Part shown: positions 1 to 42,018 of the stretch, one piece after another | Layout of the letters: every line of letters begins with the position of its first letter | Position numbering within the stretch: position 1 is the first letter of the stretch | Source: Candidatus Uhrbacteria bacterium | Lineage (GTDB): Bacteria; Patescibacteriota; Patescibacteriia; UBA9934; GWF2-40-263 | Assembly: GCA_016208545.1 (NCBI GenBank) | Contig: JACQXU010000048.1 | Span: 1-42,018 of the forward strand | DNA length: 42,018 nucleotides | Direction of reading: 5' to 3' | The notes under the pieces: generated by a model | What the model was told of the DNA's origin: nothing | The model's database searches: none | The model's input: only the letters and a program-made list of their open reading frames with translations | Made by a program: the position numbers and the translations under genes

Positions 1-66
1 AGTGAAAAACAAGCCAGTCACAATTTTAATGGGTTATTGAGTACGATTTTGGAATGTGATGTCTAT
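1..66. mobile_element. Window-truncated copy of the end of the element whose MITE-like copy lies at 37602-37782
   Basis: 1-66 is the reverse complement of 37602-37667 with one mismatch (65/66). It ends in the same terminus, GATTTTGGAATGTGATGTCTAT, 11 nt before the dnaE stop. Confidence 0.7.
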
Positions 67-77
67 CATATCATACT

Positions 78-3000
78 TTATGTCACTTTCACATTTTGTC
101 TTCCAACGAGTGATGTAATTTCATCTACTAACGAATCAGAAATCAAAACAGAATAATCAGTTTCAATTTGCCGAACACGGCCGCCTGATTCAACCAACAA
201 ACAAACCGATGTCGAACCCGGAGAGTGTTGCAACAAATTTCTCAATTGAGACACCAGTTCTGGAGTTGGTTTGCCTTGAAGCGCTATCGAAAGCGTTCCG
301 GATTGTAAAGGAGGCTCTTTCACGATTTCATTTGTCGGTTCCACCCATTGATTTTCAGAAAGCATTTTCTCGAGTTTCAAAAGTTGAGAATCGTTATAAA
401 CAATTAAACTATTTGCGAGCAAACTCATTTCTCCGTTTCTGCGAGAAACTTTTGCGCTAACGAGCATGAGCTTATCAACTTGCAAATTTTCCTTTGCTTT
501 TTCATAAACTTCCGGAAATAAAACTAATTCTATCGCGCCTGTTGTGTCTTCGATTCCGACAAATGCCATTTGATCGCCTTTTTTGGTAACTATTTCCTTG
601 ATAGAAGTCACAATGCCTGCACATTTAACAACGCGATTATTTATTTGCTCTTTCATTTTTCCACATTGCACAAGAAATTTTCCAAAAACATTTGCGCTTT
701 GTTCAAATGGATGAGCGCTTAGATAAAGACCAAGCAATTCTTTCTCCCACGAAAGAATTTCATGCATTTCTGCTGATGGTGTTTCGCGCAAAACAATCGC
801 GGAGTCCATTACGGCAGGCGAGAATGAAAATAAACTTTGCTGATTGGAAGATTTTTCTTTTTGAATAGTTTTGTTGTGCATTAAAATTCGATCAACATTT
901 TCAAGGAGCTGACGACGTTCGCCAAAACGATCCAGAGCGCCGGATTTTATCAAAGCCTCAAGCGATTTTTTGTTAAACGCGTGATGTGAAACCCGACCTG
1001 CAAAATCGGACAAATCTTTGAACGGTCCATTCTTTTTTCTCTCCGCAATTATCGCATCAACAACTTCCTCTCCCAAATTTTTGACAACAAGCAAACCAAA
1101 ACGAATTTGAGTGTCGTTCATGAAAGTAAAATCCTTCCGCGATTCATTTATGTCAGGAGGCAAAACAGCAATTCCGAGACGTTTGCATTCATGAACTGCT
1201 TCTGCGATTTTTTCCAAGTCCCCAACTTCGGCAGTCATAAGAGCCGTCATGTATTCGGCTGGAAAATTCGCTTTCATGTACGCTGTTTGATACGCGACCA
1301 TTCCATAACTTGCGGCATGGCTCTTATTAAATCCATATGCGGCGAACGGTTCGATAAGTTTCCAAAGTTGTCGAGCTTTGTCGTCAGAAAGTCCGTGCGC
1401 AACAAATCCCTCAAGCAATTTTATTTTTTGCATTGCCATTTCAGCTGGAATTTTTTTGCCCATTGCTTTGCGCAACTTGTCAGCTTCGAGCCAGGAATAT
1501 CCTGCCAGATGAATGGCTGTGAGCATGACGTCGTCCTGATAAACCAAAAGACCGTACGACTTTTTCAAAATCGGTTCCATGCGAGGATCAAGAAATGAAA
1601 TAAGCGACGCGTCGTGTTTGCGTTTTATATATTCCGGAATTGATTCAATTGGACCAGGACGATAAAGCGCAACCATTGCCATTAAATCTTCCACTCGTTC
1701 AGGTTTCAAATCCGTAAGATATTTTGTCATCCCTTCTCCATTCAACTGAAACACACCCATTGTGTGACCTTTTGCGAGAAGATTAAAAGTTTTTTTATTA
1801 TTGATCGGAATGCGCTCAATATCAATTTCAATTCCTTTCAATTTTTTAACAAGCGCGATCGCGTCTCCCAAAATCGATAAATTTCGGATTCCGAGAAAAT
1901 CTATTTTTACCAAACCTGCTGTTTCAACAGCGTGCATTTCATATTGTGTGATTATTTTTCCTTCGCGAGTGTCAATTTGAAGAGGAGTAAAATTTGTAAG
2001 ATCAGTCGGCGCGATAACTGTTCCAGCGGCGTGAATTGAAACATGACGGCTACAACCTTCAATTTGTTTCGCAAGATCAATAATGCGACGAACGTTTGCG
2101 TCTGTGTCGAATTTCTTTTTGAGATCTGGAGATTCATTAAGCGCACGAGTCAAAGTCATTGGAAAACCTTGCGAACCCATCGGAACTAGTTTTGCAATTT
2201 CATCAACCATTGAATATGAAAATCCGAGCGCGCGTCCAACATCGCGAACAGAACCGCGCGCGAGCATCGTTCCAAACGTACAAATCTGCGCGACTTTTTC
2301 TTGGCCGTATTTTCCACGAACGTAATCCAAAACTTCGTCGCGTCGGTTATCAGCAAAATCCGCATCAATATCCGGCGCTGACGGACGTTCTGGATTCAAA
2401 AAACGTTCAAACGGCAATTCGTAAGTTAAAGGATTGATGGATGAAATTCCAATTCCATAACTCACAAGCGAGCCTGCGGCAGAACCGCGCGTGGTTGTTG
2501 CGATTCCATTCGCGCGCGACCAGTTGATAAAATCAGAAACAATCAAAAAGTAAGGACAGAAACCTTTTTTATCAATAATCTCAAGTTCATACGCAAGACG
2601 TTTTTTCATAACGTCCGTTAGCGCGCCTTCTTTTTCTTCAAGTTGCTTTTCTGCGCGCTGTGTTAAAACTTGTCTGAATGTTTGTCCTTCTGGAATTTCG
2701 TATTTAGGGAAATTCCATTTTCCAAGTTCAAGTTCAAGCTGACAGCGATCAGCAATTCGGCGCGTGTTTTCAATCGCCTCTGGAACATCTGAAAAACGTT
2801 CCTCCATACACTCTTTACTAACCATTGACGCGTCATAATCATACGGATTGATTCTTTCAAAGTGTTCAAGTGTTTTTCCTCCTTTGATACAATTCAAAAT
2901 TTTCCAAGCTTCGGCATCTTGCGGTTTGATATAAAAAGTATTTTTCGTTGCCACAATCGGAACATTCATTTTTTTTCCAAGTTCAATCAGTTGAAAGTTT

Positions 3001-3515
3001 GCGCTTTCTTGTTCTGCAATTTCTGGACGATCAACGAGTTCAAGAAAAAAATTTCGTTCACCAAATATCTCGACGTACTCTGAAATAAGCTGTTTATCAA
3101 TTTCTGATGAAAGCGCAATCAATCCTTTTGAATGCTGACGCAAAACTTCCAAATCAATTCTTGGTTTGTAATAAAAGCCTTCGATAAATCCGATCGAGGA
3201 AAGAATAATCAAATTACGATATCCTTCTTCATTTTGTGCAAGGCAAACAAGACGAGAAGGTTTTGTGTCAATGTGCGCGCGTTTTAAATGACGTCCTTCG
3301 CGCGAAAGATAAAAATCAACCCCGATGATTGGTTTAATTCCGGCTTCTTTTGCTTTTTGATAAAACTCCATTGCGCCGTACATTGCGCCGTTGTCAGTAA
3401 GCGCCACAGAATCCATACCACAATTTTTGACATGAGAAATAATCTCTTTGATTTTCGGAAGAGCCTCGAGAAGAGAATAATGTGAATGGGTATGAAGGTG
3501 GACGAAGGAGGACAT
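78..3515 (-). CDS. dnaE: DNA polymerase III alpha subunit (DnaE)
   Basis: About 1145 aa. N-terminal PHP motif (VHLHTHSHYSLLEA), polymerase core, C-terminal OB region. Start moved to the ATG at 3515, because the 32 upstream codons of the track ORF are read through a 9-bp tandem repeat (FRPFGLFQPFRPF). Confidence 0.96.
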   Translation of the reverse strand: MSSFVHLHTHSHYSLLEALPKIKEIISHVKNCGMDSVALTDNGAMYGAMEFYQKAKEAGIKPIIGVDFYLSREGRHLKRAHIDTKPSRLVCLAQNEEGYRNLIILSSIGFIEGFYYKPRIDLEVLRQHSKGLIALSSEIDKQLISEYVEIFGERNFFLELVDRPEIAEQESANFQLIELGKKMNVPIVATKNTFYIKPQDAEAWKILNCIKGGKTLEHFERINPYDYDASMVSKECMEERFSDVPEAIENTRRIADRCQLELELGKWNFPKYEIPEGQTFRQVLTQRAEKQLEEKEGALTDVMKKRLAYELEIIDKKGFCPYFLIVSDFINWSRANGIATTTRGSAAGSLVSYGIGISSINPLTYELPFERFLNPERPSAPDIDADFADNRRDEVLDYVRGKYGQEKVAQICTFGTMLARGSVRDVGRALGFSYSMVDEIAKLVPMGSQGFPMTLTRALNESPDLKKKFDTDANVRRIIDLAKQIEGCSRHVSIHAAGTVIAPTDLTNFTPLQIDTREGKIITQYEMHAVETAGLVKIDFLGIRNLSILGDAIALVKKLKGIEIDIERIPINNKKTFNLLAKGHTMGVFQLNGEGMTKYLTDLKPERVEDLMAMVALYRPGPIESIPEYIKRKHDASLISFLDPRMEPILKKSYGLLVYQDDVMLTAIHLAGYSWLEADKLRKAMGKKIPAEMAMQKIKLLEGFVAHGLSDDKARQLWKLIEPFAAYGFNKSHAASYGMVAYQTAYMKANFPAEYMTALMTAEVGDLEKIAEAVHECKRLGIAVLPPDINESRKDFTFMNDTQIRFGLLVVKNLGEEVVDAIIAERKKNGPFKDLSDFAGRVSHHAFNKKSLEALIKSGALDRFGERRQLLENVDRILMHNKTIQKEKSSNQQSLFSFSPAVMDSAIVLRETPSAEMHEILSWEKELLGLYLSAHPFEQSANVFGKFLVQCGKMKEQINNRVVKCAGIVTSIKEIVTKKGDQMAFVGIEDTTGAIELVLFPEVYEKAKENLQVDKLMLVSAKVSRRNGEMSLLANSLIVYNDSQLLKLEKMLSENQWVEPTNEIVKEPPLQSGTLSIALQGKPTPELVSQLRNLLQHSPGSTSVCLLVESGGRVRQIETDYSVLISDSLVDEITSLVGRQNVKVT

Positions 3516-3529
3516 AAAAGAACCGAGAG

Positions 3530-3583
3530 GTCTGAAAAGTCGGAAAGGTCTGAAAGGTTGGAAAAGGCCGAAAGGTCGGAAAG
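3530..3583. repeat. Six tandem 9-bp units (GTCTGAAAG / GTCGGAAAG variants)
   Basis: Direct reading: gtctgaaaa gtcggaaag gtctgaaag gttggaaaa ggccgaaag gtcggaaag. The same unit occurs inside pheT at 5835-5861. Confidence 0.9.
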
Positions 3584-3628
3584 GAAGACAGAATGAGGTT
3601 ACCATTTTCAACCTGAGGAATCAAAAAA

Positions 3629-3682
3629 CGCAGGTTTAAGCCCGCGCCTATAACGTAACGCAGGCTAAAGCCTGCGGCTACC
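3629..3682 (-). terminator. Two tandem palindromic hairpin repeats (family R1), likely intrinsic terminators for the 3686-3997 gene
   Basis: cgcaggtttaagcccgcg and cgcaggctaaagcctgcggctacc. On the minus strand the second-transcribed hairpin is followed by TTTTTT. Same family as 28026-28050 and 35829-35853. Confidence 0.6.
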
Positions 3683-3685
3683 AAT

Positions 3686-3997
3686 TTATTTTCTGCTCTT
3701 TTTCGTCTTTTCCAACCGTTTTTCAACCAGATACTCCACTCCTTTTGCCGCAAGCCCCACAACAGTTCCAAGAGATGAAGTTGCGGTCTCAAACTTTGCC
3801 TGAATACCGGAAAGCGCTGATTCAACTTTGTGCATTACTTCCCTTCCTTCATTCATTGTGTCATTTACATTTCGCAACATTGATGCCATCTGCCACAAAA
3901 GCCAAAAAATCGCGGCCGTGAGCCAAAGCGCGCAGAAAGCAAGAACGATGTAAAGTATATCAAGTGGCGAAAACATAGTTTGCTTAACATCTGACAT
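3686..3997 (-). CDS. Small membrane protein (one N-terminal TM helix plus a helical tail)
   Basis: 103-aa ORF with an ATG start. Hydrophobic segment ILYIVLAFCALWLTAAIFWLLW, then an amphipathic region. Lies between pheT and dnaE on the same strand. No family assigned. Confidence 0.6.
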   Translation of the reverse strand: MSDVKQTMFSPLDILYIVLAFCALWLTAAIFWLLWQMASMLRNVNDTMNEGREVMHKVESALSGIQAKFETATSSLGTVVGLAAKGVEYLVEKRLEKTKKSRK

Positions 3998-4011
3998 TTG
4001 TTAAAAAAATA

Positions 4012-6450
4012 TTATGATCTAAGTATAGCATTAAATTCTTCTTTCAGCACACGGCGGATTTTTTCAACTTCATTATCAACTTCTTTTGATTCAAGTGTTC
4101 GTTCATTAGACCGAAATGACAAATGAATCGCGAGAGATTTTTTTCCTTCGTCAACACCTTTGCCTCGATAAACATCAAACAATTCAATTTGTTCAAGAAG
4201 TGTTGAAATTTTTCCTAACTTCTCTTCGATCATTTTGTATTCAATCTTTTCATCAAGAACAAACGCGAGATCACGTTTCACTTCTGGAAATTGTGGAATC
4301 GGTTTGAATGATTTAACCGATGTGTATTTCGAAAAAAAATCTTGCTCACGAATGTCAATCAAAACGCAAGCAGAATCCAAACCAAAATTTTTTACGAACA
4401 TGTCGCTAACTTGCCCAATTTCGCCAACATAATTTTTACCTATAGAAATTCCTGCAAGACGGCCATCGTGATAATGCGCGATGTAGTCAGCCGGATCGCG
4501 TGAACGTTCGAGTGACCAGTCGTTGATTCCTAGTTCTCGCATCAAACGCGCAAGCGCTCCTTTTGAGCGCAAAAATAATTCACGTCCATCTTTTCCATAG
4601 CAAGCCATCACTAGATTCAGTGGTTCGTCTGGGAGATCGCCTTTTTTTGGAATGTAAACTGGAGCGATTTCAAACAAATCTGCTTCTGGAAAACGATGCT
4701 GATTTTGTTCAACTGTTGTAAGCATGCTTGGAACAAGAGAAGGACGCATGAATTCAAATTCACTGCTAAGTGGATTACGCAAAACAATCGCGTCTTCTTT
4801 TTTTATTCCGTATTCAGTGAGCTGTTTTTCGGAAAAAAATGAATATGAATATACTTCTGTAAAACCAGCGCCTTTCAAAATTTCTCTTGTTCGACGCTGA
4901 AACTTTATCGCTTGATCTTCTTGAATTAATTGAATTTCACCAGACGGAAAAATAGAAGGAAAATTTTCATACCCATGCACGCGAGCGATCTCTTCAACAA
5001 AGTCAACAGGAGCTTCAATATCGTGATCGCGCCAATAAGGAACAGTAACAGAGAAAGTCATGGAGTCGTGGAGTCGTGGAGTCGTGGAGTCATTCTGATT
5101 CACAACAAACCCGAGTCGCTCCAAAATCTCAATCATCTTTTTGTCTTCCATTTCAATTCCCATAAGTTTCCTAGCTTTCTGCGTATCAAAAGGAAATACG
5201 CGTGGTTCGTAAGACTTTGCTTGTTCTGTAATGATTAATGAAGCAACACGTCCTCCTGTCAATTCCGTGATGAGTTCGACAGCTCGCGCAATAGCTGGTT
5301 CTATCGATTCTGTTGAAAGACCTTTTTCAAACAATAACTGCGAATCAGAATACAAATTCAAAGCGCGCGCTGTGCGTCGAACAGAAACAGGATCAAACGT
5401 CGCGCTCTCAATCAAAACACGCGTTGTGTTTTCTGTTGTTGCTGTTTCTTCTCCACCCATTACTCCAGCAACTGCGATTGGTTTTTTCACATCTGCAATC
5501 ACGAGCATATCGTGACTAAATTCATAAGTTTTTCCATCAAGCGCTTTCATCTTCTCACCTTTTTTTGCTTTGCGAACAATAATTTTTTCACCATCAAGTT
5601 TGTCAGCGTCAAACGCATGAAGCGGCTGACCGTATTCGTGCAAAACGTAATTTGTGATATCAACAACATTATTTATCGGGCGATGTCCGGCGAGCAGTAA
5701 ACGTTTTTGCAACCACCATGGCGACGGCCCGACTTTAACGTTCTCAATCAAAATTGCAGAATACTTCGGACAAAATTCTGGCTCTTTCACTTCAATCCAA
5801 CCACGGCTAAAGCCGTGGGCTACTTCTTTTCCTCCTTTCAGACTTTTCAGACCTTTCAGACCTTTTCCCGTCACAACCGCTCCTTCCCTCGCCTGCCCGA
5901 TAATACTCATGCAATCAACACGATTACTCGTCACTTCAATATCAAAAATAGTGTCGTCAAGTTCAAGCGCTTTCGCAATTGACGTTCCGGGTTTTGCAGA
6001 AGTAAGTTCTGTTATATCCCAAATCTCATGATATCCATGTGGCAATTTTTCAAAACCGATTTCCTCAACAGCGCAAATCATTCCAAAACTTTCAACTCCG
6101 CGAATTTTTGTTTTTGCAAGTTCAACCAAATCCCCTTCTCCATGCCATTTAACTTTTGCTCCAGGGAGTCCTACAACAACTCGTTGTCCTTCTGATAAAT
6201 TAACCCCGCCGCAAATTATTTCCACTGTTTCTTTTCCAATATCCGTTTCAGCGATTTTTAATTTATCAGCGTTTGGATGCGGTTTCACTTTTTTTACAAA
6301 CCCAACAACCATTTTTTCAAAACGTTCAGAAAGACGATCAATTCGTTCAACAGAATTTCCGACAGCAGTTGTTTCCTTCGCAAATTTTTCCGGCGAAAAA
6401 TCGGTGTCGAGATATTCTTTAATCCAATTGTAGGAAATGAGAATGTTCAT
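4012..6450 (-). CDS. pheT: Phenylalanine--tRNA ligase beta subunit
   Basis: 812 aa. N-terminal tRNA-binding OB domain (HPNADKLKIAETDIG), B3/4 and B5 regions, C-terminal anticodon-binding domain. Starts 3 nt after the pheS stop. Confidence 0.96.
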   Translation of the reverse strand: MNILISYNWIKEYLDTDFSPEKFAKETTAVGNSVERIDRLSERFEKMVVGFVKKVKPHPNADKLKIAETDIGKETVEIICGGVNLSEGQRVVVGLPGAKVKWHGEGDLVELAKTKIRGVESFGMICAVEEIGFEKLPHGYHEIWDITELTSAKPGTSIAKALELDDTIFDIEVTSNRVDCMSIIGQAREGAVVTGKGLKGLKSLKGGKEVAHGFSRGWIEVKEPEFCPKYSAILIENVKVGPSPWWLQKRLLLAGHRPINNVVDITNYVLHEYGQPLHAFDADKLDGEKIIVRKAKKGEKMKALDGKTYEFSHDMLVIADVKKPIAVAGVMGGEETATTENTTRVLIESATFDPVSVRRTARALNLYSDSQLLFEKGLSTESIEPAIARAVELITELTGGRVASLIITEQAKSYEPRVFPFDTQKARKLMGIEMEDKKMIEILERLGFVVNQNDSTTPRLHDSMTFSVTVPYWRDHDIEAPVDFVEEIARVHGYENFPSIFPSGEIQLIQEDQAIKFQRRTREILKGAGFTEVYSYSFFSEKQLTEYGIKKEDAIVLRNPLSSEFEFMRPSLVPSMLTTVEQNQHRFPEADLFEIAPVYIPKKGDLPDEPLNLVMACYGKDGRELFLRSKGALARLMRELGINDWSLERSRDPADYIAHYHDGRLAGISIGKNYVGEIGQVSDMFVKNFGLDSACVLIDIREQDFFSKYTSVKSFKPIPQFPEVKRDLAFVLDEKIEYKMIEEKLGKISTLLEQIELFDVYRGKGVDEGKKSLAIHLSFRSNERTLESKEVDNEVEKIRRVLKEEFNAILRS
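5061..5091. repeat. 8-bp tandem repeat (TGGAGTCG x about 3.9) inside pheT
   Basis: tggagtcg tggagtcg tggagtcg tggagtc. It translates in frame as DSTTPRLHDS within PheT. Confidence 0.9.
5801..5861. repeat. Composite repeat inside pheT: R1-like hairpin plus three 9-bp units
   Basis: ccacggctaaagccgtgggctac (5801-5823), then ctttcagac ttttcagac ctttcagac (5835-5861). It is read in frame as KGLKGLKSLKGGKEVAHGFSRGW. Confidence 0.85.
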
Positions 6451-6453
6451 AAT

Positions 6454-7500
6454 TTAAAACTGCTTCACAAATCTCAAATCATTTTTATACAGCACACGAA
6501 TGTCATCGATTTTAATTCCTTCGCGCATCATGAGAGTTCGTTCAACACCCCAACCAAAAGCGAATCCGGAATATACTTCAGGATCAAGTCCGCCAGCTTT
6601 AATTACATTTGGATGAACCATTCCAGCGCCGCCAAGTTCAAGCCAACCACCTTTGCATAAACGACAATTTCCATTTTCATTTCCACCGCAAACTTCACAT
6701 GTTATATCAACTTCGAAACTCGGTTCTGTAAAACGAAAATGATGCGGGCGCAAGCGCGTGAGTCTGTCTGGTCCAAAAAACGTCTTTGCAAAATAATCCA
6801 GGATTCCTTTTAAGTGAATAACCGAGATATTCTTATCAATCATCAATCCTTCAAACTGATGAAACATAGGAAGATGTTTAATATCAATTTGACGACGATA
6901 TGTTCGATTTATATTTATAATACGAATCGGCGGCTTTGTTGTTTCCATCACGCGAACTTGAGAATTTGATGTATGAGGCGTAAGAACAATTTTACCTTTT
7001 TTCCCTTCTGGTAAATCAACAAAAAAAGTTTCCCAATCATCGCGAGCCGGATGATCTTTTGGCATGTTAAGCGACTCAAAAACATAATAATCCCAATCAA
7101 TTTCTGGGGCGCGCACTGAAGTAAAACCAACGCGCGCGAAAATGTCAGTGATCTCCGAAATCGCTTGAGTTGTTGGATGTAAATGTCCTTCTTCCGAAAA
7201 TTTCCCCGGCTCTGTTACGTCAATCCATTCTTGCACGAGACGAAAACCAGGATGTCTCATATCAAGTTCCGTTTCTTTTTGTCCGTAAGCGGTTTCAAGC
7301 GCGTCTTTTACTTCGTTTGCGAGTTTGCCGATTGCTCTTCGCTCTTCATCCGCAAGAGTTACGACATCTTTGAGAAGAGTTTTAAATTTTCCTTTGCGTC
7401 CCAAAAACTCATTTTTCACCTCCTCAAGCGCAACACGATCTTTAACATCGCGCAAAATTTTTTCAAAATCTTTTTTTAGTTGCTCCAATTTTGCTTTCAT
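6454..7500 (-). CDS. pheS: Phenylalanine--tRNA ligase alpha subunit
   Basis: 348 aa with class II aaRS core motifs (HPARD, FRFTEPSFEVD, GAGMVHPNV, GFAFGWGVERT). Confidence 0.96.
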   Translation of the reverse strand: MKAKLEQLKKDFEKILRDVKDRVALEEVKNEFLGRKGKFKTLLKDVVTLADEERRAIGKLANEVKDALETAYGQKETELDMRHPGFRLVQEWIDVTEPGKFSEEGHLHPTTQAISEITDIFARVGFTSVRAPEIDWDYYVFESLNMPKDHPARDDWETFFVDLPEGKKGKIVLTPHTSNSQVRVMETTKPPIRIININRTYRRQIDIKHLPMFHQFEGLMIDKNISVIHLKGILDYFAKTFFGPDRLTRLRPHHFRFTEPSFEVDITCEVCGGNENGNCRLCKGGWLELGGAGMVHPNVIKAGGLDPEVYSGFAFGWGVERTLMMREGIKIDDIRVLYKNDLRFVKQF

Positions 7501-7511
7501 ATAATTTTTGC

Positions 7512-7592
7512 CATTGCGAAGGAGCGCCAGCTACCGAAGCAATCTCTTTGCTTAGATTGCTTCGTCGTCACTGCGTTCCTCCTAGTAATGAC
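7512..7592. repeat. Palindromic element of about 80 bp (family R2)
   Basis: cattgcgaaggagcg...cgaagcaatctc...agattgcttcg...agtaatgac. Second copy at 18349-18427. Internal inverted repeat CGAAGCAATCT/AGATTGCTTCG. Confidence 0.8.
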
Positions 7593-7597
7593 ACGGA

Positions 7598-8707
7598 CTA
7601 AATGAATGATTTTATCGCTCCTAATATCTCATCTCCAAAATTTACAAAATCTTTATAAGTTACAAGAACGACAAGAACCATAAGTAATAAAAATCCAAAA
7701 TTGTGAACTGCGGTTTCTATTTTTACATTCACATTTTTTCCTCGGAACTTTTCGATGACCAAAAAAAGCAAACGTCCGCCGTCAAGCGCTGGAAATGGAA
7801 GAACATTTATAACAGCAAGGTTGATAGACAACAGCGCAGTAAATTGCAAAAGATGAATGAGCCCAAGCGCCGCGACTTGTCCTGTCAAAACCGCGATCCC
7901 GACTGGTCCTGAAAGATCAACTCCAACTCCTTGTCCCGAAATCAAATTTGCGATTATTCCAATGAACGCCGCTACAATCGCGAACGTCAATTCGCCAGTT
8001 GTGAGAATTCCTTGCCAAATTGACTGAAAGAAAGGATACGACACAAAACCAGTTAATTCAAATCCAAGTCCGATACCGATAATTTCCGTGCCTTCAAGCG
8101 GCTCTGAAGTTAAAACGAATGTTTTGTACGACTCGTCTTTTGATTGTGTTACAAGTTCAATTCCGCTTAAACCTTTTTCTGAAATATGGTCTCTTGCGTC
8201 TTGTGCTAAATCGAATACGCGTCCGTCAATTGAAACTATATTGTCACCTTCGTTTACTCCTGCTTCTTTTGCGGGAGATTTTTCTAAAACAGTCATTATT
8301 GTGAGTTTTGATTCTTCAACACGAGCGGATTTTGGCAAATTTTCATCAACGATGCTTGGCAAACCAACCATAAATCCAATTGACAAAAAAATTGCGGCGA
8401 GCACGAGATTCATTGCAACTCCAGCGATGAGAACCGAAAATCTCTGCCAAATTTTTTTTGAAGCAAAACTGTCTGAATCTTCTTTGTGATCGCCGGATTC
8501 GCCTTTTATTCTCACAAATCCTCCAAGCGGAATCCAGTTGATGGAATAGACTGTGTCGCCTTTTTTTATTCCGAATAATTTTGGTGGAAACCCAAATCCA
8601 AATTCTTCAACTTTCATTCCAGTTTTTTTCGCAACCAAAAAATGCCCGAGCTCGTGAACGAAAACGAGCAAAGATAAGACGATGATAAACAATAAAATGG
8701 TTCCCAT
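7598..8707 (-). CDS. rseP: M50 family site-2 (RIP) metalloprotease, RseP-like
   Basis: HELGHFLVA zinc motif in the first TM helix, PDZ-like middle region, C-terminal NVLPFPALDGG motif. The ATG at 8707 is preferred over the TTG at 8731. Confidence 0.9.
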   Translation of the reverse strand: MGTILLFIIVLSLLVFVHELGHFLVAKKTGMKVEEFGFGFPPKLFGIKKGDTVYSINWIPLGGFVRIKGESGDHKEDSDSFASKKIWQRFSVLIAGVAMNLVLAAIFLSIGFMVGLPSIVDENLPKSARVEESKLTIMTVLEKSPAKEAGVNEGDNIVSIDGRVFDLAQDARDHISEKGLSGIELVTQSKDESYKTFVLTSEPLEGTEIIGIGLGFELTGFVSYPFFQSIWQGILTTGELTFAIVAAFIGIIANLISGQGVGVDLSGPVGIAVLTGQVAALGLIHLLQFTALLSINLAVINVLPFPALDGGRLLFLVIEKFRGKNVNVKIETAVHNFGFLLLMVLVVLVTYKDFVNFGDEILGAIKSFI

Positions 8708-8752
8708 AATGTGGTTAATGGTACAGCGCAACAGACGAGTTTACAAATCAAC

Positions 8753-9655
8753 TTATAGCTCAAGATCGATTGTTTTTATTTCGCGTTCATCGCTCTGCGG
8801 AAGCCTGTGCCAAACAGTCAATTGAAAAGTTGCGTCATCGATCCAATGACTTTTTTCTACGTCTGGCCACCAATAATAATCAGAATCCGAATCGCTACGA
8901 GAAATTTGATCCGTAACAGAAATCAGTTTCTTTTTTTCCAAATCGTATCCTTTGACGATTTCATCTGGACATCCTTCCACACACGGGACCTCAATCATGT
9001 ATTTTGTCGCGCTTAGATTGAACATGAGTTGATCAAGATTAATCACTCCCCACACAAGAGGAATTTCCCCTACTCGCTCGCCTGATTTGAGATCAAACAA
9101 AAAGGCCGGGCCAGAAAATGTATCAATACACATTCCAACGTAATCACATCCGCTTGGTTCAAAAACAACAATCAATTTTGAACTGTTTGGAAACATTCGT
9201 ACTGAACGCAACAAATTTCTTGAGGCAACACCCGTATGGTCAGATTCGCCGAGATAAAGATTGGTCGCTCCGTGCGAACTCACAACAACCAAACGAGTCC
9301 ATTCAGGAATTCCACACCATGCCGTGCTTAAATCATCGCCAATATAACTCTGAGAGACAGCACCTGAACACAAATGCATTACCGTTAATTCTTCCCCAAT
9401 CTCGTTCATCACTGTTTCCTTTTGCAAAACTTTATACTGTTCGCCTTCAAATTCCATTGTTTCCCACAAATCTGATGTCGCTTTGACTGCTTGTTTATTT
9501 ATTTCTTCTTGTGTGTCTGATCCGATCTGCGTTGTCATCATTGGTGATGATTGCCCTGTTACCGCACCAAGAAATCCACCAAGCACAAGCCCAAGCGCAA
9601 GGCCGATAGCAAAAATACCAATCGGCCAAAAAAATTGTGTATTGTTAATATTCAT
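8753..9655 (-). CDS. Hypothetical membrane-anchored or exported protein
   Basis: 300-aa ORF with an N-terminal TM or signal anchor (WPIGIFAIGLALGLVLGGFLGAV). No recognisable catalytic motif. Tightly packed between tyrS and rseP. Confidence 0.6.
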   Translation of the reverse strand: MNINNTQFFWPIGIFAIGLALGLVLGGFLGAVTGQSSPMMTTQIGSDTQEEINKQAVKATSDLWETMEFEGEQYKVLQKETVMNEIGEELTVMHLCSGAVSQSYIGDDLSTAWCGIPEWTRLVVVSSHGATNLYLGESDHTGVASRNLLRSVRMFPNSSKLIVVFEPSGCDYVGMCIDTFSGPAFLFDLKSGERVGEIPLVWGVINLDQLMFNLSATKYMIEVPCVEGCPDEIVKGYDLEKKKLISVTDQISRSDSDSDYYWWPDVEKSHWIDDATFQLTVWHRLPQSDEREIKTIDLEL

Positions 9656-9657
9656 AG

Positions 9658-10857
9658 TTATTTGATGATCCGTACAAAATGTCTTTTTCCTTTCTGAATA
9701 AGAACGCCTTCTTTTGTTGGTTTTACAACCTGCTCCAAATCTTCAACTACTTTTTCATCCAATTTAACTCCGCCGCCTTCAATCAATCTCCGCGCGTCGG
9801 ATTTTGATTTTGCAATTCCCGAATCAACTAAAACATCAACGATCAACATTGCTGATGCAATTTTGTGTTCTGGAATATTTTCCGGAATCTCGTGTTCTTT
9901 AAACATTTGATCAAACTGATCGCTTGCGGCTTGTGCTTCTTTTTCTCCAAAATATTGCGCGACAATTTCACGAGCAAGTCGCGCTTTCAAATCGCGCGGA
10001 TTAACGCCACTTTTTATTTCTTTTTCAATCGGTTTGAGTTCAACATCAGTCAAAATTTCAAACCCTGGCAAAATCATTCCATCAGTCCAACTCATAATTT
10101 TACCAAACACTTCATCACTCGAATCCGAAAGTCGAATCATATTTCCTTCGCTCTTCCCCATTTTCTTTCCAGTTGGATCTTCAAGAAGTTTATTTGCAAT
10201 CACAAACTTTTCTTTTCCTTTCATTGCTTTCATAAGTGTTCGACCGGCAAGCATGTTGAAAGTTTGATCGTTTCCGCCGACTTCTCCATCAACATCCATC
10301 GCAACACAATCATAACCTTGCATGAGCGGATAGAGAAACTCGTGCATATAAATATCTTTCCCATCTTTTATTCTTTGTTTGAACATGTCTCGCGCTAACA
10401 TTTGCGGAACAGTAAAATGTGCCGCGAGTTCGACAACCTCCGTAAAACTCATTTTTCCAAGCCACTCACTATTATATTTGAGTTCGACTGAATTTTTCCC
10501 TCCAAAATCTAAAATTTTTCCAGCTTGTTCTTTATATTTTTCTGCGTTTTTCAAAACTTGCTCGCGAGTTAGTCGAACACGAGTTGCAGATTTGTCAGTT
10601 GGATCGCCAATCATTCCAGTAAAATCGCCGATCAATAAAATAATCTTGTGCCCAAGTTCTTGAAACTGACGCAACTTCCGAAGCTGTATTGAGTGACCGA
10701 TATGAAGATCTGGCCCAGTTGGATCAATCCCGAGATAAAGCGAAAGCTGTTTCCCCTCTTTCAAACGCGCTGACAAAAACTCGCGCGAAGGAAAAATATT
10801 TTCCACTCCACGCGTCAAAAGCGCTTCAATTTTTTTTGGATCTGTGTCTATTGTCAT
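9658..10857 (-). CDS. tyrS: Tyrosine--tRNA ligase
   Basis: 399 aa. Class I HIGH motif (PDLHIGHS), KMSKS-type motif (KKMGKS), C-terminal S4-like domain. Confidence 0.96.
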   Translation of the reverse strand: MTIDTDPKKIEALLTRGVENIFPSREFLSARLKEGKQLSLYLGIDPTGPDLHIGHSIQLRKLRQFQELGHKIILLIGDFTGMIGDPTDKSATRVRLTREQVLKNAEKYKEQAGKILDFGGKNSVELKYNSEWLGKMSFTEVVELAAHFTVPQMLARDMFKQRIKDGKDIYMHEFLYPLMQGYDCVAMDVDGEVGGNDQTFNMLAGRTLMKAMKGKEKFVIANKLLEDPTGKKMGKSEGNMIRLSDSSDEVFGKIMSWTDGMILPGFEILTDVELKPIEKEIKSGVNPRDLKARLAREIVAQYFGEKEAQAASDQFDQMFKEHEIPENIPEHKIASAMLIVDVLVDSGIAKSKSDARRLIEGGGVKLDEKVVEDLEQVVKPTKEGVLIQKGKRHFVRIIK

Positions 10858-10870
10858 AAACGTAAAAAAA

Positions 10871-11611
10871 TTAAAGTTGTGATAACCAGTTTCTAATCAC
10901 TTTTTTTGTATCCTCTGGTCCTTCAACAGCGATCGTTTCGATTCCCGTACGTTTAACCGGTTCATCATTGCCGCCTTCGTACAACGCGTCCCCGACGAAA
11001 ATCATCTTGTGAACGTCGATTTTTAAATGTTTTTCCATTTCGCCAATGCCATATCCTTTGTCGATTCCTTTCATTGTAACATCAATTGAAGATTTTCCTG
11101 GAACCTTAATTTCAAACTCTGGAAGATATTCTTTTAATCTCCCAACTATTTCCCATCTACGATCTGCCGATGATCCTTTGTAGGCATCTTTGAGTTCAAT
11201 TGGGGCTTGTTGACCTAAAGCGGAAAACGTTATTTGCGTGCCGCGATCTTCAATTACTTCCCCATAAACAGTTTTTGGATGTTCGTACCCGATATCTTTG
11301 AAGGCCATTCCAAACGCTTCCTTGATTTTTACACGCTGTTCCAATGAAAGTTCGTGCGCGTACACTGTCTTCCACGCCCCATTTTCATAACGCAAAAACC
11401 TCGCGCCAGAAGTTGGAAACAACAACAATTTAGGAAAAAGATGCTCATGACCTCGAAGACTGACTAAAAGTTGAACTTCAAACACAGGAAACCACCCGCC
11501 TCCAATAACGGCTACAATGCGTTTTTACAACAATCTTGAAAAGAGATAAACCATTTCAGCATCCATTGGAGTTTTGCTTCTGGCCAATGTCCCATCAAGA
11601 TCAAAAACCAT
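10871..11611 (-). pseudogene. HAD-IIB family hydrolase (phosphomannomutase-like) interrupted by one in-frame TAA
   Basis: My translation upstream of the track ORF gives MVFDLDGTLARSKTPMDAEMVYLFSRLL*KRIVAVIGGGWFPVFEVQ. The catalytic DLDGT motif is separated from the rest by the TAA at 11525-11527. The C-terminal part has the GDALYEGGND motif. Confidence 0.75.
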
Positions 11612-11689
11612 ATTCTGCTTATTATCGTTGTCCTGCTCGCGCTTTGGCTTATTCTAACATATAACGGCCTTGTCAGCTCAAGAAATCGA

Positions 11690-12148
11690 GTGGATGAAGC
11701 CTGGTCGGATATTGAAGTTCAGCTCAAGCGCAGATACGACCTAATTCCAAACATCGTAAATACTGTGAAGGGAAATGCGACACACGAAGAAAGTGTGTTT
11801 AGCAAAGTTACAGAAGCGCGCTCGGCCGCAATGGGAGCTCACACAATGAAAGATCACGCGAAAGCGGAAAACATGTTGAGCGAAACGCTCAAGTCTCTTT
11901 TTGCTGTTGCTGAAAGCTATCCGCAATTGCAAGCTTCGCAAAACTTTCTACAACTTCAACACGAACTCACAGATGCTGAAGATAAAATACAGGCCGCGCG
12001 ACGTTTCTACAACGCAAACACTCGCGACTTCAACACAAAACTCGAAGTTTTCCCAACAAACTTGATTGCTGGAACATTTGGATTTACACGTCGGGAATTT
12101 TTTGATGCGCCGGATGTTGAACTCGAAAAACCGGAAGTGAAGTTTTAG
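11690..12148 (+). CDS. lemA: LemA family protein (5' end unresolved)
   Basis: VDEAWSDIEVQLKRRYDLIPN is the typical LemA core. The reading frame and a LemA-like TM helix (ILLIIVVLLALWLILTYNGLVSSRNR) continue upstream to 11612, but there is no ATG/GTG/TTG before the GTG at 11690. Confidence 0.8.
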   Translation: MDEAWSDIEVQLKRRYDLIPNIVNTVKGNATHEESVFSKVTEARSAAMGAHTMKDHAKAENMLSETLKSLFAVAESYPQLQASQNFLQLQHELTDAEDKIQAARRFYNANTRDFNTKLEVFPTNLIAGTFGFTRREFFDAPDVELEKPEVKF

Positions 12149-12154
12149 AAAGAA

Positions 12155-12245
12155 TCTTGGAGTCGAAAGACAAAGTCGTGAAGTCTTGGAGTAAATTATT
12201 CAACAACTCCGTGACTCTGCGCTCCAGACTTCAGGACTCCATAAC
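12155..12245. repeat. Imperfect long hairpin built from GGAGTC/GACTCC words at 8-bp spacing (family R3)
   Basis: Left arm cttggagtcgaaagacaaagtcgtgaagtcttggagt. Right arm actccgtgactctgcgctccagacttcaggactccat. Fills the lemA-htpX spacer. Confidence 0.75.
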
Positions 12246-12251
12246 TTCCAT

Positions 12252-13124
12252 ATGTACTCCCAAATCACTTCCAACAAACGCAAAACTTGGTTGCTCATCT
12301 CGCTGTTTTGCGCGGTGATTGTTGCGCTTGGTTGGGTTTTCGGAGCTTGGATCGGAAACGAACAGTTTGGAATCATCGCGGCTGTTCTCATCGCAACGAT
12401 CATGACACTTGTTGGATATTATAAAGGTGATTCAGTCGCACTTGCGGTTTCTGGCGCAAAAGAAATTAAAAAACAAGATAATCCTGAACTTTATCGGCTA
12501 GTTGAAAACTTAAGCATCGCTTCTGGACTTCAAACACCAAAAGTTTTCATTATTCAAGACAACTCTGCAAATGCTTTTGCAACAGGCCGCGATCCAGAGC
12601 ACGCGTCAGTCGCTGTCACAACCGGACTTTTGCAGATCATGGACAAGCAAGAACTCGAAGGCGTTCTAGCACACGAACTTTCACATATTAAAAATTATGA
12701 CATCCGTGTAATGACAATAGTCGTCGTGCTTGTCGGAGTCATTATGCTTTTGTCAGACTGGATGTTGCGATCAATGTTTCACTCTGATAGCGACAACAAA
12801 GCCGCTGGAATTCTAGTGATTGTCGGAATTATTTTGGCGGTTTTGTCTCCTCTGTTTGCAGAATTGATTAAACTCGCAGTTTCACGTTCGCGAGAATACT
12901 TGGCTGATGCGTCCGGCGCGCTTCTAACTCGTTATCCAGAAGGTTTGGCTCGAGCGCTTGAAAAAATCGCTGTTCACGATCAACCAATGAAAAAAGCAAA
13001 TCACGCAACAGCGCATTTATTTCTTGCAAATCCATTTGATCCGCATGTCACAAAAAAATTCGAACATTTGTTTTCAACTCACCCGCCGATTGAAGAGAGA
13101 ATAGCGAAATTAAAAAAAATGTAA
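12252..13124 (+). CDS. htpX: M48 family zinc metalloprotease HtpX
   Basis: 290 aa with TM helices, the HELSHIKN zinc motif and a downstream EYLAD glutamate motif. Confidence 0.93.
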   Translation: MYSQITSNKRKTWLLISLFCAVIVALGWVFGAWIGNEQFGIIAAVLIATIMTLVGYYKGDSVALAVSGAKEIKKQDNPELYRLVENLSIASGLQTPKVFIIQDNSANAFATGRDPEHASVAVTTGLLQIMDKQELEGVLAHELSHIKNYDIRVMTIVVVLVGVIMLLSDWMLRSMFHSDSDNKAAGILVIVGIILAVLSPLFAELIKLAVSRSREYLADASGALLTRYPEGLARALEKIAVHDQPMKKANHATAHLFLANPFDPHVTKKFEHLFSTHPPIEERIAKLKKM

Positions 13125-13207
13125 GTCTTGGAGTCTTGGGAAAGTCTTGGAGTCATTAGAAAATGTTTGCGCTTCCGACTCCATGACTCTGCACTTCCGA
13201 CTTCATA
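13124..13207. repeat. R3 hairpin element (GGAGTC words at 8-bp spacing)
   Basis: agtcttggagtcttgggaaagtcttggagtcat ... cttccgactccatgactctgcacttccgacttcat. Fills the htpX-clpC spacer and creates the false N-terminal extension of the 13147 ORF. Confidence 0.75.
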
Positions 13208-13218
13208 ACTTTTCCCCT

Positions 13219-15711
13219 ATGCCCTTCGACATTGTTGATAAATTTTCAACGCATCTCAAAAACGTGCTGACTCGCGCGCTTTGTTTTGCCGTTGAAATGA
13301 ACGAAAAATCAATCGAACCTGAACATTTGCTTTGGGCGCTTGGAACTCAAAAAGGAAGCATCGGCGCTGAACTTCTAAAAAAATCCGGAATCAAACAACA
13401 GGAATTGAGATCGTTTGTCGGCGCAACACAAAAAATAAAAACAAAACCGAAAATGCTTGGTGATTCAACTTTGAATCTCTCAAACGACGCGAAACGAATC
13501 GTTGAAAAGGCAGTGCTCACAGCAAACATTTACGGACACAGATACGTCGGAACAGAGCATTTGCTTTCAGGAATTATCCAGGCCGGAGGAGAAATTATTG
13601 ATCAATTTTTTCAAATGCAAAAAACAGACATAAAAACATTAAAACAACAATTGTCAATCGTTCTTAAAAATACTTCGAAATTTCCAGACATCGCAGGCGC
13701 GATTGTGGGAGCTGATGGAAAAAACACCTCACCAATCACAACAATTTCAGAAGAAGAAACAAATAAAATTCCTGCCCTTGAATTTTTTGGCCGTGAACTC
13801 ACTGATCCAGAAGTTCAAAAAACAATTGATCCTGTGATCGGACGCGAAAATGAAATCGAACGGCTAATGCAAATACTTTGCAGGCGCACAAAAAATAATC
13901 CTCTGCTTCTTGGAGCGCCCGGAGTTGGCAAAACAGCGATTGTGGAAGGTTTGGCCAAACGTGTTGTGGACGGAAATGCTCCATCAGCGCTTCTTTACAA
14001 ACGTATTTTTTCAATTGATCTAGCTCTCATGATCGCAGGAACAATGTATCGCGGCGAGTTTGAAGGTCGTCTGCGTCAAATTATTGACGAGGTTAAAAAA
14101 AATAGCGACATAATTTTGTTCATTGACGAAGTTCACACAATCGTCGGAGCAGGAGCGGCTTCTGGTTCAATGGATGCGGCCAACATTCTAAAACCGGCTC
14201 TTGCTCGCGGAGAAATCCACTGCATCGGCGCAACAACCGCAGAAGATTATAAAAAACATCTGGAATCCGACAGCGCGCTTGAACGTCGTTTCCAAACAAT
14301 TTTTGTTGAAGAGCCGTCGCTTGAAGAAGCGCAAACTATTTTGCAAGGCCTTGCTCCTCATTACGAAAAATTTCATAACGTTCGTTTCAGTCCAGACGCA
14401 CTCATTCAAGCTGTAAAACTTTCCGCGCGTTATTTGCAGGATCGCCAATTGCCTGACAAAGCGATTGATCTTATTGATGAAGCCGCGTCTGCGATTCGTT
14501 TAAATTTCATTCCGTCCGCTTCGATTCAAAATCGCTATCGTTTGGAAAAAGAGTTGAATAGAGTGCGCGAAACAAAACGCCAAGCCGTTGTCGAAGAACG
14601 ATTTTTAGATGCTGTTGAACTAAAAGAACAAGAAGAACACATGAGGTTTGTAATTGAGACCTCTTCGCAGGAAGAGGGTCGAGGCTCTGTGCCAATCGTA
14701 ACAGAAAAAGATATAGCGCAAATTATCAGTCGCATAACCGGAATTCCGCTTAACGAACTCACGCAGTCAAGCATCTCAAACGCAAAAGAAATCGAAGAAC
14801 GGCTTTCACAACGAATTTTTGGACAAGAACGAACGATAAGTTCCGTCGCGGGAGCGCTCGCGCGCGCAAAAACAGGCGTTGTTCATCCAAAACGTCCGCT
14901 TGGATCATTTCTGTTTTTGGGTCCGTCAGGAGTTGGAAAAACAGAACTCGCAAAAGCGATCGCGCGTGAATTTTTCCACGATGAAAAAAATTTTGTGCGT
15001 CTTGATATGTCCGAATACTCGGAAGGTTTCACGATTTCAAAATTGATCGGCGCTCCAGCCGGATATGTCGGATATAAAGATCAAGCCAATCTGACGGATC
15101 GTGTAAAACAACGGCCGTATTCGGTTGTACTCTTTGATGAAATGGAAAAAGCGCATCGCGATGTGCAAAATTTGCTTTTGCAAATTCTGGAAGAAGGTGA
15201 ACTCACTGACGCAACAGGACGTCGCGTGAATTTCAAAAATACAATCATTGTAATGACTTCAAACATTGGAATGGAAAAATTTGAACATGGATCAATCGGT
15301 TTTGGCGGATCGTCGGAAGATAAACGCGCATCGCTTTATCAAGACATTCGAAAAGAACTCGAAGAACGCTTCCGACCAGAATTTGTGAACCGTATTGAGA
15401 CAATGTGCATTTTTGAATCCTTACCAAAATCTGTTTTAACGCGTATCATTGAGAAGGAATTGAACGAACTGATCGAACGAATGAAAGAACAACACACAAT
15501 AGCTTTATCAGTTGATCCAGAACTTGCGACACATCTCTCTCAAAGTTTGGATCCGCGTCTTGGCGCCAGAAGCGTTCGACAAAAAATTCAAACCGATGTT
15601 GAAACAAAAATCGCTGAACGTCTCGCGAAAAAAGATCGCCCATCGAAATTGTGTGTTGAAATAAAAAATGGAATGGTTTGCGTGATAAAAGTGAAAAGCA
15701 ACCACGGATAA
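13219..15711 (+). CDS. clpC: Clp/Hsp100 AAA+ ATPase, ClpC-like
   Basis: Two Clp_N repeats (EHLLWAL, EHLLSGI), two Walker A sites ([16 protein letters not shown]), a short middle linker and an IGF loop (GSIGFGG), consistent with ClpP docking. Start set at ATG 13219. Confidence 0.88.
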
Positions 15712-15713
15712 AA

Positions 15714-15741
15714 ATGTCGGATGTCAAATGTCAGATGTCAA
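15714..15741. repeat. Four tandem 7-bp units (ATGTCNN)
   Basis: atgtcgg atgtcaa atgtcag atgtcaa, immediately after the clpC stop. Confidence 0.85.
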
Positions 15742-15755
15742 ATTAGTCATTCTCT

Positions 15756-16448
15756 ATGCCCCTTCCCGCCATTGCAGTCACTGCTGGACGACTAGCCGCC
15801 GGAACTGGCCGTGCGGTAGCTTCTAGCTCTGCAAAAGGCGCAACTGGAGCCGCAAAAGTTGGATCACAAACTTCTCAACTCAAAAGCCAATTGCAAAAAG
15901 CGCGCAGACAAAATCAAGAACAGGAACCTGAAACAAATGCTCAAACTACTGCAATGACGCAAGCAATTTCTGCTGGAAGTCCAACGCAACAGCTCAAACA
16001 AGCGATCTCAATGGCGCGAACAAATTTGCTTAAAGCCGGCGCTGGAAATGGTGAGGCAGAATCTGGTGACTCACAAGAACTTGTAAAAATTGCTGCGCAA
16101 AGAGTGATACCTCGCGCGATTGCGTTTGCGGCAAATCACATCGCTGGCGCGCTCGAATTAAGCACAGGCGGAACTGCCTTTGTCGTAACTTGGCTTGTAC
16201 GCCTAATCACGCTTGGATGGCTAAACGTTGAAATGTTTTACGGACGTTGGATCGCGAAAGGAAAAAGCAAAGTGATTGCTCCGATTGCCTGGGATCCTTT
16301 TCCAATGCCGATCGATAAAGACGCGAACATTTTGCAGGCGCTTGTGATAATAGCCGACATTTTTTGTATAATTCTTTTAATTTTACCTTTTGTCCTGCCG
16401 ATCATTTTATTTTCAGCAGTCGTCGGCGGAATAACCTCAATTTTTTGA
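15756..16448 (+). CDS. Hypothetical membrane protein (low-complexity N-terminal half, multi-TM C-terminal half)
   Basis: 230-aa ORF with an Ala/Gly/Gln-rich N terminus and C-terminal helices (FVVTWLVRLITLGWL, ALVIIADIFCIILLILPFVLPIILFSAVVGG). Its stop is 3 nt before the next gene. Confidence 0.6.
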   Translation: MPLPAIAVTAGRLAAGTGRAVASSSAKGATGAAKVGSQTSQLKSQLQKARRQNQEQEPETNAQTTAMTQAISAGSPTQQLKQAISMARTNLLKAGAGNGEAESGDSQELVKIAAQRVIPRAIAFAANHIAGALELSTGGTAFVVTWLVRLITLGWLNVEMFYGRWIAKGKSKVIAPIAWDPFPMPIDKDANILQALVIIADIFCIILLILPFVLPIILFSAVVGGITSIF

Positions 16449-16451
16449 TAT

Positions 16452-17675
16452 ATGCAGGAGCCACTCAAACGCATTCTTACCATTATCGGTTTTATTCTTT
16501 CTGTAATTGTGATCGCTTTTGGAATCTATTTTGCGTTCTTCAGAGCTCAACCTCTTCCTGGTGAAGGAACACCGACTTCAGAAGAAGGAGCAATTGGTGA
16601 ACTGCCAAACGCTGGAGAAGGCGCGCCAAGCGTGACAGAAGAAGGAACTGCTGTCACGGGAGGTCTGCAAGAGGCTGATCAAACAGCGCGCGGAGGCGTT
16701 ACAGTCACAACAGAACTCACACAATCGTCAGTGTTTAACACAGCTCTTGCAGGCGACGGAAAAAGTATGAATTTTTATGATGAGTCCGACGGAAAATTTT
16801 ACAGTATTGATTCGAAAGGAAACGTTAAAGCGCTTTCAGAAAAACAATTTCCTTCTGTTGAAAAAGCAACGTGGAATAAAGATGCGCAAAAAGCAATTCT
16901 CGAATTTCCAGACGGTTCAAATGTTGTTTACGATTTTGACGCTGAAACTCAAGTTACACTTCCAAAACATTGGGAAGATTTTGATTTCTCTCCAACGACC
17001 GATGAATTGGCCGCAAAAAGTCTCGGGCTTGATCCTGACAACCGCTGGCTGGTGCTTTCAAACGCTGACGGTTCAAATGTAAAAAGCATTCAAGCTCTCG
17101 GTGACAACGAAAGCAAAGTTCAAGTGAACTGGTCGCCAAACGATCAGGTAGTTGCGTTTTCAGACACAGCTGAAGGTCAAGGAAGTTTTGATCGAAAACT
17201 GATTGTTCCGCTTGGAAAAAATCACGAAAACTTCAAAGGACTCGAAGTTGAAGGGCTTGGTTTTTCTTCACAATGGTCGCCAGACGGAAAACAGCTTTTG
17301 TATTCCGTTTCAGGATCGTACAGTAATTATCGCCCGCTTTTGTGGATTGTGGACGGCACAAGCGCGAGCATGGGAAAAAATCGCAAAAGTCTTTCGGTGA
17401 ACACTTGGGTTGAAAAATGTTCGTTCGCTAGCTCTGACACAATTTTTTGCGCAGTCCCTCGCGATCTTCCGCCAAATGCTGGATTTCAACCTGCGGCATT
17501 TAACGATCTTTCAGATTCACTTTACAAAATAGATCTTGCAACAGGAACTTCTACTCTAATCGCAATTCCAGAAGGAGATAAAACAATGTCAAATTTGTTT
17601 GTGACAGAAGATCAATCGCTTTTGTATTACACAAACACAATAAGCGGACGTTTGGAATATATTAAGTTAAAATAG
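16452..17675 (+). CDS. Membrane-anchored TolB-like beta-propeller (PD40-repeat) protein
   Basis: N-terminal TM helix (ILTIIGFILSVIVIAFGIYFAFF). Repeated WSP(D/N)G..(L/V).(Y/F)S motifs (WSPNDQVVAFSD, WSPDGKQLLYSV). Confidence 0.7.
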   Translation: MQEPLKRILTIIGFILSVIVIAFGIYFAFFRAQPLPGEGTPTSEEGAIGELPNAGEGAPSVTEEGTAVTGGLQEADQTARGGVTVTTELTQSSVFNTALAGDGKSMNFYDESDGKFYSIDSKGNVKALSEKQFPSVEKATWNKDAQKAILEFPDGSNVVYDFDAETQVTLPKHWEDFDFSPTTDELAAKSLGLDPDNRWLVLSNADGSNVKSIQALGDNESKVQVNWSPNDQVVAFSDTAEGQGSFDRKLIVPLGKNHENFKGLEVEGLGFSSQWSPDGKQLLYSVSGSYSNYRPLLWIVDGTSASMGKNRKSLSVNTWVEKCSFASSDTIFCAVPRDLPPNAGFQPAAFNDLSDSLYKIDLATGTSTLIAIPEGDKTMSNLFVTEDQSLLYYTNTISGRLEYIKLK

Positions 17676-17676
17676 T

Positions 17677-18324
17677 ATGAACAAATGGCTCTCTTTTATT
17701 TTGATCGGCTTTTTTGCCGTTGTTGTTTTTCTTTTTTATTCTTTTTTTCTTCAGCCAATCAATTTTGAACGTTTGCAAAAAGAACAACAAAAAATAACAC
17801 TCACTGAACCGACAGCAACATTTGTGAACCCTTCGCGCGGTGCAAACAACGCAAAAGTCACAATTATTGAGTTTGGGGATTTTGAATGCACAGCGTGCCG
17901 AGATTTGATGCCAGCTCTTGAAACCGCGCTCAAAACCTATCCAAACGACGTTCGTCTTGTTTGGAAAGATTTACCAAATGATTCTGCGCACGATCAAGCG
18001 ACTCCGTCAGCAGTGGCCGCGCATTGTGCTGACAGACAAAGCGCTTTTTGGCAATATCATGACGTCTTATTTCAACGACAAGGATATTTATCAGAAGATC
18101 AATACATTCAAATCGCGAATGAACTCAAACTTGATACAGACCGGTTTGCCTCGTGTATTCAAGATCAAGATACTCTTCCGATAGTTCAAAAAGACAAAGA
18201 AGAAGGATTGGCGCTTGGAATTGTCGCCACACCAACTGTTTTTGTGAATAAAGAAAAACTTGTCGGAGCAGTTAGTGTGGACGAACTATTGCAAGTGATT
18301 CAACAAGAACTTTCAAAACAATAA
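17677..18324 (+). CDS. DsbA-family thiol:disulfide oxidoreductase, membrane anchored
   Basis: N-terminal TM helix and a thioredoxin-fold CxxC site (FGDFECTACR) in a DsbA-like context (TPTVFVN). Confidence 0.85.
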   Translation: MNKWLSFILIGFFAVVVFLFYSFFLQPINFERLQKEQQKITLTEPTATFVNPSRGANNAKVTIIEFGDFECTACRDLMPALETALKTYPNDVRLVWKDLPNDSAHDQATPSAVAAHCADRQSAFWQYHDVLFQRQGYLSEDQYIQIANELKLDTDRFASCIQDQDTLPIVQKDKEEGLALGIVATPTVFVNKEKLVGAVSVDELLQVIQQELSKQ

Positions 18325-18348
18325 TTATGAAACAGTCGCGAAACATGT

Positions 18349-18427
18349 CATTGCGAGGAGCGAAGCGACGAAGCAATCTCTGCAAACTAGGAGATTGCTT
18401 CGCTCCCTTTTGGTCGCTCGCAATGAC
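18349..18427. repeat. Palindromic element of about 80 bp (family R2), second copy
   Basis: cattgcgaggagcgaagcgacgaagcaatctc tgcaaactagg gagattgcttcgctccc...cgctcgcaatgac. The ATG chosen for the next gene (18423) lies in the terminal caATGac. Confidence 0.85.
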
Positions 18428-19940
18428 AAACAGAATTACTGTTTTGTTAATTTTGCTTTTCATTATTCTCATACCAACTCGCGTATTCGCGGCTTCGACT
18501 TGTTATTGTTATTTCGGTGAAAAAAATGATTGCGCACAAACTTCTGTCAGTGAAAATGCAACAGTCGACGAATGCAACCTCGCGTGTGAAACAAAATATC
18601 TGGAAATTTTCAAAGGCGCTGATTTTTCAGATCAGGCAGGAGGAGCGAATGACGCGGCTGCTTTGTCAAATTGTTCTTCCGCTCACGAATCCGCCAATGA
18701 AGTTGAAGAAAAACCATTTCAGGGCGGAGTTCTTCCAAAATTGAATGTTGATATTCCGACTGTTACTTTTACACCAGTACTTCAGAAAGGCGGTAATTTG
18801 GAAATCAACTTTTTGGGAAATTATATCCAAGGTCTTTATATTTATCTAATCACAATTTCCTCCGTGATCGCTGTAGTTTTTCTCATGATAGGAGGTTTGA
18901 AATGGGTTTTGGCCGCAGGCGGCGCTTCAAGCATCGCATCAGCAAAAACAATGATCAAAAATGCCGTGATTGGACTTGTTTTGCTGTTGAGTGTTGTTTT
19001 GATTCTCGAAACAGTGAATCCGCAACTTGTAACATTTGATCCGTTTACGATCGAACGAATCCAGAAAATCGAAGCTGGTGAATCGTTGCATGCGGAAGAA
19101 AACTCCGCAGAAGAACCATATGAACCAATTACAACAACACCAGTTACACAAGGAACACAAGTAACTTTGCCGTATTCAGATGGAGGCAGATTAAAAATGG
19201 AGTATATTCAACTGCCACTTGCGTCTGGAGATGAGTATATTACTCCACCGCGCGCATGCACAATTCCAGTTCCGTCTGAATTAGTTTCATTAAGTGGTGT
19301 TGAAATAAATCCAAAATTTCTAGGAAATTTAGATTGTAATATTTCGTCATCAACAAAAAATAAAAAACGTCCTGATAGTCAAATTCAAATGATTGTTCTT
19401 CATCAAGGTTTCAAAAGTGATAGTGGACAAAATGGAGCTATGTGGTTTCAGGATTATCACTACGGAAAAATAGTAACCTGTCAAAAAAGTAAATCTGGAT
19501 TGTTTAATTACAAAGCCTGTCAACGAAACGGACAAAAATTTGTGTCTCAACCAACCAAGAATCAAACACCTGTTTCCAGTCATTTTGCTGTAACTTTAGG
19601 CGGAACCATCTATCAACTCACTGATGTTGGTCATATAACAAATAACTGTGGGGGTTGCGGAACAAACAAAATAGGAATTGGAATAGATCTTCAATATTCG
19701 ACAGAAGGAGAAAAAAATGTTTATTCAGACGCACAATACGAAAGTGTCGCAAAACTAATTAAAGGATTAAGTGAAAAATACGGATTCCAAATTAGTGACA
19801 GCACGATCAAAGGGCATTGCGAGGTTGGGAAACATTCGGATCCGCCAAATTACGACCTTAAAAAACTTGGTCAAAAAATTGGAGTAACGCTTGATCCTGG
19901 CCAACACGGAAGTTCACAATGTAGTTGGATTTCTAACTAA
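18423..19940 (+). CDS. Secreted Cys-rich domain + T4SS-pilin-like two-helix membrane domain + amidase_2-like (N-acetylmuramoyl-L-alanine amidase/PGRP) domain fusion
   Basis: Signal peptide MTNRITVLLILLFIILIPTRVFA. Cys-rich module CYCYFGEKNDC..C..C. Two TM helices ending in ETVNPQL, which resembles the TrbC/VirB2-type pilin family common in CPR. The C terminus has an amidase-like pattern (MIVLHQG, SSHFAV..GGTIYQL, IGIDL, IKGHCEV). Start set downstream of the R2 repeat. Confidence 0.65.
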   Translation: MTNRITVLLILLFIILIPTRVFAASTCYCYFGEKNDCAQTSVSENATVDECNLACETKYLEIFKGADFSDQAGGANDAAALSNCSSAHESANEVEEKPFQGGVLPKLNVDIPTVTFTPVLQKGGNLEINFLGNYIQGLYIYLITISSVIAVVFLMIGGLKWVLAAGGASSIASAKTMIKNAVIGLVLLLSVVLILETVNPQLVTFDPFTIERIQKIEAGESLHAEENSAEEPYEPITTTPVTQGTQVTLPYSDGGRLKMEYIQLPLASGDEYITPPRACTIPVPSELVSLSGVEINPKFLGNLDCNISSSTKNKKRPDSQIQMIVLHQGFKSDSGQNGAMWFQDYHYGKIVTCQKSKSGLFNYKACQRNGQKFVSQPTKNQTPVSSHFAVTLGGTIYQLTDVGHITNNCGGCGTNKIGIGIDLQYSTEGEKNVYSDAQYESVAKLIKGLSEKYGFQISDSTIKGHCEVGKHSDPPNYDLKKLGQKIGVTLDPGQHGSSQCSWISN

Positions 19941-19941
19941 T

Positions 19942-21228
19942 ATGTTCATCTGCACTCACTGCGACGCGCAATCACAAAAATGGGCTGGAAGATGTTTTGA
20001 ATGCCAGAAATGGGGGACGATGGTTGAACAAGAAGTAACTTCAAAAAAAACAACGTCCGCTTCAAATACGCGCGCTAAAGAATCAAAAAAACTTTCAGAA
20101 CTAGCAGGACAAAACGAACACACACGAATACAAACACTTGAGCCTGAAATTGATCGTGTACTCGGAGGAGGGATCGTTAAAGGATCTCTCGTTCTTTTAT
20201 CTGGAGAACCCGGAATCGGCAAATCAACACTCGTAGCTGAAATAGCGAAACGTTTTGTCGAACAAGGAAATCCTGTATTGTATATTTCCGGCGAAGAGTC
20301 AGCGCCTCAACTTAAAACAAGATTTGATCGCTTGAACACAAAATTAGATCAACTATTTTTTCTTGAAGCTGGATCAGTCGAATCAATCGTTCAAACAATT
20401 GAAAAAGAAAAACCAAAAATTGTTGTGATTGATTCAATCCAAACTTTATTTTCAGATGGAATCGACAGCACTGCCGGAAGTCCGACAACGGTTCGCTACG
20501 CGACTTCCCTTTTGCTTGAACTTGCAAAACGAACTCATGTTTCAATTCTTCTGATCGGCCAAGTTACAAAAGACGGCATGGTCGCAGGCCCAAAAACCCT
20601 CGAACACCTTGTTGATGTTGTCTTATCGCTCGATGGAGATTCTTCTCATTCATATCGCTGGCTTTCATGCTCAAAAAATCGTTTTGGCGCCACAGACGAA
20701 GTCGGTGTATTTGAAATGACTTCGCAAGGACTCAAGCCAGTTACAAATCCATCTGCAAAATTTTTGGAAGAACGAGTTGCGGTACCTGGTTCTGTAATTG
20801 CCGCGACAGTCGAAGGTTCTCGCGTATTTTTAGTTGAAATTCAAGCGCTTGTTGAAAAAACTTCCTATGGAATTCCTGTGCGCCGCGCATCTGGATTTGA
20901 TCAAAATCGGTTGCAAATGCTGATCGCAATTCTTTCAAAACGAGCAGGATTAAAACTCGGCGAACAAGATATTTATGTAAACGTAATCGGCGGAATGAAA
21001 GTTACAGAACCGGCTGTTGATCTGGCTGTGTGTGCTGCGATAATAAGCGCATCAAAAAATACCGCGTTTGAAGAAGCTACTGTTTTTTTCGGCGAAGTCG
21101 GACTTGGAGGAGAAATAAGACGAGTTACAGCATCTGAAAAACGTTTGGCAGAATCAAAACGTTTAGGACTAAAAAAAATCTTCGGACCCGAGATTGGGAA
21201 TATAAATAAAATTTCAGAACTATTCTAA
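19942..21228 (+). CDS. radA: DNA repair protein RadA/Sms
   Basis: N-terminal zinc finger (CTHCDAQSQKWAGRCFEC), RecA-like Walker A (GEPGIGKST), KNRFG motif, Lon-protease-like C-terminal domain. Start at ATG 19942, directly after the preceding stop. Confidence 0.94.
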   Translation: MFICTHCDAQSQKWAGRCFECQKWGTMVEQEVTSKKTTSASNTRAKESKKLSELAGQNEHTRIQTLEPEIDRVLGGGIVKGSLVLLSGEPGIGKSTLVAEIAKRFVEQGNPVLYISGEESAPQLKTRFDRLNTKLDQLFFLEAGSVESIVQTIEKEKPKIVVIDSIQTLFSDGIDSTAGSPTTVRYATSLLLELAKRTHVSILLIGQVTKDGMVAGPKTLEHLVDVVLSLDGDSSHSYRWLSCSKNRFGATDEVGVFEMTSQGLKPVTNPSAKFLEERVAVPGSVIAATVEGSRVFLVEIQALVEKTSYGIPVRRASGFDQNRLQMLIAILSKRAGLKLGEQDIYVNVIGGMKVTEPAVDLAVCAAIISASKNTAFEEATVFFGEVGLGGEIRRVTASEKRLAESKRLGLKKIFGPEIGNINKISELF

Positions 21229-23271
21229 ATGTGCCTCTTCAAACGTCGTGTATATTTTTTCCAAAATGAGCGGATACTTTTCAAGTTTTGGATCTTCGTT
21301 GAGCAATTTTGTTGTCCAATCACGCGCCGTTTTCATAATCTCAACGTCGGCAGACGTAGCAAACTGAAAATCCGGGAAACCTGATTGCGCGTTTCCAAAA
21401 ATGTTTCCAGGGCCTCGGAGCTCAAGGTCTTTTTCAGCTAATTCAAAACCGTTTTGAGTTTGCTCGAGAGTTCGAAGTCGCTCAAGCGCGATTTCACTTG
21501 CATCATCTGAAAGTAAATAACAGTAAGACGTCATATCGCTTCTTCCAACTCTGCCTCGAAGCTGATGAAGTTGTGCCAATCCAAAACGCTCGGCTCCAAA
21601 AATCACCATGACTGTCGCGTTTGGAACGTCAACTCCTACTTCGACAACGGTTGTTGAAACAAGAACATCTGTTTTTCCATCTTTAAATTTTTGAATAGCG
21701 TCTTGTTTTTCATCTGATTTAAGTTTCCCATGCAAAACATTAATTTTGAAATCTTTAAGCGGACCTTTTTTAAGTTGTCCACTCACGTCAGTCACACTTT
21801 TCGCGCCAAGTTTGTCAGACGGATCAATAAGCGGACACACAACATAAATTTGGCGTCCAAGCGCTATTTGATCTTTCACGTGCTGCCACATTCCTGTACG
21901 ATGTTGAGATTCAATGATTGCTGTTCCAATCGGTTTTCGGCCTTTTGGAAGCTCTAAAATCACTGAAATATCAAGATCGCCATAAATTGTCAGCGAAAGT
22001 GAACGTGGAATCGGTGTTGCTGTCATTGATAACAAATGAGCAGAAATTTTGCTTCCCTTTTCTAGAAGAGCGTGACGTTGTGCCACACCAAAACGGTGTT
22101 GCTCATCAACAATCACAAATGCAAGATTTGGAATCTCAACCATTTCTTCAAGAAGCGCGTGGGTTCCGATCACACACTGAACTGTTCCATTTTTTAATTG
22201 ATTCAACACCTCCTCTTTTTTTACTTCTTGATCACTAATGCGTTTTTGCGATCGAGTAAAAAGCGCGATCTCGTATGATGGTAAAAATTTAGAAAAAACT
22301 GCATGCTGTTGTACTGCAAGAATTTCTGTTGGAACAAGATAGACAACCGTAAATTTATTTGAAAGAACGCTGTTTGCCGCTATCGCCGCAACAACTGTTT
22401 TTCCGGAACCTACATCACCCTGAAGTAAACGATTCATCGGATTTGGTTTTGCTAAATCTTGAACGATCTCCCAAGCTGATTTTTTTTGCGCGAACGTGAG
22501 TTCAAATGGCAGTTGAGCAACAAATGTCTTCAAGACTTGTTCGTCAATCGGGATAACGAACGATTTATGTTTTTTGCGATCCTGTCGAGAACGTGCAAAC
22601 AAAAATTGATGTAATAATAATTCATCAAATTTCAATCGCTCAATCGCCTCCGAAAGTTCTCGATGAGATTCCGGAAAATGCACAGAGCGAATAGTTGTTG
22701 AAAGCTTGGTGTGACCTTCTTCACTTCTGATAATCTCTGGAACCCAGTCAATCAGTTCGTCTGAAGCAGACAACGCGCAGTTTATCGCCGTGCGCAAACG
22801 TTTCATTGTGAGTGATCCAGAGAGACCATAAACAGGAACGATCCTGCCTGTGTGAACTCTTTTTCCTTCTGGTTCAAACACGGGATTAACAAGCGCTTTT
22901 CTAAAACGAAAATCTATTCGTCCTGAAAATGATAGCCTCATGCCTGGTCGCAAAGTATCAATTAGATATTTTTGATTAAACCAAATGATCGGCAATTCTC
23001 CTGTTTCGTCTTCGATAACAGCGTTCACAATTGTCATTCGACTATTCTTTGCGGGATGAGAATCAATCGAAACGATAGATCCGCTCACTGTTACCATTTC
23101 GTCAACTTTAACTTTTGCGATTGGTTTGATATTTGAAAAATCGTCGTAACGAAACGGAACATAAAACAAAAGATCATAAACAGAAAGAATACCCATGTTT
23201 TTGAGATCTTTTACTGCTTTAGCACCGATTCCAGGCAGTTCAGAAACATAAGAGTTAAGATGCAAGGCCAT
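21220..23271 (-). CDS. recG: ATP-dependent DNA helicase RecG
   Basis: 683 aa. Wedge/OB N terminus and SF2 helicase motifs (GDVGSGKT, DEQHRFG, QLHQLRGRVGR). Its 3' end overlaps the radA 3' end by 9 nt in convergent orientation. Confidence 0.95.
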   Translation of the reverse strand: MALHLNSYVSELPGIGAKAVKDLKNMGILSVYDLLFYVPFRYDDFSNIKPIAKVKVDEMVTVSGSIVSIDSHPAKNSRMTIVNAVIEDETGELPIIWFNQKYLIDTLRPGMRLSFSGRIDFRFRKALVNPVFEPEGKRVHTGRIVPVYGLSGSLTMKRLRTAINCALSASDELIDWVPEIIRSEEGHTKLSTTIRSVHFPESHRELSEAIERLKFDELLLHQFLFARSRQDRKKHKSFVIPIDEQVLKTFVAQLPFELTFAQKKSAWEIVQDLAKPNPMNRLLQGDVGSGKTVVAAIAANSVLSNKFTVVYLVPTEILAVQQHAVFSKFLPSYEIALFTRSQKRISDQEVKKEEVLNQLKNGTVQCVIGTHALLEEMVEIPNLAFVIVDEQHRFGVAQRHALLEKGSKISAHLLSMTATPIPRSLSLTIYGDLDISVILELPKGRKPIGTAIIESQHRTGMWQHVKDQIALGRQIYVVCPLIDPSDKLGAKSVTDVSGQLKKGPLKDFKINVLHGKLKSDEKQDAIQKFKDGKTDVLVSTTVVEVGVDVPNATVMVIFGAERFGLAQLHQLRGRVGRSDMTSYCYLLSDDASEIALERLRTLEQTQNGFELAEKDLELRGPGNIFGNAQSGFPDFQFATSADVEIMKTARDWTTKLLNEDPKLEKYPLILEKIYTTFEEAHLE

Positions 23272-23329
23272 AGCTAATTTATCTTATCAACAAAATCACG
23301 AAAACAAAAAACACGTACTTAACGTGTTC

Positions 23330-23528
23330 TGGTGCGCTCGACAGGGTTCGGTCGACGAGGATAGCGAGCAAAGAACAAAACAAAGTTTTGTTCTTTCGAG
23401 CGTCGCAGTCGACCCTGCTCGGCCTTTAGGCCGAGCAACACCTGTGGCCTACAGCTCCCCGCCTTCGCCTGTCGGCTACGGACGGACATAGCGCAAGCTG
23501 ATGTTCTATTATGAGCCGAAACGAGAGA
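23330..23528 (-). pseudogene. Decayed or insertion-interrupted tRNA-Arg-like sequence
   Basis: On the minus strand the 5' part, GCTCATAATAGAACATCAGCTTGCG, matches the D and anticodon arms of the adjacent tRNA-Arg. After 34 nt comes GAGCTGT-AGGCC-ACAGG. About 130 nt later comes CGAACCCTGT-CGAGCGC-A-CCA, a T-stem 3' strand plus acceptor plus CCA. The 5' acceptor TCTCTCG pairs in only 5 of 7 positions. Confidence 0.4.
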
Positions 23529-23549
23529 AACAAAAAGTGTCCATTCATG

Positions 23550-23626
23550 TGGTGCACCCGGCAGGATTTGAACCTGCGACCCCCAGCTCCGCAAGCTGAT
23601 GCTCTATCCAGCTGAGCTACGGGTGC
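23550..23626 (-). tRNA. tRNA-Arg (anticodon GCG), CCA encoded
   Basis: Manual cloverleaf: GCACCCG TA GCTC AGCTGGATA GAGC A TCAGC TTGCGGA GCTGG GGGTC GCAGG TTCAAAT CCTGC CGGGTGC A CCA. Confidence 0.9.
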
Positions 23627-23728
23627 CTGCTAATAACAAATGAATGGACATTTTTTATTTCCGATCGAGTCGACGTGATCTATCCCCATCCTCGGCCATG
23701 GCGGAAAATGAACTACGAGCGCATAAGC

Positions 23729-24244
23729 TCACAATTTATACATGCGACGGGCTATATCTGTCAATCGTTCTTCCTTACGATTCAGATTTTCAGCACAAAA
23801 CGGCAGTAAGGACGAACGAACTTGATTTGGATCCATTTCCTCAAGTGGAATTGAAAGTATTGGATGCCAGTGGCTATGAAAATCAATATACAAAATCTTT
23901 GTAACTGGCGGATCGTAGATGATTGAAAAATCTCGAATCGCGTCAAAGTCGTAATATGTGTCATCAATCAAAACTCCTGTTGTGGTGATCATGACAGGAA
24001 CTCGGTCTGGCTCTTTGAAAGTTGAGATGAGCATAATCACTCCGACCATGAGAATAATGACTGCAAACAAAAAGTTAGCAGTCGCAATCGCGTACACAAT
24101 CAGTGCCACTCCAACGATTGTTGCAACGATATACCAAGTTCGCGAACGTTCGTAGCGTGGATATTCGTCAACTTCCCATTCAAGAATCGGCTCTCCGATA
24201 TCAACGGATTCTTCTGCTTTTAATGATATGTTTTGTTCTTCCAT
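23729..24244 (-). CDS. Hypothetical two-TM membrane protein
   Basis: ORF with two adjacent TM helices (WYIVATIVGVALIVYAIA, FLFAVIILMVGVIMLI) and a soluble C-terminal domain. The ATG at 24244 is preferred over the TTG at 24280. Confidence 0.55.
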   Translation of the reverse strand: MEEQNISLKAEESVDIGEPILEWEVDEYPRYERSRTWYIVATIVGVALIVYAIATANFLFAVIILMVGVIMLISTFKEPDRVPVMITTTGVLIDDTYYDFDAIRDFSIIYDPPVTKILYIDFHSHWHPILSIPLEEMDPNQVRSSLLPFCAENLNRKEERLTDIARRMYKL

Positions 24245-24340
24245 ATGTGGGATACACGCCGAATTTCTGTTGGTGACCAATCCAGAAATACAGCTTAGTA
24301 AAGAGACGAATTAACTGTTTACAGGCAGGGTTCGCGGTGT

Positions 24341-25341
24341 ATGAACCACGACACCGCGAACTCGGCCTGTAAACACACAAAATCGATTAAGTTTGGAGGA
24401 CGTCGTAGACAGTGCATCTCCTGTAAAAAGACGTGGTCTGTGCGTGCTAGAAAGCGTGGTGCAAAGCCTCGCAAAAATCACGTGATGAGTCTCGAGAAAA
24501 CATTCGTCGAGAAACTTACACTCGTGCAACAAGCACGCAGAGCTCACAAGAGTGCAAATGCGTTTTCAAAACAACACGCACAAACACTTACGGGTCTGTG
24601 TGAAAAACAATGGCCGCACACCGTCCCTGAAGGATCACTCGTTCTTGTCATGGATGGCATCTGGTTTACGTTGAATGAGAGCCGTACACGGTCTACCTCA
24701 CAGGATTTCGTCAGGTTCAGGGTGACACTCTGCATTTCTTGCCACCCATTCTGCGACCCGGTCACGAGTCTCAGAAGCAGTGGAGAGAAGTCTTAGATGC
24801 AATCCCTCAAGAGATCCATCATCGTATTTGTGCCGTTGTTTCGGACAGTTTTAGTGGTGCTGGTGGTCTCGCGAAGAAGTACAGTTGGATCTTTCAACGA
24901 TGCCAGGCACATCTCTTACTACGGTTGTCGACGCTGTGCGGTGACAACAAACTGGCGGTGAGTTGGAGAGAAGGTCGTCAAGAAATTAAACGTCTCATGC
25001 ACACACTCATGAACACAAGGGACGAGAAGAAGGTTTCAACAATCGTCGAGCAACTTCTCGCTCTCGGTGCGCATCCACAGTGTCCACAACGACTACGTCA
25101 GATTGTGAAACGAACTGTGAGAACGCTCAACGAGTATCGCGCGTGTTATCTCCATCCAGAACTTCGTTTACCGGCAACGACCAACGCAGTTGAGAATACG
25201 AACGGAAGGATTCGCTCTGTCCTGAATCGTGCTCGTGGTTGTCGGACTCCTGAATCGCTCATTCATTGGATCACAGCCTTTCTCTGGTTCCATCCAACAG
25301 TGAAATGTCGACCAAAGTTACCAACAGAATTAAAGCGTTAA
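24341..25341 (+). pseudogene. DDE transposase with a single frameshift (IS remnant; family uncertain, IS256-like or IS1-like pattern)
   Basis: Frame 2 gives a zinc-finger-like N terminus (CKH..RRQCISCKKTW) and LVLVMDGIWFTLNE. Homology-like sequence continues in frame 1 from about 24679 (EPYTVYLTGF...ESQKQWREVL...AVVSDSFSG...QRCQAHLLLRL...TTNAVENTNGRIRSVLNRARG). No slippery heptamer at the shift. Visibly more GC-rich than the flanks. Confidence 0.7.
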
Positions 25342-25405
25342 TGCCGTATATGTAGATATTTTAACATGATTCTTGATTATTCTCAAAGGATCGCGTATTC
25401 TATGG

Positions 25406-25577
25406 AACAAACATTATGAAACCGCATTTAAGTCGCCGATGGTTTGGCAATATTGTTCATTTTGGAACGAGAAATTTATGAAACGTAGCCGTAGCTACGT
25501 TGAGTAAATTTCTTGGGAAAGATGAATAAGATTGGCAAATCCAGCAAGACTTGGAATGCGGTTTCATAATGTTTGTT
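25406..25577. repeat. 172-bp element with perfect 23-bp terminal inverted repeats (MITE-like, or a long hairpin RNA)
   Basis: AACAAACATTATGAAACCGCATT at 25406-25428 and its exact reverse complement at 25555-25577. The interior arms are partly complementary around a central cgtagccgtagctacg palindrome. Confidence 0.75.
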
Positions 25578-25591
25578 ACATATTCATGTCC

Positions 25592-25660
25592 GGAGAGGTA
25601 CACAAGAGGGTGAGTCCCGAGCGAGCGAGGGACGAACGGGCGGTAAAGACCGCCCGGGCA
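25592..25660 (+). other. tRNA-Ser 5'-fragment-like sequence followed by a GC-rich hairpin
   Basis: ggagaggtacacaagaggg matches the first 19 nt of the tRNA-Ser at 25706 (ggagaggtacccaagaggc) in 17 of 19 positions. The CGGGCGG-TAAAGA-CCGCCCG hairpin follows. I could not find a T arm or 3' acceptor. Confidence 0.4.
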
Positions 25661-25705
25661 GACTCTTGGGTTCTGATTTTTGATCGAGGCTATGCCGAGA
25701 AATAC

Positions 25706-25800
25706 GGAGAGGTACCCAAGAGGCTGAAGGGGGGAGATTGCTAATCTCCTAGGTCGGCTTTAAAACCGGCGCGAGGGTTCAAATCCCTCCCTCTCCGCCA
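25706..25800 (+). tRNA. tRNA-Ser (anticodon GCT), long variable arm, CCA encoded
   Basis: GGAGAGG TA CCC AAGAGGCTGAA GGG G GGAGA TTGCTAA TCTCC [variable arm] GAGGG TTCAAAT CCCTC CCTCTCC G CCA. Confidence 0.9.
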
Positions 25801-25837
25801 GTTCAATGAAGCCAATTGCTTGGCTTTATTGAACTGG
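25798..25837 (+). terminator. 18-bp-stem hairpin overlapping the tRNA CCA end (terminator or processing signal)
   Basis: CCAGTTCAATGAAGCCAA ttgc TTGGCTTTATTGAACTGG, with one G-T wobble. There is no clear T-run after it, so intrinsic-terminator function is uncertain. Confidence 0.5.
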
Positions 25838-25870
25838 ACGCAGACAGATGTTGTTCACAATTTATGACAT

Positions 25871-25958
25871 GGAGGGGTGCTCCGAATTGGTTAAGGAACT
25901 AGTCTTGAAAACTAGCGCCCGAAAGGGCTTGTGGGTTCGAGTCCCACCCCCTCCGCCA
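25871..25958 (+). tRNA. tRNA-Ser (anticodon TGA), long variable arm, CCA encoded
   Basis: GGAGGGG...CTAGT CTTGAAA ACTAG [variable arm GCGCCCGAAAGGGCTT] GTGGG TTCGAGT CCCAC CCCCTCC G CCA. Confidence 0.9.
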
Positions 25959-25989
25959 ATACTTAAATAATTTTTCAAGGAATCTTTGC

Positions 25990-26718
25990 ATGCATCAAAG
26001 TTACAAAAAACTACTCGATGAACATCTCTCAAAAATTAAACCTTTTTTTGATGTAAATTTTCTTTCAACTCCAAATAAAAAAAATCCGCTCGTCAAATTT
26101 TCAAAAAAAATATCAGAAGACACACCATTATTGGTTCTAATGGCTGGATGTCACGGAGAAGAACCAGCACCAACTTTGTCGATATTTAAAAATTATAAAT
26201 TAATTTCAAATACTGCAAAAAAATATCATGTAAATCTTGTAATTTATCCACTTGTGAACCCTTGGGGATTCGACAGAAATAAACGCTTGAATAAAAAAAG
26301 TTTGAACTGTAATAGCAATTGGATTCATAAAAAAAATAATCAAATCGCAGATGAAGTTAAAATCATATCTAGAGATTTAAAAAAGCTGAAACCAAAAATT
26401 TTTGCCAGTATCCATGAAGATGATGAAACAAAAAAAGAATTCTACATTTTTTCTTTCGGGGAAAGAAAATACGAAAATCCAATATTAAAAATTGGGGGGA
26501 AATATTTCCCAATTTTACAAGATGGAAAATACGATGATATTGAGGTAATCAATGGTGTGGTTTATGATCGCCACGATGGATCTGCGGAAGATTTTATGTT
26601 TCACCGTGGCGTTAAATTTTCCTGTTGCTCGGAAACACCATCCAAACAATCTATTTCAAAAAGAATCAAATGCAATATAGACGTCATTTTAAAATTGATC
26701 GAAATAGCCTCTAAATAA
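25990..26718 (+). CDS. M14-like zinc carboxypeptidase / succinylglutamate-desuccinylase-like protein
   Basis: 242 aa. MAGCHGEEPAP (GxHGxE zinc-ligand pattern), SIHED and GSAEDF motifs. Very AT-rich: two 60-nt lines I counted are 28% GC. Confidence 0.55.
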   Translation: MHQSYKKLLDEHLSKIKPFFDVNFLSTPNKKNPLVKFSKKISEDTPLLVLMAGCHGEEPAPTLSIFKNYKLISNTAKKYHVNLVIYPLVNPWGFDRNKRLNKKSLNCNSNWIHKKNNQIADEVKIISRDLKKLKPKIFASIHEDDETKKEFYIFSFGERKYENPILKIGGKYFPILQDGKYDDIEVINGVVYDRHDGSAEDFMFHRGVKFSCCSETPSKQSISKRIKCNIDVILKLIEIASK

Positions 26719-26723
26719 TAATT

Positions 26724-27425
26724 TCACATATTCCCTTTCGCGATCACGATTCCCCACACGCGTTTCACGCCGTGCTCTTTCAAACATCGAGCCGCAGAGT
26801 CCATTGTCGCGCCAGAAGTAAATACGTCGTCACACAACACAACTTCATCTGGAAATTCGGCTAATTGCGAATTTATAGAAAATAGTCCATCCAGCTCCCC
26901 GAGTTTTCTAACTTCGTGCGATTTTTGCGCTTGCGATTTTGTTTGACGAGTTCGAATAAGCAAATCAAAAACAGGACGATTAAAAATCTGTCCGCACCAG
27001 TCTGCTAAAATCCCAGCTTGATCAAATCCTCGTTCGCGGCGTTTGAAAATATGAAGCGGAATCGGCGCAAAAACAAAATTTGAAAATGGCGGCTGAAGAG
27101 CTGGCGCGCCGCGAACCAACCAGCGGAATAAAATATCTTGCGCGGTTTTGTCACCAATATATTTCCATTGATGAATCGCTTCGCGAACAACTGGATTTCC
27201 GTAATGCGCAAAAACAGAAAGTCCGTCCAAAAAACTTTCGTCTCGACATTTGTCGCACACAAACGACATCGAACCTTTTCCGCAGAACGGGCAGTCAAAT
27301 CGAACCGGCGCTGGCCACCAAGTTGTTGAGCATGTTAAACACCAAAGGGTGCCCTCTGTGTGACACCCCAAACAAAATCTAGGAAAAAGAGATTCTATAA
27401 CCAATCTGCTGATGCGACTTTCCAT
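26724..27425 (-). CDS. comFC: ComF family protein (ComFC-type phosphoribosyltransferase-fold competence protein)
   Basis: N-terminal Cys4 zinc-finger pairs (CLGC..CLTC; CPFC..CDKC) and a PRTase motif (VVLCDDVFTSGATM). Its start overlaps the upstream ORF by 31 nt. Confidence 0.88.
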   Translation of the reverse strand: MESRISRLVIESLFPRFCLGCHTEGTLWCLTCSTTWWPAPVRFDCPFCGKGSMSFVCDKCRDESFLDGLSVFAHYGNPVVREAIHQWKYIGDKTAQDILFRWLVRGAPALQPPFSNFVFAPIPLHIFKRRERGFDQAGILADWCGQIFNRPVFDLLIRTRQTKSQAQKSHEVRKLGELDGLFSINSQLAEFPDEVVLCDDVFTSGATMDSAARCLKEHGVKRVWGIVIAKGNM

Positions 27426-27976
27426 ACACCTTCGATTCTAGCGAGTTCAAGCAAAATTTCTTGATTTTCAACACTAACATTTTGTGGCGAATCTTTTGCA
27501 ATCTCTCGCTGTGTGTTCAGACGTATTTCTGCCGTGCCATTTACTTCGTCCATTTTTTCAACATTAACGATAAGGACAATTGTTGTCACACCATAGTACG
27601 TTTCAGGAAGAGTTGAATTTTCGATCATGACTTCTGTTTCCTGTGCAAAAGTATCTGTCATGAGCGGAAGTACATCAATCAAATTTTGAAAATTTGCTTC
27701 ATTTGAATAACTCCCATATCGCTCAGTGAAAATTTTCGCAATCGTAATAGCGCCAGCCGATTGATTTCGCGTGTCTTGTTCCTGTTTGAGCTGTTGTTCT
27801 TTTAGAGTTGGTTCTGATTCTGTTGTTCCTTCGGTAGTTTGTGGCGTTTCAACCGATGGTTCTGTTGAAGGCGATTCATCTGACTTAAACAAAAACCATA
27901 ATAACCACAAAAGCAACAATAAAAGAACAATAATAATCAAACCAATAACTGTTAAGCGCATTTTTCGTGTTGTCAT
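27395..27976 (-). CDS. Membrane-anchored protein with an NTF2-like C-terminal domain, candidate VirB8/TcpC-like T4SS component
   Basis: 193 aa. One TM helix (LTVIGLIIIVLLLLLLWLLWFLF), a Ser/Thr/Glu/Pro-rich linker, then a domain of about 120 aa ending in EILLELARIEGVWKVASADWL, typical of NTF2/Tim44-like folds. ATGA overlap with the virB4 stop. The assignment is inference. Confidence 0.45.
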   Translation of the reverse strand: MTTRKMRLTVIGLIIIVLLLLLLWLLWFLFKSDESPSTEPSVETPQTTEGTTESEPTLKEQQLKQEQDTRNQSAGAITIAKIFTERYGSYSNEANFQNLIDVLPLMTDTFAQETEVMIENSTLPETYYGVTTIVLIVNVEKMDEVNGTAEIRLNTQREIAKDSPQNVSVENQEILLELARIEGVWKVASADWL

Positions 27977-29985
27977 AATACTTCTTTAGATTCTTTTTCA
28001 ATATCAAATTCCTCCGCTCCGCTTTGCGCAGGCTGAAGCCTGCGGCTACCGTCTTCTTTTGTCTCCTCCAGCTTTTTCTCCGCCTCATCAAATTCCTTTT
28101 TTGCTCGTTCAATTTCGATCAACTGCTGTGGACTAGTTGTAACAAGCTGATCTTCTGTGTACGAAGCAACAACTTTAATCGCCGCGTGTTTTTGTCCAGC
28201 AAAGAAAATCCCCTCACCAACTCCAGATTCGAGCAAAAGATATTTTTCTCCATCTGTTAAATTGAAAGTTTTTTGAATAAGTTCAACTGCAGACGGTGAT
28301 TGTTTGAGTAAAAGTTGAAGAGCAGAGTTCGTGACAATCGCCTGGCCATAAGGTGAACGCAAAAAGTCGTTTACATCTTGTGTGATTGTTGTAACACCGA
28401 GCCAATACTTTCGCGCGCGTTTAACAAGCGCGAAAATAAATTTTGCTGAATCTTCGTTTGTCATCAGCCACCATGCCTCATCAATCACGAGAATTCTTTT
28501 CTTGCGTTCACTGCGTGTAACATTCCAAATGTAATTTACGATAGTGTAAATTCCAACCGGCCGCAATTCATCTTCCAAATCTCGTACAGAAAAAACAACA
28601 AGCTGATTTTTCATTTCAACAGTCGTTGGAGAGTTGAGGAGTCCTGCAAACGTTCCATCAGTGTATTTTTTCAACCTCGCAACAATCGCTTCAGCGCCTT
28701 CCATTCCTTCCAAAACATCTTGGAAATCCTGCATAATAGGCGGTTCGATATCTGCAAGTGTTGTGAGATCTGCTGTAATATCTTTTTTCGCGTATGTTTC
28801 AATGAGCGCGCGATCGAGAATCGAATCTTCCTCTGGTGTAAATCCGAGTTTACCTTCTTCTCCAATCGGCGTGCCAATCATAATTCGAAGTAAACCTTTG
28901 AGAGTGATGACGGCACTTCGAATAATATCATCAACTTTGGTTCCCTCTCCCACAGCTCGCGGCAAATCAAATGGATTCACTTTAGCCTCTGACGCAAGAG
29001 AAACATTGATGTACGTTCCACCAACTGCGTCTGACAAATGTTTATATTCCATTTCCGGATCAATCACAATAACGTCGGTTCCCATCATGAGCGAACGCAA
29101 AATTTCCAGTTTGATAGCATAAGATTTTCCGGCTCCGGAAGTTGCAAACACAACTGAATTTGCATTTTGCAAACTAAAACGGTCAAACAAAATTAAAGAA
29201 TTGTTATGACGATTGATTCCAAAAAGAATTCCGTTGTCTGAAGTTAAATCTGAACTAATGAATGGAAAAGAAGCTGCGATCGGAGACGTGTTCATGTTGT
29301 AATTGATCACGAGCTCATCGTTTCCAAGCGGAACAGTTGAATTGAAACCTTGTTCAGCTTGATAAAATCCAGCTTTTGTATAAATAAGTTTGCTTCCAAA
29401 AATTGCTTCAACTTCTGAACTGAAACGATCAAGTTCTTCTTCGCTTTTGGCATAAATTGTAACGTAAAAAGCGAATTGAAAAAAATGCTCTATGCCTTGA
29501 GTGATCGCATCGCGCAGTGCTTCGATGTCGCGAAGCGCCGTTTCAGCAAGTGGATCTCGAGGTGCGCCTTTTTCCGCGCTTCCAAAAATTTGCGCTTCAA
29601 GAACACCAACTTTTTTCTGAAGCTGTTTGAGGATGATGTTTGCTTTGAGTGGATAAAAAAACATTGCAACATCAAATGTTTTGTTCAGATTGATGAGCGA
29701 CGCAGACCATCCGAGTCCGATGTGGCGAGGATATGTAATAATAAAAATCGTGCGCACATAAACTCCGGAAAGCAAAAGCGAACGTGGCCGAACTTCAAAC
29801 GCGGCCGGTGAAATGATGTCTTTCACTGTTACGACGCCTTTGTGATAAATGCGCTCCTCTTCAAGAAGTTCGCGCTCTTTTTTGAGCGCTACTTCTTCCG
29901 GTTTGACTTTCTGCTCTTTTGGCGGAGGAGGCGTTGGAAGTGATTCTTTAATTTTTCCGATTTCGATAGCCATATTATTAGTCAT
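27973..29985 (-). CDS. virB4: VirB4/TraC-like type IV secretion ATPase
   Basis: 670 aa. Walker A VFATSGAGKS, Walker B RILVIDEAWW, and a VirB4-like N-domain pattern (YVRTIFIITYPRHIGLGW). Confidence 0.88.
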   Translation of the reverse strand: MTNNMAIEIGKIKESLPTPPPPKEQKVKPEEVALKKERELLEEERIYHKGVVTVKDIISPAAFEVRPRSLLLSGVYVRTIFIITYPRHIGLGWSASLINLNKTFDVAMFFYPLKANIILKQLQKKVGVLEAQIFGSAEKGAPRDPLAETALRDIEALRDAITQGIEHFFQFAFYVTIYAKSEEELDRFSSEVEAIFGSKLIYTKAGFYQAEQGFNSTVPLGNDELVINYNMNTSPIAASFPFISSDLTSDNGILFGINRHNNSLILFDRFSLQNANSVVFATSGAGKSYAIKLEILRSLMMGTDVIVIDPEMEYKHLSDAVGGTYINVSLASEAKVNPFDLPRAVGEGTKVDDIIRSAVITLKGLLRIMIGTPIGEEGKLGFTPEEDSILDRALIETYAKKDITADLTTLADIEPPIMQDFQDVLEGMEGAEAIVARLKKYTDGTFAGLLNSPTTVEMKNQLVVFSVRDLEDELRPVGIYTIVNYIWNVTRSERKKRILVIDEAWWLMTNEDSAKFIFALVKRARKYWLGVTTITQDVNDFLRSPYGQAIVTNSALQLLLKQSPSAVELIQKTFNLTDGEKYLLLESGVGEGIFFAGQKHAAIKVVASYTEDQLVTTSPQQLIEIERAKKEFDEAEKKLEETKEDGSRRLQPAQSGAEEFDIEKESKEVL
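28026..28056. repeat. R1 palindromic repeat embedded in frame in the virB4 3' region
   Basis: gcgcaggctgaagcctgcggctaccgtcttc matches 35829-35859 in 30 of 31 positions. It is translated as EDGSRRLQPA. Confidence 0.9.
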
Positions 29986-30020
29986 TGAGTCGTGGAGTCA
30001 TGAAGTCGTCATGACTCAAC
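29986..30020. repeat. R3-type GAGTC-word palindromic repeat in the spacer upstream of virB4
   Basis: tgagtcgtggagtcatgaagtcgtcatgactca. It covers the 23-nt spacer and the stop codon of the upstream ORF. Confidence 0.75.
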
Positions 30021-30689
30021 TTGTATTTCTTCAAGACTTGCCAATTTTTCTTCTTCAAACACATCTGGATTATACACATTGTAATAAAGTTCGATCAGAC
30101 TTTGTGTATCCAAACGCGCTGACGCGAGCCCCATACTATTCAAAGCTCCTTGAATTATTTCAACACGTCGCAAAATTTGTTCAATGCGGTCGTCGAGCTG
30201 TTTTTGATTTAACTTTGCCGATGCGGCCGGCGACAAAGATTCTGACAAACGCGTCCAAAAATTTTTCCGTTTATTTGTTAGCGGATCGTACGGCAAAACC
30301 AGATAAAACCGTTTTTGCATAATCTGTCCGAGTTCAACAAGCTCGCCAACAAATGTGCGGTAATCTAAAATCTGCGCGCGCAAAAGATCGTTTTCTGTTT
30401 TCCGTTCCTGATCTTTAAGAGCGTTCATGTAACCATCAATGTTCATGCGCCGTGATTGAATTACAATCTGAACTGGATATTCAAGACTGTTCAAAAACGA
30501 CATGTAAGCTTGAATGATTGCTTCTTGTTCGTCTTCGGATTTGAGCGCGAAATTGATACTCGAAACCAACAAAACCGCGCGAACAGTTCCATCTTTTAAT
30601 ATCACCATATCATCGCGAATCTCTGCAATATCAAGAAAATTTACGGTTGTTGGTCCTGGTTTTGGTTTGGCAAGTTTTTTTGAAAACAT
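30009..30689 (-). CDS. VirB4 N-terminal-domain-like protein with no ATPase domain
   Basis: 226 aa. VNFLDIAEIRDDMVILKDGTVRAVLLVSSINFALKSEDEQ...YPVQIVIQSRR parallels the N-domain of the adjacent VirB4 (VTVKDIISPAAFEVRPRSLLLSGVYVRTIFIITYP...). No Walker motifs. Confidence 0.5.
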   Translation of the reverse strand: MFSKKLAKPKPGPTTVNFLDIAEIRDDMVILKDGTVRAVLLVSSINFALKSEDEQEAIIQAYMSFLNSLEYPVQIVIQSRRMNIDGYMNALKDQERKTENDLLRAQILDYRTFVGELVELGQIMQKRFYLVLPYDPLTNKRKNFWTRLSESLSPAASAKLNQKQLDDRIEQILRRVEIIQGALNSMGLASARLDTQSLIELYYNVYNPDVFEEEKLASLEEIQVES

Positions 30690-30694
30690 AATCG

Positions 30695-31126
30695 TTATTC
30701 TTCGGGTTGATAAATTCCGCCAGTATTCACAATTAAAGAAAGTTCATTTAATCGTGAAATAGAAATCGGGGCTTTGCGCGGCTGTATTTTTGGCAATTCC
30801 GGCGGAGCTTGTTTCATAAAAATTTTCAGTTCTGAATCGGAATATTTTTTATCCCAAATGCGCAATTTTGGTTTTTTGAATGTCTGGATGATGTTTAGAA
30901 GGAAATAATGAAAAACTTGGCCGTTGATTTTCGCAAACGCAACTGTTCCTGCGATGATCACAATCGGCACTCCAACAAGCAGAAACGGAACAAATGATAA
31001 AAGTTTGAACAATCCGAAATCCAAAAGTCCGGCGATCATAAGAATAATAAATTGCCGCGCCGTAATGGGCCCGAAAATTTTATCTTCTGCGTCAATAAAT
31101 TGTGGAACAACAAATTGGTCGGGCAT
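30695..31126 (-). CDS. PrgI/TcpE-like (VirB3-analogue) small membrane protein
   Basis: 143 aa. N-terminal FIDAEDKIFGPITARQFIILMIAGLL, then a second TM helix, which is the PrgI-family pattern of Gram-positive T4SS. Confidence 0.6.
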   Translation of the reverse strand: MPDQFVVPQFIDAEDKIFGPITARQFIILMIAGLLDFGLFKLLSFVPFLLVGVPIVIIAGTVAFAKINGQVFHYFLLNIIQTFKKPKLRIWDKKYSDSELKIFMKQAPPELPKIQPRKAPISISRLNELSLIVNTGGIYQPEE

Positions 31127-31127
31127 A

Positions 31128-32681
31128 TCAAAACCTTATTTCCGAATTCAACTTTATAAGTGCATCATACTCGACACGTTTCAAATCCCCAAGTTCTGCG
31201 TCGATTCCTTTTCCATTCAACAAAGCTTTTTGAGTTACTTCCATATATTGCCGATATAATGGACAAGCCCGAAATGCCTGCACACCTTGAACGCGTTTTT
31301 CATATCCTTGTTCTTCCAAAAGATCGAGCATATCTTTTAGACGAGAAATTGCCTGCAAAGGCTCATTTGACAATCGGCGAAAACGCTCTAAATCCATCGA
31401 ACGCAATTCATCAACCGGTCCAGATAGTCGCCGAGTAAATTGAACATCTTGAACAAGAGGTTTTGGGTGTTGGGTGTTGGGTTTTGTTTGCGGAATTATT
31501 TTTTCAATCGCTTGTTTCACTTTCTGTGCGTCAATTCGTTTTGCTTGTTGTTCCAAATGACTCTGTATTGAACCAGCCGCTGTCGCTCGCGCAAGCGGAG
31601 GCGCGGCAGGAACAACAGACTCTGTAGGAACTTTTCCAGTAACAGAAACGTAACGCCTATTTAATAACTGCGTTTCTTTGTGTTTCATTTGTTCCAATTT
31701 TTCAATCTCTTCTTGTTTTTGAATCTGTTTTTCCTGTCTTTCTTTCACGATTTCTTTTTGTTTGCGGTAATGGAATGCTTCAACATTCTGTTCGATGACT
31801 TGCGCAAGTTTTTCAAGCTCAATCCCCGCCATTCCAAGCCCGCCTCCTTCAACGGATTTTGCAAGCATTGCCCTTGTTTGCATTTTGTCGCGAACATTGT
31901 GAACTCGTGTTACAACAATTTCTCGACAACGCTCTTTCAAAAATGGATCTTCCATAACGCTGGAAATCTCAAGACAAATTTTTGCAACCGCTTCGTCAAG
32001 AGAACTGATTGTCGGCTGTAAAATTTCATTGCGCGTTTCAATTACTTTTTTAATTTCCTCTTCATCTTTTTTTCCAAATGTATCGAGGCTTGGCGCGCGA
32101 AAAAATTCTCGATCAAATTTCTCTATAGTTTCTCGCGCAAACTGCTGATCCATTTCAAGACCAGCCAATTTGAATGGACGGCTTAGAAATTCAATCGTCT
32201 CTTCTTTTGATCGTTTCTTTTCTAAATAATCAAGTATGATTCTTTCAAGTCTGTGAAGTTTTTGCGGCTCAAGATCTTCAACAAATTTTGCGACGAATGC
32301 TCGAACCTGAATTTCTGGATTCATGGCAGTGGTTTGCGTTGTCGTGGTTTGATTCCAATTGCGAACACGATCGCGAAGTCCTGGAACTTGATCAAAAATC
32401 GGCGCAAAAATCCGGACAGTTACAACTGAAAATAAATCAATGATTCTTTCTTCTGACAATTCCAAACGCTCTTTCAAACTTTTTTTTAGTTCATATTCTG
32501 AATAATCACCTGACACAAAACGAAAAATATCAGCACCAAGCAAAGGAATTTGTTCTAGGCTTAACCCAAACTCTGTCGCGATCCGTCGTTCTTGCTCGGT
32601 TACCTCTGTTGAAAAAAAGTATTCCGCGACATCCGGCGGCAAAAATAATTTTGTTTGAGATGTTTGAGTTGGATCGATCAT
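31128..32681 (-). CDS. Hypothetical protein (517 aa, helical and charged) inside the T4SS-like operon
   Basis: Long ORF. ATGA overlap with the upstream gene, and 1-nt spacing to the downstream gene. No recognisable motif. Contains an in-frame 7-bp tandem repeat at 31464-31484. Confidence 0.6.
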   Translation of the reverse strand: MIDPTQTSQTKLFLPPDVAEYFFSTEVTEQERRIATEFGLSLEQIPLLGADIFRFVSGDYSEYELKKSLKERLELSEERIIDLFSVVTVRIFAPIFDQVPGLRDRVRNWNQTTTTQTTAMNPEIQVRAFVAKFVEDLEPQKLHRLERIILDYLEKKRSKEETIEFLSRPFKLAGLEMDQQFARETIEKFDREFFRAPSLDTFGKKDEEEIKKVIETRNEILQPTISSLDEAVAKICLEISSVMEDPFLKERCREIVVTRVHNVRDKMQTRAMLAKSVEGGGLGMAGIELEKLAQVIEQNVEAFHYRKQKEIVKERQEKQIQKQEEIEKLEQMKHKETQLLNRRYVSVTGKVPTESVVPAAPPLARATAAGSIQSHLEQQAKRIDAQKVKQAIEKIIPQTKPNTQHPKPLVQDVQFTRRLSGPVDELRSMDLERFRRLSNEPLQAISRLKDMLDLLEEQGYEKRVQGVQAFRACPLYRQYMEVTQKALLNGKGIDAELGDLKRVEYDALIKLNSEIRF

Positions 32682-35371
32682 GCTTTCTTTTTCGGACTCA
32701 AATTATCAAGTTCGCGTTTTGCAACGTCTATTTTTTCAACTTCTGTGTCAAGTTGGTTTGCTTTTTCTCTCAATGCTTTTACTTCGGTAGTTATGCCGAC
32801 CGCATCTTCTGCTTTTAATTCCTCTTTTCTATTTTTCAACGATTCTATGTTTCTTCGAATTGTACTCAACTCCGACAAGTCAGCTCCGCGCGAAGATTCG
32901 TTTGACAAATCTCGCTCAAGAGTTTGCACTTGCGCGTTAAGCTCTCTCAACGCCGCCGAACGTTCAGATTCTTTTATGTTTAATTGTGAATTTAATTGAT
33001 TTTTAGCGTTTGTAATGCGTTCTTCAGAAGCATTAGCAAAATTTTCTCGAACAAAATCAACGGGTTTTTCTTGTTTTGAAACTTGTGGAACACGACCAAA
33101 TTTTCCATCAAGACTTGCTGTTGAAGCATTTTCTTGCGCCTGACTTCGCTGAAGCCGCATATTAACAAGAGCCTCTGTTTCTTTAATCGGAGCTTTTCCT
33201 TGAGCTTTCGTCTGATCAATAACTGTTTTAAGTTGATTTTCAAGTTTGTCAAGCGCTTTCAATGTGTGGAATCTTTCTTCATCTTTTTGCGCGACTGTTT
33301 GGCCCTGTTTTGGAGCCGCTGTGTATTGGGCTGTCATGGCTGAAATGGCCGCGCTTGCGCGTTTCAAATCTCCGTCTTTGATTGCGATACTGGCAACGCG
33401 TTGTGCCGAATCTGAACCAGCACTAACAGCGTCTTTAACTGTTACAGTTCTCAAATCTTCATCTTTAACGCCAGCAAATCGCTCTTGCCAAACTTTCTTT
33501 TTGTCATCCCCAAAATGTCCTTGTTCAATCGCTTCAGCCGCTGTCATTGTTTTTTCAACTTTCTTTTTTATTTTTTTCTTCTTTCCATCTTTTCCAACAA
33601 CTTCTTCCTCTTCTTGAACTTCAACTTTAACATCGAGTCCGGAAAGTTTTTTACGAACATCATCATTTAATAACGCGCTGGATTCTAATGCTTTTACATC
33701 ATCTTTATCTTTGAGCAAACCAGCAGAGCCTGTGACATGCGCATATTTTTTCTTAAACTTTTCAAGAGAATCTGTTGTTTTTGCATCGCCTTTGAAATCT
33801 TCTTCCATTGATTTTCCATATCGACCCCAAAGTTTTTGAAGATTTCCGGACTTTGCCAATTCCTTTTGCATTTCTTCATCGCCAAGAGCATCTTTCATCA
33901 AAGCTTCTGCTTCAAATCTGCCGCCTAACGTGATTGTGCCGCTTTGCGCGAACCTTTCAAGTTGTTTGAGTTTGGTAGCTTTCGTATCATCCTTATATTT
34001 CTCACCAGCCTTTGCAACTTCCGCATGGCGGGAACCAAGACTTGCCTGCGCTTGTCGTTCAGCTACGACTCCGAGTGTTTGACCGATCACACCAGTTCCT
34101 GCCGCGCCAGCAACTTTTTGCCATGCGCGAGCACGTCCTCGCTGTGTAAGAAGTCCCGTGTATTTATTATTCTCCATTCTTCCGCCTATTTCTCTTGCGC
34201 CAGTGCGTCCAACAGCTCGAGCGCCAGCCCCAACTTTTCTGCCTGTCCAACCAGCGGTTTTAAGAGCCGCGCCTTTTGCAACTCCAAGCATTGCAGGCCC
34301 AGCCGCCACAGCTTTGCCGAGTTGCGCACCAAGAAACTTTCCTTTGATTCCAGAACAAATCTTTTGAGCTGTATCCATTCCAGCCATAATCATTGCCGAT
34401 CCAACAACAAGGCTCATAAAATTCTGAAGTTCAAAAATTTTCGTCAAAAAGCTGGCTGAATTGCCCAAATTTACAGTTCCTGTGTCAAAACCATCTGCTG
34501 TTGAACCAGCTCCGGCAACTGCAAGCGCAAGCCACAAGAAAAATGTGATCACAGGACCAATCGCAACAATACACTTAAAATTTGTCCACCATTCGGAATA
34601 TGCGTCTGATTTGATTATCGGAACGCCACCAATAAACCACGCAAGCGGAGCAAGCACAATCAAAACCCAAAGAGCAACAATGCGATACAACAAAATTCCA
34701 AACATGAGCAACATGATTACAAGCACCCAAGATAAAATAAAAACAGCGGCAATACTCGCAAACGCAAGATTCCATGATTCAACACCGGACCCTCCAGAAT
34801 TATTAAGCACGCCAGAACTGCTTGACAGGCTCCATACTTTATTGAGTCCAAACATTTCAATCATGTTTCCAGCAGCAATTTCACGAAGCGCGTTTGCAAA
34901 AGTGAGCATGACAACTTGTCCAAAATCAATCATGATGCCGGCAAGAGTTTTGGAAAAATTGATGAGGATCGCAAAAATGAGCAAGCGAGGAACTTGCGTT
35001 TGCCATTTGAACTTACTGCCGCCAAAAATTGTTCCAAAAGCAATTACAATGAGCACTATCACGAAAAACATGTTCACTGTGTCGCGCATGAGAGCCCAGC
35101 CAGCTGTGACAACAGGAGCGTTTGAAAAATTGTTGTAAAGCATGACAGGAACCAAATACTCGATTACTGTCGCGATCAAACCTGCTAGCAAGCCAGAAAA
35201 AAGGTTTCCAACTGTTGCAATCAAATTTGCAATGTCATCTCCTGACGGAAGCCCCCACGCAAACACAGGCTTAGCAAACAAAATTCCAAAAATAATTACA
35301 AATACAAAAAAACTTGCGCGGCTACGAAGCCACAAAAGAGTCGCGCTTGCGCGTCGTTTTATTTTCTGCAT
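32678..35371 (-). CDS. VirB6/TrbL-like polytopic membrane protein with a charged coiled-coil C-terminal extension of about 500 aa
   Basis: At least 7 predicted TM helices in the first 400 aa or so (e.g. LAFASIAAVFILSWVLVIMLLMFGILLYRIVALWVLIVLAPLAWFIGGV), then a Lys/Glu/Ala-rich tail. Start set at ATG 35371; the track ORF start at 35518 would overlap the upstream gene. Confidence 0.6.
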   Translation of the reverse strand: MQKIKRRASATLLWLRSRASFFVFVIIFGILFAKPVFAWGLPSGDDIANLIATVGNLFSGLLAGLIATVIEYLVPVMLYNNFSNAPVVTAGWALMRDTVNMFFVIVLIVIAFGTIFGGSKFKWQTQVPRLLIFAILINFSKTLAGIMIDFGQVVMLTFANALREIAAGNMIEMFGLNKVWSLSSSSGVLNNSGGSGVESWNLAFASIAAVFILSWVLVIMLLMFGILLYRIVALWVLIVLAPLAWFIGGVPIIKSDAYSEWWTNFKCIVAIGPVITFFLWLALAVAGAGSTADGFDTGTVNLGNSASFLTKIFELQNFMSLVVGSAMIMAGMDTAQKICSGIKGKFLGAQLGKAVAAGPAMLGVAKGAALKTAGWTGRKVGAGARAVGRTGAREIGGRMENNKYTGLLTQRGRARAWQKVAGAAGTGVIGQTLGVVAERQAQASLGSRHAEVAKAGEKYKDDTKATKLKQLERFAQSGTITLGGRFEAEALMKDALGDEEMQKELAKSGNLQKLWGRYGKSMEEDFKGDAKTTDSLEKFKKKYAHVTGSAGLLKDKDDVKALESSALLNDDVRKKLSGLDVKVEVQEEEEVVGKDGKKKKIKKKVEKTMTAAEAIEQGHFGDDKKKVWQERFAGVKDEDLRTVTVKDAVSAGSDSAQRVASIAIKDGDLKRASAAISAMTAQYTAAPKQGQTVAQKDEERFHTLKALDKLENQLKTVIDQTKAQGKAPIKETEALVNMRLQRSQAQENASTASLDGKFGRVPQVSKQEKPVDFVRENFANASEERITNAKNQLNSQLNIKESERSAALRELNAQVQTLERDLSNESSRGADLSELSTIRRNIESLKNRKEELKAEDAVGITTEVKALREKANQLDTEVEKIDVAKRELDNLSPKKKA

Positions 35372-35439
35372 ATCTGATCGAATTATATCAGAAAAACAAA
35401 AGAAAAACCTGTGCGTTTGTGCACAGGCAAGAGTAGTAA

Positions 35440-37368
35440 CTACGGGTTGCACTCGTTTGCAGTCCCGATTTTGAGCAAGGCAGAGCAACCAGATGCCGGG
35501 CCTCCAGGAGCGGACCACGTTGTTAGATCGAACGTTGTGTAGATAACTCCTTTGTAGATGATCTCGATGCTCGCGTCTGGGTCGAGGCTCGCAGTGATGC
35601 CGTTCCCGGCACAGAGCCAGGAAGTGGCAGGGTTGCCTTCACTCACATTGAGCCGGAAACCGCAAATTCCATCCGGAACCTGCTCGAACGAAAGAGATAC
35701 GTCGTTGTCAGAATCGAATTCTGACTTGTCCCACCAACCGCCAAGATCTGACTTTTGGTAATACGCCTGAACGTTAAGTGTCCGAGGCGCAGAGTACGGA
35801 TAGGTCACGATGAAAGAAACGGAGTCAAGCGCAGGCTGAAGCCTGCGGCTACCATCTTCTTCAGCCTCTTCAGCTTCTCCAGCTTCTTCCTTGAATCCAG
35901 CCATTTCGATCTCACCAGTGTCGTCTTGGTCAATGTACGGTTCATCCTTGGCCACAAGCATGGAATGGCCGCAGGTTGTCACGACTTCGCTTGAAATGCA
36001 GTATATGCCGCTCGCGCAATCGCCAACGACCTTTTGCACAGCAAGCACGACACCGCTGTCAACTTCGATGATCGGTCGCTCACCGAAACCGAGCAGAGTA
36101 AACGTGTGCCAGTCCTTGATCGGCATGGCGACATTTTGTTCAGCAACATACACGTCGCTCTTTGTATACTCTTTGATCAGAGTGCCATTTCGAAACTGCG
36201 CCAGACCGTCTTTCTCAGGCCAGTTCGAAAGATATGAATTCGACCAGTCAACGATTGGCGGAGGATCCCACGTGTAATACGAAAGTCCCCAGGAAGAAAG
36301 GACCGATTCCCAGCCGATCTCGTCTACTTTGATTCTGTACCGATTCCACTGGTTGGCGAGTCCATTCAACAGCCAAATCTGACCGAGCGGATCTCGAACA
36401 GCCTTGACAAATCCGGCATCGGAAATGTCAACGCCTTTCTTGTAACACGCCAGCTCTTCGTCAGAGATGATCACGAGATCCGAGAAGTCGTAGCCGAGGC
36501 TCCAGAACACGTTTTCGTTCGTGATCCATCGAACCTCGCCGTTTGAGATCAGATAGACTTTCGAATCATGCGCGGTCTTCACGAGAGTGCCGTCCGGATG
36601 CGAAAGCGCAACCGGAAGCGCGGACGTGTAATACTTGCCAACAGGCTCATCATCACCCTTTTTGCCGGTTCCAAGTCCACACACGAACTGTTCGCTTTCG
36701 AGCGTCTTTTCTTCACCGGAAGAATCGGAAACGACGTATGTCGCAGGAACCGACTCGCCGTTTTCTGCCGGAAGAGTCGCGTCGCCTTTGTGAAGGCCGA
36801 CGTGAACGTGGTCGCCGGTGCATTTTCCAGTACAACCTTCGATTCCAATCAGCTGTCCGACCGCAACCTCGCACCCGTCGCAGACGATAATCTCGTCCAA
36901 GTGCGCGATCACGACGTAATAGCCGTTTCCGAGGTCAATACAGACGTGATTTCCGAATCCACTTCCGGTTGCCGCGAAAGTGTGGACGTACGCGTATCCG
37001 GAAACTGACGCATACAGCTCCCAACGTTCGACGTTTGAAGTGTCGAAGTCGAGATCGTTCGCAGTGCTCTTGAGGTAGTGGGTGTACTCGCCGCCAGCGC
37101 CCTGCGTGCACAGAATCGTCATGCCGTTCGGCAGAGGAATCTGCAACACGATTACACCTCCTCCGCCCTTGTTGCTGTTGTCTCCCTTGTTGCTGTTGTG
37201 GTTGAAAGGTTCGACCGACTGCTCACTCGTCTTCCCTGGCAAGTCGTCCTCATCAAGATCATGAGAGGACCCGCCACTTTGAGTATTCCTCGGAACCCGA
37301 ACGCACGCGAAGATGGAACACGCGACCAGAATTTGCAGCAACTTACTGCTAGAGAACTTGGTGAACAT
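35440..37368 (-). CDS. M23 (LytM-type) peptidoglycan endopeptidase, probable lipoprotein, with a large C-terminal extension
   Basis: Lipobox-like ILVAC. M23 motifs (THYLKSTANDLDFD; FGNHVCIDLGNGYYVVIAHL; GCTGKCTGDHVHVGLH). GC-rich: 55-58% in two 60-nt lines I counted. Confidence 0.8.
   Translation of the reverse strand: MFTKFSSSKLLQILVACSIFACVRVPRNTQSGGSSHDLDEDDLPGKTSEQSVEPFNHNSNKGDNSNKGGGGVIVLQIPLPNGMTILCTQGAGGEYTHYLKSTANDLDFDTSNVERWELYASVSGYAYVHTFAATGSGFGNHVCIDLGNGYYVVIAHLDEIIVCDGCEVAVGQLIGIEGCTGKCTGDHVHVGLHKGDATLPAENGESVPATYVVSDSSGEEKTLESEQFVCGLGTGKKGDDEPVGKYYTSALPVALSHPDGTLVKTAHDSKVYLISNGEVRWITNENVFWSLGYDFSDLVIISDEELACYKKGVDISDAGFVKAVRDPLGQIWLLNGLANQWNRYRIKVDEIGWESVLSSWGLSYYTWDPPPIVDWSNSYLSNWPEKDGLAQFRNGTLIKEYTKSDVYVAEQNVAMPIKDWHTFTLLGFGERPIIEVDSGVVLAVQKVVGDCASGIYCISSEVVTTCGHSMLVAKDEPYIDQDDTGEIEMAGFKEEAGEAEEAEEDGSRRLQPALDSVSFIVTYPYSAPRTLNVQAYYQKSDLGGWWDKSEFDSDNDVSLSFEQVPDGICGFRLNVSEGNPATSWLCAGNGITASLDPDASIEIIYKGVIYTTFDLTTWSAPGGPASGCSALLKIGTANECNP
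35829..35859. repeat. R1 palindromic repeat embedded in frame in the M23 peptidase gene
   Basis: gcgcaggctgaagcctgcggctaccatcttc, translated as EDGSRRLQPA in an acidic linker (EEAGEAEEAEEDGSRRLQPALD). Confidence 0.9.
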
Positions 37369-37601
37369 GATTCACCTCTTTCTAGAGACGTCAACCGCCT
37401 CGTTCGGCGCGCGAGGCCTTCGCGCACCTGCTCGAGTGGGTTGACATTCTTGCGGCGCCTCCCGTCACCGCACTGTCAATTTTCACTGTTGATGTCCAAG
37501 GCTAATTTTTTGCCAAATCGTGATTCCGCGATGTCGATTCGAGAGACGTCAGTTTCACTGTTTCCGTCTCGTTCGTCGAACAGAGCAGAAAATCTCGATA
37601 T

Positions 37602-37782
37602 ATAGACATCACATTCCAAAATCGTACTCAATAACCCATTAAAATTATGACTGGCTTGTTTTTCACTCAGAAAAATCCTCAATGTATCTACAGATACATT
37701 TGCGGTTTTTCTGAGTTGCAAAACCGCGCCATTCATCAATTTTTCTTGGGTTCTAAGTATGATTTTGGAATGTGATGTCTAT
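37602..37782. mobile_element. 181-bp MITE-like element with terminal inverted repeats of about 26 bp
   Basis: ATAGACATCACATTCCAAAATCGTACT at 37602-37628 versus AGTATGATTTTGGAATGTGATGTCTAT at 37756-37782. The left 66 bp recur at window positions 1-66. Confidence 0.8.
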
Positions 37783-37881
37783 TGATATTAAAACATCAAC
37801 TTTGATGGCTGTCAATGATTTTTAGCTAAAATAAGCAAAAATTTCTGTAATGTCAAACAAACATAACAAAATAAAACAAAC

Positions 37882-37924
37882 AAAAAAACGCGAAGATTAC
37901 AACAAATTTAACGTTCGCGTTTTA
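37882..37924 (-). terminator. Intrinsic terminator downstream of serS (possibly bidirectional)
   Basis: aaaaaaACGCGAA(19-nt loop)TTCGCGTtttt. On the minus strand the hairpin is followed by TTTTTTT. Confidence 0.6.
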
Positions 37925-37947
37925 ATAACATCTTACTGTGAATAACA

Positions 37948-39204
37948 TTATCCAATTTTTTCCTTTCCAATCCACTGACGCAAAACTTTTGGAACAACAA
38001 TACTTCCATCTTCCTCTTGATAATTCTCTAAAATCGCGATCAATGTGCGCCCGATCGCAAAAGCGGTTCCATTCAAAGCATGCGCAAACTCGTTTTTTCC
38101 TTTTCGACGAACACGAATGTTGAGCCTTCGTGTCTGAAAGTCGGTTGTGTTTGAGGTTGAGTGTGTTTCGCGATACATATTTTGCGACGGCATCCATGTT
38201 TCAATGTCGTATGTTCTCGCGGACGGTGTGCCTGTATCACCAGAACATAATTTCATAACTCGGTGCGGAAGCTCGAGGCCTTGCATGAGTTTTTCTTCCA
38301 TCGCCAACAACTTTTCATGTTCTTCATCAGAATTTTCTGGAACTGTGAAGCTAAACATTTCAACTTTATCAAATTGATGTACGCGCAAAATACCGCGAGT
38401 GTCTTTTCCATAACTTCCGGCTTCGCGACGATAACACGGTGAAAAACCAGCATATCGCAAAGGCAACTGGCTTTCATCCAAAACTTCATTCATATGCATT
38501 GGACCAAGCGCTTGTTCTGAAGTTCCAATCAAAACCATTGGATCATTTTTTAGATGATAAATCTCCTCTTCTCCGCCGTGTTGAAGATATCCCATCGCGG
38601 CCATCGCTTCAATCGAAATCAAATGCGGAGGAATTACAGGAATAAAATTTTCTTTCAACAATTCTGAAAGCGCATATTGAATCAAAGCAAACTCGAGCAA
38701 AACTCCATCGCCTTTGAGATATGTAAATCGCGCGCCTGAAACTTTTGCCGCTCGCTCAACATCAATGATTCCTAAATGTTCTCCAAGTCCAAGATGATCT
38801 TTTGGTGTAAAAGAAAATTTTGTCGGCTCAAGAAATGTGCGAACTTGTTCATTTTGCGATCCATCAGTTCCGGTTGGAACGTCATCACGCAAAATGTTTG
38901 GATATTTAAAAAGTTCTGCGTTAAGCAATGTTTCAGCTTGTGTAAGTTTTTCTTCCCATTCTTTTATTTGTTCTTTGAGAAGTTTGCCCTGCTCGATTAT
39001 TGCCGGACGATCTTCTGCTGATGCTGTTGAAACGTATTTGGAAAGCTCGTTCGCTTTTGTTCGAAGTTCTTGAACCTGTTCCAAACTCTCGGCTCTGTCT
39101 TTTGCGTGTTTTGTCGCAAACGAAACGTCAATGTCGCGACCGCGACGACGATTATTTTCAGCCACTTTATCTGGCTGTTCCAAAAGATATTTGATATCGA
39201 CCAT
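37948..39204 (-). CDS. serS: Serine--tRNA ligase
   Basis: 418 aa. N-terminal coiled-coil arm and class II motifs (FSPCYRREAGSYGKDTRGILRVHQF; GTAFAIGRTLIAILENYQ). Confidence 0.96.
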   Translation of the reverse strand: MVDIKYLLEQPDKVAENNRRRGRDIDVSFATKHAKDRAESLEQVQELRTKANELSKYVSTASAEDRPAIIEQGKLLKEQIKEWEEKLTQAETLLNAELFKYPNILRDDVPTGTDGSQNEQVRTFLEPTKFSFTPKDHLGLGEHLGIIDVERAAKVSGARFTYLKGDGVLLEFALIQYALSELLKENFIPVIPPHLISIEAMAAMGYLQHGGEEEIYHLKNDPMVLIGTSEQALGPMHMNEVLDESQLPLRYAGFSPCYRREAGSYGKDTRGILRVHQFDKVEMFSFTVPENSDEEHEKLLAMEEKLMQGLELPHRVMKLCSGDTGTPSARTYDIETWMPSQNMYRETHSTSNTTDFQTRRLNIRVRRKGKNEFAHALNGTAFAIGRTLIAILENYQEEDGSIVVPKVLRQWIGKEKIG

Positions 39205-39249
39205 ACCTCGTTATAATGCACGAAATTGAAAAAAATGTGAAGACCTAAA

Positions 39250-39277
39250 ACAAAAAAGACGAGGGAAAACCTCGTCA
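39250..39277 (-). terminator. Intrinsic terminator after the kinase gene
   Basis: On the minus strand GACGAGG-TTTTC-CCTCGTC is followed by TTTTTTGTTTT, starting about 10 nt after the TGA stop. Confidence 0.7.
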
Positions 39278-39285
39278 GAAACGGA

Positions 39286-40860
39286 TCATTTCACTTTGCA
39301 GAGTTCGAAACTGCTGTTGCAGTTCACACGTGGTGATTCGCCAGAACGAACAACGAGGCTCGGGCCAGCCTGCTCTGTCTCACTTGAACCGAACTTTGCA
39401 ACGACTTTGTACGTTCCTGCCGGAACATTACATGGAAGTCTGTGGCGTCCGGAAGATCCGACAAGCCATGCTTTTACAGCATCGCCCTCGGGAGCAGAAA
39501 AACCAACGTGCACAGTTTCAACCACTTCGACCTTAGGCTCTTCAACCTTTGGTGGCGGTTCGACTTGTTTTGGTTTTTCGGTCTTTTTGAGTCTTGGAGT
39601 CGTAGAACCTTGAAGTCTTGGGGTGGCGGAAAGTTCAATTTCGAATCTCGAACGTCGAGCCTCTTCCTGCTCCAACGCTCGTTGATCGAACGTCGGTTTA
39701 GGAAACTCCGGAGTTGAAAGAACCGGCAACCCCATGTCGTCCCCCTCTTCGAGAGCCTGAGGGCTCCTCAGAGCCTCGAACGGCTTGGGAAGGGGGACGT
39801 TCACTGATTCGCTCAAGAAATACACGACTACGCCAGCTATCGCCAAGAACAGAGTTGCAACAACTGCTGTGAACTTCGCGATTGCTCCACGTCGAGCTTT
39901 TCGCACAAGCCGCAAATGCTCTTCATCGTCGAATCCATCGAATTCGTCGGTTTGCGCAAAGCCAATGTTCGGCGGCAAAATCCTCAATGGATCCCCTTCT
40001 CCGCCAAACAAGAGCGTCTGCGAAGACTTCGGAAGTTCAGAAAGAGCCGACTGAAGAGCTTCACGCAACTCTCGAACAGAACCATATCGCGTTTCAGGCC
40101 TGAGCATCGTCGCTTTTGTGATGATCTCCCGCAAAGATGCCGGAATTCCGACCATTAGCTCTGGTCTATCTTCGATCGCAGGCGCGAAAAAGAATCCAGC
40201 TGGCGGTTCCTGTCCGCGCATGATTGCCCAAAGCGTCACGCCAAGCGCGTGAACGTCGGCACGTTCATCAACAGTGGCCGCGCGATCAATCTGCTCCGGA
40301 GCCATGTAGCCGAGACTCCCCATTCCAACACCATCTCTGGTGTGATGAGTCCTGGCATCGTCCATTCGCGCGATTCCGAAATCTGTAACTTTCGGAAATC
40401 CATCTTTAGTTAGAAGGATATTCTCGGGCTTTACGTCGCGATGAATCACCTTTTTCGCGTGCGTTGCTTCAATGCCAGCGCACACAAGGATCATCATGTT
40501 GACAGCGACGTCCGGCGCAAGCGCGCCGTTCTTTACAACGTAATTCCAGAGATTCCCTCCGTCAACCCACTCAAGAACGATGTACGACAACCCATCAATC
40601 TCATCAAGGTCGTAAACCTCGACAATTGACGGATGTCTGATCCTGCGAAGGATGCGCGCTTCCTTTTTGAACCTAGAAATCACTTGATCGCTTGCCAGTT
40701 GGTCAGGATTGATGATCTTGATAGCAACCGGCAAATCGAACTGCGTATCTATCGCGAAGAAAACCGTTCCCATTCCGCCTTGGCCAACTTGTCTTTCGAT
40801 TCTGAAACGGCCACTGCGATGCGTCGCGAAAGCCTCTTTGATCGTTTCCAAATCAATCAT
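39286..40860 (-). CDS. Hanks-type Ser/Thr protein kinase with a TM helix and an extracellular C-terminal domain
   Basis: GQGGMGTVF, VAIK, HRDVKPENILL, DFGIA and MAPE motifs. TM helix AVVATLFLAIAGVVVYFL. GC-rich relative to neighbours. Confidence 0.9.
   Translation of the reverse strand: MIDLETIKEAFATHRSGRFRIERQVGQGGMGTVFFAIDTQFDLPVAIKIINPDQLASDQVISRFKKEARILRRIRHPSIVEVYDLDEIDGLSYIVLEWVDGGNLWNYVVKNGALAPDVAVNMMILVCAGIEATHAKKVIHRDVKPENILLTKDGFPKVTDFGIARMDDARTHHTRDGVGMGSLGYMAPEQIDRAATVDERADVHALGVTLWAIMRGQEPPAGFFFAPAIEDRPELMVGIPASLREIITKATMLRPETRYGSVRELREALQSALSELPKSSQTLLFGGEGDPLRILPPNIGFAQTDEFDGFDDEEHLRLVRKARRGAIAKFTAVVATLFLAIAGVVVYFLSESVNVPLPKPFEALRSPQALEEGDDMGLPVLSTPEFPKPTFDQRALEQEEARRSRFEIELSATPRLQGSTTPRLKKTEKPKQVEPPPKVEEPKVEVVETVHVGFSAPEGDAVKAWLVGSSGRHRLPCNVPAGTYKVVAKFGSSETEQAGPSLVVRSGESPRVNCNSSFELCKVK
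39589..39622. repeat. R3 GGAGTC-word repeat embedded in frame in the kinase gene
   Basis: gagtcttggagtcgtagaaccttgaagtcttgggg, translated as TPRLQGSTTPRL. Compare TTPRL from the pheT copy. Confidence 0.7.
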
Positions 40861-41735
40861 GGATCCTCCTCGTCTCCAAAACCGATTTGAAATCCGACGC
40901 CGATTCCAGTGAGTACAACTGCGAGCCCGGCAGTCCCAACCGCTGTCCAGCCAAAAGCGTTCGCGCGATCGCGATAGCCCGGCAGATCAGAATCCGGAGT
41001 TGACTGTGCGTTGAAGAACGACTTTTCGCGGAGCGCAAGAGCGTAAAACGTTCCAGCGACCAGTGTTGAAACCCCTGCCACGATATACCATGGAGCCGGC
41101 TTTTTCCAAGTCGGCGTTGTATCAAGCCCCAAGTCTTTGGCTGTAACGCCGTAAACATTTTTACCCCAGACCGGCAATTTCTCGCCTAGCTGAATGTAGC
41201 GGGTTTCGATCCACACGTCTTTTGGGCCGTAGACTTGAATGACAAGCGGGGTTGAAGAAAGCCTTGGCGCATTTCTCACACCGCCAACGATCGCGTATCC
41301 GCCTTCTGGCGCAAACACTGATTCCGGAAGTCCGTCGTCTTCGTTTGCCGCGCGAGCATAAAGTTCGTTCAGACGATGTCCAACTGGCGCAATGCTCTCT
41401 GGCAATTCGTAACCTGGCTCAAGTCTCCGTGCCGCGTGAAACTCTGCGATCACGCGAGCGTCGTTGTGACGCGTGAAAGCGTCAAGCGCCATTAGCCGAT
41501 GAAACGCGGCCGCGTCTGATGGACTAATCGGTTCTGCAACACAAACTACGATTTGCTCTCTGGCACGTTGTGCTTGTTGAAGAAGCTCGGCCACGTTCAT
41601 GTCAGAAAACGCGTTCTCGCCTTGGATTGCCGCCTGCCGAAGTTCGGAGGCAGACACGGGACTTGGACAGATCGCTTGGGCAGACTTGGCCCAAATCAGC
41701 GCCGCCATGGCGCAAAGAAACATGACATTTCGCAT
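40857..41735 (-). CDS. Hypothetical exported or membrane protein, translationally coupled to the kinase
   Basis: Signal peptide MRNVMFLCAMAALIWAKSAQA (ATG at 41735 preferred). Two C-terminal TM helices. ATGA overlap with the kinase start. Same GC-rich composition. Confidence 0.6.
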   Translation of the reverse strand: MRNVMFLCAMAALIWAKSAQAICPSPVSASELRQAAIQGENAFSDMNVAELLQQAQRAREQIVVCVAEPISPSDAAAFHRLMALDAFTRHNDARVIAEFHAARRLEPGYELPESIAPVGHRLNELYARAANEDDGLPESVFAPEGGYAIVGGVRNAPRLSSTPLVIQVYGPKDVWIETRYIQLGEKLPVWGKNVYGVTAKDLGLDTTPTWKKPAPWYIVAGVSTLVAGTFYALALREKSFFNAQSTPDSDLPGYRDRANAFGWTAVGTAGLAVVLTGIGVGFQIGFGDEEDP

Positions 41736-41871
41736 ACCGCCTCCAATTCTCGCTTTGTCATTGCGAGGGCTATTCTTAGCACAATTCCATCCAAACGTCA
41801 ATTGTTTGTACACTTACCCTTATGAGGTGACAATATGCTAGGTTAGGGGTAACAAAGGGTAACTCCTTTGA

Positions 41872-42018
41872 AATATACCTAAAAACCATACCCCTGCAGC
41901 TCCAAGAGATATTAGATTCCGTTGGTATAAACAGGTCGAACAATACAACAAGACTGTTCAAGAAGTTTGTGAAATTTTTGGGATCTCAAAAAAGACTTAC
42001 TATAAATGGTACAGACGC
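41872..42018 (+). mobile_element. 5' part of an IS transposase ORF (HTH region), truncated by the window end
   Basis: Own translation of the open frame after the TGA at 41869-41871: NIPKNHTPAAPRDIRFRWYKQVEQYNKTVQEVCEIFGISKKTYYKWYRR. The (F/Y)GIS(K/R)KT(F/Y)YKW pattern is typical of IS3/IS481-type N-terminal HTH domains. No ATG/GTG/TTG in the open frame, so the start is unresolved. Confidence 0.55.

What the first reader, a model, noticed from the sequence alone, without database searches (positions are those of the whole stretch)
15756..19940. Envelope locus ending in a Cys-rich / T4SS-pilin-like / peptidoglycan-amidase fusion protein, next to a DsbA
Four tightly packed genes have spacers of 1-3 nt between the first three, and the R2 repeat lies before the fourth. 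They encode a multi-TM protein, a TM-anchored TolB-like propeller, a TM-anchored DsbA, and a 505-aa protein. The last combines a signal peptide, a Cys-rich module (CYCYFGEKNDC..C..C), a two-helix hydrophobic hairpin ending in ETVNPQL that looks like the TrbC/VirB2-type pilin family, and a C-terminal amidase_2-like domain. Fusing a T4SS pilin-like membrane hairpin to a cell-wall amidase is unusual. It would physically couple pilus or channel insertion to local peptidoglycan cleavage, in the cell's own wall or a host's. The adjacent DsbA fits the need to oxidise the Cys-rich module. The locus is 8 kb from the VirB4/VirB6 operon, which lacks a pilin gene of its own.
Basis: partly seen in the sequence, partly recalled or inferred. 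Interest (0 to 1): 0.68.

Follow-up and report, generated by a model that had tools for sequence, protein, structure and literature searches.

The report
Pilin-anchored cell-wall hydrolase family
An ultra-small (CPR/Patescibacteria) bacterium encodes a cell-wall-cutting amidase joined to a type IV secretion pilin-like membrane hairpin; it belongs to a large family, which I could not find described, in which the same pilin module carries interchangeable wall-degrading enzymes beside the secretion-system genes.

Summary
Window 15756-19940 holds four co-oriented genes: a membrane protein, a TM-anchored beta-propeller, a TM-anchored DsbA, and a 505-aa protein. The 505-aa protein has a signal peptide, a 6-Cys domain, a T4SS_pilin (PF18895) two-helix hairpin, a linker, and an Amidase_2 domain with an invariant AmpD-type His/His/Asp zinc site.

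The contig is from a Candidatus Uhrbacteria bacterium. The fusion is not a one-off. The same N-terminal pilin module occurs with at least eight kinds of peptidoglycan-cleaving domain: Amidase_2, M23, C39_2, NlpC/P60, VanY/M15, M15_4, SLT and glucosaminidase/lysozyme.

In all 10 loci examined (nine distinct genomic places), 1-4 such genes sit in one syntenic slot: clpC, membrane protein, propeller, usually dsbA, the slot, radA, recG, then the VirB4/PrgI T4SS operon. N-module similarity does not track the catalytic domain, so the cassettes are shuffled.

The most likely reading is a functional VirB2-VirB1 fusion that localises wall cleavage to the T4SS. Whether it targets the cell's own wall or the host's wall is unresolved. 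Published surveys count these genes simply as "VirB2". I rate it a new variant of a known kind, with interest about 0.6.

The parts
15756..16448 (+). Gene 1: 230-aa protein with a variable, charged N-terminal half and a conserved C-terminal membrane domain (residues about 110-230).
   Evidence: ORF; hydrophobic C terminus; no Pfam or NCBIfam family. Syntenic homologues in L001, L002, L004 and L006. 46% identical to the C terminus of a 712-aa PT-TG-domain protein in the same slot of L007.
16452..17675 (+). Gene 2: 407-aa N-terminally TM-anchored beta-propeller-like protein.
   Evidence: Weak TolB (TIGR02800 3e-06), PD40 and THOC3 propeller hits, all below cut-off. TM segment at residues 3-33. 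A protein of 403-422 aa occupies the same position in all 10 related loci.
17677..18324 (+). Gene 3: TM-anchored DsbA-like thiol:disulfide oxidoreductase (CTAC active site at C71/C74).
   Evidence: Thioredoxin_4 9.5e-27 and DSBA 7.8e-14. TM segment at 1-30 and Cys positions. Present directly upstream of the fusion gene(s) in 8 of 10 loci and absent in L008 and L010.
18346..18428 (.). Palindromic intergenic repeat ('R2'); its 3' arm includes the ATG of the fusion gene.
   Evidence: Sequence. RNA hairpin -48.7 kcal/mol, z -6.4. Second copy at about 7509-7590. The gap is 101 nt in L001 but only 3 nt in L002, so this is a lineage-specific insertion.
18423..19940 (+). Gene 4: 505-aa fusion protein (signal peptide, Cys-rich domain, pilin hairpin, linker, Amidase_2).
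   Evidence: 100% identical to an NCBI protein annotated only as N-acetylmuramoyl-L-alanine amidase from a Candidatus Uhrbacteria bacterium.
18423..18491 (+). Signal peptide (residues 1-23, ...TRVFA/AS).
   Evidence: Hydrophobic segment at 1-29. The position is conserved in relatives. The cleavage site is inferred from the AXA-like motif.
18492..18698 (+). Extracytoplasmic Cys-rich domain (residues 24-92; C27, C29, C37, C51, C55, C84).
   Evidence: Cys positions. C27, C29, C51 and C55 are at least 90% conserved. Confident alpha/beta model, pLDDT above 90. No PDB fold match and no Pfam family. Absent or replaced by other Cys-rich modules in many relatives.
18735..19037 (+). Conserved P-x-L-x-V-x-I-P motif plus the VirB2/T4SS_pilin-type two-helix hairpin, ending in NPQL (residues 105-205). 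This is the most conserved part of the family.
   Evidence: PF18895 at residues 135-195. Helices 130-163 and 168-198. Invariant P105, L107, Y134, Y139, A150, G158, G184, L185, L195, N199 and P200 across 17 proteins with five different C-terminal domains. Basic loop AKxxIKNA.
19377..19844 (+). Amidase_2 catalytic domain (residues 319-474). Putative Zn ligand codons: H327 (19401-19403), H465 (19815-19817), D473 (19839-19841). D422 lies at the AmpD Glu116 position and H471 at the Lys162 position.
   Evidence: Pfam 5.5e-14. Invariant columns in 8 sequences. Profile alignment to AmpD and T7 lysozyme. Fold matches to LysCS, AmpD, PlyL and T7 lysozyme.
19942..21228 (+). radA, immediately downstream; the fixed right-hand border of the variable slot.
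   Evidence: same position in all related loci.
27395..37368 (-). Monoderm-type T4SS operon: M23 protein 35440-37368, 946-aa protein 32678-35518, 517-aa protein, PrgI 30695-31126, TraC/TrsD-like 30009-30689, VirB4-like 27973-29985, and a 193-aa TM protein.
   Evidence: The VirB4-like gene is seen at the same relative position in nine of the ten related loci; PrgI and the TraC-like gene are within view in six of them (L001, L004, the JGI 502-kb contig, L005, L007, L009); L003 and L010 end before the operon, while L002, L006 and L008 reach only VirB4. The 946-aa ORF has no Pfam hit at E up to 0.5, so its VirB6 assignment is not tested here.

Best explanation
The 505-aa protein is a Sec-exported, disulfide-stabilised N-acetylmuramoyl-L-alanine amidase. 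Its membrane module is a VirB2/T4SS_pilin-type hairpin, so functionally it is a VirB2-VirB1 fusion. It is one member of a polymorphic family of Uhrbacteria and allied Patescibacteria lineages (names as given by the source records; Uhrbacteria are taken to fall in GTDB class ABY1, which was not verified here).

Proposed mechanism.
1. The signal peptide is removed.
2. The hairpin sits in the cytoplasmic membrane with its basic loop on the inside. The N-terminal Cys-rich domain and the C-terminal amidase are both outside the membrane.
3. The neighbouring DsbA oxidises the 14 cysteines.
4. The strongly conserved hairpin engages the nearby T4SS, either as a pilin subunit or as a pilin-pool component.
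5. The tethered enzyme therefore cuts peptidoglycan only where the apparatus or pilus has to pass a wall. Its own wall is within reach of the linker of about 50 residues. A host wall is reachable only if the subunit is extracted from the membrane and polymerised.
6. Different genomes plug different wall-cleaving cassettes into the same pilin module.

Shown here: the domain architecture, the intact Zn site, conserved synteny with DsbA and the T4SS, cassette diversity, and cassette shuffling.

Inferred: the topology, oxidation by DsbA, docking or polymerisation with the T4SS, catalytic activity, and the target wall.
For: Architecture. Amidase_2 scores 53 bits and PF18895 25.7 bits in this protein. 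PF18895 scores 30-42 bits in proteins sharing the module. 102 of 106 top representatives match PF18895, and 2 also match TrbC PF04956 at 1.1e-07.

Active site. H327, H465 and D473 are invariant and align to AmpD H154 and D164; D422 aligns to E116. The fold matches amidase endolysins, AmpD and T7 lysozyme.

Topology. There is a signal peptide, two TM helices and a Lys-rich loop.

Synteny. In all 10 loci examined (nine distinct genomic places: Uhrbacteria, Falkowbacteria and unclassified Patescibacteria), hairpin genes occur only in the slot between propeller/DsbA and radA. VirB4 is visible downstream in nine of these loci, with its end 5-10 kb from the slot and 4-6 kb from the last hairpin gene (about 8 kb in L002 and L008); L003 and L010 end before the operon.

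Polymorphism. At that slot I found Amidase_2, C39_2, VanY, M15_4, M23, NlpC/P60-like and an unknown domain, as 1-4 tandem genes.

Shuffling. The N-module of P0006 (amidase) is 73% identical to that of P0011 (different C-domain). It is only 30-43% identical to those of the amidase-bearing P0009 and P0010.

Hairpin conservation. The hairpin is the most conserved region, with 11 invariant residues across five C-domain types. That is more than a passive anchor needs.

SLT versions. Some relatives carry 2-4 tandem hairpins followed by SLT, the canonical VirB1 domain.

Literature.
- VirB2-like pilin arrays are part of Patescibacteria T4SS loci and are essential in S. epibionticum (PMC10633639; PMC12857230).
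- Most Patescibacteria genomes with VirB2 lack a recognisable VirB1, and ABY1 T4SS loci include comF, recG and radA (PMC12102498).
Against: - PF18895 is just below the gathering score in this protein.
- The high-confidence N-module model (pLDDT 91) has no significant PDB match, and no solved VirB2/TraA pilin appears in the top 50.
- No experiment shows that any PF18895 protein forms a pilus.
- The mature protein would carry about 100 aa and about 300 aa of globular mass on the two ends of the hairpin. That would crowd a homopolymeric VirB2-type filament.
- The T4SS operon has its own M23 hydrolase, so a VirB1 surrogate may not be needed.
- The gene sits in a housekeeping string (clpC to radA), 7.5 kb from the T4SS and on the opposite strand. 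Co-regulation is therefore not evident.
- The catalytic Lys and Tyr of T7 lysozyme are His471 and Ser386 here, so activity needs testing.
Confidence: 0.55

Rival explanations
1. T4SS-independent autolysin. The pilin-derived hairpin is only a membrane anchor. The enzyme remodels the cell's own wall for growth or division, and its proximity to the T4SS is a frozen accident of a very conserved gene order.
For: The gene lies in a tightly packed housekeeping string (clpC ... radA) on the strand opposite to the T4SS. A membrane tether with a flexible linker is ideally placed to reach the cell's own wall (one search shows low pLDDT at residues 201-253). No immunity gene follows it. NCBI annotates it simply as an amidase.
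Against: A housekeeping autolysin would not be expected to change the bond it cleaves between syntenic orthologues (amidase, endopeptidases, carboxypeptidase-type and glycosidases). It would also not be expected to shuffle cassettes. The hairpin is conserved far beyond a generic anchor and belongs to a T4SS-specific family. The slot keeps the same position relative to the T4SS operon (VirB4 4-8 kb beyond the last hairpin gene) in the nine loci where the operon is within the sequence held.
Confidence: 0.22
2. Host-directed polymorphic effector that is released. The pilin module is a trafficking domain. The C-terminal hydrolase is cleaved off near the invariant NP(Q)L motif, or delivered through the T4SS, to lyse or perforate the host wall, as in polymorphic toxins.
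For: The pattern of a conserved N-terminal module with hypervariable C-terminal enzymes, tandem paralogues and recombination is the signature of polymorphic toxin systems. N199-P200 are invariant at the membrane exit. In L007 the neighbouring gene-1 homologue carries a PT-TG pre-toxin domain (41.7 bits). Many Patescibacteria are obligate epibionts (PMC10633639).
Against: No immunity-like small gene follows the cassette; radA follows within 1-8 nt (10 nt in the JGI contig, and 443 nt in the frameshift-ridden L005). No processing site or protease is evident. Sec-exported proteins with two TM helices are not known T4SS substrates. Only wall hydrolases occur, with no nucleases, deaminases or similar domains among 106 representatives. 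That fits wall passage better than killing.
Confidence: 0.15
3. Non-catalytic peptidoglycan-binding module (PGRP-like) used for adhesion or sensing rather than cleavage.
For: The T7 lysozyme catalytic residues Tyr46 and Lys128 are replaced by Ser386 and His471. The fold search also returns many non-catalytic PGRPs.
Against: All three zinc ligands and an acidic residue at the AmpD Glu116 position are invariant across 49-82% identical sequences. Non-catalytic PGRPs typically lose a zinc ligand (established knowledge, not tested here). Sister proteins carry other bona fide hydrolase domains.
Confidence: 0.05

Closest known systems
VirB2/TrbC pilins and the VirB2-like (PF18895) pilin arrays of Patescibacteria T4SS (Wang et al. 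2023, PMC10633639; Quinonero-Coronel et al. 2025, PMC12102498)
   Same: Signal peptide followed by two hydrophobic helices with a short basic loop. Matches PF18895, and some relatives match TrbC PF04956. Encoded as an array of 1-4 variable genes in the conserved T4SS neighbourhood.
   Different: Canonical and Saccharibacterial pilins are small (about 70-150 aa). Here the hairpin is flanked by a Cys-rich domain of about 70 aa and a linker plus enzyme of about 300 aa. The array lies about 7.5 kb from virB4, between dsbA and radA, not inside the operon. Polymerisation is untested. The published survey lists such genes simply as VirB2 and records no extra domains.
VirB1-type T4SS wall hydrolases of monoderms (PrgK of pCF10, TraG of pIP501, TcpG, CwlT)
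   Same: Membrane-anchored, extracytoplasmic peptidoglycan hydrolases associated with a monoderm-type (VirB4/PrgI/VirB6) T4SS. They have modular and variable catalytic domains (SLT, CHAP/NlpC-P60, M23).
   Different: Those enzymes use a single generic N-terminal TM anchor and are encoded inside the T4SS operon. Here the anchor is a pilin-family hairpin, the catalytic repertoire is much wider (including Amidase_2, VanY/M15 and C39_2), and a separate M23 protein already sits in the operon.
Specialised ('evolved') T6SS structural effectors, e.g. Vibrio cholerae VgrG-3 with a C-terminal peptidoglycan hydrolase, Hcp-ET and PAAR-toxin fusions (from established knowledge, not checked here)
   Same: A structural subunit of a secretion filament or spike is covalently fused to an interchangeable enzymatic domain, often a wall hydrolase. 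The N-terminal structural module is conserved and the C termini are polymorphic.
   Different: It is a different secretion system and a different fold. T6SS effectors come with immunity genes, and none is evident here. Delivery to another cell is not shown here.
Amidase_2 enzymes: AmpD, T7 lysozyme, phage endolysins (LysCS 6srt, PlyL 1yb0)
   Same: The fold (Foldseek E 1.7e-05 to 5e-03) and the His/His/Asp zinc triad of the AmpD type.
   Different: There are long insertions with four extra conserved cysteines. His replaces the catalytic Lys162/Lys128 and Ser replaces T7 Tyr46. The domain is fused to a membrane hairpin rather than being soluble or joined to a cell-wall-binding domain.

Membership tests
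Amidase_2 (PF01510) N-acetylmuramoyl-L-alanine amidase | Significant match to the family profile | tested here: met
   53.1 bits against a cut-off of 26, E 5.5e-14, residues 319-474. NCBIfam AmpD 3.3e-07, below its cut-off.
Amidase_2 (PF01510) N-acetylmuramoyl-L-alanine amidase | Zinc-binding triad His / His / Cys-or-Asp | tested here: met
   H327, H465 and D473 are invariant in 8 sequences. H465 and D473 align to AmpD H154 and D164, and H465 aligns to T7 H122.
Amidase_2 (PF01510) N-acetylmuramoyl-L-alanine amidase | Amidase_2/PGRP alpha-beta fold | tested here: met
   Foldseek top hits are LysCS 6srt at 1.7e-05 (TM target 0.67), AmpD 2y28 at 1.1e-04, PlyL and T7 lysozyme. The model is of moderate quality (mean pLDDT 67).
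Amidase_2 (PF01510) N-acetylmuramoyl-L-alanine amidase | Catalytic general base/acid residues (AmpD Glu116 and Lys162; T7 Tyr46 and Lys128) | tested here: inconclusive
   D422 is at the Glu116 position, H471 at the Lys position and S386 at the Tyr46 position. All are invariant in the clade. This is a variant active site and activity is not measured.
VirB2/TrbC-type T4SS pilin (PF18895 T4SS_pilin, PF04956 TrbC) | Match to the pilin profile | tested here: inconclusive
   This protein scores 25.7 bits, 0.9 below the gathering score. Proteins sharing the same module score 30-42 bits. 102 of 106 representatives match, best 1.8e-25, and 2 match TrbC at 1.1e-07. The family-level assignment is solid but this protein is marginal.
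VirB2/TrbC-type T4SS pilin (PF18895 T4SS_pilin, PF04956 TrbC) | Leader peptide followed by two hydrophobic helices joined by a short basic loop | tested here: met
   Signal peptide at 1-23; helices at 130-163 and 168-198; loop contains AKTMIKNA.
VirB2/TrbC-type T4SS pilin (PF18895 T4SS_pilin, PF04956 TrbC) | Small mature protein consisting essentially of the hairpin | tested here: not met
   The protein is 505 aa, with about 100 aa before and about 300 aa after the hairpin.
VirB2/TrbC-type T4SS pilin (PF18895 T4SS_pilin, PF04956 TrbC) | Encoded with a T4SS (VirB4 and others) | tested here: met
   VirB4, PrgI and the rest of the operon start 7.5 kb away. VirB4 is seen at the same relative position in nine of the ten related loci, 4-8 kb beyond the last hairpin gene; L003 and L010 end before it.
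VirB2/TrbC-type T4SS pilin (PF18895 T4SS_pilin, PF04956 TrbC) | Structural similarity to solved pilins, and polymerisation into a lipid-containing filament | tested here: inconclusive
   The N-module model (pLDDT 91.3) gives no PDB match with E below 0.5 and no pilin among the top 50. A helical hairpin is poorly discriminated by Foldseek. Polymerisation cannot be tested with these tools.
VirB1-type T4SS-associated peptidoglycan hydrolase | Wall-hydrolase domain, membrane-tethered outside the cell, genetically linked to a T4SS | tested here: met
   Relatives carry SLT, the canonical VirB1 domain, after 2-4 hairpins.
VirB1-type T4SS-associated peptidoglycan hydrolase | Required for T4SS assembly or function | not testable with these tools
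   Needs genetics or biochemistry.
Polymorphic toxin / effector system | Conserved N-terminal module with variable, recombining C-terminal enzymatic domains | tested here: met
   At least eight C-domain types sit on one module. N-module identity is incongruent with C-domain type.
Polymorphic toxin / effector system | Cognate immunity gene immediately downstream | tested here: not met
   radA or another fusion gene follows directly in all 10 loci.
DsbA-family oxidoreductase (gene 3) | Thioredoxin fold profile match and CxxC motif, located outside the cytoplasm | tested here: met
   Thioredoxin_4 at 94.6 bits and DSBA at 52.3 bits. C71-T-A-C74 motif and an N-terminal TM segment.

The most novel reading that the evidence does not exclude
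The T4SS of ABY1-class Patescibacteria builds an enzymatically armed pilus. VirB2-type subunits each carry, on the filament's outer face, an interchangeable peptidoglycan-cleaving domain plus a Cys-rich binding domain. The growing structure would then digest its way through the epibiont's own wall and into the host's wall. Cassette swapping would track the hosts' wall chemistries. This would be the T4SS counterpart of evolved VgrG/Hcp effectors, and a concrete mechanism for how ultra-small epibionts breach their hosts.
Probability: 0.25. Interest if true: 0.85.

Novelty: new variant of a known kind. Interest (0 to 1): 0.62.

Why it matters
VirB2-like pilin arrays were recently found to be widespread in Patescibacteria and essential in the one genetically tractable species. 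Nobody knows what the structure is or how a monoderm T4SS with a pilus gets through peptidoglycan.

The published survey explicitly noted that most genomes with VirB2 lack VirB1. It concluded that pilus biogenesis may not need one (PMC12102498). The present family offers a simple alternative for the ABY1 lineage: the wall-cutting function is built into the pilin-like proteins themselves, in many interchangeable chemistries.

This gives three things:
- a testable model for T4SS or pilus passage through walls in CPR bacteria;
- a candidate host-interaction arsenal for uncultured epibionts;
- a correction to annotation. These proteins are currently labelled either as plain "amidase", "C39", "C40", "M23" or "carboxypeptidase", or as plain "VirB2"/"pilin".

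Tried and rejected
- Fold search of the high-confidence N-module against the PDB. There were no significant hits, so the pilin assignment has no structural confirmation and the Cys-rich domain has no fold assignment.
- Sequence search of the unknown C-terminal domain of P0012 against the PDB. There were no hits. A lysozyme/SLT-like nature was suspected from an E-S motif but is unsupported.
- PADLOC defence models for genes 1, 2 and 4. No hits, so a defence-system reading was dropped.
- Clade-specific and broad hairpin HMMs against all six frames of the window. No second pilin was found, so I rejected the idea of a small free pilin hidden in the T4SS operon.
- Profile search for gene 1. It returned only unannotated CPR proteins. 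The PT-TG fusion seen in L007 appears rare, so a toxin reading of gene 1 remains a lead only.
- A prophage or holin-endolysin reading. I rejected it because the locus is chromosomal and syntenic across at least nine assemblies or metagenomes, among housekeeping genes.
- The 537-aa ORF start at 18327. I rejected it because the extra 32 residues are the translation of the palindromic repeat, and relatives without the repeat start at the equivalent of M33.
- Literature searches for any description of pilin-hydrolase fusions found none. The library is not exhaustive.

Full report
**Origin and observation**

The window is the entire 42,018-nt contig of a Candidatus Uhrbacteria bacterium (CPR/Patescibacteria). 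The 505-aa product is 100% identical to an NCBI protein from a contig of exactly that length, annotated only as N-acetylmuramoyl-L-alanine amidase.

- 15756-16448 (230 aa)
- 16452-17675 (407 aa)
- 17677-18324 (215 aa)
- 18423-19940 (505 aa)

The spacers are 3, 1 and 98 nt. radA starts 1 nt after the last stop.

The 98-nt gap holds a long palindrome. As RNA it folds at -48.7 kcal/mol (z = -6.4) and includes the ATG. A related copy lies at about 7509-7590. The longer 537-aa ORF is an artefact of reading through this repeat.

**Domain content of the four genes**

- Gene 3 is a TM-anchored DsbA (Thioredoxin_4 9.5e-27, DSBA 7.8e-14; CTAC motif).
- Gene 2 has an N-terminal TM segment and only weak propeller hits (TolB 3e-06, PD40), all far below cut-off. 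"TolB-like propeller" is therefore plausible but soft.
- Gene 1 has no family. It has a hydrophobic, conserved C-terminal half.
- Gene 4 matches Amidase_2 significantly (53.1 bits, cut-off 26, residues 319-474).
- Gene 4 also matches T4SS_pilin PF18895 marginally (25.7 bits, cut-off 26.6, E 1.3e-05, residues 135-195).
- A weak NCBIfam hit to the Mbov_0395 pilin-like conjugal transfer family (E 0.002) supports the pilin call.

Gene 4 has 14 cysteines, 6 before and 8 after the hairpin. Its hydrophobic segments are at 1-29, 134-169 and 174-205.

**The amidase half**

A profile of eight relatives aligns "GHC...H-x-DP" to AmpD "GHC...K-x-DP" (H154, K162, D164). It also aligns "IGIDLQ" to AmpD "IGIELE" (E116). 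T7 lysozyme H122 aligns to H465.

H327, D422, H465, H471 and D473 are invariant across sequences 49-82% identical.

The whole-protein AlphaFold model is moderate (mean pLDDT 67). Its C-terminal domain retrieves amidase endolysins (LysCS 6srt at 1.7e-05), AmpD, PlyL, T7 lysozyme and PGRPs.

The Lys and Tyr of T7 lysozyme are His and Ser here, so activity is likely but needs measurement.

**The pilin half**

The hairpin is the best conserved part of the protein. Across 17 proteins with five different C-terminal domains, the invariant residues are P105, L107, Y134, Y139, A150, G158, G184, L185, L195, N199 and P200.

Relatives carrying the same module score 30-42 bits on PF18895. Of 106 top cluster representatives, 102 match PF18895 (best 1.8e-25). 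Two also match the canonical TrbC/VirB2 family at 1.1e-07.

A second AlphaFold run on residues 24-217 with a 60-sequence alignment gave a confident model (pLDDT 91.3). It shows a small alpha/beta Cys-rich domain, two short strands, and two long antiparallel helices.

Foldseek found nothing significant in the PDB for this model, and no solved pilin in the top 50. The pilin assignment therefore rests on sequence profiles, topology and gene neighbourhood, not on structural proof.

**The unexpected part: a polymorphic family**

Homologues of the full protein share the N-terminal module (signal peptide, Cys-rich domain, hairpin) but end in different enzymes:
- Amidase_2 in the query clade
- Peptidase_C39_2 in P0014
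- VanY/M15 in P0015 and P0016
- M23 in P0017
- an unassigned domain in P0011-P0013

A profile of the N-module found 49 more CPR proteins. Most lack the Cys-rich domain. They carry C39_2/C70, NlpC/P60, VanY/M15/M15_4, M23, glucosaminidase or phage-lysozyme domains.

An exhaustive HMMER search over 1.84 billion cluster representatives returned 44,791 hits at E up to 1e-3 and 2,559 at E up to 1e-30. The large total may include generic pilins and some contribution from low-information C-terminal columns. Only the top of the list was checked.

The Pfam tally for 106 of the top hits was:

| Family | Members matching |
|---|---|
| M23 | 19 |
| C39_2 | 14 |
| VanY | 12 |
| NlpC/P60 | 10 |
| M15_4 | 9 |
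| SLT | 4 |
| Amidase_2 | 2 |
| 3D | 1 |
| Glucosaminidase | 1 |

Some members have 2-4 tandem hairpins followed by SLT, the canonical VirB1 domain.

N-module identity does not follow C-domain type. P0006 (amidase) is 73% identical to P0011 (other domain), the same as to its amidase sister P0007. It is only 43% and 30% identical to the amidase-bearing P0009 and P0010. The cassettes are therefore exchanged, or the N-modules are homogenised between tandem paralogues.

**Genomic context**

In all 10 related loci fetched (nine distinct genomic places; L003 is a second contig of the same place as L002) the gene order is: clpC, gene-1 homologue, a propeller of 403-422 aa, usually dsbA, then 1-4 hairpin genes, radA, recG on the opposite strand, comF-like, and the VirB4 / TraC(TrsD)-like / PrgI operon. 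VirB4 is within the sequence held in nine of the ten, and PrgI in six.

The hairpin HMM hits only that slot within each 21-kb locus. The content of the slot differs between loci:

| Locus | Content of the slot |
|---|---|
| Window, L001 | Amidase_2 |
| L002, L003 | Amidase_2 + C39_2 |
| L004 | unknown domain + VanY |
| JGI 502-kb contig | VanY |
| L005 | C39_2 |
| L006 | M23 + NlpC/P60-like |
| L007 | M23 + M15_4 |
| L008 | four genes, including M15_4 |
| L009 | unknown domain + M15_4 |

DsbA is missing in L008 and L010.

This matches the published remark that ABY1-class T4SS loci include comF, recG and radA (PMC12102498).

**Literature**

- VirB2-like pilins (PF18895/PF04956) were surveyed in 3,035 Patescibacteria genomes. 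Arrays of 2-11 variable pilins were reported, and the authors noted that most genomes with VirB2 lack VirB1.
- The pilin array is essential in Southlakia epibionticum.
- None of these papers, nor the survey's supplementary table (which lists such genes simply as VirB2 by PF18895), mentions pilins fused to wall hydrolases.
- Five further full-text searches found no such description.
- The library is incomplete, so prior description elsewhere cannot be excluded.

**Mechanism**

What the sequence shows. The protein is Sec-type exported. Its two TM helices leave both large domains outside the membrane, and the basic loop inside. Both outside domains are Cys-rich. A membrane-bound DsbA is encoded immediately upstream in most genomes. 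The outside C-terminal domain has an intact amidase zinc site.

What synteny and family structure add. The hairpin belongs to a T4SS-specific family. It is conserved well beyond the needs of an anchor. Its genes occupy the place of the "pilin array" of the ABY1 T4SS neighbourhood. Only wall-cleaving domains are attached to it.

My best-supported reading (confidence about 0.55) is a functional VirB2-VirB1 fusion. The pilin module brings the enzyme to the T4SS, either as a subunit of whatever the pilins build or as a member of the membrane pilin pool. Peptidoglycan is then opened locally. The cell's own wall is within reach of the flexible linker of about 50 residues (pLDDT below 50 at residues 201-244).

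Reaching a host wall would require extraction and polymerisation, as known for VirB2 through VirB4. That point is established knowledge, not tested here.

Two facts are relevant to polymerisation. In solved F-type pili both pilin termini lie on the outer surface (established knowledge), so external decoration is geometrically conceivable. However, a homopolymer carrying about 400 extra residues per subunit would be crowded.

**Rivals**

- A T4SS-independent autolysin with a pilin-derived anchor (0.22). This fits the housekeeping neighbourhood. It fits poorly with cassette swapping and with the conservation of the hairpin.
- A released, host-directed polymorphic effector (0.15). This fits the polymorphism and the PT-TG domain found on a gene-1 homologue. 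It lacks an immunity gene and any processing evidence.
- A non-catalytic PG binder (0.05). This is disfavoured by the invariant zinc ligands.

**Verdict**

- The "unusual fusion" is in fact a common architecture in this lineage, apparently undescribed, and polymorphic.
- Novelty: new variant of a known kind.
- Interest: 0.62.
- The most novel reading still open is an enzymatically armed T4SS pilus that drills host walls. I give it about 0.25 probability, and it would deserve about 0.85 interest if true.

Noticed in passing
window 15756-16448; L007 4747-6885: The conserved C-terminal membrane domain of gene 1 (residues about 110-230, motif LGWLNxEMxYGRWIAKGKSK) is 46% identical (E 1e-27) to the C terminus of a 712-aa protein in the same slot of L007. 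That protein carries a Pfam PT-TG 'pre-toxin TG' domain (41.7 bits, cut-off 23.5). PT-TG normally precedes toxin modules, so gene 1 may be an effector-like membrane module. A profile search found only unannotated CPR proteins.
   Followed up: partly
proteins P0074, P0080, P0185 (also P0070, P0115, P0119): Single proteins with 2-4 tandem T4SS_pilin hairpins, several ending in an SLT lytic transglycosylase domain (E 1e-19 to 4e-28). These look like covalently concatenated pilins fused to the canonical VirB1 domain.
   Followed up: partly
window 18346-18428 and about 7509-7590: Palindromic REP-like element in two copies. The copy before the fusion gene forms a -48.7 kcal/mol hairpin that buries the start codon. 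The same element caused a spurious 32-33-aa N-terminal extension in the 537-aa ORF here and in the database protein P0002. A possible translational effect was not examined.
   Followed up: partly
window 3658-3700, 28026-28068, 35829-35871: A second palindromic repeat (GCGCAGGCTGAAGCCTGCGGCTACC) occurs three times. Two copies lie inside coding regions: the VirB4-like C terminus and the M23 protein, both reading ...GSRRLQPA.... This suggests in-frame insertion of a repeat element into T4SS genes.
   Followed up: no
window 1-66 vs 37602-37667; 21-66 vs 37737-37782: The first 66 nt of the contig are 98% reverse-complementary to a segment between the T4SS operon and serS. A further 83% direct copy lies nearby. 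This may be a repeat or mobile element, or the reason the assembly broke here.
   Followed up: no
window 24739-25341 (with 24341-24796): A C-terminal fragment of a Mutator-family transposase (PF00872, 24.1 bits, cut-off 21), overlapping an upstream ORF and lying next to tRNA-Arg and tRNA-Ser genes. It is probably a decayed IS.
   Followed up: partly
window 35440-37368: The first gene of the T4SS operon encodes a 642-aa M23 peptidase-domain protein. It is a separate candidate for the VirB1-like wall-opening role, which complicates the simple idea that the pilin-amidase fusion is the system's only hydrolase.
   Followed up: partly
L010 6960-8523; L005: Some 'short' family members are probably assembly or frameshift fragments. 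P0052 (253 aa) overlaps the next 278-aa ORF by 35 nt. L005 has many split genes (clpC, recG, tyrS). Apparent free-standing Cys-rich-plus-hairpin proteins should therefore be treated with caution.
   Followed up: no

Follow-up and report, generated by a model that had tools for sequence, protein, structure and literature searches.

The locus described here raises the question of whether a T4SS-like gene cluster that ends in comFC belongs to a mobile element or to a fixed chromosomal machine, and of what such a machine might transport. It lies on a contig of 42,018 nt from a Candidatus Uhrbacteria MAG (GTDB class ABY1), and the window analyzed was this entire contig. Computational analysis established the identities, order, overlaps and conservation of the genes, and also what the contig lacks. 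Based on these results, the cluster is almost certainly the ABY1-class (Uhrbacteria) version of the known, non-mobile T4SS of Patescibacteria.

Components of the cluster

Eight co-directional minus-strand genes span positions 26724-37368, and both the ORF boundaries and the junctions given in the original prediction were reproduced exactly. From M23 to ComFC, the spacings between consecutive genes are +68, -4, +1, +5, +23, -4 and -31 nt. The features of the cluster are as follows:

35440..37368, minus strand: M23 metallopeptidase, probable lipoprotein, 642 aa (PF01551, 47.2 bits, cut-off 28.7)
35428-35407, minus strand: terminator-like hairpin of 8 bp followed by a T-run, between the M23 and VirB6-like genes (top-ranked terminator-like site on the strand)
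32678..35371, minus strand: putative extended VirB6-like polytopic membrane protein, 897 aa (transitive PF04610 support)
31128..32681, minus strand: U517, orphan protein predicted to be soluble and all-helical, 517 aa (AF2 model; conserved position)
30695..31126, minus strand: PrgI/VirB3-like small membrane protein, 143 aa (PF12666, 40.5 bits, cut-off 27, E 4e-10)
30009..30689, minus strand: TrsD/TraD-like protein, homologue of the VirB4 N-terminal domain, 226 aa (NF041427 TrsD, E 8e-8)
27973..29985, minus strand: VirB4-type ATPase without the canonical N-domain, 670 aa (NF045971, PF19044, 4AG5)
27395..27976, minus strand: predicted VirB8-like bitopic membrane protein, 193 aa (AF2 pLDDT 90.7 and Foldseek)
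26724..27425, minus strand: ComF/ComFC, last cistron, 233 aa (TIGR00201, E 2e-21, 186 of 190 model positions; GntX, E 1e-13)

The M23 metallopeptidase, with lipobox-like LVAC/IFAC motifs near its N-terminus, is a candidate for the enzyme that opens the cell wall, analogous to VirB1, and its gene was found upstream in 37 of the 46 relatives with sufficient sequence. The 68-nt spacer that separates it from the VirB6-like gene was 94-98% identical in the two closest relatives. This conservation, together with the hairpin, indicates that M23 probably forms its own transcription unit and that the tight operon probably comprises the other seven genes, so that the operon proposed originally would be confined to the seven-gene run. 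Direct reading of the sequence also located a TGATATAAT motif at 35390-35382 (minus strand), 10 nt ahead of the VirB6-like ATG.

With regard to the VirB6-like ORF, its maximal form of 946 aa starts at a GTG, while the ATG at 35371 yields 897 aa. Hydropathy showed some 6-7 hydrophobic segments within residues 1-300, and the protein ends in a hydrophilic, poorly conserved tail of about 500 aa, rich in Lys, Glu and Ala, which probably forms a coiled coil. No direct match was obtained in Pfam or NCBIfam; PF04610 (TrbL/VirB6) was matched by 2 of 60 orthologues (best E 1.4e-5), which matched no other family, and the VirB6-like label is thus only transitive. In related loci, this gene is invariably upstream of the 517-aa gene, which in turn always lies between the VirB6-like and PrgI genes, Falkowbacteria included. 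The AF2 model of U517 (mean pLDDT 86, pTM 0.37) predicted several small helical bundles, a long coiled coil at about 286-395 and a conserved C-terminal domain at about 405-517, the latter present in approximately 2,455 cluster representatives. Searches of U517 against Pfam, NCBIfam, PHROGs and PDB sequences gave no match, and Foldseek against PDB and BFVD returned neither a match at E<0.01 nor a nucleic-acid-binding fold. U517 therefore appears to represent a large orphan all-helical family. For the giant VirB6 tail, which had earlier seemed to be without an obvious counterpart, 'extended' VirB6 proteins with large hydrophilic tails are already known (PMC12857230).

The PrgI/VirB3-like protein, above the Pfam gathering score, has a hydrophobic hairpin at residues 17-69. 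The TrsD-like protein also matches the N-terminal portions of the VirB4 models NF045975, TIGR00929 and NF045971, and the division of VirB4 into this gene and the ATPase gene was kept in 80 of 80 loci. The ATPase itself reached 331 bits with NF045971 (CD1110 family; cut-off 325) over model positions 176-730 of 752, matched PF19044 (E 3e-28) and the VirB4 C-terminal domain in PDB 4AG5 (E 5e-45), and carries the Walker A motif SGAGKS and the Walker B motif ILVIDE. The 193-aa protein consists of an N-terminal TM helix, an acidic linker and an NTF2-like domain; sequence-HMM searches gave no match, and its model was closest in Foldseek to CagV (6iqt), PrgL (7aed), R388 VirB8 (8rtd_Y) and DotI (3wz4), with E about 1e-4 and TM (target) of 0.57-0.71, which points to a VirB8-like protein. 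Consequently, of the assignments originally proposed, M23, PrgI, VirB4, its TrsD-like N-domain homologue and ComF received HMM support, VirB6 received it weakly and transitively, and VirB8 was supported by structure instead.

ComFC combines N-terminal Cys4 zinc ribbons with a phosphoribosyltransferase domain, and both C18/C21/C29/C32 and the DDVxTTGAT loop were at least 90% conserved among 70 orthologues. Its two candidate starts, the ATG at 27425 and the TTG at 27404, both fall within the VirB8-like gene; the first would give the 31-nt overlap reported before, and the second would reduce it to 10 nt.

A fixed chromosomal locus

Domain and profile searches showed that the gene content of the contig is of a housekeeping kind (dnaE, pheST, tyrS, clpB, radA, recG and serS). 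Loci were compared across about 80 species-level genomes, all Uhrbacteria- or Falkowbacteria-like, and the recovery of an identical gene order in these relatives argues that the arrangement is not due to chance. Falkowbacteria carry the same gene block, including the adjacent comFC. Median identity was 75% for VirB4 (80 genomes), higher than for SerRS (65%), RadA (58%) and RecG (50%). The original prediction had noted no relaxase, VirD4, integrase or replication gene in or beside the cluster; profile searches extended this to the whole contig, where no relaxase, VirD4/T4CP, integrase or replication gene was found and no oriT-like feature was seen. Similarly, no element boundaries were seen around the locus, which is fixed and syntenic.

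An ordinary or decaying ICE that neighbors comFC by chance could be suspected from degenerate Mutator-family transposase fragments with inverted repeats located 1.4-2.4 kb beyond comFC, and from the comFC-recG gap, which is a variable insertion spot among relatives, with serine recombinases in 3 of 150 ORFs there. However, these fragments sit in a 2.4-kb insertion that is missing from the closest relatives, and the chromosomal order is constant, the ORFs being intact and VirB4 very highly conserved. The G+C content from comFC to the 5' half of virB6 (0.38-0.43) matches the remainder of the contig, and the values of 0.47-0.51 in the 3' half of virB6 and in M23 recur at 39-42 kb. The conserved order and the lack of relaxase, T4CP and integrase on the contig effectively refute this explanation. 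The non-mobile reading is thereby supported; neither mobility genes flanking the cluster nor a loss of comFC adjacency in relatives, named beforehand as signs to the contrary, was encountered.

The system descends from monoderm MPF-FATA conjugation machinery but has ceased to belong to a mobile element. This ancestry (VirB4 profile match; PMC12102498) would fit outward movement of DNA, either as donation of chromosomal DNA, as by the T4SS of the gonococcal genetic island, or as conjugation through an unrecognized relaxase and coupling protein encoded elsewhere; T4CP homologues occur far from virB4 in many Patescibacteria, and unusual relaxases are conceivable (PMC12102498). We nevertheless consider outward transport unlikely, given the search results for the contig and the fixed, syntenic locus without element boundaries. 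Furthermore, relaxases were detected in just 103 Patescibacteria genomes, with only 15 of 109 homologues encoded close to virB4 (PMC12102498), and a role of ComFC is known solely for incoming DNA (PMC9005727).

Linkage to DNA-handling genes and candidate cargo

Outside the cluster, a further T4SS part adjoins genes for recombination proteins:

18327..19940, plus strand: VirB2-like T4SS_pilin hairpin fused to Amidase_2, membrane protein, 537 aa (PF18895, PF01510)
19942..21228, plus strand: radA/sms recombination helicase, a neighbor and not a T4SS part (KaiC/AAA_25/ChlI/zinc-ribbon architecture)
21220..23271, minus strand: recG branch-migration helicase, a neighbor (RecG_wedge, DEAD, Helicase_C)

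The pilin-amidase protein matched PF01510 (E 6e-14) and scored 25.5 bits with PF18895, below the cut-off of 26.6; PF18895 was matched in 10 of 10 orthologous regions tested, seven of them above the cut-off. Its stop codon was read 1 nt ahead of the radA ATG at 19942, radA being co-operonic with it, and in relatives the alignment to the listed radA ORF begins at residue 17-18. There, recG follows comFC on the same strand at a distance of 1.4-8 kb (22 of 32 relatives with at least 9.5 kb downstream).

Our favored mechanism, held tentatively, is DNA import by the T4SS. It is supported by the adjacency of comFC: in 72 of 73 related loci, this gene follows the VirB8-like gene and lies no more than 1.2 kb from where virB4 ends, and it is kept more often than the flanking genes (SerRS retained in 19 of 46 loci, RecG in 22 of 32). 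Further support comes from the comFC start, which falls within the VirB8-like gene in 60 of 75 loci (modal spacing -31 nt), from the pilin-domain gene immediately upstream of radA in all 14 relatives that have 1 kb or more of sequence there, from the block shared with Falkowbacteria, and from the ComFC, ComB and Ced precedents (PMC9005727, PMC13395361, PMC12102498).

From gene content and arrangement, we infer how such a machine might assemble, in which direction and with what cargo it might work, and how ComFC could contact it. The M23 peptidase and the pilin-amidase protein would open the cell wall, and the VirB6-like, PrgI/VirB3 and VirB8-like proteins would form a channel in the single membrane, onto which the split VirB4 (TrsD-like N-domain protein and ATPase) would dock and supply power. 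The VirB2-like hairpin protein may be the external part that touches the host cell, and U517 a cytoplasmic accessory. The start of comFC translation inside the terminal part of the VirB8-like gene, the pilin-amidase-radA junction and the nearby recG would tie this machine to DNA handling. At least one cargo would then be inward-moving DNA that reaches the cytoplasmic face as single strands, where membrane-associated ComFC might take it up for RadA/RecG-assisted recombination or for nucleotide salvage.

Several points, among them the Southlakia genetics described below, count against DNA import. The comF/recG/radA linkage, reported only for ABY1, could go back to one ancestral event of operon accretion that was retained for the sake of co-expression. 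Within the cluster, we recognized neither a nuclease nor a DNA-binding protein nor any component that would generate ssDNA. ComFC usually acts together with ComEC, which may be encoded elsewhere in the genome, beyond this contig, and RadA and RecG double as general repair proteins.

It is also quite possible that the T4SS is a non-DNA conduit for host contact, exporting effectors or adhesive parts into or onto the host cell, or importing host metabolites or lipids, with comFC and radA as promoter-sharing passengers in a promoter-poor reduced genome. In the saccharibacterium Southlakia, the sole genetically tested patescibacterium, epibiotic growth requires the T4SS, whereas comEC, comF and dprA are dispensable and comEC is required for transformation (Wang et al. 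2023, PMC10633639); ComEC/ComF-type transformation is therefore not the core role across the phylum. The same authors suggested protein export or an 'alternative capacity' (PMC10633639), and a 2025 review suggested uptake of 'various molecules' (PMC12857230); moreover, the comF, recG and radA linkage has been reported solely for ABY1 (PMC12102498). The conservation of VirB4 above its housekeeping neighbors is consistent with an essential, non-transformation role, and searches of U517 and the VirB6 tail revealed no domain for DNA handling. However, protein export by a monoderm T4SS that lacks a coupling protein is not known to us. In addition, comFC, whose start is embedded in the VirB8-like gene, keeps its place more often than M23 or any of the flanking genes. 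The junction between the pilin-amidase gene and radA is a second and independent one, and accident is a less easy explanation for two junctions of this kind.

Relation to published systems

Nearly everything reported here is already covered by the phylum-wide survey of Quiñonero-Coronel et al. 2025, which included ABY1 loci, the co-localization of comF, recG and radA, and the DNA-import idea (PMC12102498). Our additions are small: the conserved comFC overlap, the terminator-like hairpin that separates M23 and the large orphan U517 family. The portions of PMC10633639 and PMC12102498 available to us do not state the comFC start within the VirB8-like gene, the pilin-amidase-radA junction, the M23 hairpin or the position of U517 between VirB6 and PrgI.

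The 'extended' VirB6 of the Rickettsiales Rvh system (PMC12857230) shares with the present protein a polytopic VirB6-like core and a large hydrophilic domain, but homology between the tails was not detected. The Ced system of Sulfolobales (CedA, CedB), which likewise brings DNA in (PMC12102498), does so across a single membrane without relaxase or T4CP and shares a minimal VirB4/HerA-type ATPase, a polytopic membrane protein and pilin-like small proteins; the CedB HMM match was weak (45 bits, cut-off 700), the accessory proteins differ, and the locus is not a Ced member. H. pylori ComB, also free of relaxase and coupling protein, serves DNA uptake (PMC13395361), and ComFC, a membrane-associated, ssDNA-binding protein that couples DNA transport to recombination, is needed there for ssDNA transport and handling, a functional analogy for reversed DNA flow (PMC9005727). 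ComB belongs to the diderm MPF-T systems, possesses VirB7/9/10 and a VirB11 ATPase, and carries dsDNA only to the periplasm, with ComEC performing the membrane step (PMC13395361, PMC9005727); the present system has one membrane, lacks VirB9/10/11, contains comFC within the operon and falls outside ComB.

MPF-FATA conjugative T4SSs (pGO1/pIP501 Trs/Tra, the C. difficile CTn2 CD1110 family and pCF10 Prg) share more: a VirB4 that clears the CD1110-family cut-off, a separate TrsD-like N-domain protein as in pGO1, a PrgI-type VirB3, a cell-wall hydrolase, an NTF2-like VirB8 with PrgL among the best structural matches, and no outer-membrane parts. In contrast to these, the locus is without relaxase, coupling protein, oriT or element boundaries, is chromosomally fixed across the class, and has comFC as terminal cistron, the orphan U517 and a VirB2-like pilin domain that is absent from Gram-positive systems. 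The closest agreement was with the Patescibacteria T4SS (Southlakia epibionticum SEML1_0006-0019, PMC10633639; PMC12102498), which is likewise chromosomal and relaxase-free with an MPF-FATA-related VirB4, and which has TrsD-like, PrgI/VirB3 and VirB6 proteins, VirB2-like pilins (PF18895), M23-type hydrolases in the place of VirB1, VirB8 homologues mostly in ABY1, and comF, recG and radA near the T4SS in that class. DNA or macromolecule import has been proposed for it before, and DNA import is what we tentatively favor for the cluster described here; there is no categorical difference between the two, and this contig represents one ABY1 locus.

Organization of the cluster and identity of its proteins

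Eight co-directional open reading frames were found on the minus strand at 26724-37368, exactly where the original prediction had placed them: an M23 hydrolase, a VirB6-like protein, a 517-aa orphan protein (U517; 31128-32681), PrgI, a TrsD-like protein, VirB4, a VirB8-like protein and ComFC. The junction between the M23 and virB6-like genes is +68 nt, and those that follow are -4, +1, +5, +23, -4 and -31 nt. Two features were located in the 68-nt spacer, which shares 94-98% identity with the two closest relatives:

35428-35407, minus strand: terminator-like hairpin, the strongest such site on that strand
10 nt upstream of the ATG at 35371, minus strand: motif TGATATAAT

The hairpin, the motif and the conserved spacer argue for a separate M23 transcript, and we read the tight operon as probably comprising seven genes, from virB6-like to comFC. 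The gene order and tight junctions of the proposed eight-gene operon were thus upheld, with M23 probably standing apart. From the ATG at 35371 the VirB6-like protein has 897 aa, the maximal GTG-initiated frame giving 946 aa. At the other end, the claimed 31-nt overlap of comFC with the last T4SS-like ORF agrees with the -31 nt junction of the predicted frames and is also the commonest in relatives, 60 of 75 loci having a comFC start within the VirB8-like gene; in more distant relatives the preserved start lies at -10 or -4. Since this position varies, the exact comFC start in the window is uncertain, while the overlap itself is certain. Two deposited records, HY771_03540 and HY771_03560, are identical to window proteins.

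Profile HMM searches supported the M23 (PF01551 match exceeding the gathering score; lipobox-like N-terminus), PrgI/VirB3 (PF12666, 40.5 bits versus a cut-off of 27), VirB4 and ComF assignments. The 670-aa protein matched NF045971 (CD1110-type VirB4) with 331 bits versus a cut-off of 325, in an alignment beginning at model position 176, as well as PF19044 (E 3e-28) and the solved VirB4 C-terminal domain (PDB 4AG5, E 5e-45). The 226-aa protein matched NF041427 TrsD/TraD (E 8e-8, under the curated cut-off) and aligned to the N-terminal portions of a number of VirB4 models; with the N-terminal part in this protein and the rest in the 670-aa protein, VirB4 is therefore split over two genes. The split is kept in 80/80 relatives (the best 80 of 552), which argues against a sequencing artefact; a single frameshifted virB4 was ruled out on the same observation. 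Judged by its profile matches, the ATPase is a predicted VirB4 of the MPF-FATA-related type.

ComFC matched TIGR00201 over model positions 1-186 of 190 (E 2e-21; 76.6 bits, below the curated cut-off of 233.55), and its four zinc-ribbon cysteines and PRPP loop are at least 90% conserved among 70 orthologues. A profile search of the PDB returned generic PRT loops only, not H. pylori ComFC, and a single-sequence search gave no match. With a ComF HMM match and the N-terminal zinc finger and phosphoribosyltransferase domain that define the family (Damke et al. 2022), the protein is classed as a member of the ComF/ComFC family.

No match to the 193-aa protein was obtained in HMM searches. Its AlphaFold (AF2) model, built on a 62-sequence alignment (pLDDT 90.7), comprises an N-terminal transmembrane helix (residues 4-30), a linker and an NTF2-like alpha+beta domain (58-192). 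The best Foldseek matches were CagV, PrgL, R388 VirB8, DotI and TraE (E 1e-4 to 8e-4), with TM values of up to 0.71 against VirB8 homologues. Other NTF2-like folds (ARC6, CaMKII hub) score about as well, and the VirB8 call is therefore made on fold, topology and gene context jointly. We regard the predicted NTF2-like fold as firm and, given the bitopic topology of the model, the protein as VirB8-like; this part of the original prediction is borne out by AF2 and Foldseek, not by a sequence HMM.

The window VirB6-like protein had no direct HMM match and none in a profile search of PDB sequences, so that HMM backing for this assignment comes from its orthologues, two of 60 of which matched PF04610 TrbL/VirB6 (E 1.4e-5), the sole family recovered; the adjoining polytopic protein of a distant relative matched PF19590 TrbL_3. 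The protein has several hydrophobic segments and a Lys/Glu/Ala-rich tail of ~500 aa. The original prediction saw no obvious counterpart for this tail in model systems; 'extended' VirB6 proteins with tails of this sort are already known (PMC12857230).

The U517 gene always lies between the virB6-like gene and prgI, Falkowbacteria included. U517, a candidate accessory protein, is soluble and all-helical, and in its model the domains are confident (mean pLDDT 86) but their arrangement is not (pTM 0.37). In agreement with the claim that it lacks an obvious counterpart, no significant match was obtained in Pfam, NCBIfam, PHROGs, PDB sequence profiles, or Foldseek searches of PDB and BFVD. Its C-terminal domain, with ~2,455 representatives at 50% identity, always C-terminal in proteins of ~450-600 aa, defines a large predicted family. 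Residues ~144-193 and ~250-300 form two similar internal modules with the motif R..R....GGLG, which weakly resemble the C-terminal, RNA-binding portion of the SRP54 M domain (E 0.05-0.1, below significance) and could hint at nucleic-acid binding; this resemblance and an NCBIfam match to Srp19 (E 0.035) were treated as unverified.

Conservation and chromosomal setting

A genome scan found 552 VirB4 relatives, of which the best 80 (70-93% identity) were kept; all are uncultured MAGs, the named ones being Uhrbacteria, Falkowbacteria, Parcubacteria or Patescibacteria. Within these best 80 of 552, the order M23-VirB6-U517-PrgI-TrsD-VirB4-VirB8-ComFC is retained wherever the contig extends, and the proposed eight-gene synteny, comFC included, was thus confirmed. 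The more distant P0099 contigs each end just after PrgI. In a further genome scan, the complete block was found at a Falkowbacteria locus.

Retention of individual genes among the best 80 of 552 VirB4 relatives
comFC, at most 1.2 kb from the virB4 end: 72/73 loci
M23: 37/46 loci
serS: 19/46 loci
recG: 22/32 loci
radA: 18/32 loci

Median identities across the 80 loci were 75% for VirB4, 63% for the TrsD-like protein, 65% for SerRS, 58% for RadA and 50% for RecG, with the U517, VirB6-like, VirB8-like and ComFC proteins at 31-39%. VirB4 is hence more conserved than SerRS, RadA or RecG, and the TrsD-like protein about as conserved or more. This pattern points to very strong constraint on the motor, with envelope and accessory components evolving fast.

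The window spans its contig in full (42,018 nt; Candidatus Uhrbacteria MAG), and outside the cluster it carries housekeeping genes (dnaE, pheST, rseP-like, tyrS, clpB, radA, recG, serS and a Ser/Thr kinase). The original prediction had noted no VirD4, relaxase, integrase or replication gene in or near the cluster, and had named a flanking relaxase, VirD4 and integrase as the mark of an ordinary ICE; when all sizeable non-shadow ORFs were scanned, no relaxase, VirD4-type coupling protein (T4CP), integrase or replication gene was found on the 42-kb contig. The features defining a conjugative T4SS or ICE (relaxase, T4CP, integrase/replication module, boundaries) are accordingly not those of this contig. 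Given this result and the synteny fixed across ~80 genomes, an ICE or conjugative element was ruled out, and we consider it extremely improbable that the cluster is a mobile element. Downstream of comFC, where relatives vary in content, none of the 25 families listed (of 76 found) was a relaxase or T4CP.

The gap between comFC and recG is a variable insertion hotspot in relatives, where it holds ABC transporters, NUDIX proteins, serine recombinases and HNH endonucleases. In the window, a 2.4-kb insertion (24341-26718), missing from the closest relatives, separates comFC from the conserved P183, tRNA-Arg and recG genes. An Rfam scan of the whole window gave three tRNAs and no other hit. Besides two tRNA-Ser genes and an AstE/aspartoacylase-like gene, the insertion contains:

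24341-25341: Mutator-transposase fragments
25401-25428 / 25555-25582: 28-nt inverted repeat, 96% complementary

P183 (23729-24280, minus strand) has 183 aa, two transmembrane helices and a weak match to the bacterial PH domain. It is conserved on the same strand in the comFC-recG interval of ~25 related loci, and could be a further accessory or a mere neighbour.

Two repeated elements were also observed. The 18-nt palindrome CGCAGGCT(G/A)AAGCCTGCG has three copies (3659-3676, 28027-28044 and 35830-35847), one intergenic, upstream of dnaE, and two in coding tails (virB4 3' end, M23), the latter within a 43-nt direct repeat and both read in frame as EDGSRRLQPA. No copy occurs in the 80 related loci, with zero expected by chance, and the palindrome looks like a lineage-specific REP/MITE-like mini-element tolerated within genes. 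The other element, in the 579 nt separating serS from M23, is an imperfect palindrome of ~184 nt (37602-37782; 45-nt arms, 82% complementary) that matched no Rfam family; one of its arms is 97% identical to window 1-72, and the repeat probably explains the assembly break.

The pilin-amidase gene and candidate functions

Outside the cluster coordinates, ~8 kb from virB4, a further T4SS gene was located, preceded by three genes in the same direction:

18327-19940, plus strand: pilin-amidase protein, 537 aa, in which a VirB2-like T4SS_pilin hairpin is joined to an Amidase_2 domain
15756-18324, plus strand: three genes before the pilin-amidase-radA pair, their synteny conserved in several relatives

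The window protein scored 25.5 bits with PF18895, just below the cut-off of 26.6, and in orthologous regions 10/10 tested matched this family, seven of them above the cut-off; we therefore assign a predicted VirB2-like pilin near virB4. Its stop codon lies 1 nt before the radA ATG, and a pilin-domain gene directly precedes radA in 14/14 relatives with enough room. The virB8-comFC and pilin-radA junctions thus each link, independently of one another, a T4SS gene with a gene for DNA uptake or recombination.

The N-terminal region of the pilin-amidase protein is Cys-rich, and in one relative (L025:12986-13906) the C-terminal Amidase_2 is replaced by a Peptidase_C39-like domain. VirB2 proteins are usually small, and it is unusual among them for the pilin-like hairpin to be combined with wall hydrolases that are interchangeable. 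The products of the three preceding genes are an Ala/Gly-rich protein of 230 aa whose C-terminus forms a hydrophobic hairpin, a 407-aa membrane-anchored (TM) beta-propeller-like protein and a DsbA-like thioredoxin; they may be additional envelope components.

From established T4SS knowledge, the hydrolases would open the cell wall, VirB6, VirB3 and VirB8 would form the membrane channel and VirB4 would serve as power source. That this apparatus imports DNA is a reading we advance tentatively, at somewhat less than an even chance. It is suggested by the two conserved junctions, by ComFC being a membrane-associated ssDNA-binding link from transport to recombination (PMC9005727), and by the DNA-importing precedents ComB (PMC13395361) and Ced (PMC12102498), of which ComB works without relaxase and T4CP (PMC13395361). 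It is weakened by the genetics of Southlakia, where Tn-seq showed the T4SS to be essential and comEC, comF and dprA non-essential, transformation requiring comEC (Wang et al. 2023, PMC10633639; repeated in a 2025 review, PMC12857230). It is also weakened because the comF linkage is confined to one class and because no DNA-processing domain was recognised in the cluster. A conduit for non-DNA cargo, with comFC as a passenger, we hold to be nearly as likely as DNA import; DNA export we hold to be improbable.

Carrying the DNA-import reading further, the ABY1 T4SS would be a conjugation machine reversed across a single membrane, which, taken as a whole, we think unlikely. Host or environmental DNA would enter via the VirB6/VirB8/VirB3 channel, ComEC being bypassed. 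ComFC, made in step with the VirB8-like subunit, would act as a dedicated cytoplasmic ssDNA receiver in place of relaxase and coupling protein, with the U517 family as adaptor from the ATPase to ComFC. RadA, made in step with the pilin-amidase, would complete recombination together with RecG. If true, no DNA-importing T4SS would have preceded it among monoderm bacteria, and genes or nucleotides would have a direct route from host to epibiont.

Relation to prior work and known systems

Patescibacteria account for much of bacterial diversity and live attached to other microbes, and their T4SS is essential in the single species tested. We know of no cultured member of ABY1. The arrangement in this class is the clearest genomic hint to T4SS cargo, since each of two separate T4SS genes leads straight into one for DNA uptake or recombination; DNA import, if true, would explain how these nucleotide auxotrophs draw genes and nucleic acids from their hosts.

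Uhrbacteria belong to the GTDB class ABY1 (PMC10413278). A Patescibacteria-wide T4SS, with a VirB4 clade related to MPF-FATA, was described by Quiñonero-Coronel et al. 2025 (PMC12102498); its parts are TrsD, PrgI/VirB3, VirB6, VirB2-like pilins and M23-containing hydrolases, with VirB8 homologues found almost only in ABY1. That study reported relaxases as rare and seldom near virB4, T4CP homologues as mostly far from virB4, and comF, recG and radA as common in ABY1 T4SS loci, 'suggesting functional coordination', and it proposed that DNA or other macromolecules are taken in from hosts. The cluster is genuine, well conserved and rightly annotated, and its interpretation is a reasonable one; both were already known, so that the original prediction is a rediscovery and the window adds detail to a hint and hypothesis already in print, not a new direction. 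Modest additions are the comFC start embedded in the VirB8-like gene, the junction between pilin and radA genes, the putative M23 terminator, the VirB8-like subunit as confirmed by its predicted structure, and the orphan U517 family.

Compared with known systems, the window differs from the H. pylori ComB system, which is defined by the MPF-T diderm parts VirB7/9/10 and the VirB11-type ComB11: no VirB9, VirB10 or VirB11 homologue was found in the window. It likewise differs from the archaeal Ced importer (CedB ATPase, CedA), with the CedB model reaching 45.5 bits versus a cut-off of 700 and the CedD model 18 bits. With pGO1-type systems it shares a VirB4 split into two genes. The cluster agrees with the Patescibacteria-clade T4SS, having a VirB4 of predicted MPF-FATA-related type, a TrsD-like gene next to virB4, a PrgI/VirB3 homologue, a VirB2-like pilin gene in the vicinity, a virB4 with no relaxase beside it and a chromosomal housekeeping context.

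Follow-up and report, generated by a model that had tools for sequence, protein, structure and literature searches.

The window analysed here, a stretch of 42,018 nucleotides from a Candidatus Uhrbacteria genome, carries a T4SS-like cluster in which two genes on the minus strand contain the same short palindromic repeat. One encodes a VirB4-like ATPase (TraG P-loop/AAA_10; ORF 27973-29985, 670 aa) and the other a protein of the M23 peptidase family (ORF 35440-37368, 642 aa). Within the ATPase gene, the repeat, GCGCAGGCTGAAGCCTGCGGCTACC(G/A)TCTTC, occupies 28026-28056 (minus strand, with the GTAG foot on the coding strand and a TTCA loop) and falls in the part that encodes the C-terminal tail; in the M23 peptidase gene, it lies at 35829-35859 (minus strand), in an acidic linker between the conserved N-terminal part and the C-terminal domain. 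The two copies are identical at 30 of 31 bases. Read on the minus strand, both give the peptide EDGSRRLQPA, which corresponds to residues 644-653 of the VirB4-like protein and approximately to residues 504-513 of the M23 peptidase, and the surroundings are Glu-rich in both proteins. The first-pass annotation had reported a repeat matching at 30 of 31 positions, its translation as this peptide within acidic segments, and a 7-bp GC-rich stem; all three descriptions hold, the stem being CGCAGGC/GCCTGCG around a 4-nt loop. The 51-nt contexts have minimum free energies of -14.8 and -16.2 kcal/mol, which are unexceptional when compared with shuffled sequences (z = -1.1 and -0.4). An intrinsic terminator can be rejected for the in-gene copies, as the mRNA-strand sequence after them (GCAAAGCGG and GCTTGACTC) contains no U-run.

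Further copies are present in the same window, where the 16-nt core, allowing up to two mismatches, was found at four loci (eight strand-hits) against 0.01 expected from 100 shuffles. A stem variant occupies 5802-5824 on the minus strand, within the gene for the phenylalanyl-tRNA synthetase beta chain (PheT; 4012-6450, minus strand). It consists of GTAGCC, CACGGC, the loop TTTA and GCCGTG (on the plus strand CACGGC, TAAA, GCCGTG and GGCTAC), is translated in frame as VAHGFSRG and is placed in the linker preceding the B3/4 domain. The hairpin that had been noted in pheT as a relative of the repeat is a third in-frame insertion. Two other copies form a tandem intergenic pair on the minus strand: a consensus copy with the loop TTTA at 3660-3682, immediately 3' of the ORF 3686-3997, and a degenerate copy at 3626-3652, upstream of dnaE (78-3611). 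The earlier suggestion that the hairpins at 3629-3682 look like terminators stands for the degenerate copy, which is followed by a T-run and has a terminator-like score, but not for the consensus copy, which has no T-run.

Counted over the whole 0.8-Mb genome, the unit occurs at approximately 25 to 30 loci as GGTAGCC followed by a GC stem of 6 to 7 bp that closes a TT(T/C)A loop. In essentially every copy here, and in those of the relatives, the foot GGTAGCC (GGCTACC on the other strand) stands immediately before the stem, and it stays constant while the stems vary in a compensatory manner (GCAGGC/GCCTGC, GCGGGC/GCCCGC, GAAGGC/GCCTTC and CACGGC/GCCGTG here, and at least six stem types across the genomes compared). 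Some copies are arranged as inverted dimers (C25 33642/33678, C43 17858/17900 and C43 21248/21284) or as double-foot palindromes (C11 4171-4200 and C42 22923-22952). Most copies are intergenic and near the 3' ends of genes, and their number is low for REPs; about 70% of them fall outside long open frames, in a fraction that makes up roughly 10% of the genome, leaving an intragenic share of about 30%. In 19 of 25 copies, the GTAG strand coincides with the G-rich strand (p = 0.015), a bias that is confounded with gene orientation.

Besides the genes in the window, at least seven others in this genome contain coding copies. The host genes, which include those for PheT, the ribonucleotide reductase (RNR), ribosomal protein S1, a UvrD-like helicase and a glycosyltransferase, are unrelated and share no theme. 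In-gene copies are translated in three frames, which differ by gene. On the GTAG strand, the first frame reads G-S-R-R-L-(TAG or CAG)-P-A and is open solely with the TTCA loop, which supplies CAG (Gln); the usual TTTA loop places a TAG there. Both the VirB4 and the M23 copies have TTCA. Furthermore, four of the seven copies with a TGAA loop (TTCA on the GTAG strand) are inside genes, in the GSRRLQPA frame. The second frame, V-A-x-G-F-S-x-x, is always open, and the third is shut by the TAG within GGTAGCC. A TAAA-loop (TTTA) copy at C56 14587 provides the TAG stop codon of a DUF2304 gene.

These reading frames bear on whether EDGSRRLQPA is an ancestral or convergent peptide under selection at the protein level, with the palindrome being incidental. 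Two proteins do share the peptide, a third has the similar EDSRRLQPT, and the RNR copy has synonymous changes in both stem arms. However, the unit is read in three frames across genes, and its DNA, including the untranslated-looking GGCTACC foot, is common to about 20 intergenic copies. The peptide is also missing from close and distant orthologues, whose alignments effectively refute this explanation; we regard it as very improbable.

The orthologues were compared chiefly with those of two sister species of the same genus (G001 and G002), whose VirB4 proteins are 91 to 93% identical to the one described here. The insert is absent from the VirB4, M23 and PheT sites of both, with homology continuing on both flanks, and the M23 insert is absent from ten more distant orthologues as well. 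At the PheT site, the sister species have unrelated sequence that is 3 aa shorter. Since these same-genus orthologues lack the insert, the VirB4, M23 and PheT copies are best read as lineage-specific insertions into hypervariable linkers, as the first-pass annotation had suspected for the first two. The AlphaFold model of the VirB4 site (29 orthologues) was poor (mean pLDDT 51, pTM 0.26), residues 646-670 being coil with pLDDT < 50; the flexible-linker reading of this site leans on the hypervariable, Glu-rich orthologue alignments and not on the structure model. Other copies have a different history. The RNR copy is common to this genome and G001, a glycosyltransferase copy appears as GSHKLQPA in G002, and another relative, G019, acquired a VirB4-tail copy independently, in a different frame. 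The VirB4 tail and the RNR linker have been struck independently in different genera. The older copies are shared with relatives or decayed; the VirB4 and M23 copies appear recent.

A 31-mer repeat could, in principle, lead to a chimeric join in a metagenome assembly, and this genome is a draft of 57 contigs. We consider such an artefact to be a negligible risk, because both sides of each copy are collinear with the G001 and G002 orthologues, no contig terminates in a REP (as might be seen with a collapsed REPtron), and in-frame copies of the same kind occur in related genomes from other assemblies.

The same comparison weighs on a second possibility, raised in part in the first-pass annotation, that the hairpin was recruited within the message to serve the T4SS-like operon, for instance as a ribosome pause or RNase site or by stabilising the mRNA. 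This would account for the presence of two copies in one operon (the gene cluster is co-directional, and 7.8 kb separates them), and it agrees with the predicted stable 7-bp GC stem and with the general view of intergenic REPs as RNA elements, as given in PMC3733652. Nevertheless, both copies are missing in sister species with closely similar VirB4 proteins, the unit is also found in the unrelated genes named above, and the folding energies of the contexts are ordinary. Such recruitment therefore seems improbable.

The family to which the repeat belongs is present in 13 of 41 relatives, with further compensatory stem types, while a reversed control pattern gave no matches. This genome has about five times as many copies as the sister species. 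Five relatives (G001, G002, G003, G006 and G007) possess HUH/Y1 genes of 159 to 183 aa with the motifs (MP)DH[LI]H and YILxNP, and inverted copies of the unit stand on both sides of these genes; in G001 and G002, the RAYT gene is bracketed by the CACGGC stem type, that of the PheT copy. Three of these proteins were checked against NCBIfam NF047646 (REP-associated tyrosine transposase), and those of G001, G003 and G007 scored 89.7, 92.0 and 94.7 bits, respectively, over a cut-off of 80. In a distant phylum, a homologous HUH/Y1 gene on a Kapaibacterium contig adjoins the same repeat. The proposal that a REP-like hairpin was inserted in frame, on the same strand and without breaking two ORFs is thereby both upheld and sharpened, the element being a GTAG-type REP whose copies in relatives flank RAYT genes. 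A GIY-YIG/Ssn partner was rejected, as it is another palindrome family (GTCATTGCGAGG...CGAAGCAATC), and not the GTAG unit, that flanks the GIY-YIG gene at C13 23521-23976.

In the genome under study, no RAYT or Y1 transposase was found by a six-frame search with Pfam PF01797, by an HMM of the relatives' RAYTs (E <= 10) or by tblastn, in an assembly that is 92% complete. The pilD-ligA site, occupied by a RAYT gene in the two sister species, stands empty in this genome. Likewise, G019 has no gene of the 159-183-aa HUH/Y1 size class, and both genomes are rich in near-identical copies. About two thirds of the copies in G019 are intragenic, nearly all of them read as (E/K)VAPGFSLG, and they share flanks (GAAGA|unit|GCGAAGAGGT, including the common 3' flank); in the present genome, GAAGAY precedes the unit in the VirB4, M23 and RNR copies. 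Moreover, a comparison of filled with empty sites indicates replacement and not clean insertion of the unit: the VirB4 site has a net gain of 15 nt relative to G002, the PheT site a gain of 9 nt, and the M23 site is net shorter, with unclean junctions in low-complexity DNA. The missing gene, the replaced sites and the shared flanks speak for a rival view, in which the copies are derived from REPs but were not placed by a RAYT, having arisen instead by gene conversion, template switching or microhomology-mediated copying of other REP copies into Glu-codon-rich (GAAGA) linkers, or by the action of an unrelated enzyme. We hold this to be unlikely, though it is the strongest of the alternatives considered. 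Five relatives and one distant phylum have RAYT genes bracketed by the unit, which is the defining REP/RAYT arrangement, and the incompleteness of the assembly also weakens the argument from a missing gene. Unclean junctions, for their part, are expected because the linkers are so variable.

It is highly probable, in our judgement, that the 31-nt repeat is a GTAG-type REP and that its VirB4, M23 and PheT copies arose in this lineage. New copies would arise by RAYT-type processing of single-stranded DNA, probably at the replication fork. Those that fall within genes would survive only where a further 8 to 10 residues are tolerated, where the net change in length does not shift the frame, and where the frame in use is free of stop codons. 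Most probably, the inserts ride along as neutral passengers, their translation yielding short flexible loops, and no function is implied for either the peptide or the RNA hairpin. A further idea is that some REP subfamilies in these ultra-small bacteria are specialised for coding sequence, with sense-strand insertion preferred at GAAGA runs of Glu codons, by which orientation and reading frame would be fixed. The intragenic share and the GCGAAGAGGT flank in G019, GAAGAY in this genome, the repeated hits in linkers and the genomes lacking a detectable cognate RAYT are in keeping with this specialisation, which we put forward tentatively as possible but doubtful.

The insertions represent orthologue-verified selfish DNA by which essential proteins (PheT, ribonucleotide reductase, ribosomal protein S1 and VirB4) have gained residues. 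This has happened in a genome that has hardly any room between its genes, where the survival of the insertions appears to be governed by the reading frame and a single loop base. Annotators of CPR-type proteins should expect GSRRLQPA, VAxGFSxx, RRLKPAAT and stop codons donated by REPs, and should not take them for motifs. Besides, a high intragenic share in one bacterial family, together with an identical 23-mer across many phyla, makes the repeat family well suited to research on REP dispersal.

The TnpA Y1 transposases of IS200/IS605 elements are HUH enzymes that recognise a hairpin in single-stranded DNA and target the lagging-strand template. A single-strand mechanism of this kind predicts a strand bias such as that observed here, where gene orientation is a confounding factor. 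Unlike IS200/IS605 elements, the repeat unit contains no transposase, and the comparison of sites yielded neither clean junctions nor a target tetranucleotide. The Ssn-related hairpin motif belongs to a different sequence family from the GTAG unit.

A parallel is offered by the palindromic elements of Rickettsia (RPEs; Ogata et al. 2000, as summarised in PMC10969869), which are likewise selfish palindromes translated in frame within numerous genes of a reduced genome, genes that are unrelated to one another and often essential. Classical RPEs, however, are about 100 to 150 bp long and encode a conserved peptide of approximately 30 to 50 aa, whereas the present unit has 23 to 31 nt and encodes 8 to 10 aa; it therefore does not belong to the RPE-1 type. 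Two short elements, RPE-4 and RPE-6, are counted among the REPs in PMC3733652 and assigned there to the CGTC super-family, the sister of the GTAG one.

The closest match is with the GTAG-type REPs and their RAYT/TnpA-REP proteins, as described by Nunvar et al. (2010, PMC2817692), Di Nocera et al. (2013, PMC3733652) and Quentin et al. (2018, PMC6006769). The likeness covers the GTAG foot beside a short GC-rich hairpin, the tens of dispersed copies that lie mostly just 3' of genes, the inverted dimers and double-foot forms, the bracketing of an HUH/Y1 gene in relatives, the patchy distribution and the occurrence of the unit in distant phyla. The differences are the lack of a detected RAYT in this genome, the empty site relative to the sister species, the number of about 30 copies and the ultra-small, CPR-type host; a limited literature search found no REP/RAYT publication on CPR or Patescibacteria. 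The accessible part of the 2013 report makes no statement that we could find on a stop-avoiding loop variant. The intragenic share also differs, from about 30% here and two thirds in G019 to at most 7.5% among loci from other phyla with the same unit. Di Nocera, De Gregorio and Rocco (2013, PMC3733652) describe GTAG and CGTC REPs that lie wholly within known genes, keep the frame and are thought to occupy flexible linkers or loops, as well as REP ends that donate TAG stop codons. Their host genes include those for tRNA synthetases, UvrD-type helicases, DNA polymerase I and TruB, classes that recur here and in relatives. Since intragenic GTAG REPs were already published in 2013, the repeat described here is a further example of a known phenomenon.

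The two 31-nt stretches at 28026-28056 and 35829-35859, described in the first-pass annotation as one palindromic repeat translated in frame in two genes, do occur at these positions with a single-base difference, and both give EDGSRRLQPA when translated, each within a minus-strand ORF. The first ORF (27973-29985, 670 aa) is called VirB4-like because it matches the TraG P-loop, AAA_10 and DUF87 families; here the peptide falls at residues 644-653, twenty short of the C-terminus. The second (35440-37368, 642 aa) has a Peptidase_M23 domain at residues 120-196 and carries the peptide at about residue 505, within a Glu-rich stretch. Allowing up to two mismatches, the 16-nt core GCAGGCTNAAGCCTGC matches four loci in the window, against 0.01 expected from dinucleotide-preserving shuffles. 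Both copies share the stem CGCAGGC/GCCTGCG with a four-base loop, and the predicted folding energies of their 51-nt contexts (-14.8 and -16.2 kcal/mol) are unremarkable relative to shuffles.

The window corresponds to C36 among the 57 contigs of the assembly (817 kb, 41% G+C, 92% complete). Genome-wide, the unit, a 6-bp stem, T(A/G)AA, the returning stem and GGCTACC, is found at about 25 to 30 loci. On the opposite strand it reads GGTAGCC-stem-TT(T/C)A-stem, so that the tetranucleotide GTAG stands at the hairpin foot. Foot and loop are invariant and the stem changes are paired (GCAGGC/GCCTGC, GCGGGC/GCCCGC, GAAGGC/GCCTTC, CACGGC/GCCGTG). Inverted dimers with spacers of 13 to 19 nt occur at three loci, and perfect "double-foot" palindromes (GGTAGCC...GGCTACC) at two. 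The unit was found in 13 of 41 related genomes, with additional compensatory stem types, and a reversed control pattern gave zero matches. The GTAG strand coincides with the G-rich one for 19 of 25 copies (p = 0.015), a bias that is confounded with gene orientation but would fit an IS200/IS605-like insertion into single-stranded DNA that is specific for one strand. The intergenic hairpins at 3629-3682 had been described as looking like terminators; one degenerate copy (3626-3649), where a T-run follows the hairpin, does resemble one, and no other copy does. Another hairpin family (GTCATTGCGAGG ... CGACGAAGCAATCTC), unrelated to this one and more abundant, was also seen, often in inverted pairs, at window positions 7535-7600 and 18369-18440 and at about 45 further loci, such as contig C13 28856 and 29514 inside ileS; its palindrome flanks a GIY-YIG gene at C13 23521-23976.

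Three same-family relatives have small Y1-domain genes at the sites of unit clusters. At these loci, the Y1 ORFs span 159-183 aa, carry the motifs MPDH[LI]H and YILxNP, and are each bracketed by inverted copies of the exact unit. Three Y1 proteins tested (from G003, G007 and the same-genus relative G001) scored 90 to 95 bits on NCBIfam NF047646, "REP-associated tyrosine transposase" (RAYT), whose cut-off is 80 bits. Both same-genus relatives, G001 and G002, carry a RAYT-type gene that has a prepilin-peptidase-like gene on one side and ligA on the other; the units flanking it have the CACGGC stem, as does the window's pheT copy. In the present genome this pilD-ligA junction is an empty site, where the stop codon overlaps the next start codon; the Y1 domain has no match in the 92% complete assembly, and tblastn and a dedicated HMM found no RAYT remnant anywhere in it. 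At the same junction (contig C3, about 10700-10900), ligA is apparently short of about 25 N-terminal codons with a changed frame (MTEKDVKQRIQKLKILIAKY, then out of frame), which may reflect a true lesion, an alternative start or a fault in the assembly. Most relatives also have Y1-domain proteins of a different class, about 290 aa long, whose genes the unit does not flank.

Together, the foot, paired stems, dimers, double-foot forms and bracketed Y1 genes are the features that define GTAG-type REPs and their RAYTs, as characterised by Nunvar et al. 2010 (PMC2817692), Di Nocera et al. 2013 (PMC3733652) and Quentin et al. 2018 (PMC6006769). In a scan of one genome per species, the exact 23-mer GCAGGCTNAAGCCTGCGGCTACC occurred on at least 120 contigs from many phyla, in some genomes several times (loci L054-L133); the matches listed include Nitrospirota, Omnitrophota, Planctomycetota, Desulfobacterota, Ignavibacteria, Acidobacteria, Clostridia, Patescibacteria and others. 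This cross-phylum identity is unusually strict conservation for a REP sequence. Among the same matches, a RAYT homologue adjoins the repeat in Kapaibacterium (E = 8e-47 against a three-sequence profile).

Orthologue alignment, as the first-pass annotation had proposed, supports insertion over an ancestral motif, as the VirB4, M23 and PheT proteins of G001 and G002 lack the unit. VirB4 identity among 40 relatives is 69-93%; the proteins of G002 and G001 (91-93% identical) have the same tail with the unit absent (...EETKED-GSRRLQPAQS-GAEEFDIEKESKEVL in the present genome, ...EVKEEVEKE-GAEKFDIEKEAKEL in G002), and the gene downstream is collinear. In the M23 protein the unit sits in a linker that varies in length and sequence across every genome examined, followed by a conserved C-terminal domain; it is absent from both same-genus orthologues and ten others. 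The PheT copy (5802-5824) reads KE-VAHGFSRGW-IEVKE, immediately ahead of the B3/4 domain, where G001 has KEDDDRFT-IEVKE and G002 RGRDKKFT-IDVKE. The collinearity of both flanks with orthologues makes a chimeric assembly join behind the copies very unlikely. That the RNA hairpin has a regulatory role in these messages is possible but unsupported, since close relatives do without it. Net length at filled sites is +15 nt in VirB4 and +9 nt in PheT, while M23 is shorter; as these are not clean unit insertions, the junctions do not disclose the insertion mechanism. The copies differ in age: that in a B12-type ribonucleotide reductase (RNR) is common to this genome and G001 (EEGSRRLQTA) and absent from G002, and that in a family-4 glycosyltransferase is decayed in G002 (GGTAGCCATAAGCTTCAACCTGCG, GSHKLQPA) and absent from G001. 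G019, of another genus, has its own VirB4-tail copy in a different frame, read VAPGFSLG.

On the GTAG strand, frame one reads G-S-R-R-L-x-P-A, where x is a TAG stop with the common loop TTTA and CAG (Gln) with TTCA; the second (V-A-x-G-F-S-x-x) is always open, and the third is closed by the TAG within GGTAGCC. The opposite strand can be read through as R-R-L-K/E-P-A-A-T or as Q-A-K/E-A-C-G-Y, its third frame being stopped by TAA or TGA. The TGAA/TTCA loop is present in seven copies of this genome; four of these lie in genes and in the GSRRLQPA frame. Their hosts are VirB4, the M23 peptidase, the glycosyltransferase (C25 13763) and RNR (C48 8676, gene C48 8039-12361, read EDSRRLQPT); a TTTA copy in a DUF2304 protein (C56 14587) ends it as ...EFGSRRL-TAG. 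The VAxGFS frame is used in PheT, a UvrD-like helicase-nuclease (C1 10128) and the ribosomal protein S1 tail (C21 2907). A solute-binding protein (C51 14604) has a lipoprotein signal peptide whose charged beginning (MKRQFRRLKPAVTIVF...) is supplied by the RRLKPA frame. The RAYT genes of G003 and G007 are also flanked by TTCA-loop units; since such units occur outside genes, the variant need not have arisen after insertion. Besides its REP copy, the RNR gene has an apparent intein-like insert (ending ...VVHNC), and its inter-domain linker was hit independently in G019 (L240), in a different frame.

When a single open-frame criterion is applied throughout, long frames contain 7 of this genome's 23 strict copies, against 9 of 120 at the other-phylum loci among the matches listed (Fisher p = 0.005). 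Coding sequence is nevertheless strongly depleted of copies, since long open frames cover about 90% of the genome. Internal shares are higher in G019 (about 14/21) and G007 (about 9/18). Pfam domains were present in 8 of 10 host frames tested, namely TruB, ValRS, DNA polymerase I, TrmD, two envelope proteins, a solute-binding protein and an O-antigen ligase. The ValRS host (L239, G019:C5:86483-89530) contains an entire inverted dimer, translated in frame as GSPRLQPGP-GLKPEATS, which lies between its catalytic domain and its anticodon-binding domain. Nearly all internal G019 copies read (E/K)VAPGFSLG within Glu-rich repeats. They have the flank GCGAAGAGGT in common, and it is missing at an intergenic copy; about two thirds of its CCAGGC-stem copies lie inside genes, flanked as GAAGA/unit/GCGAAGAGGT (L228, L230-L236, L238, L240). 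These copies are set in 9-nt-periodic Glu-Val-x repeats (GARGTNNNN) similar to the REP head GAGGTAGCC. Across the three genomes, the sense strand of internal copies is the GTAG strand in about 25 cases and the opposite in about 6, whereas stop codons alone would favour the opposite strand or neither.

The data show directly that the repeat belongs to this family, that it is associated with RAYT in relatives, that its presence in variable linkers is specific to the lineage, and which frames can be read. Beyond this, we infer that the copies were produced by RAYT-type single-strand processing, that those persisting would be the in-frame, stop-free ones in tolerant segments, and that the resulting peptides are probably neutral loops. 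Against RAYT-made copies, the enzyme is missing from this genome and G019, though both hold many near-identical copies; indeed, these two have the most such copies, yet no RAYT of the 159-183-aa class.

Our literature search found no relevant paper on REP/RAYT in CPR bacteria. Intragenic REPs were known beforehand, and the present case is a well-documented one. Di Nocera et al. 2013 (PMC3733652) report GTAG and CGTC REPs wholly within known genes, argue for their siting in flexible linkers, describe TAG stops donated by REP ends, and name tRNA synthetases, UvrD-type helicases, DNA polymerases and TruB among the hosts. In-frame REPs within RAYT genes and double-foot REPs were described by Quentin et al. 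2018 (PMC6006769). The Rickettsia RPEs are the classic, longer analogue of an in-frame palindromic repeat. In comparison with these systems, the possibly new element is that some REP subfamilies appear specialised for Glu-rich coding linkers.
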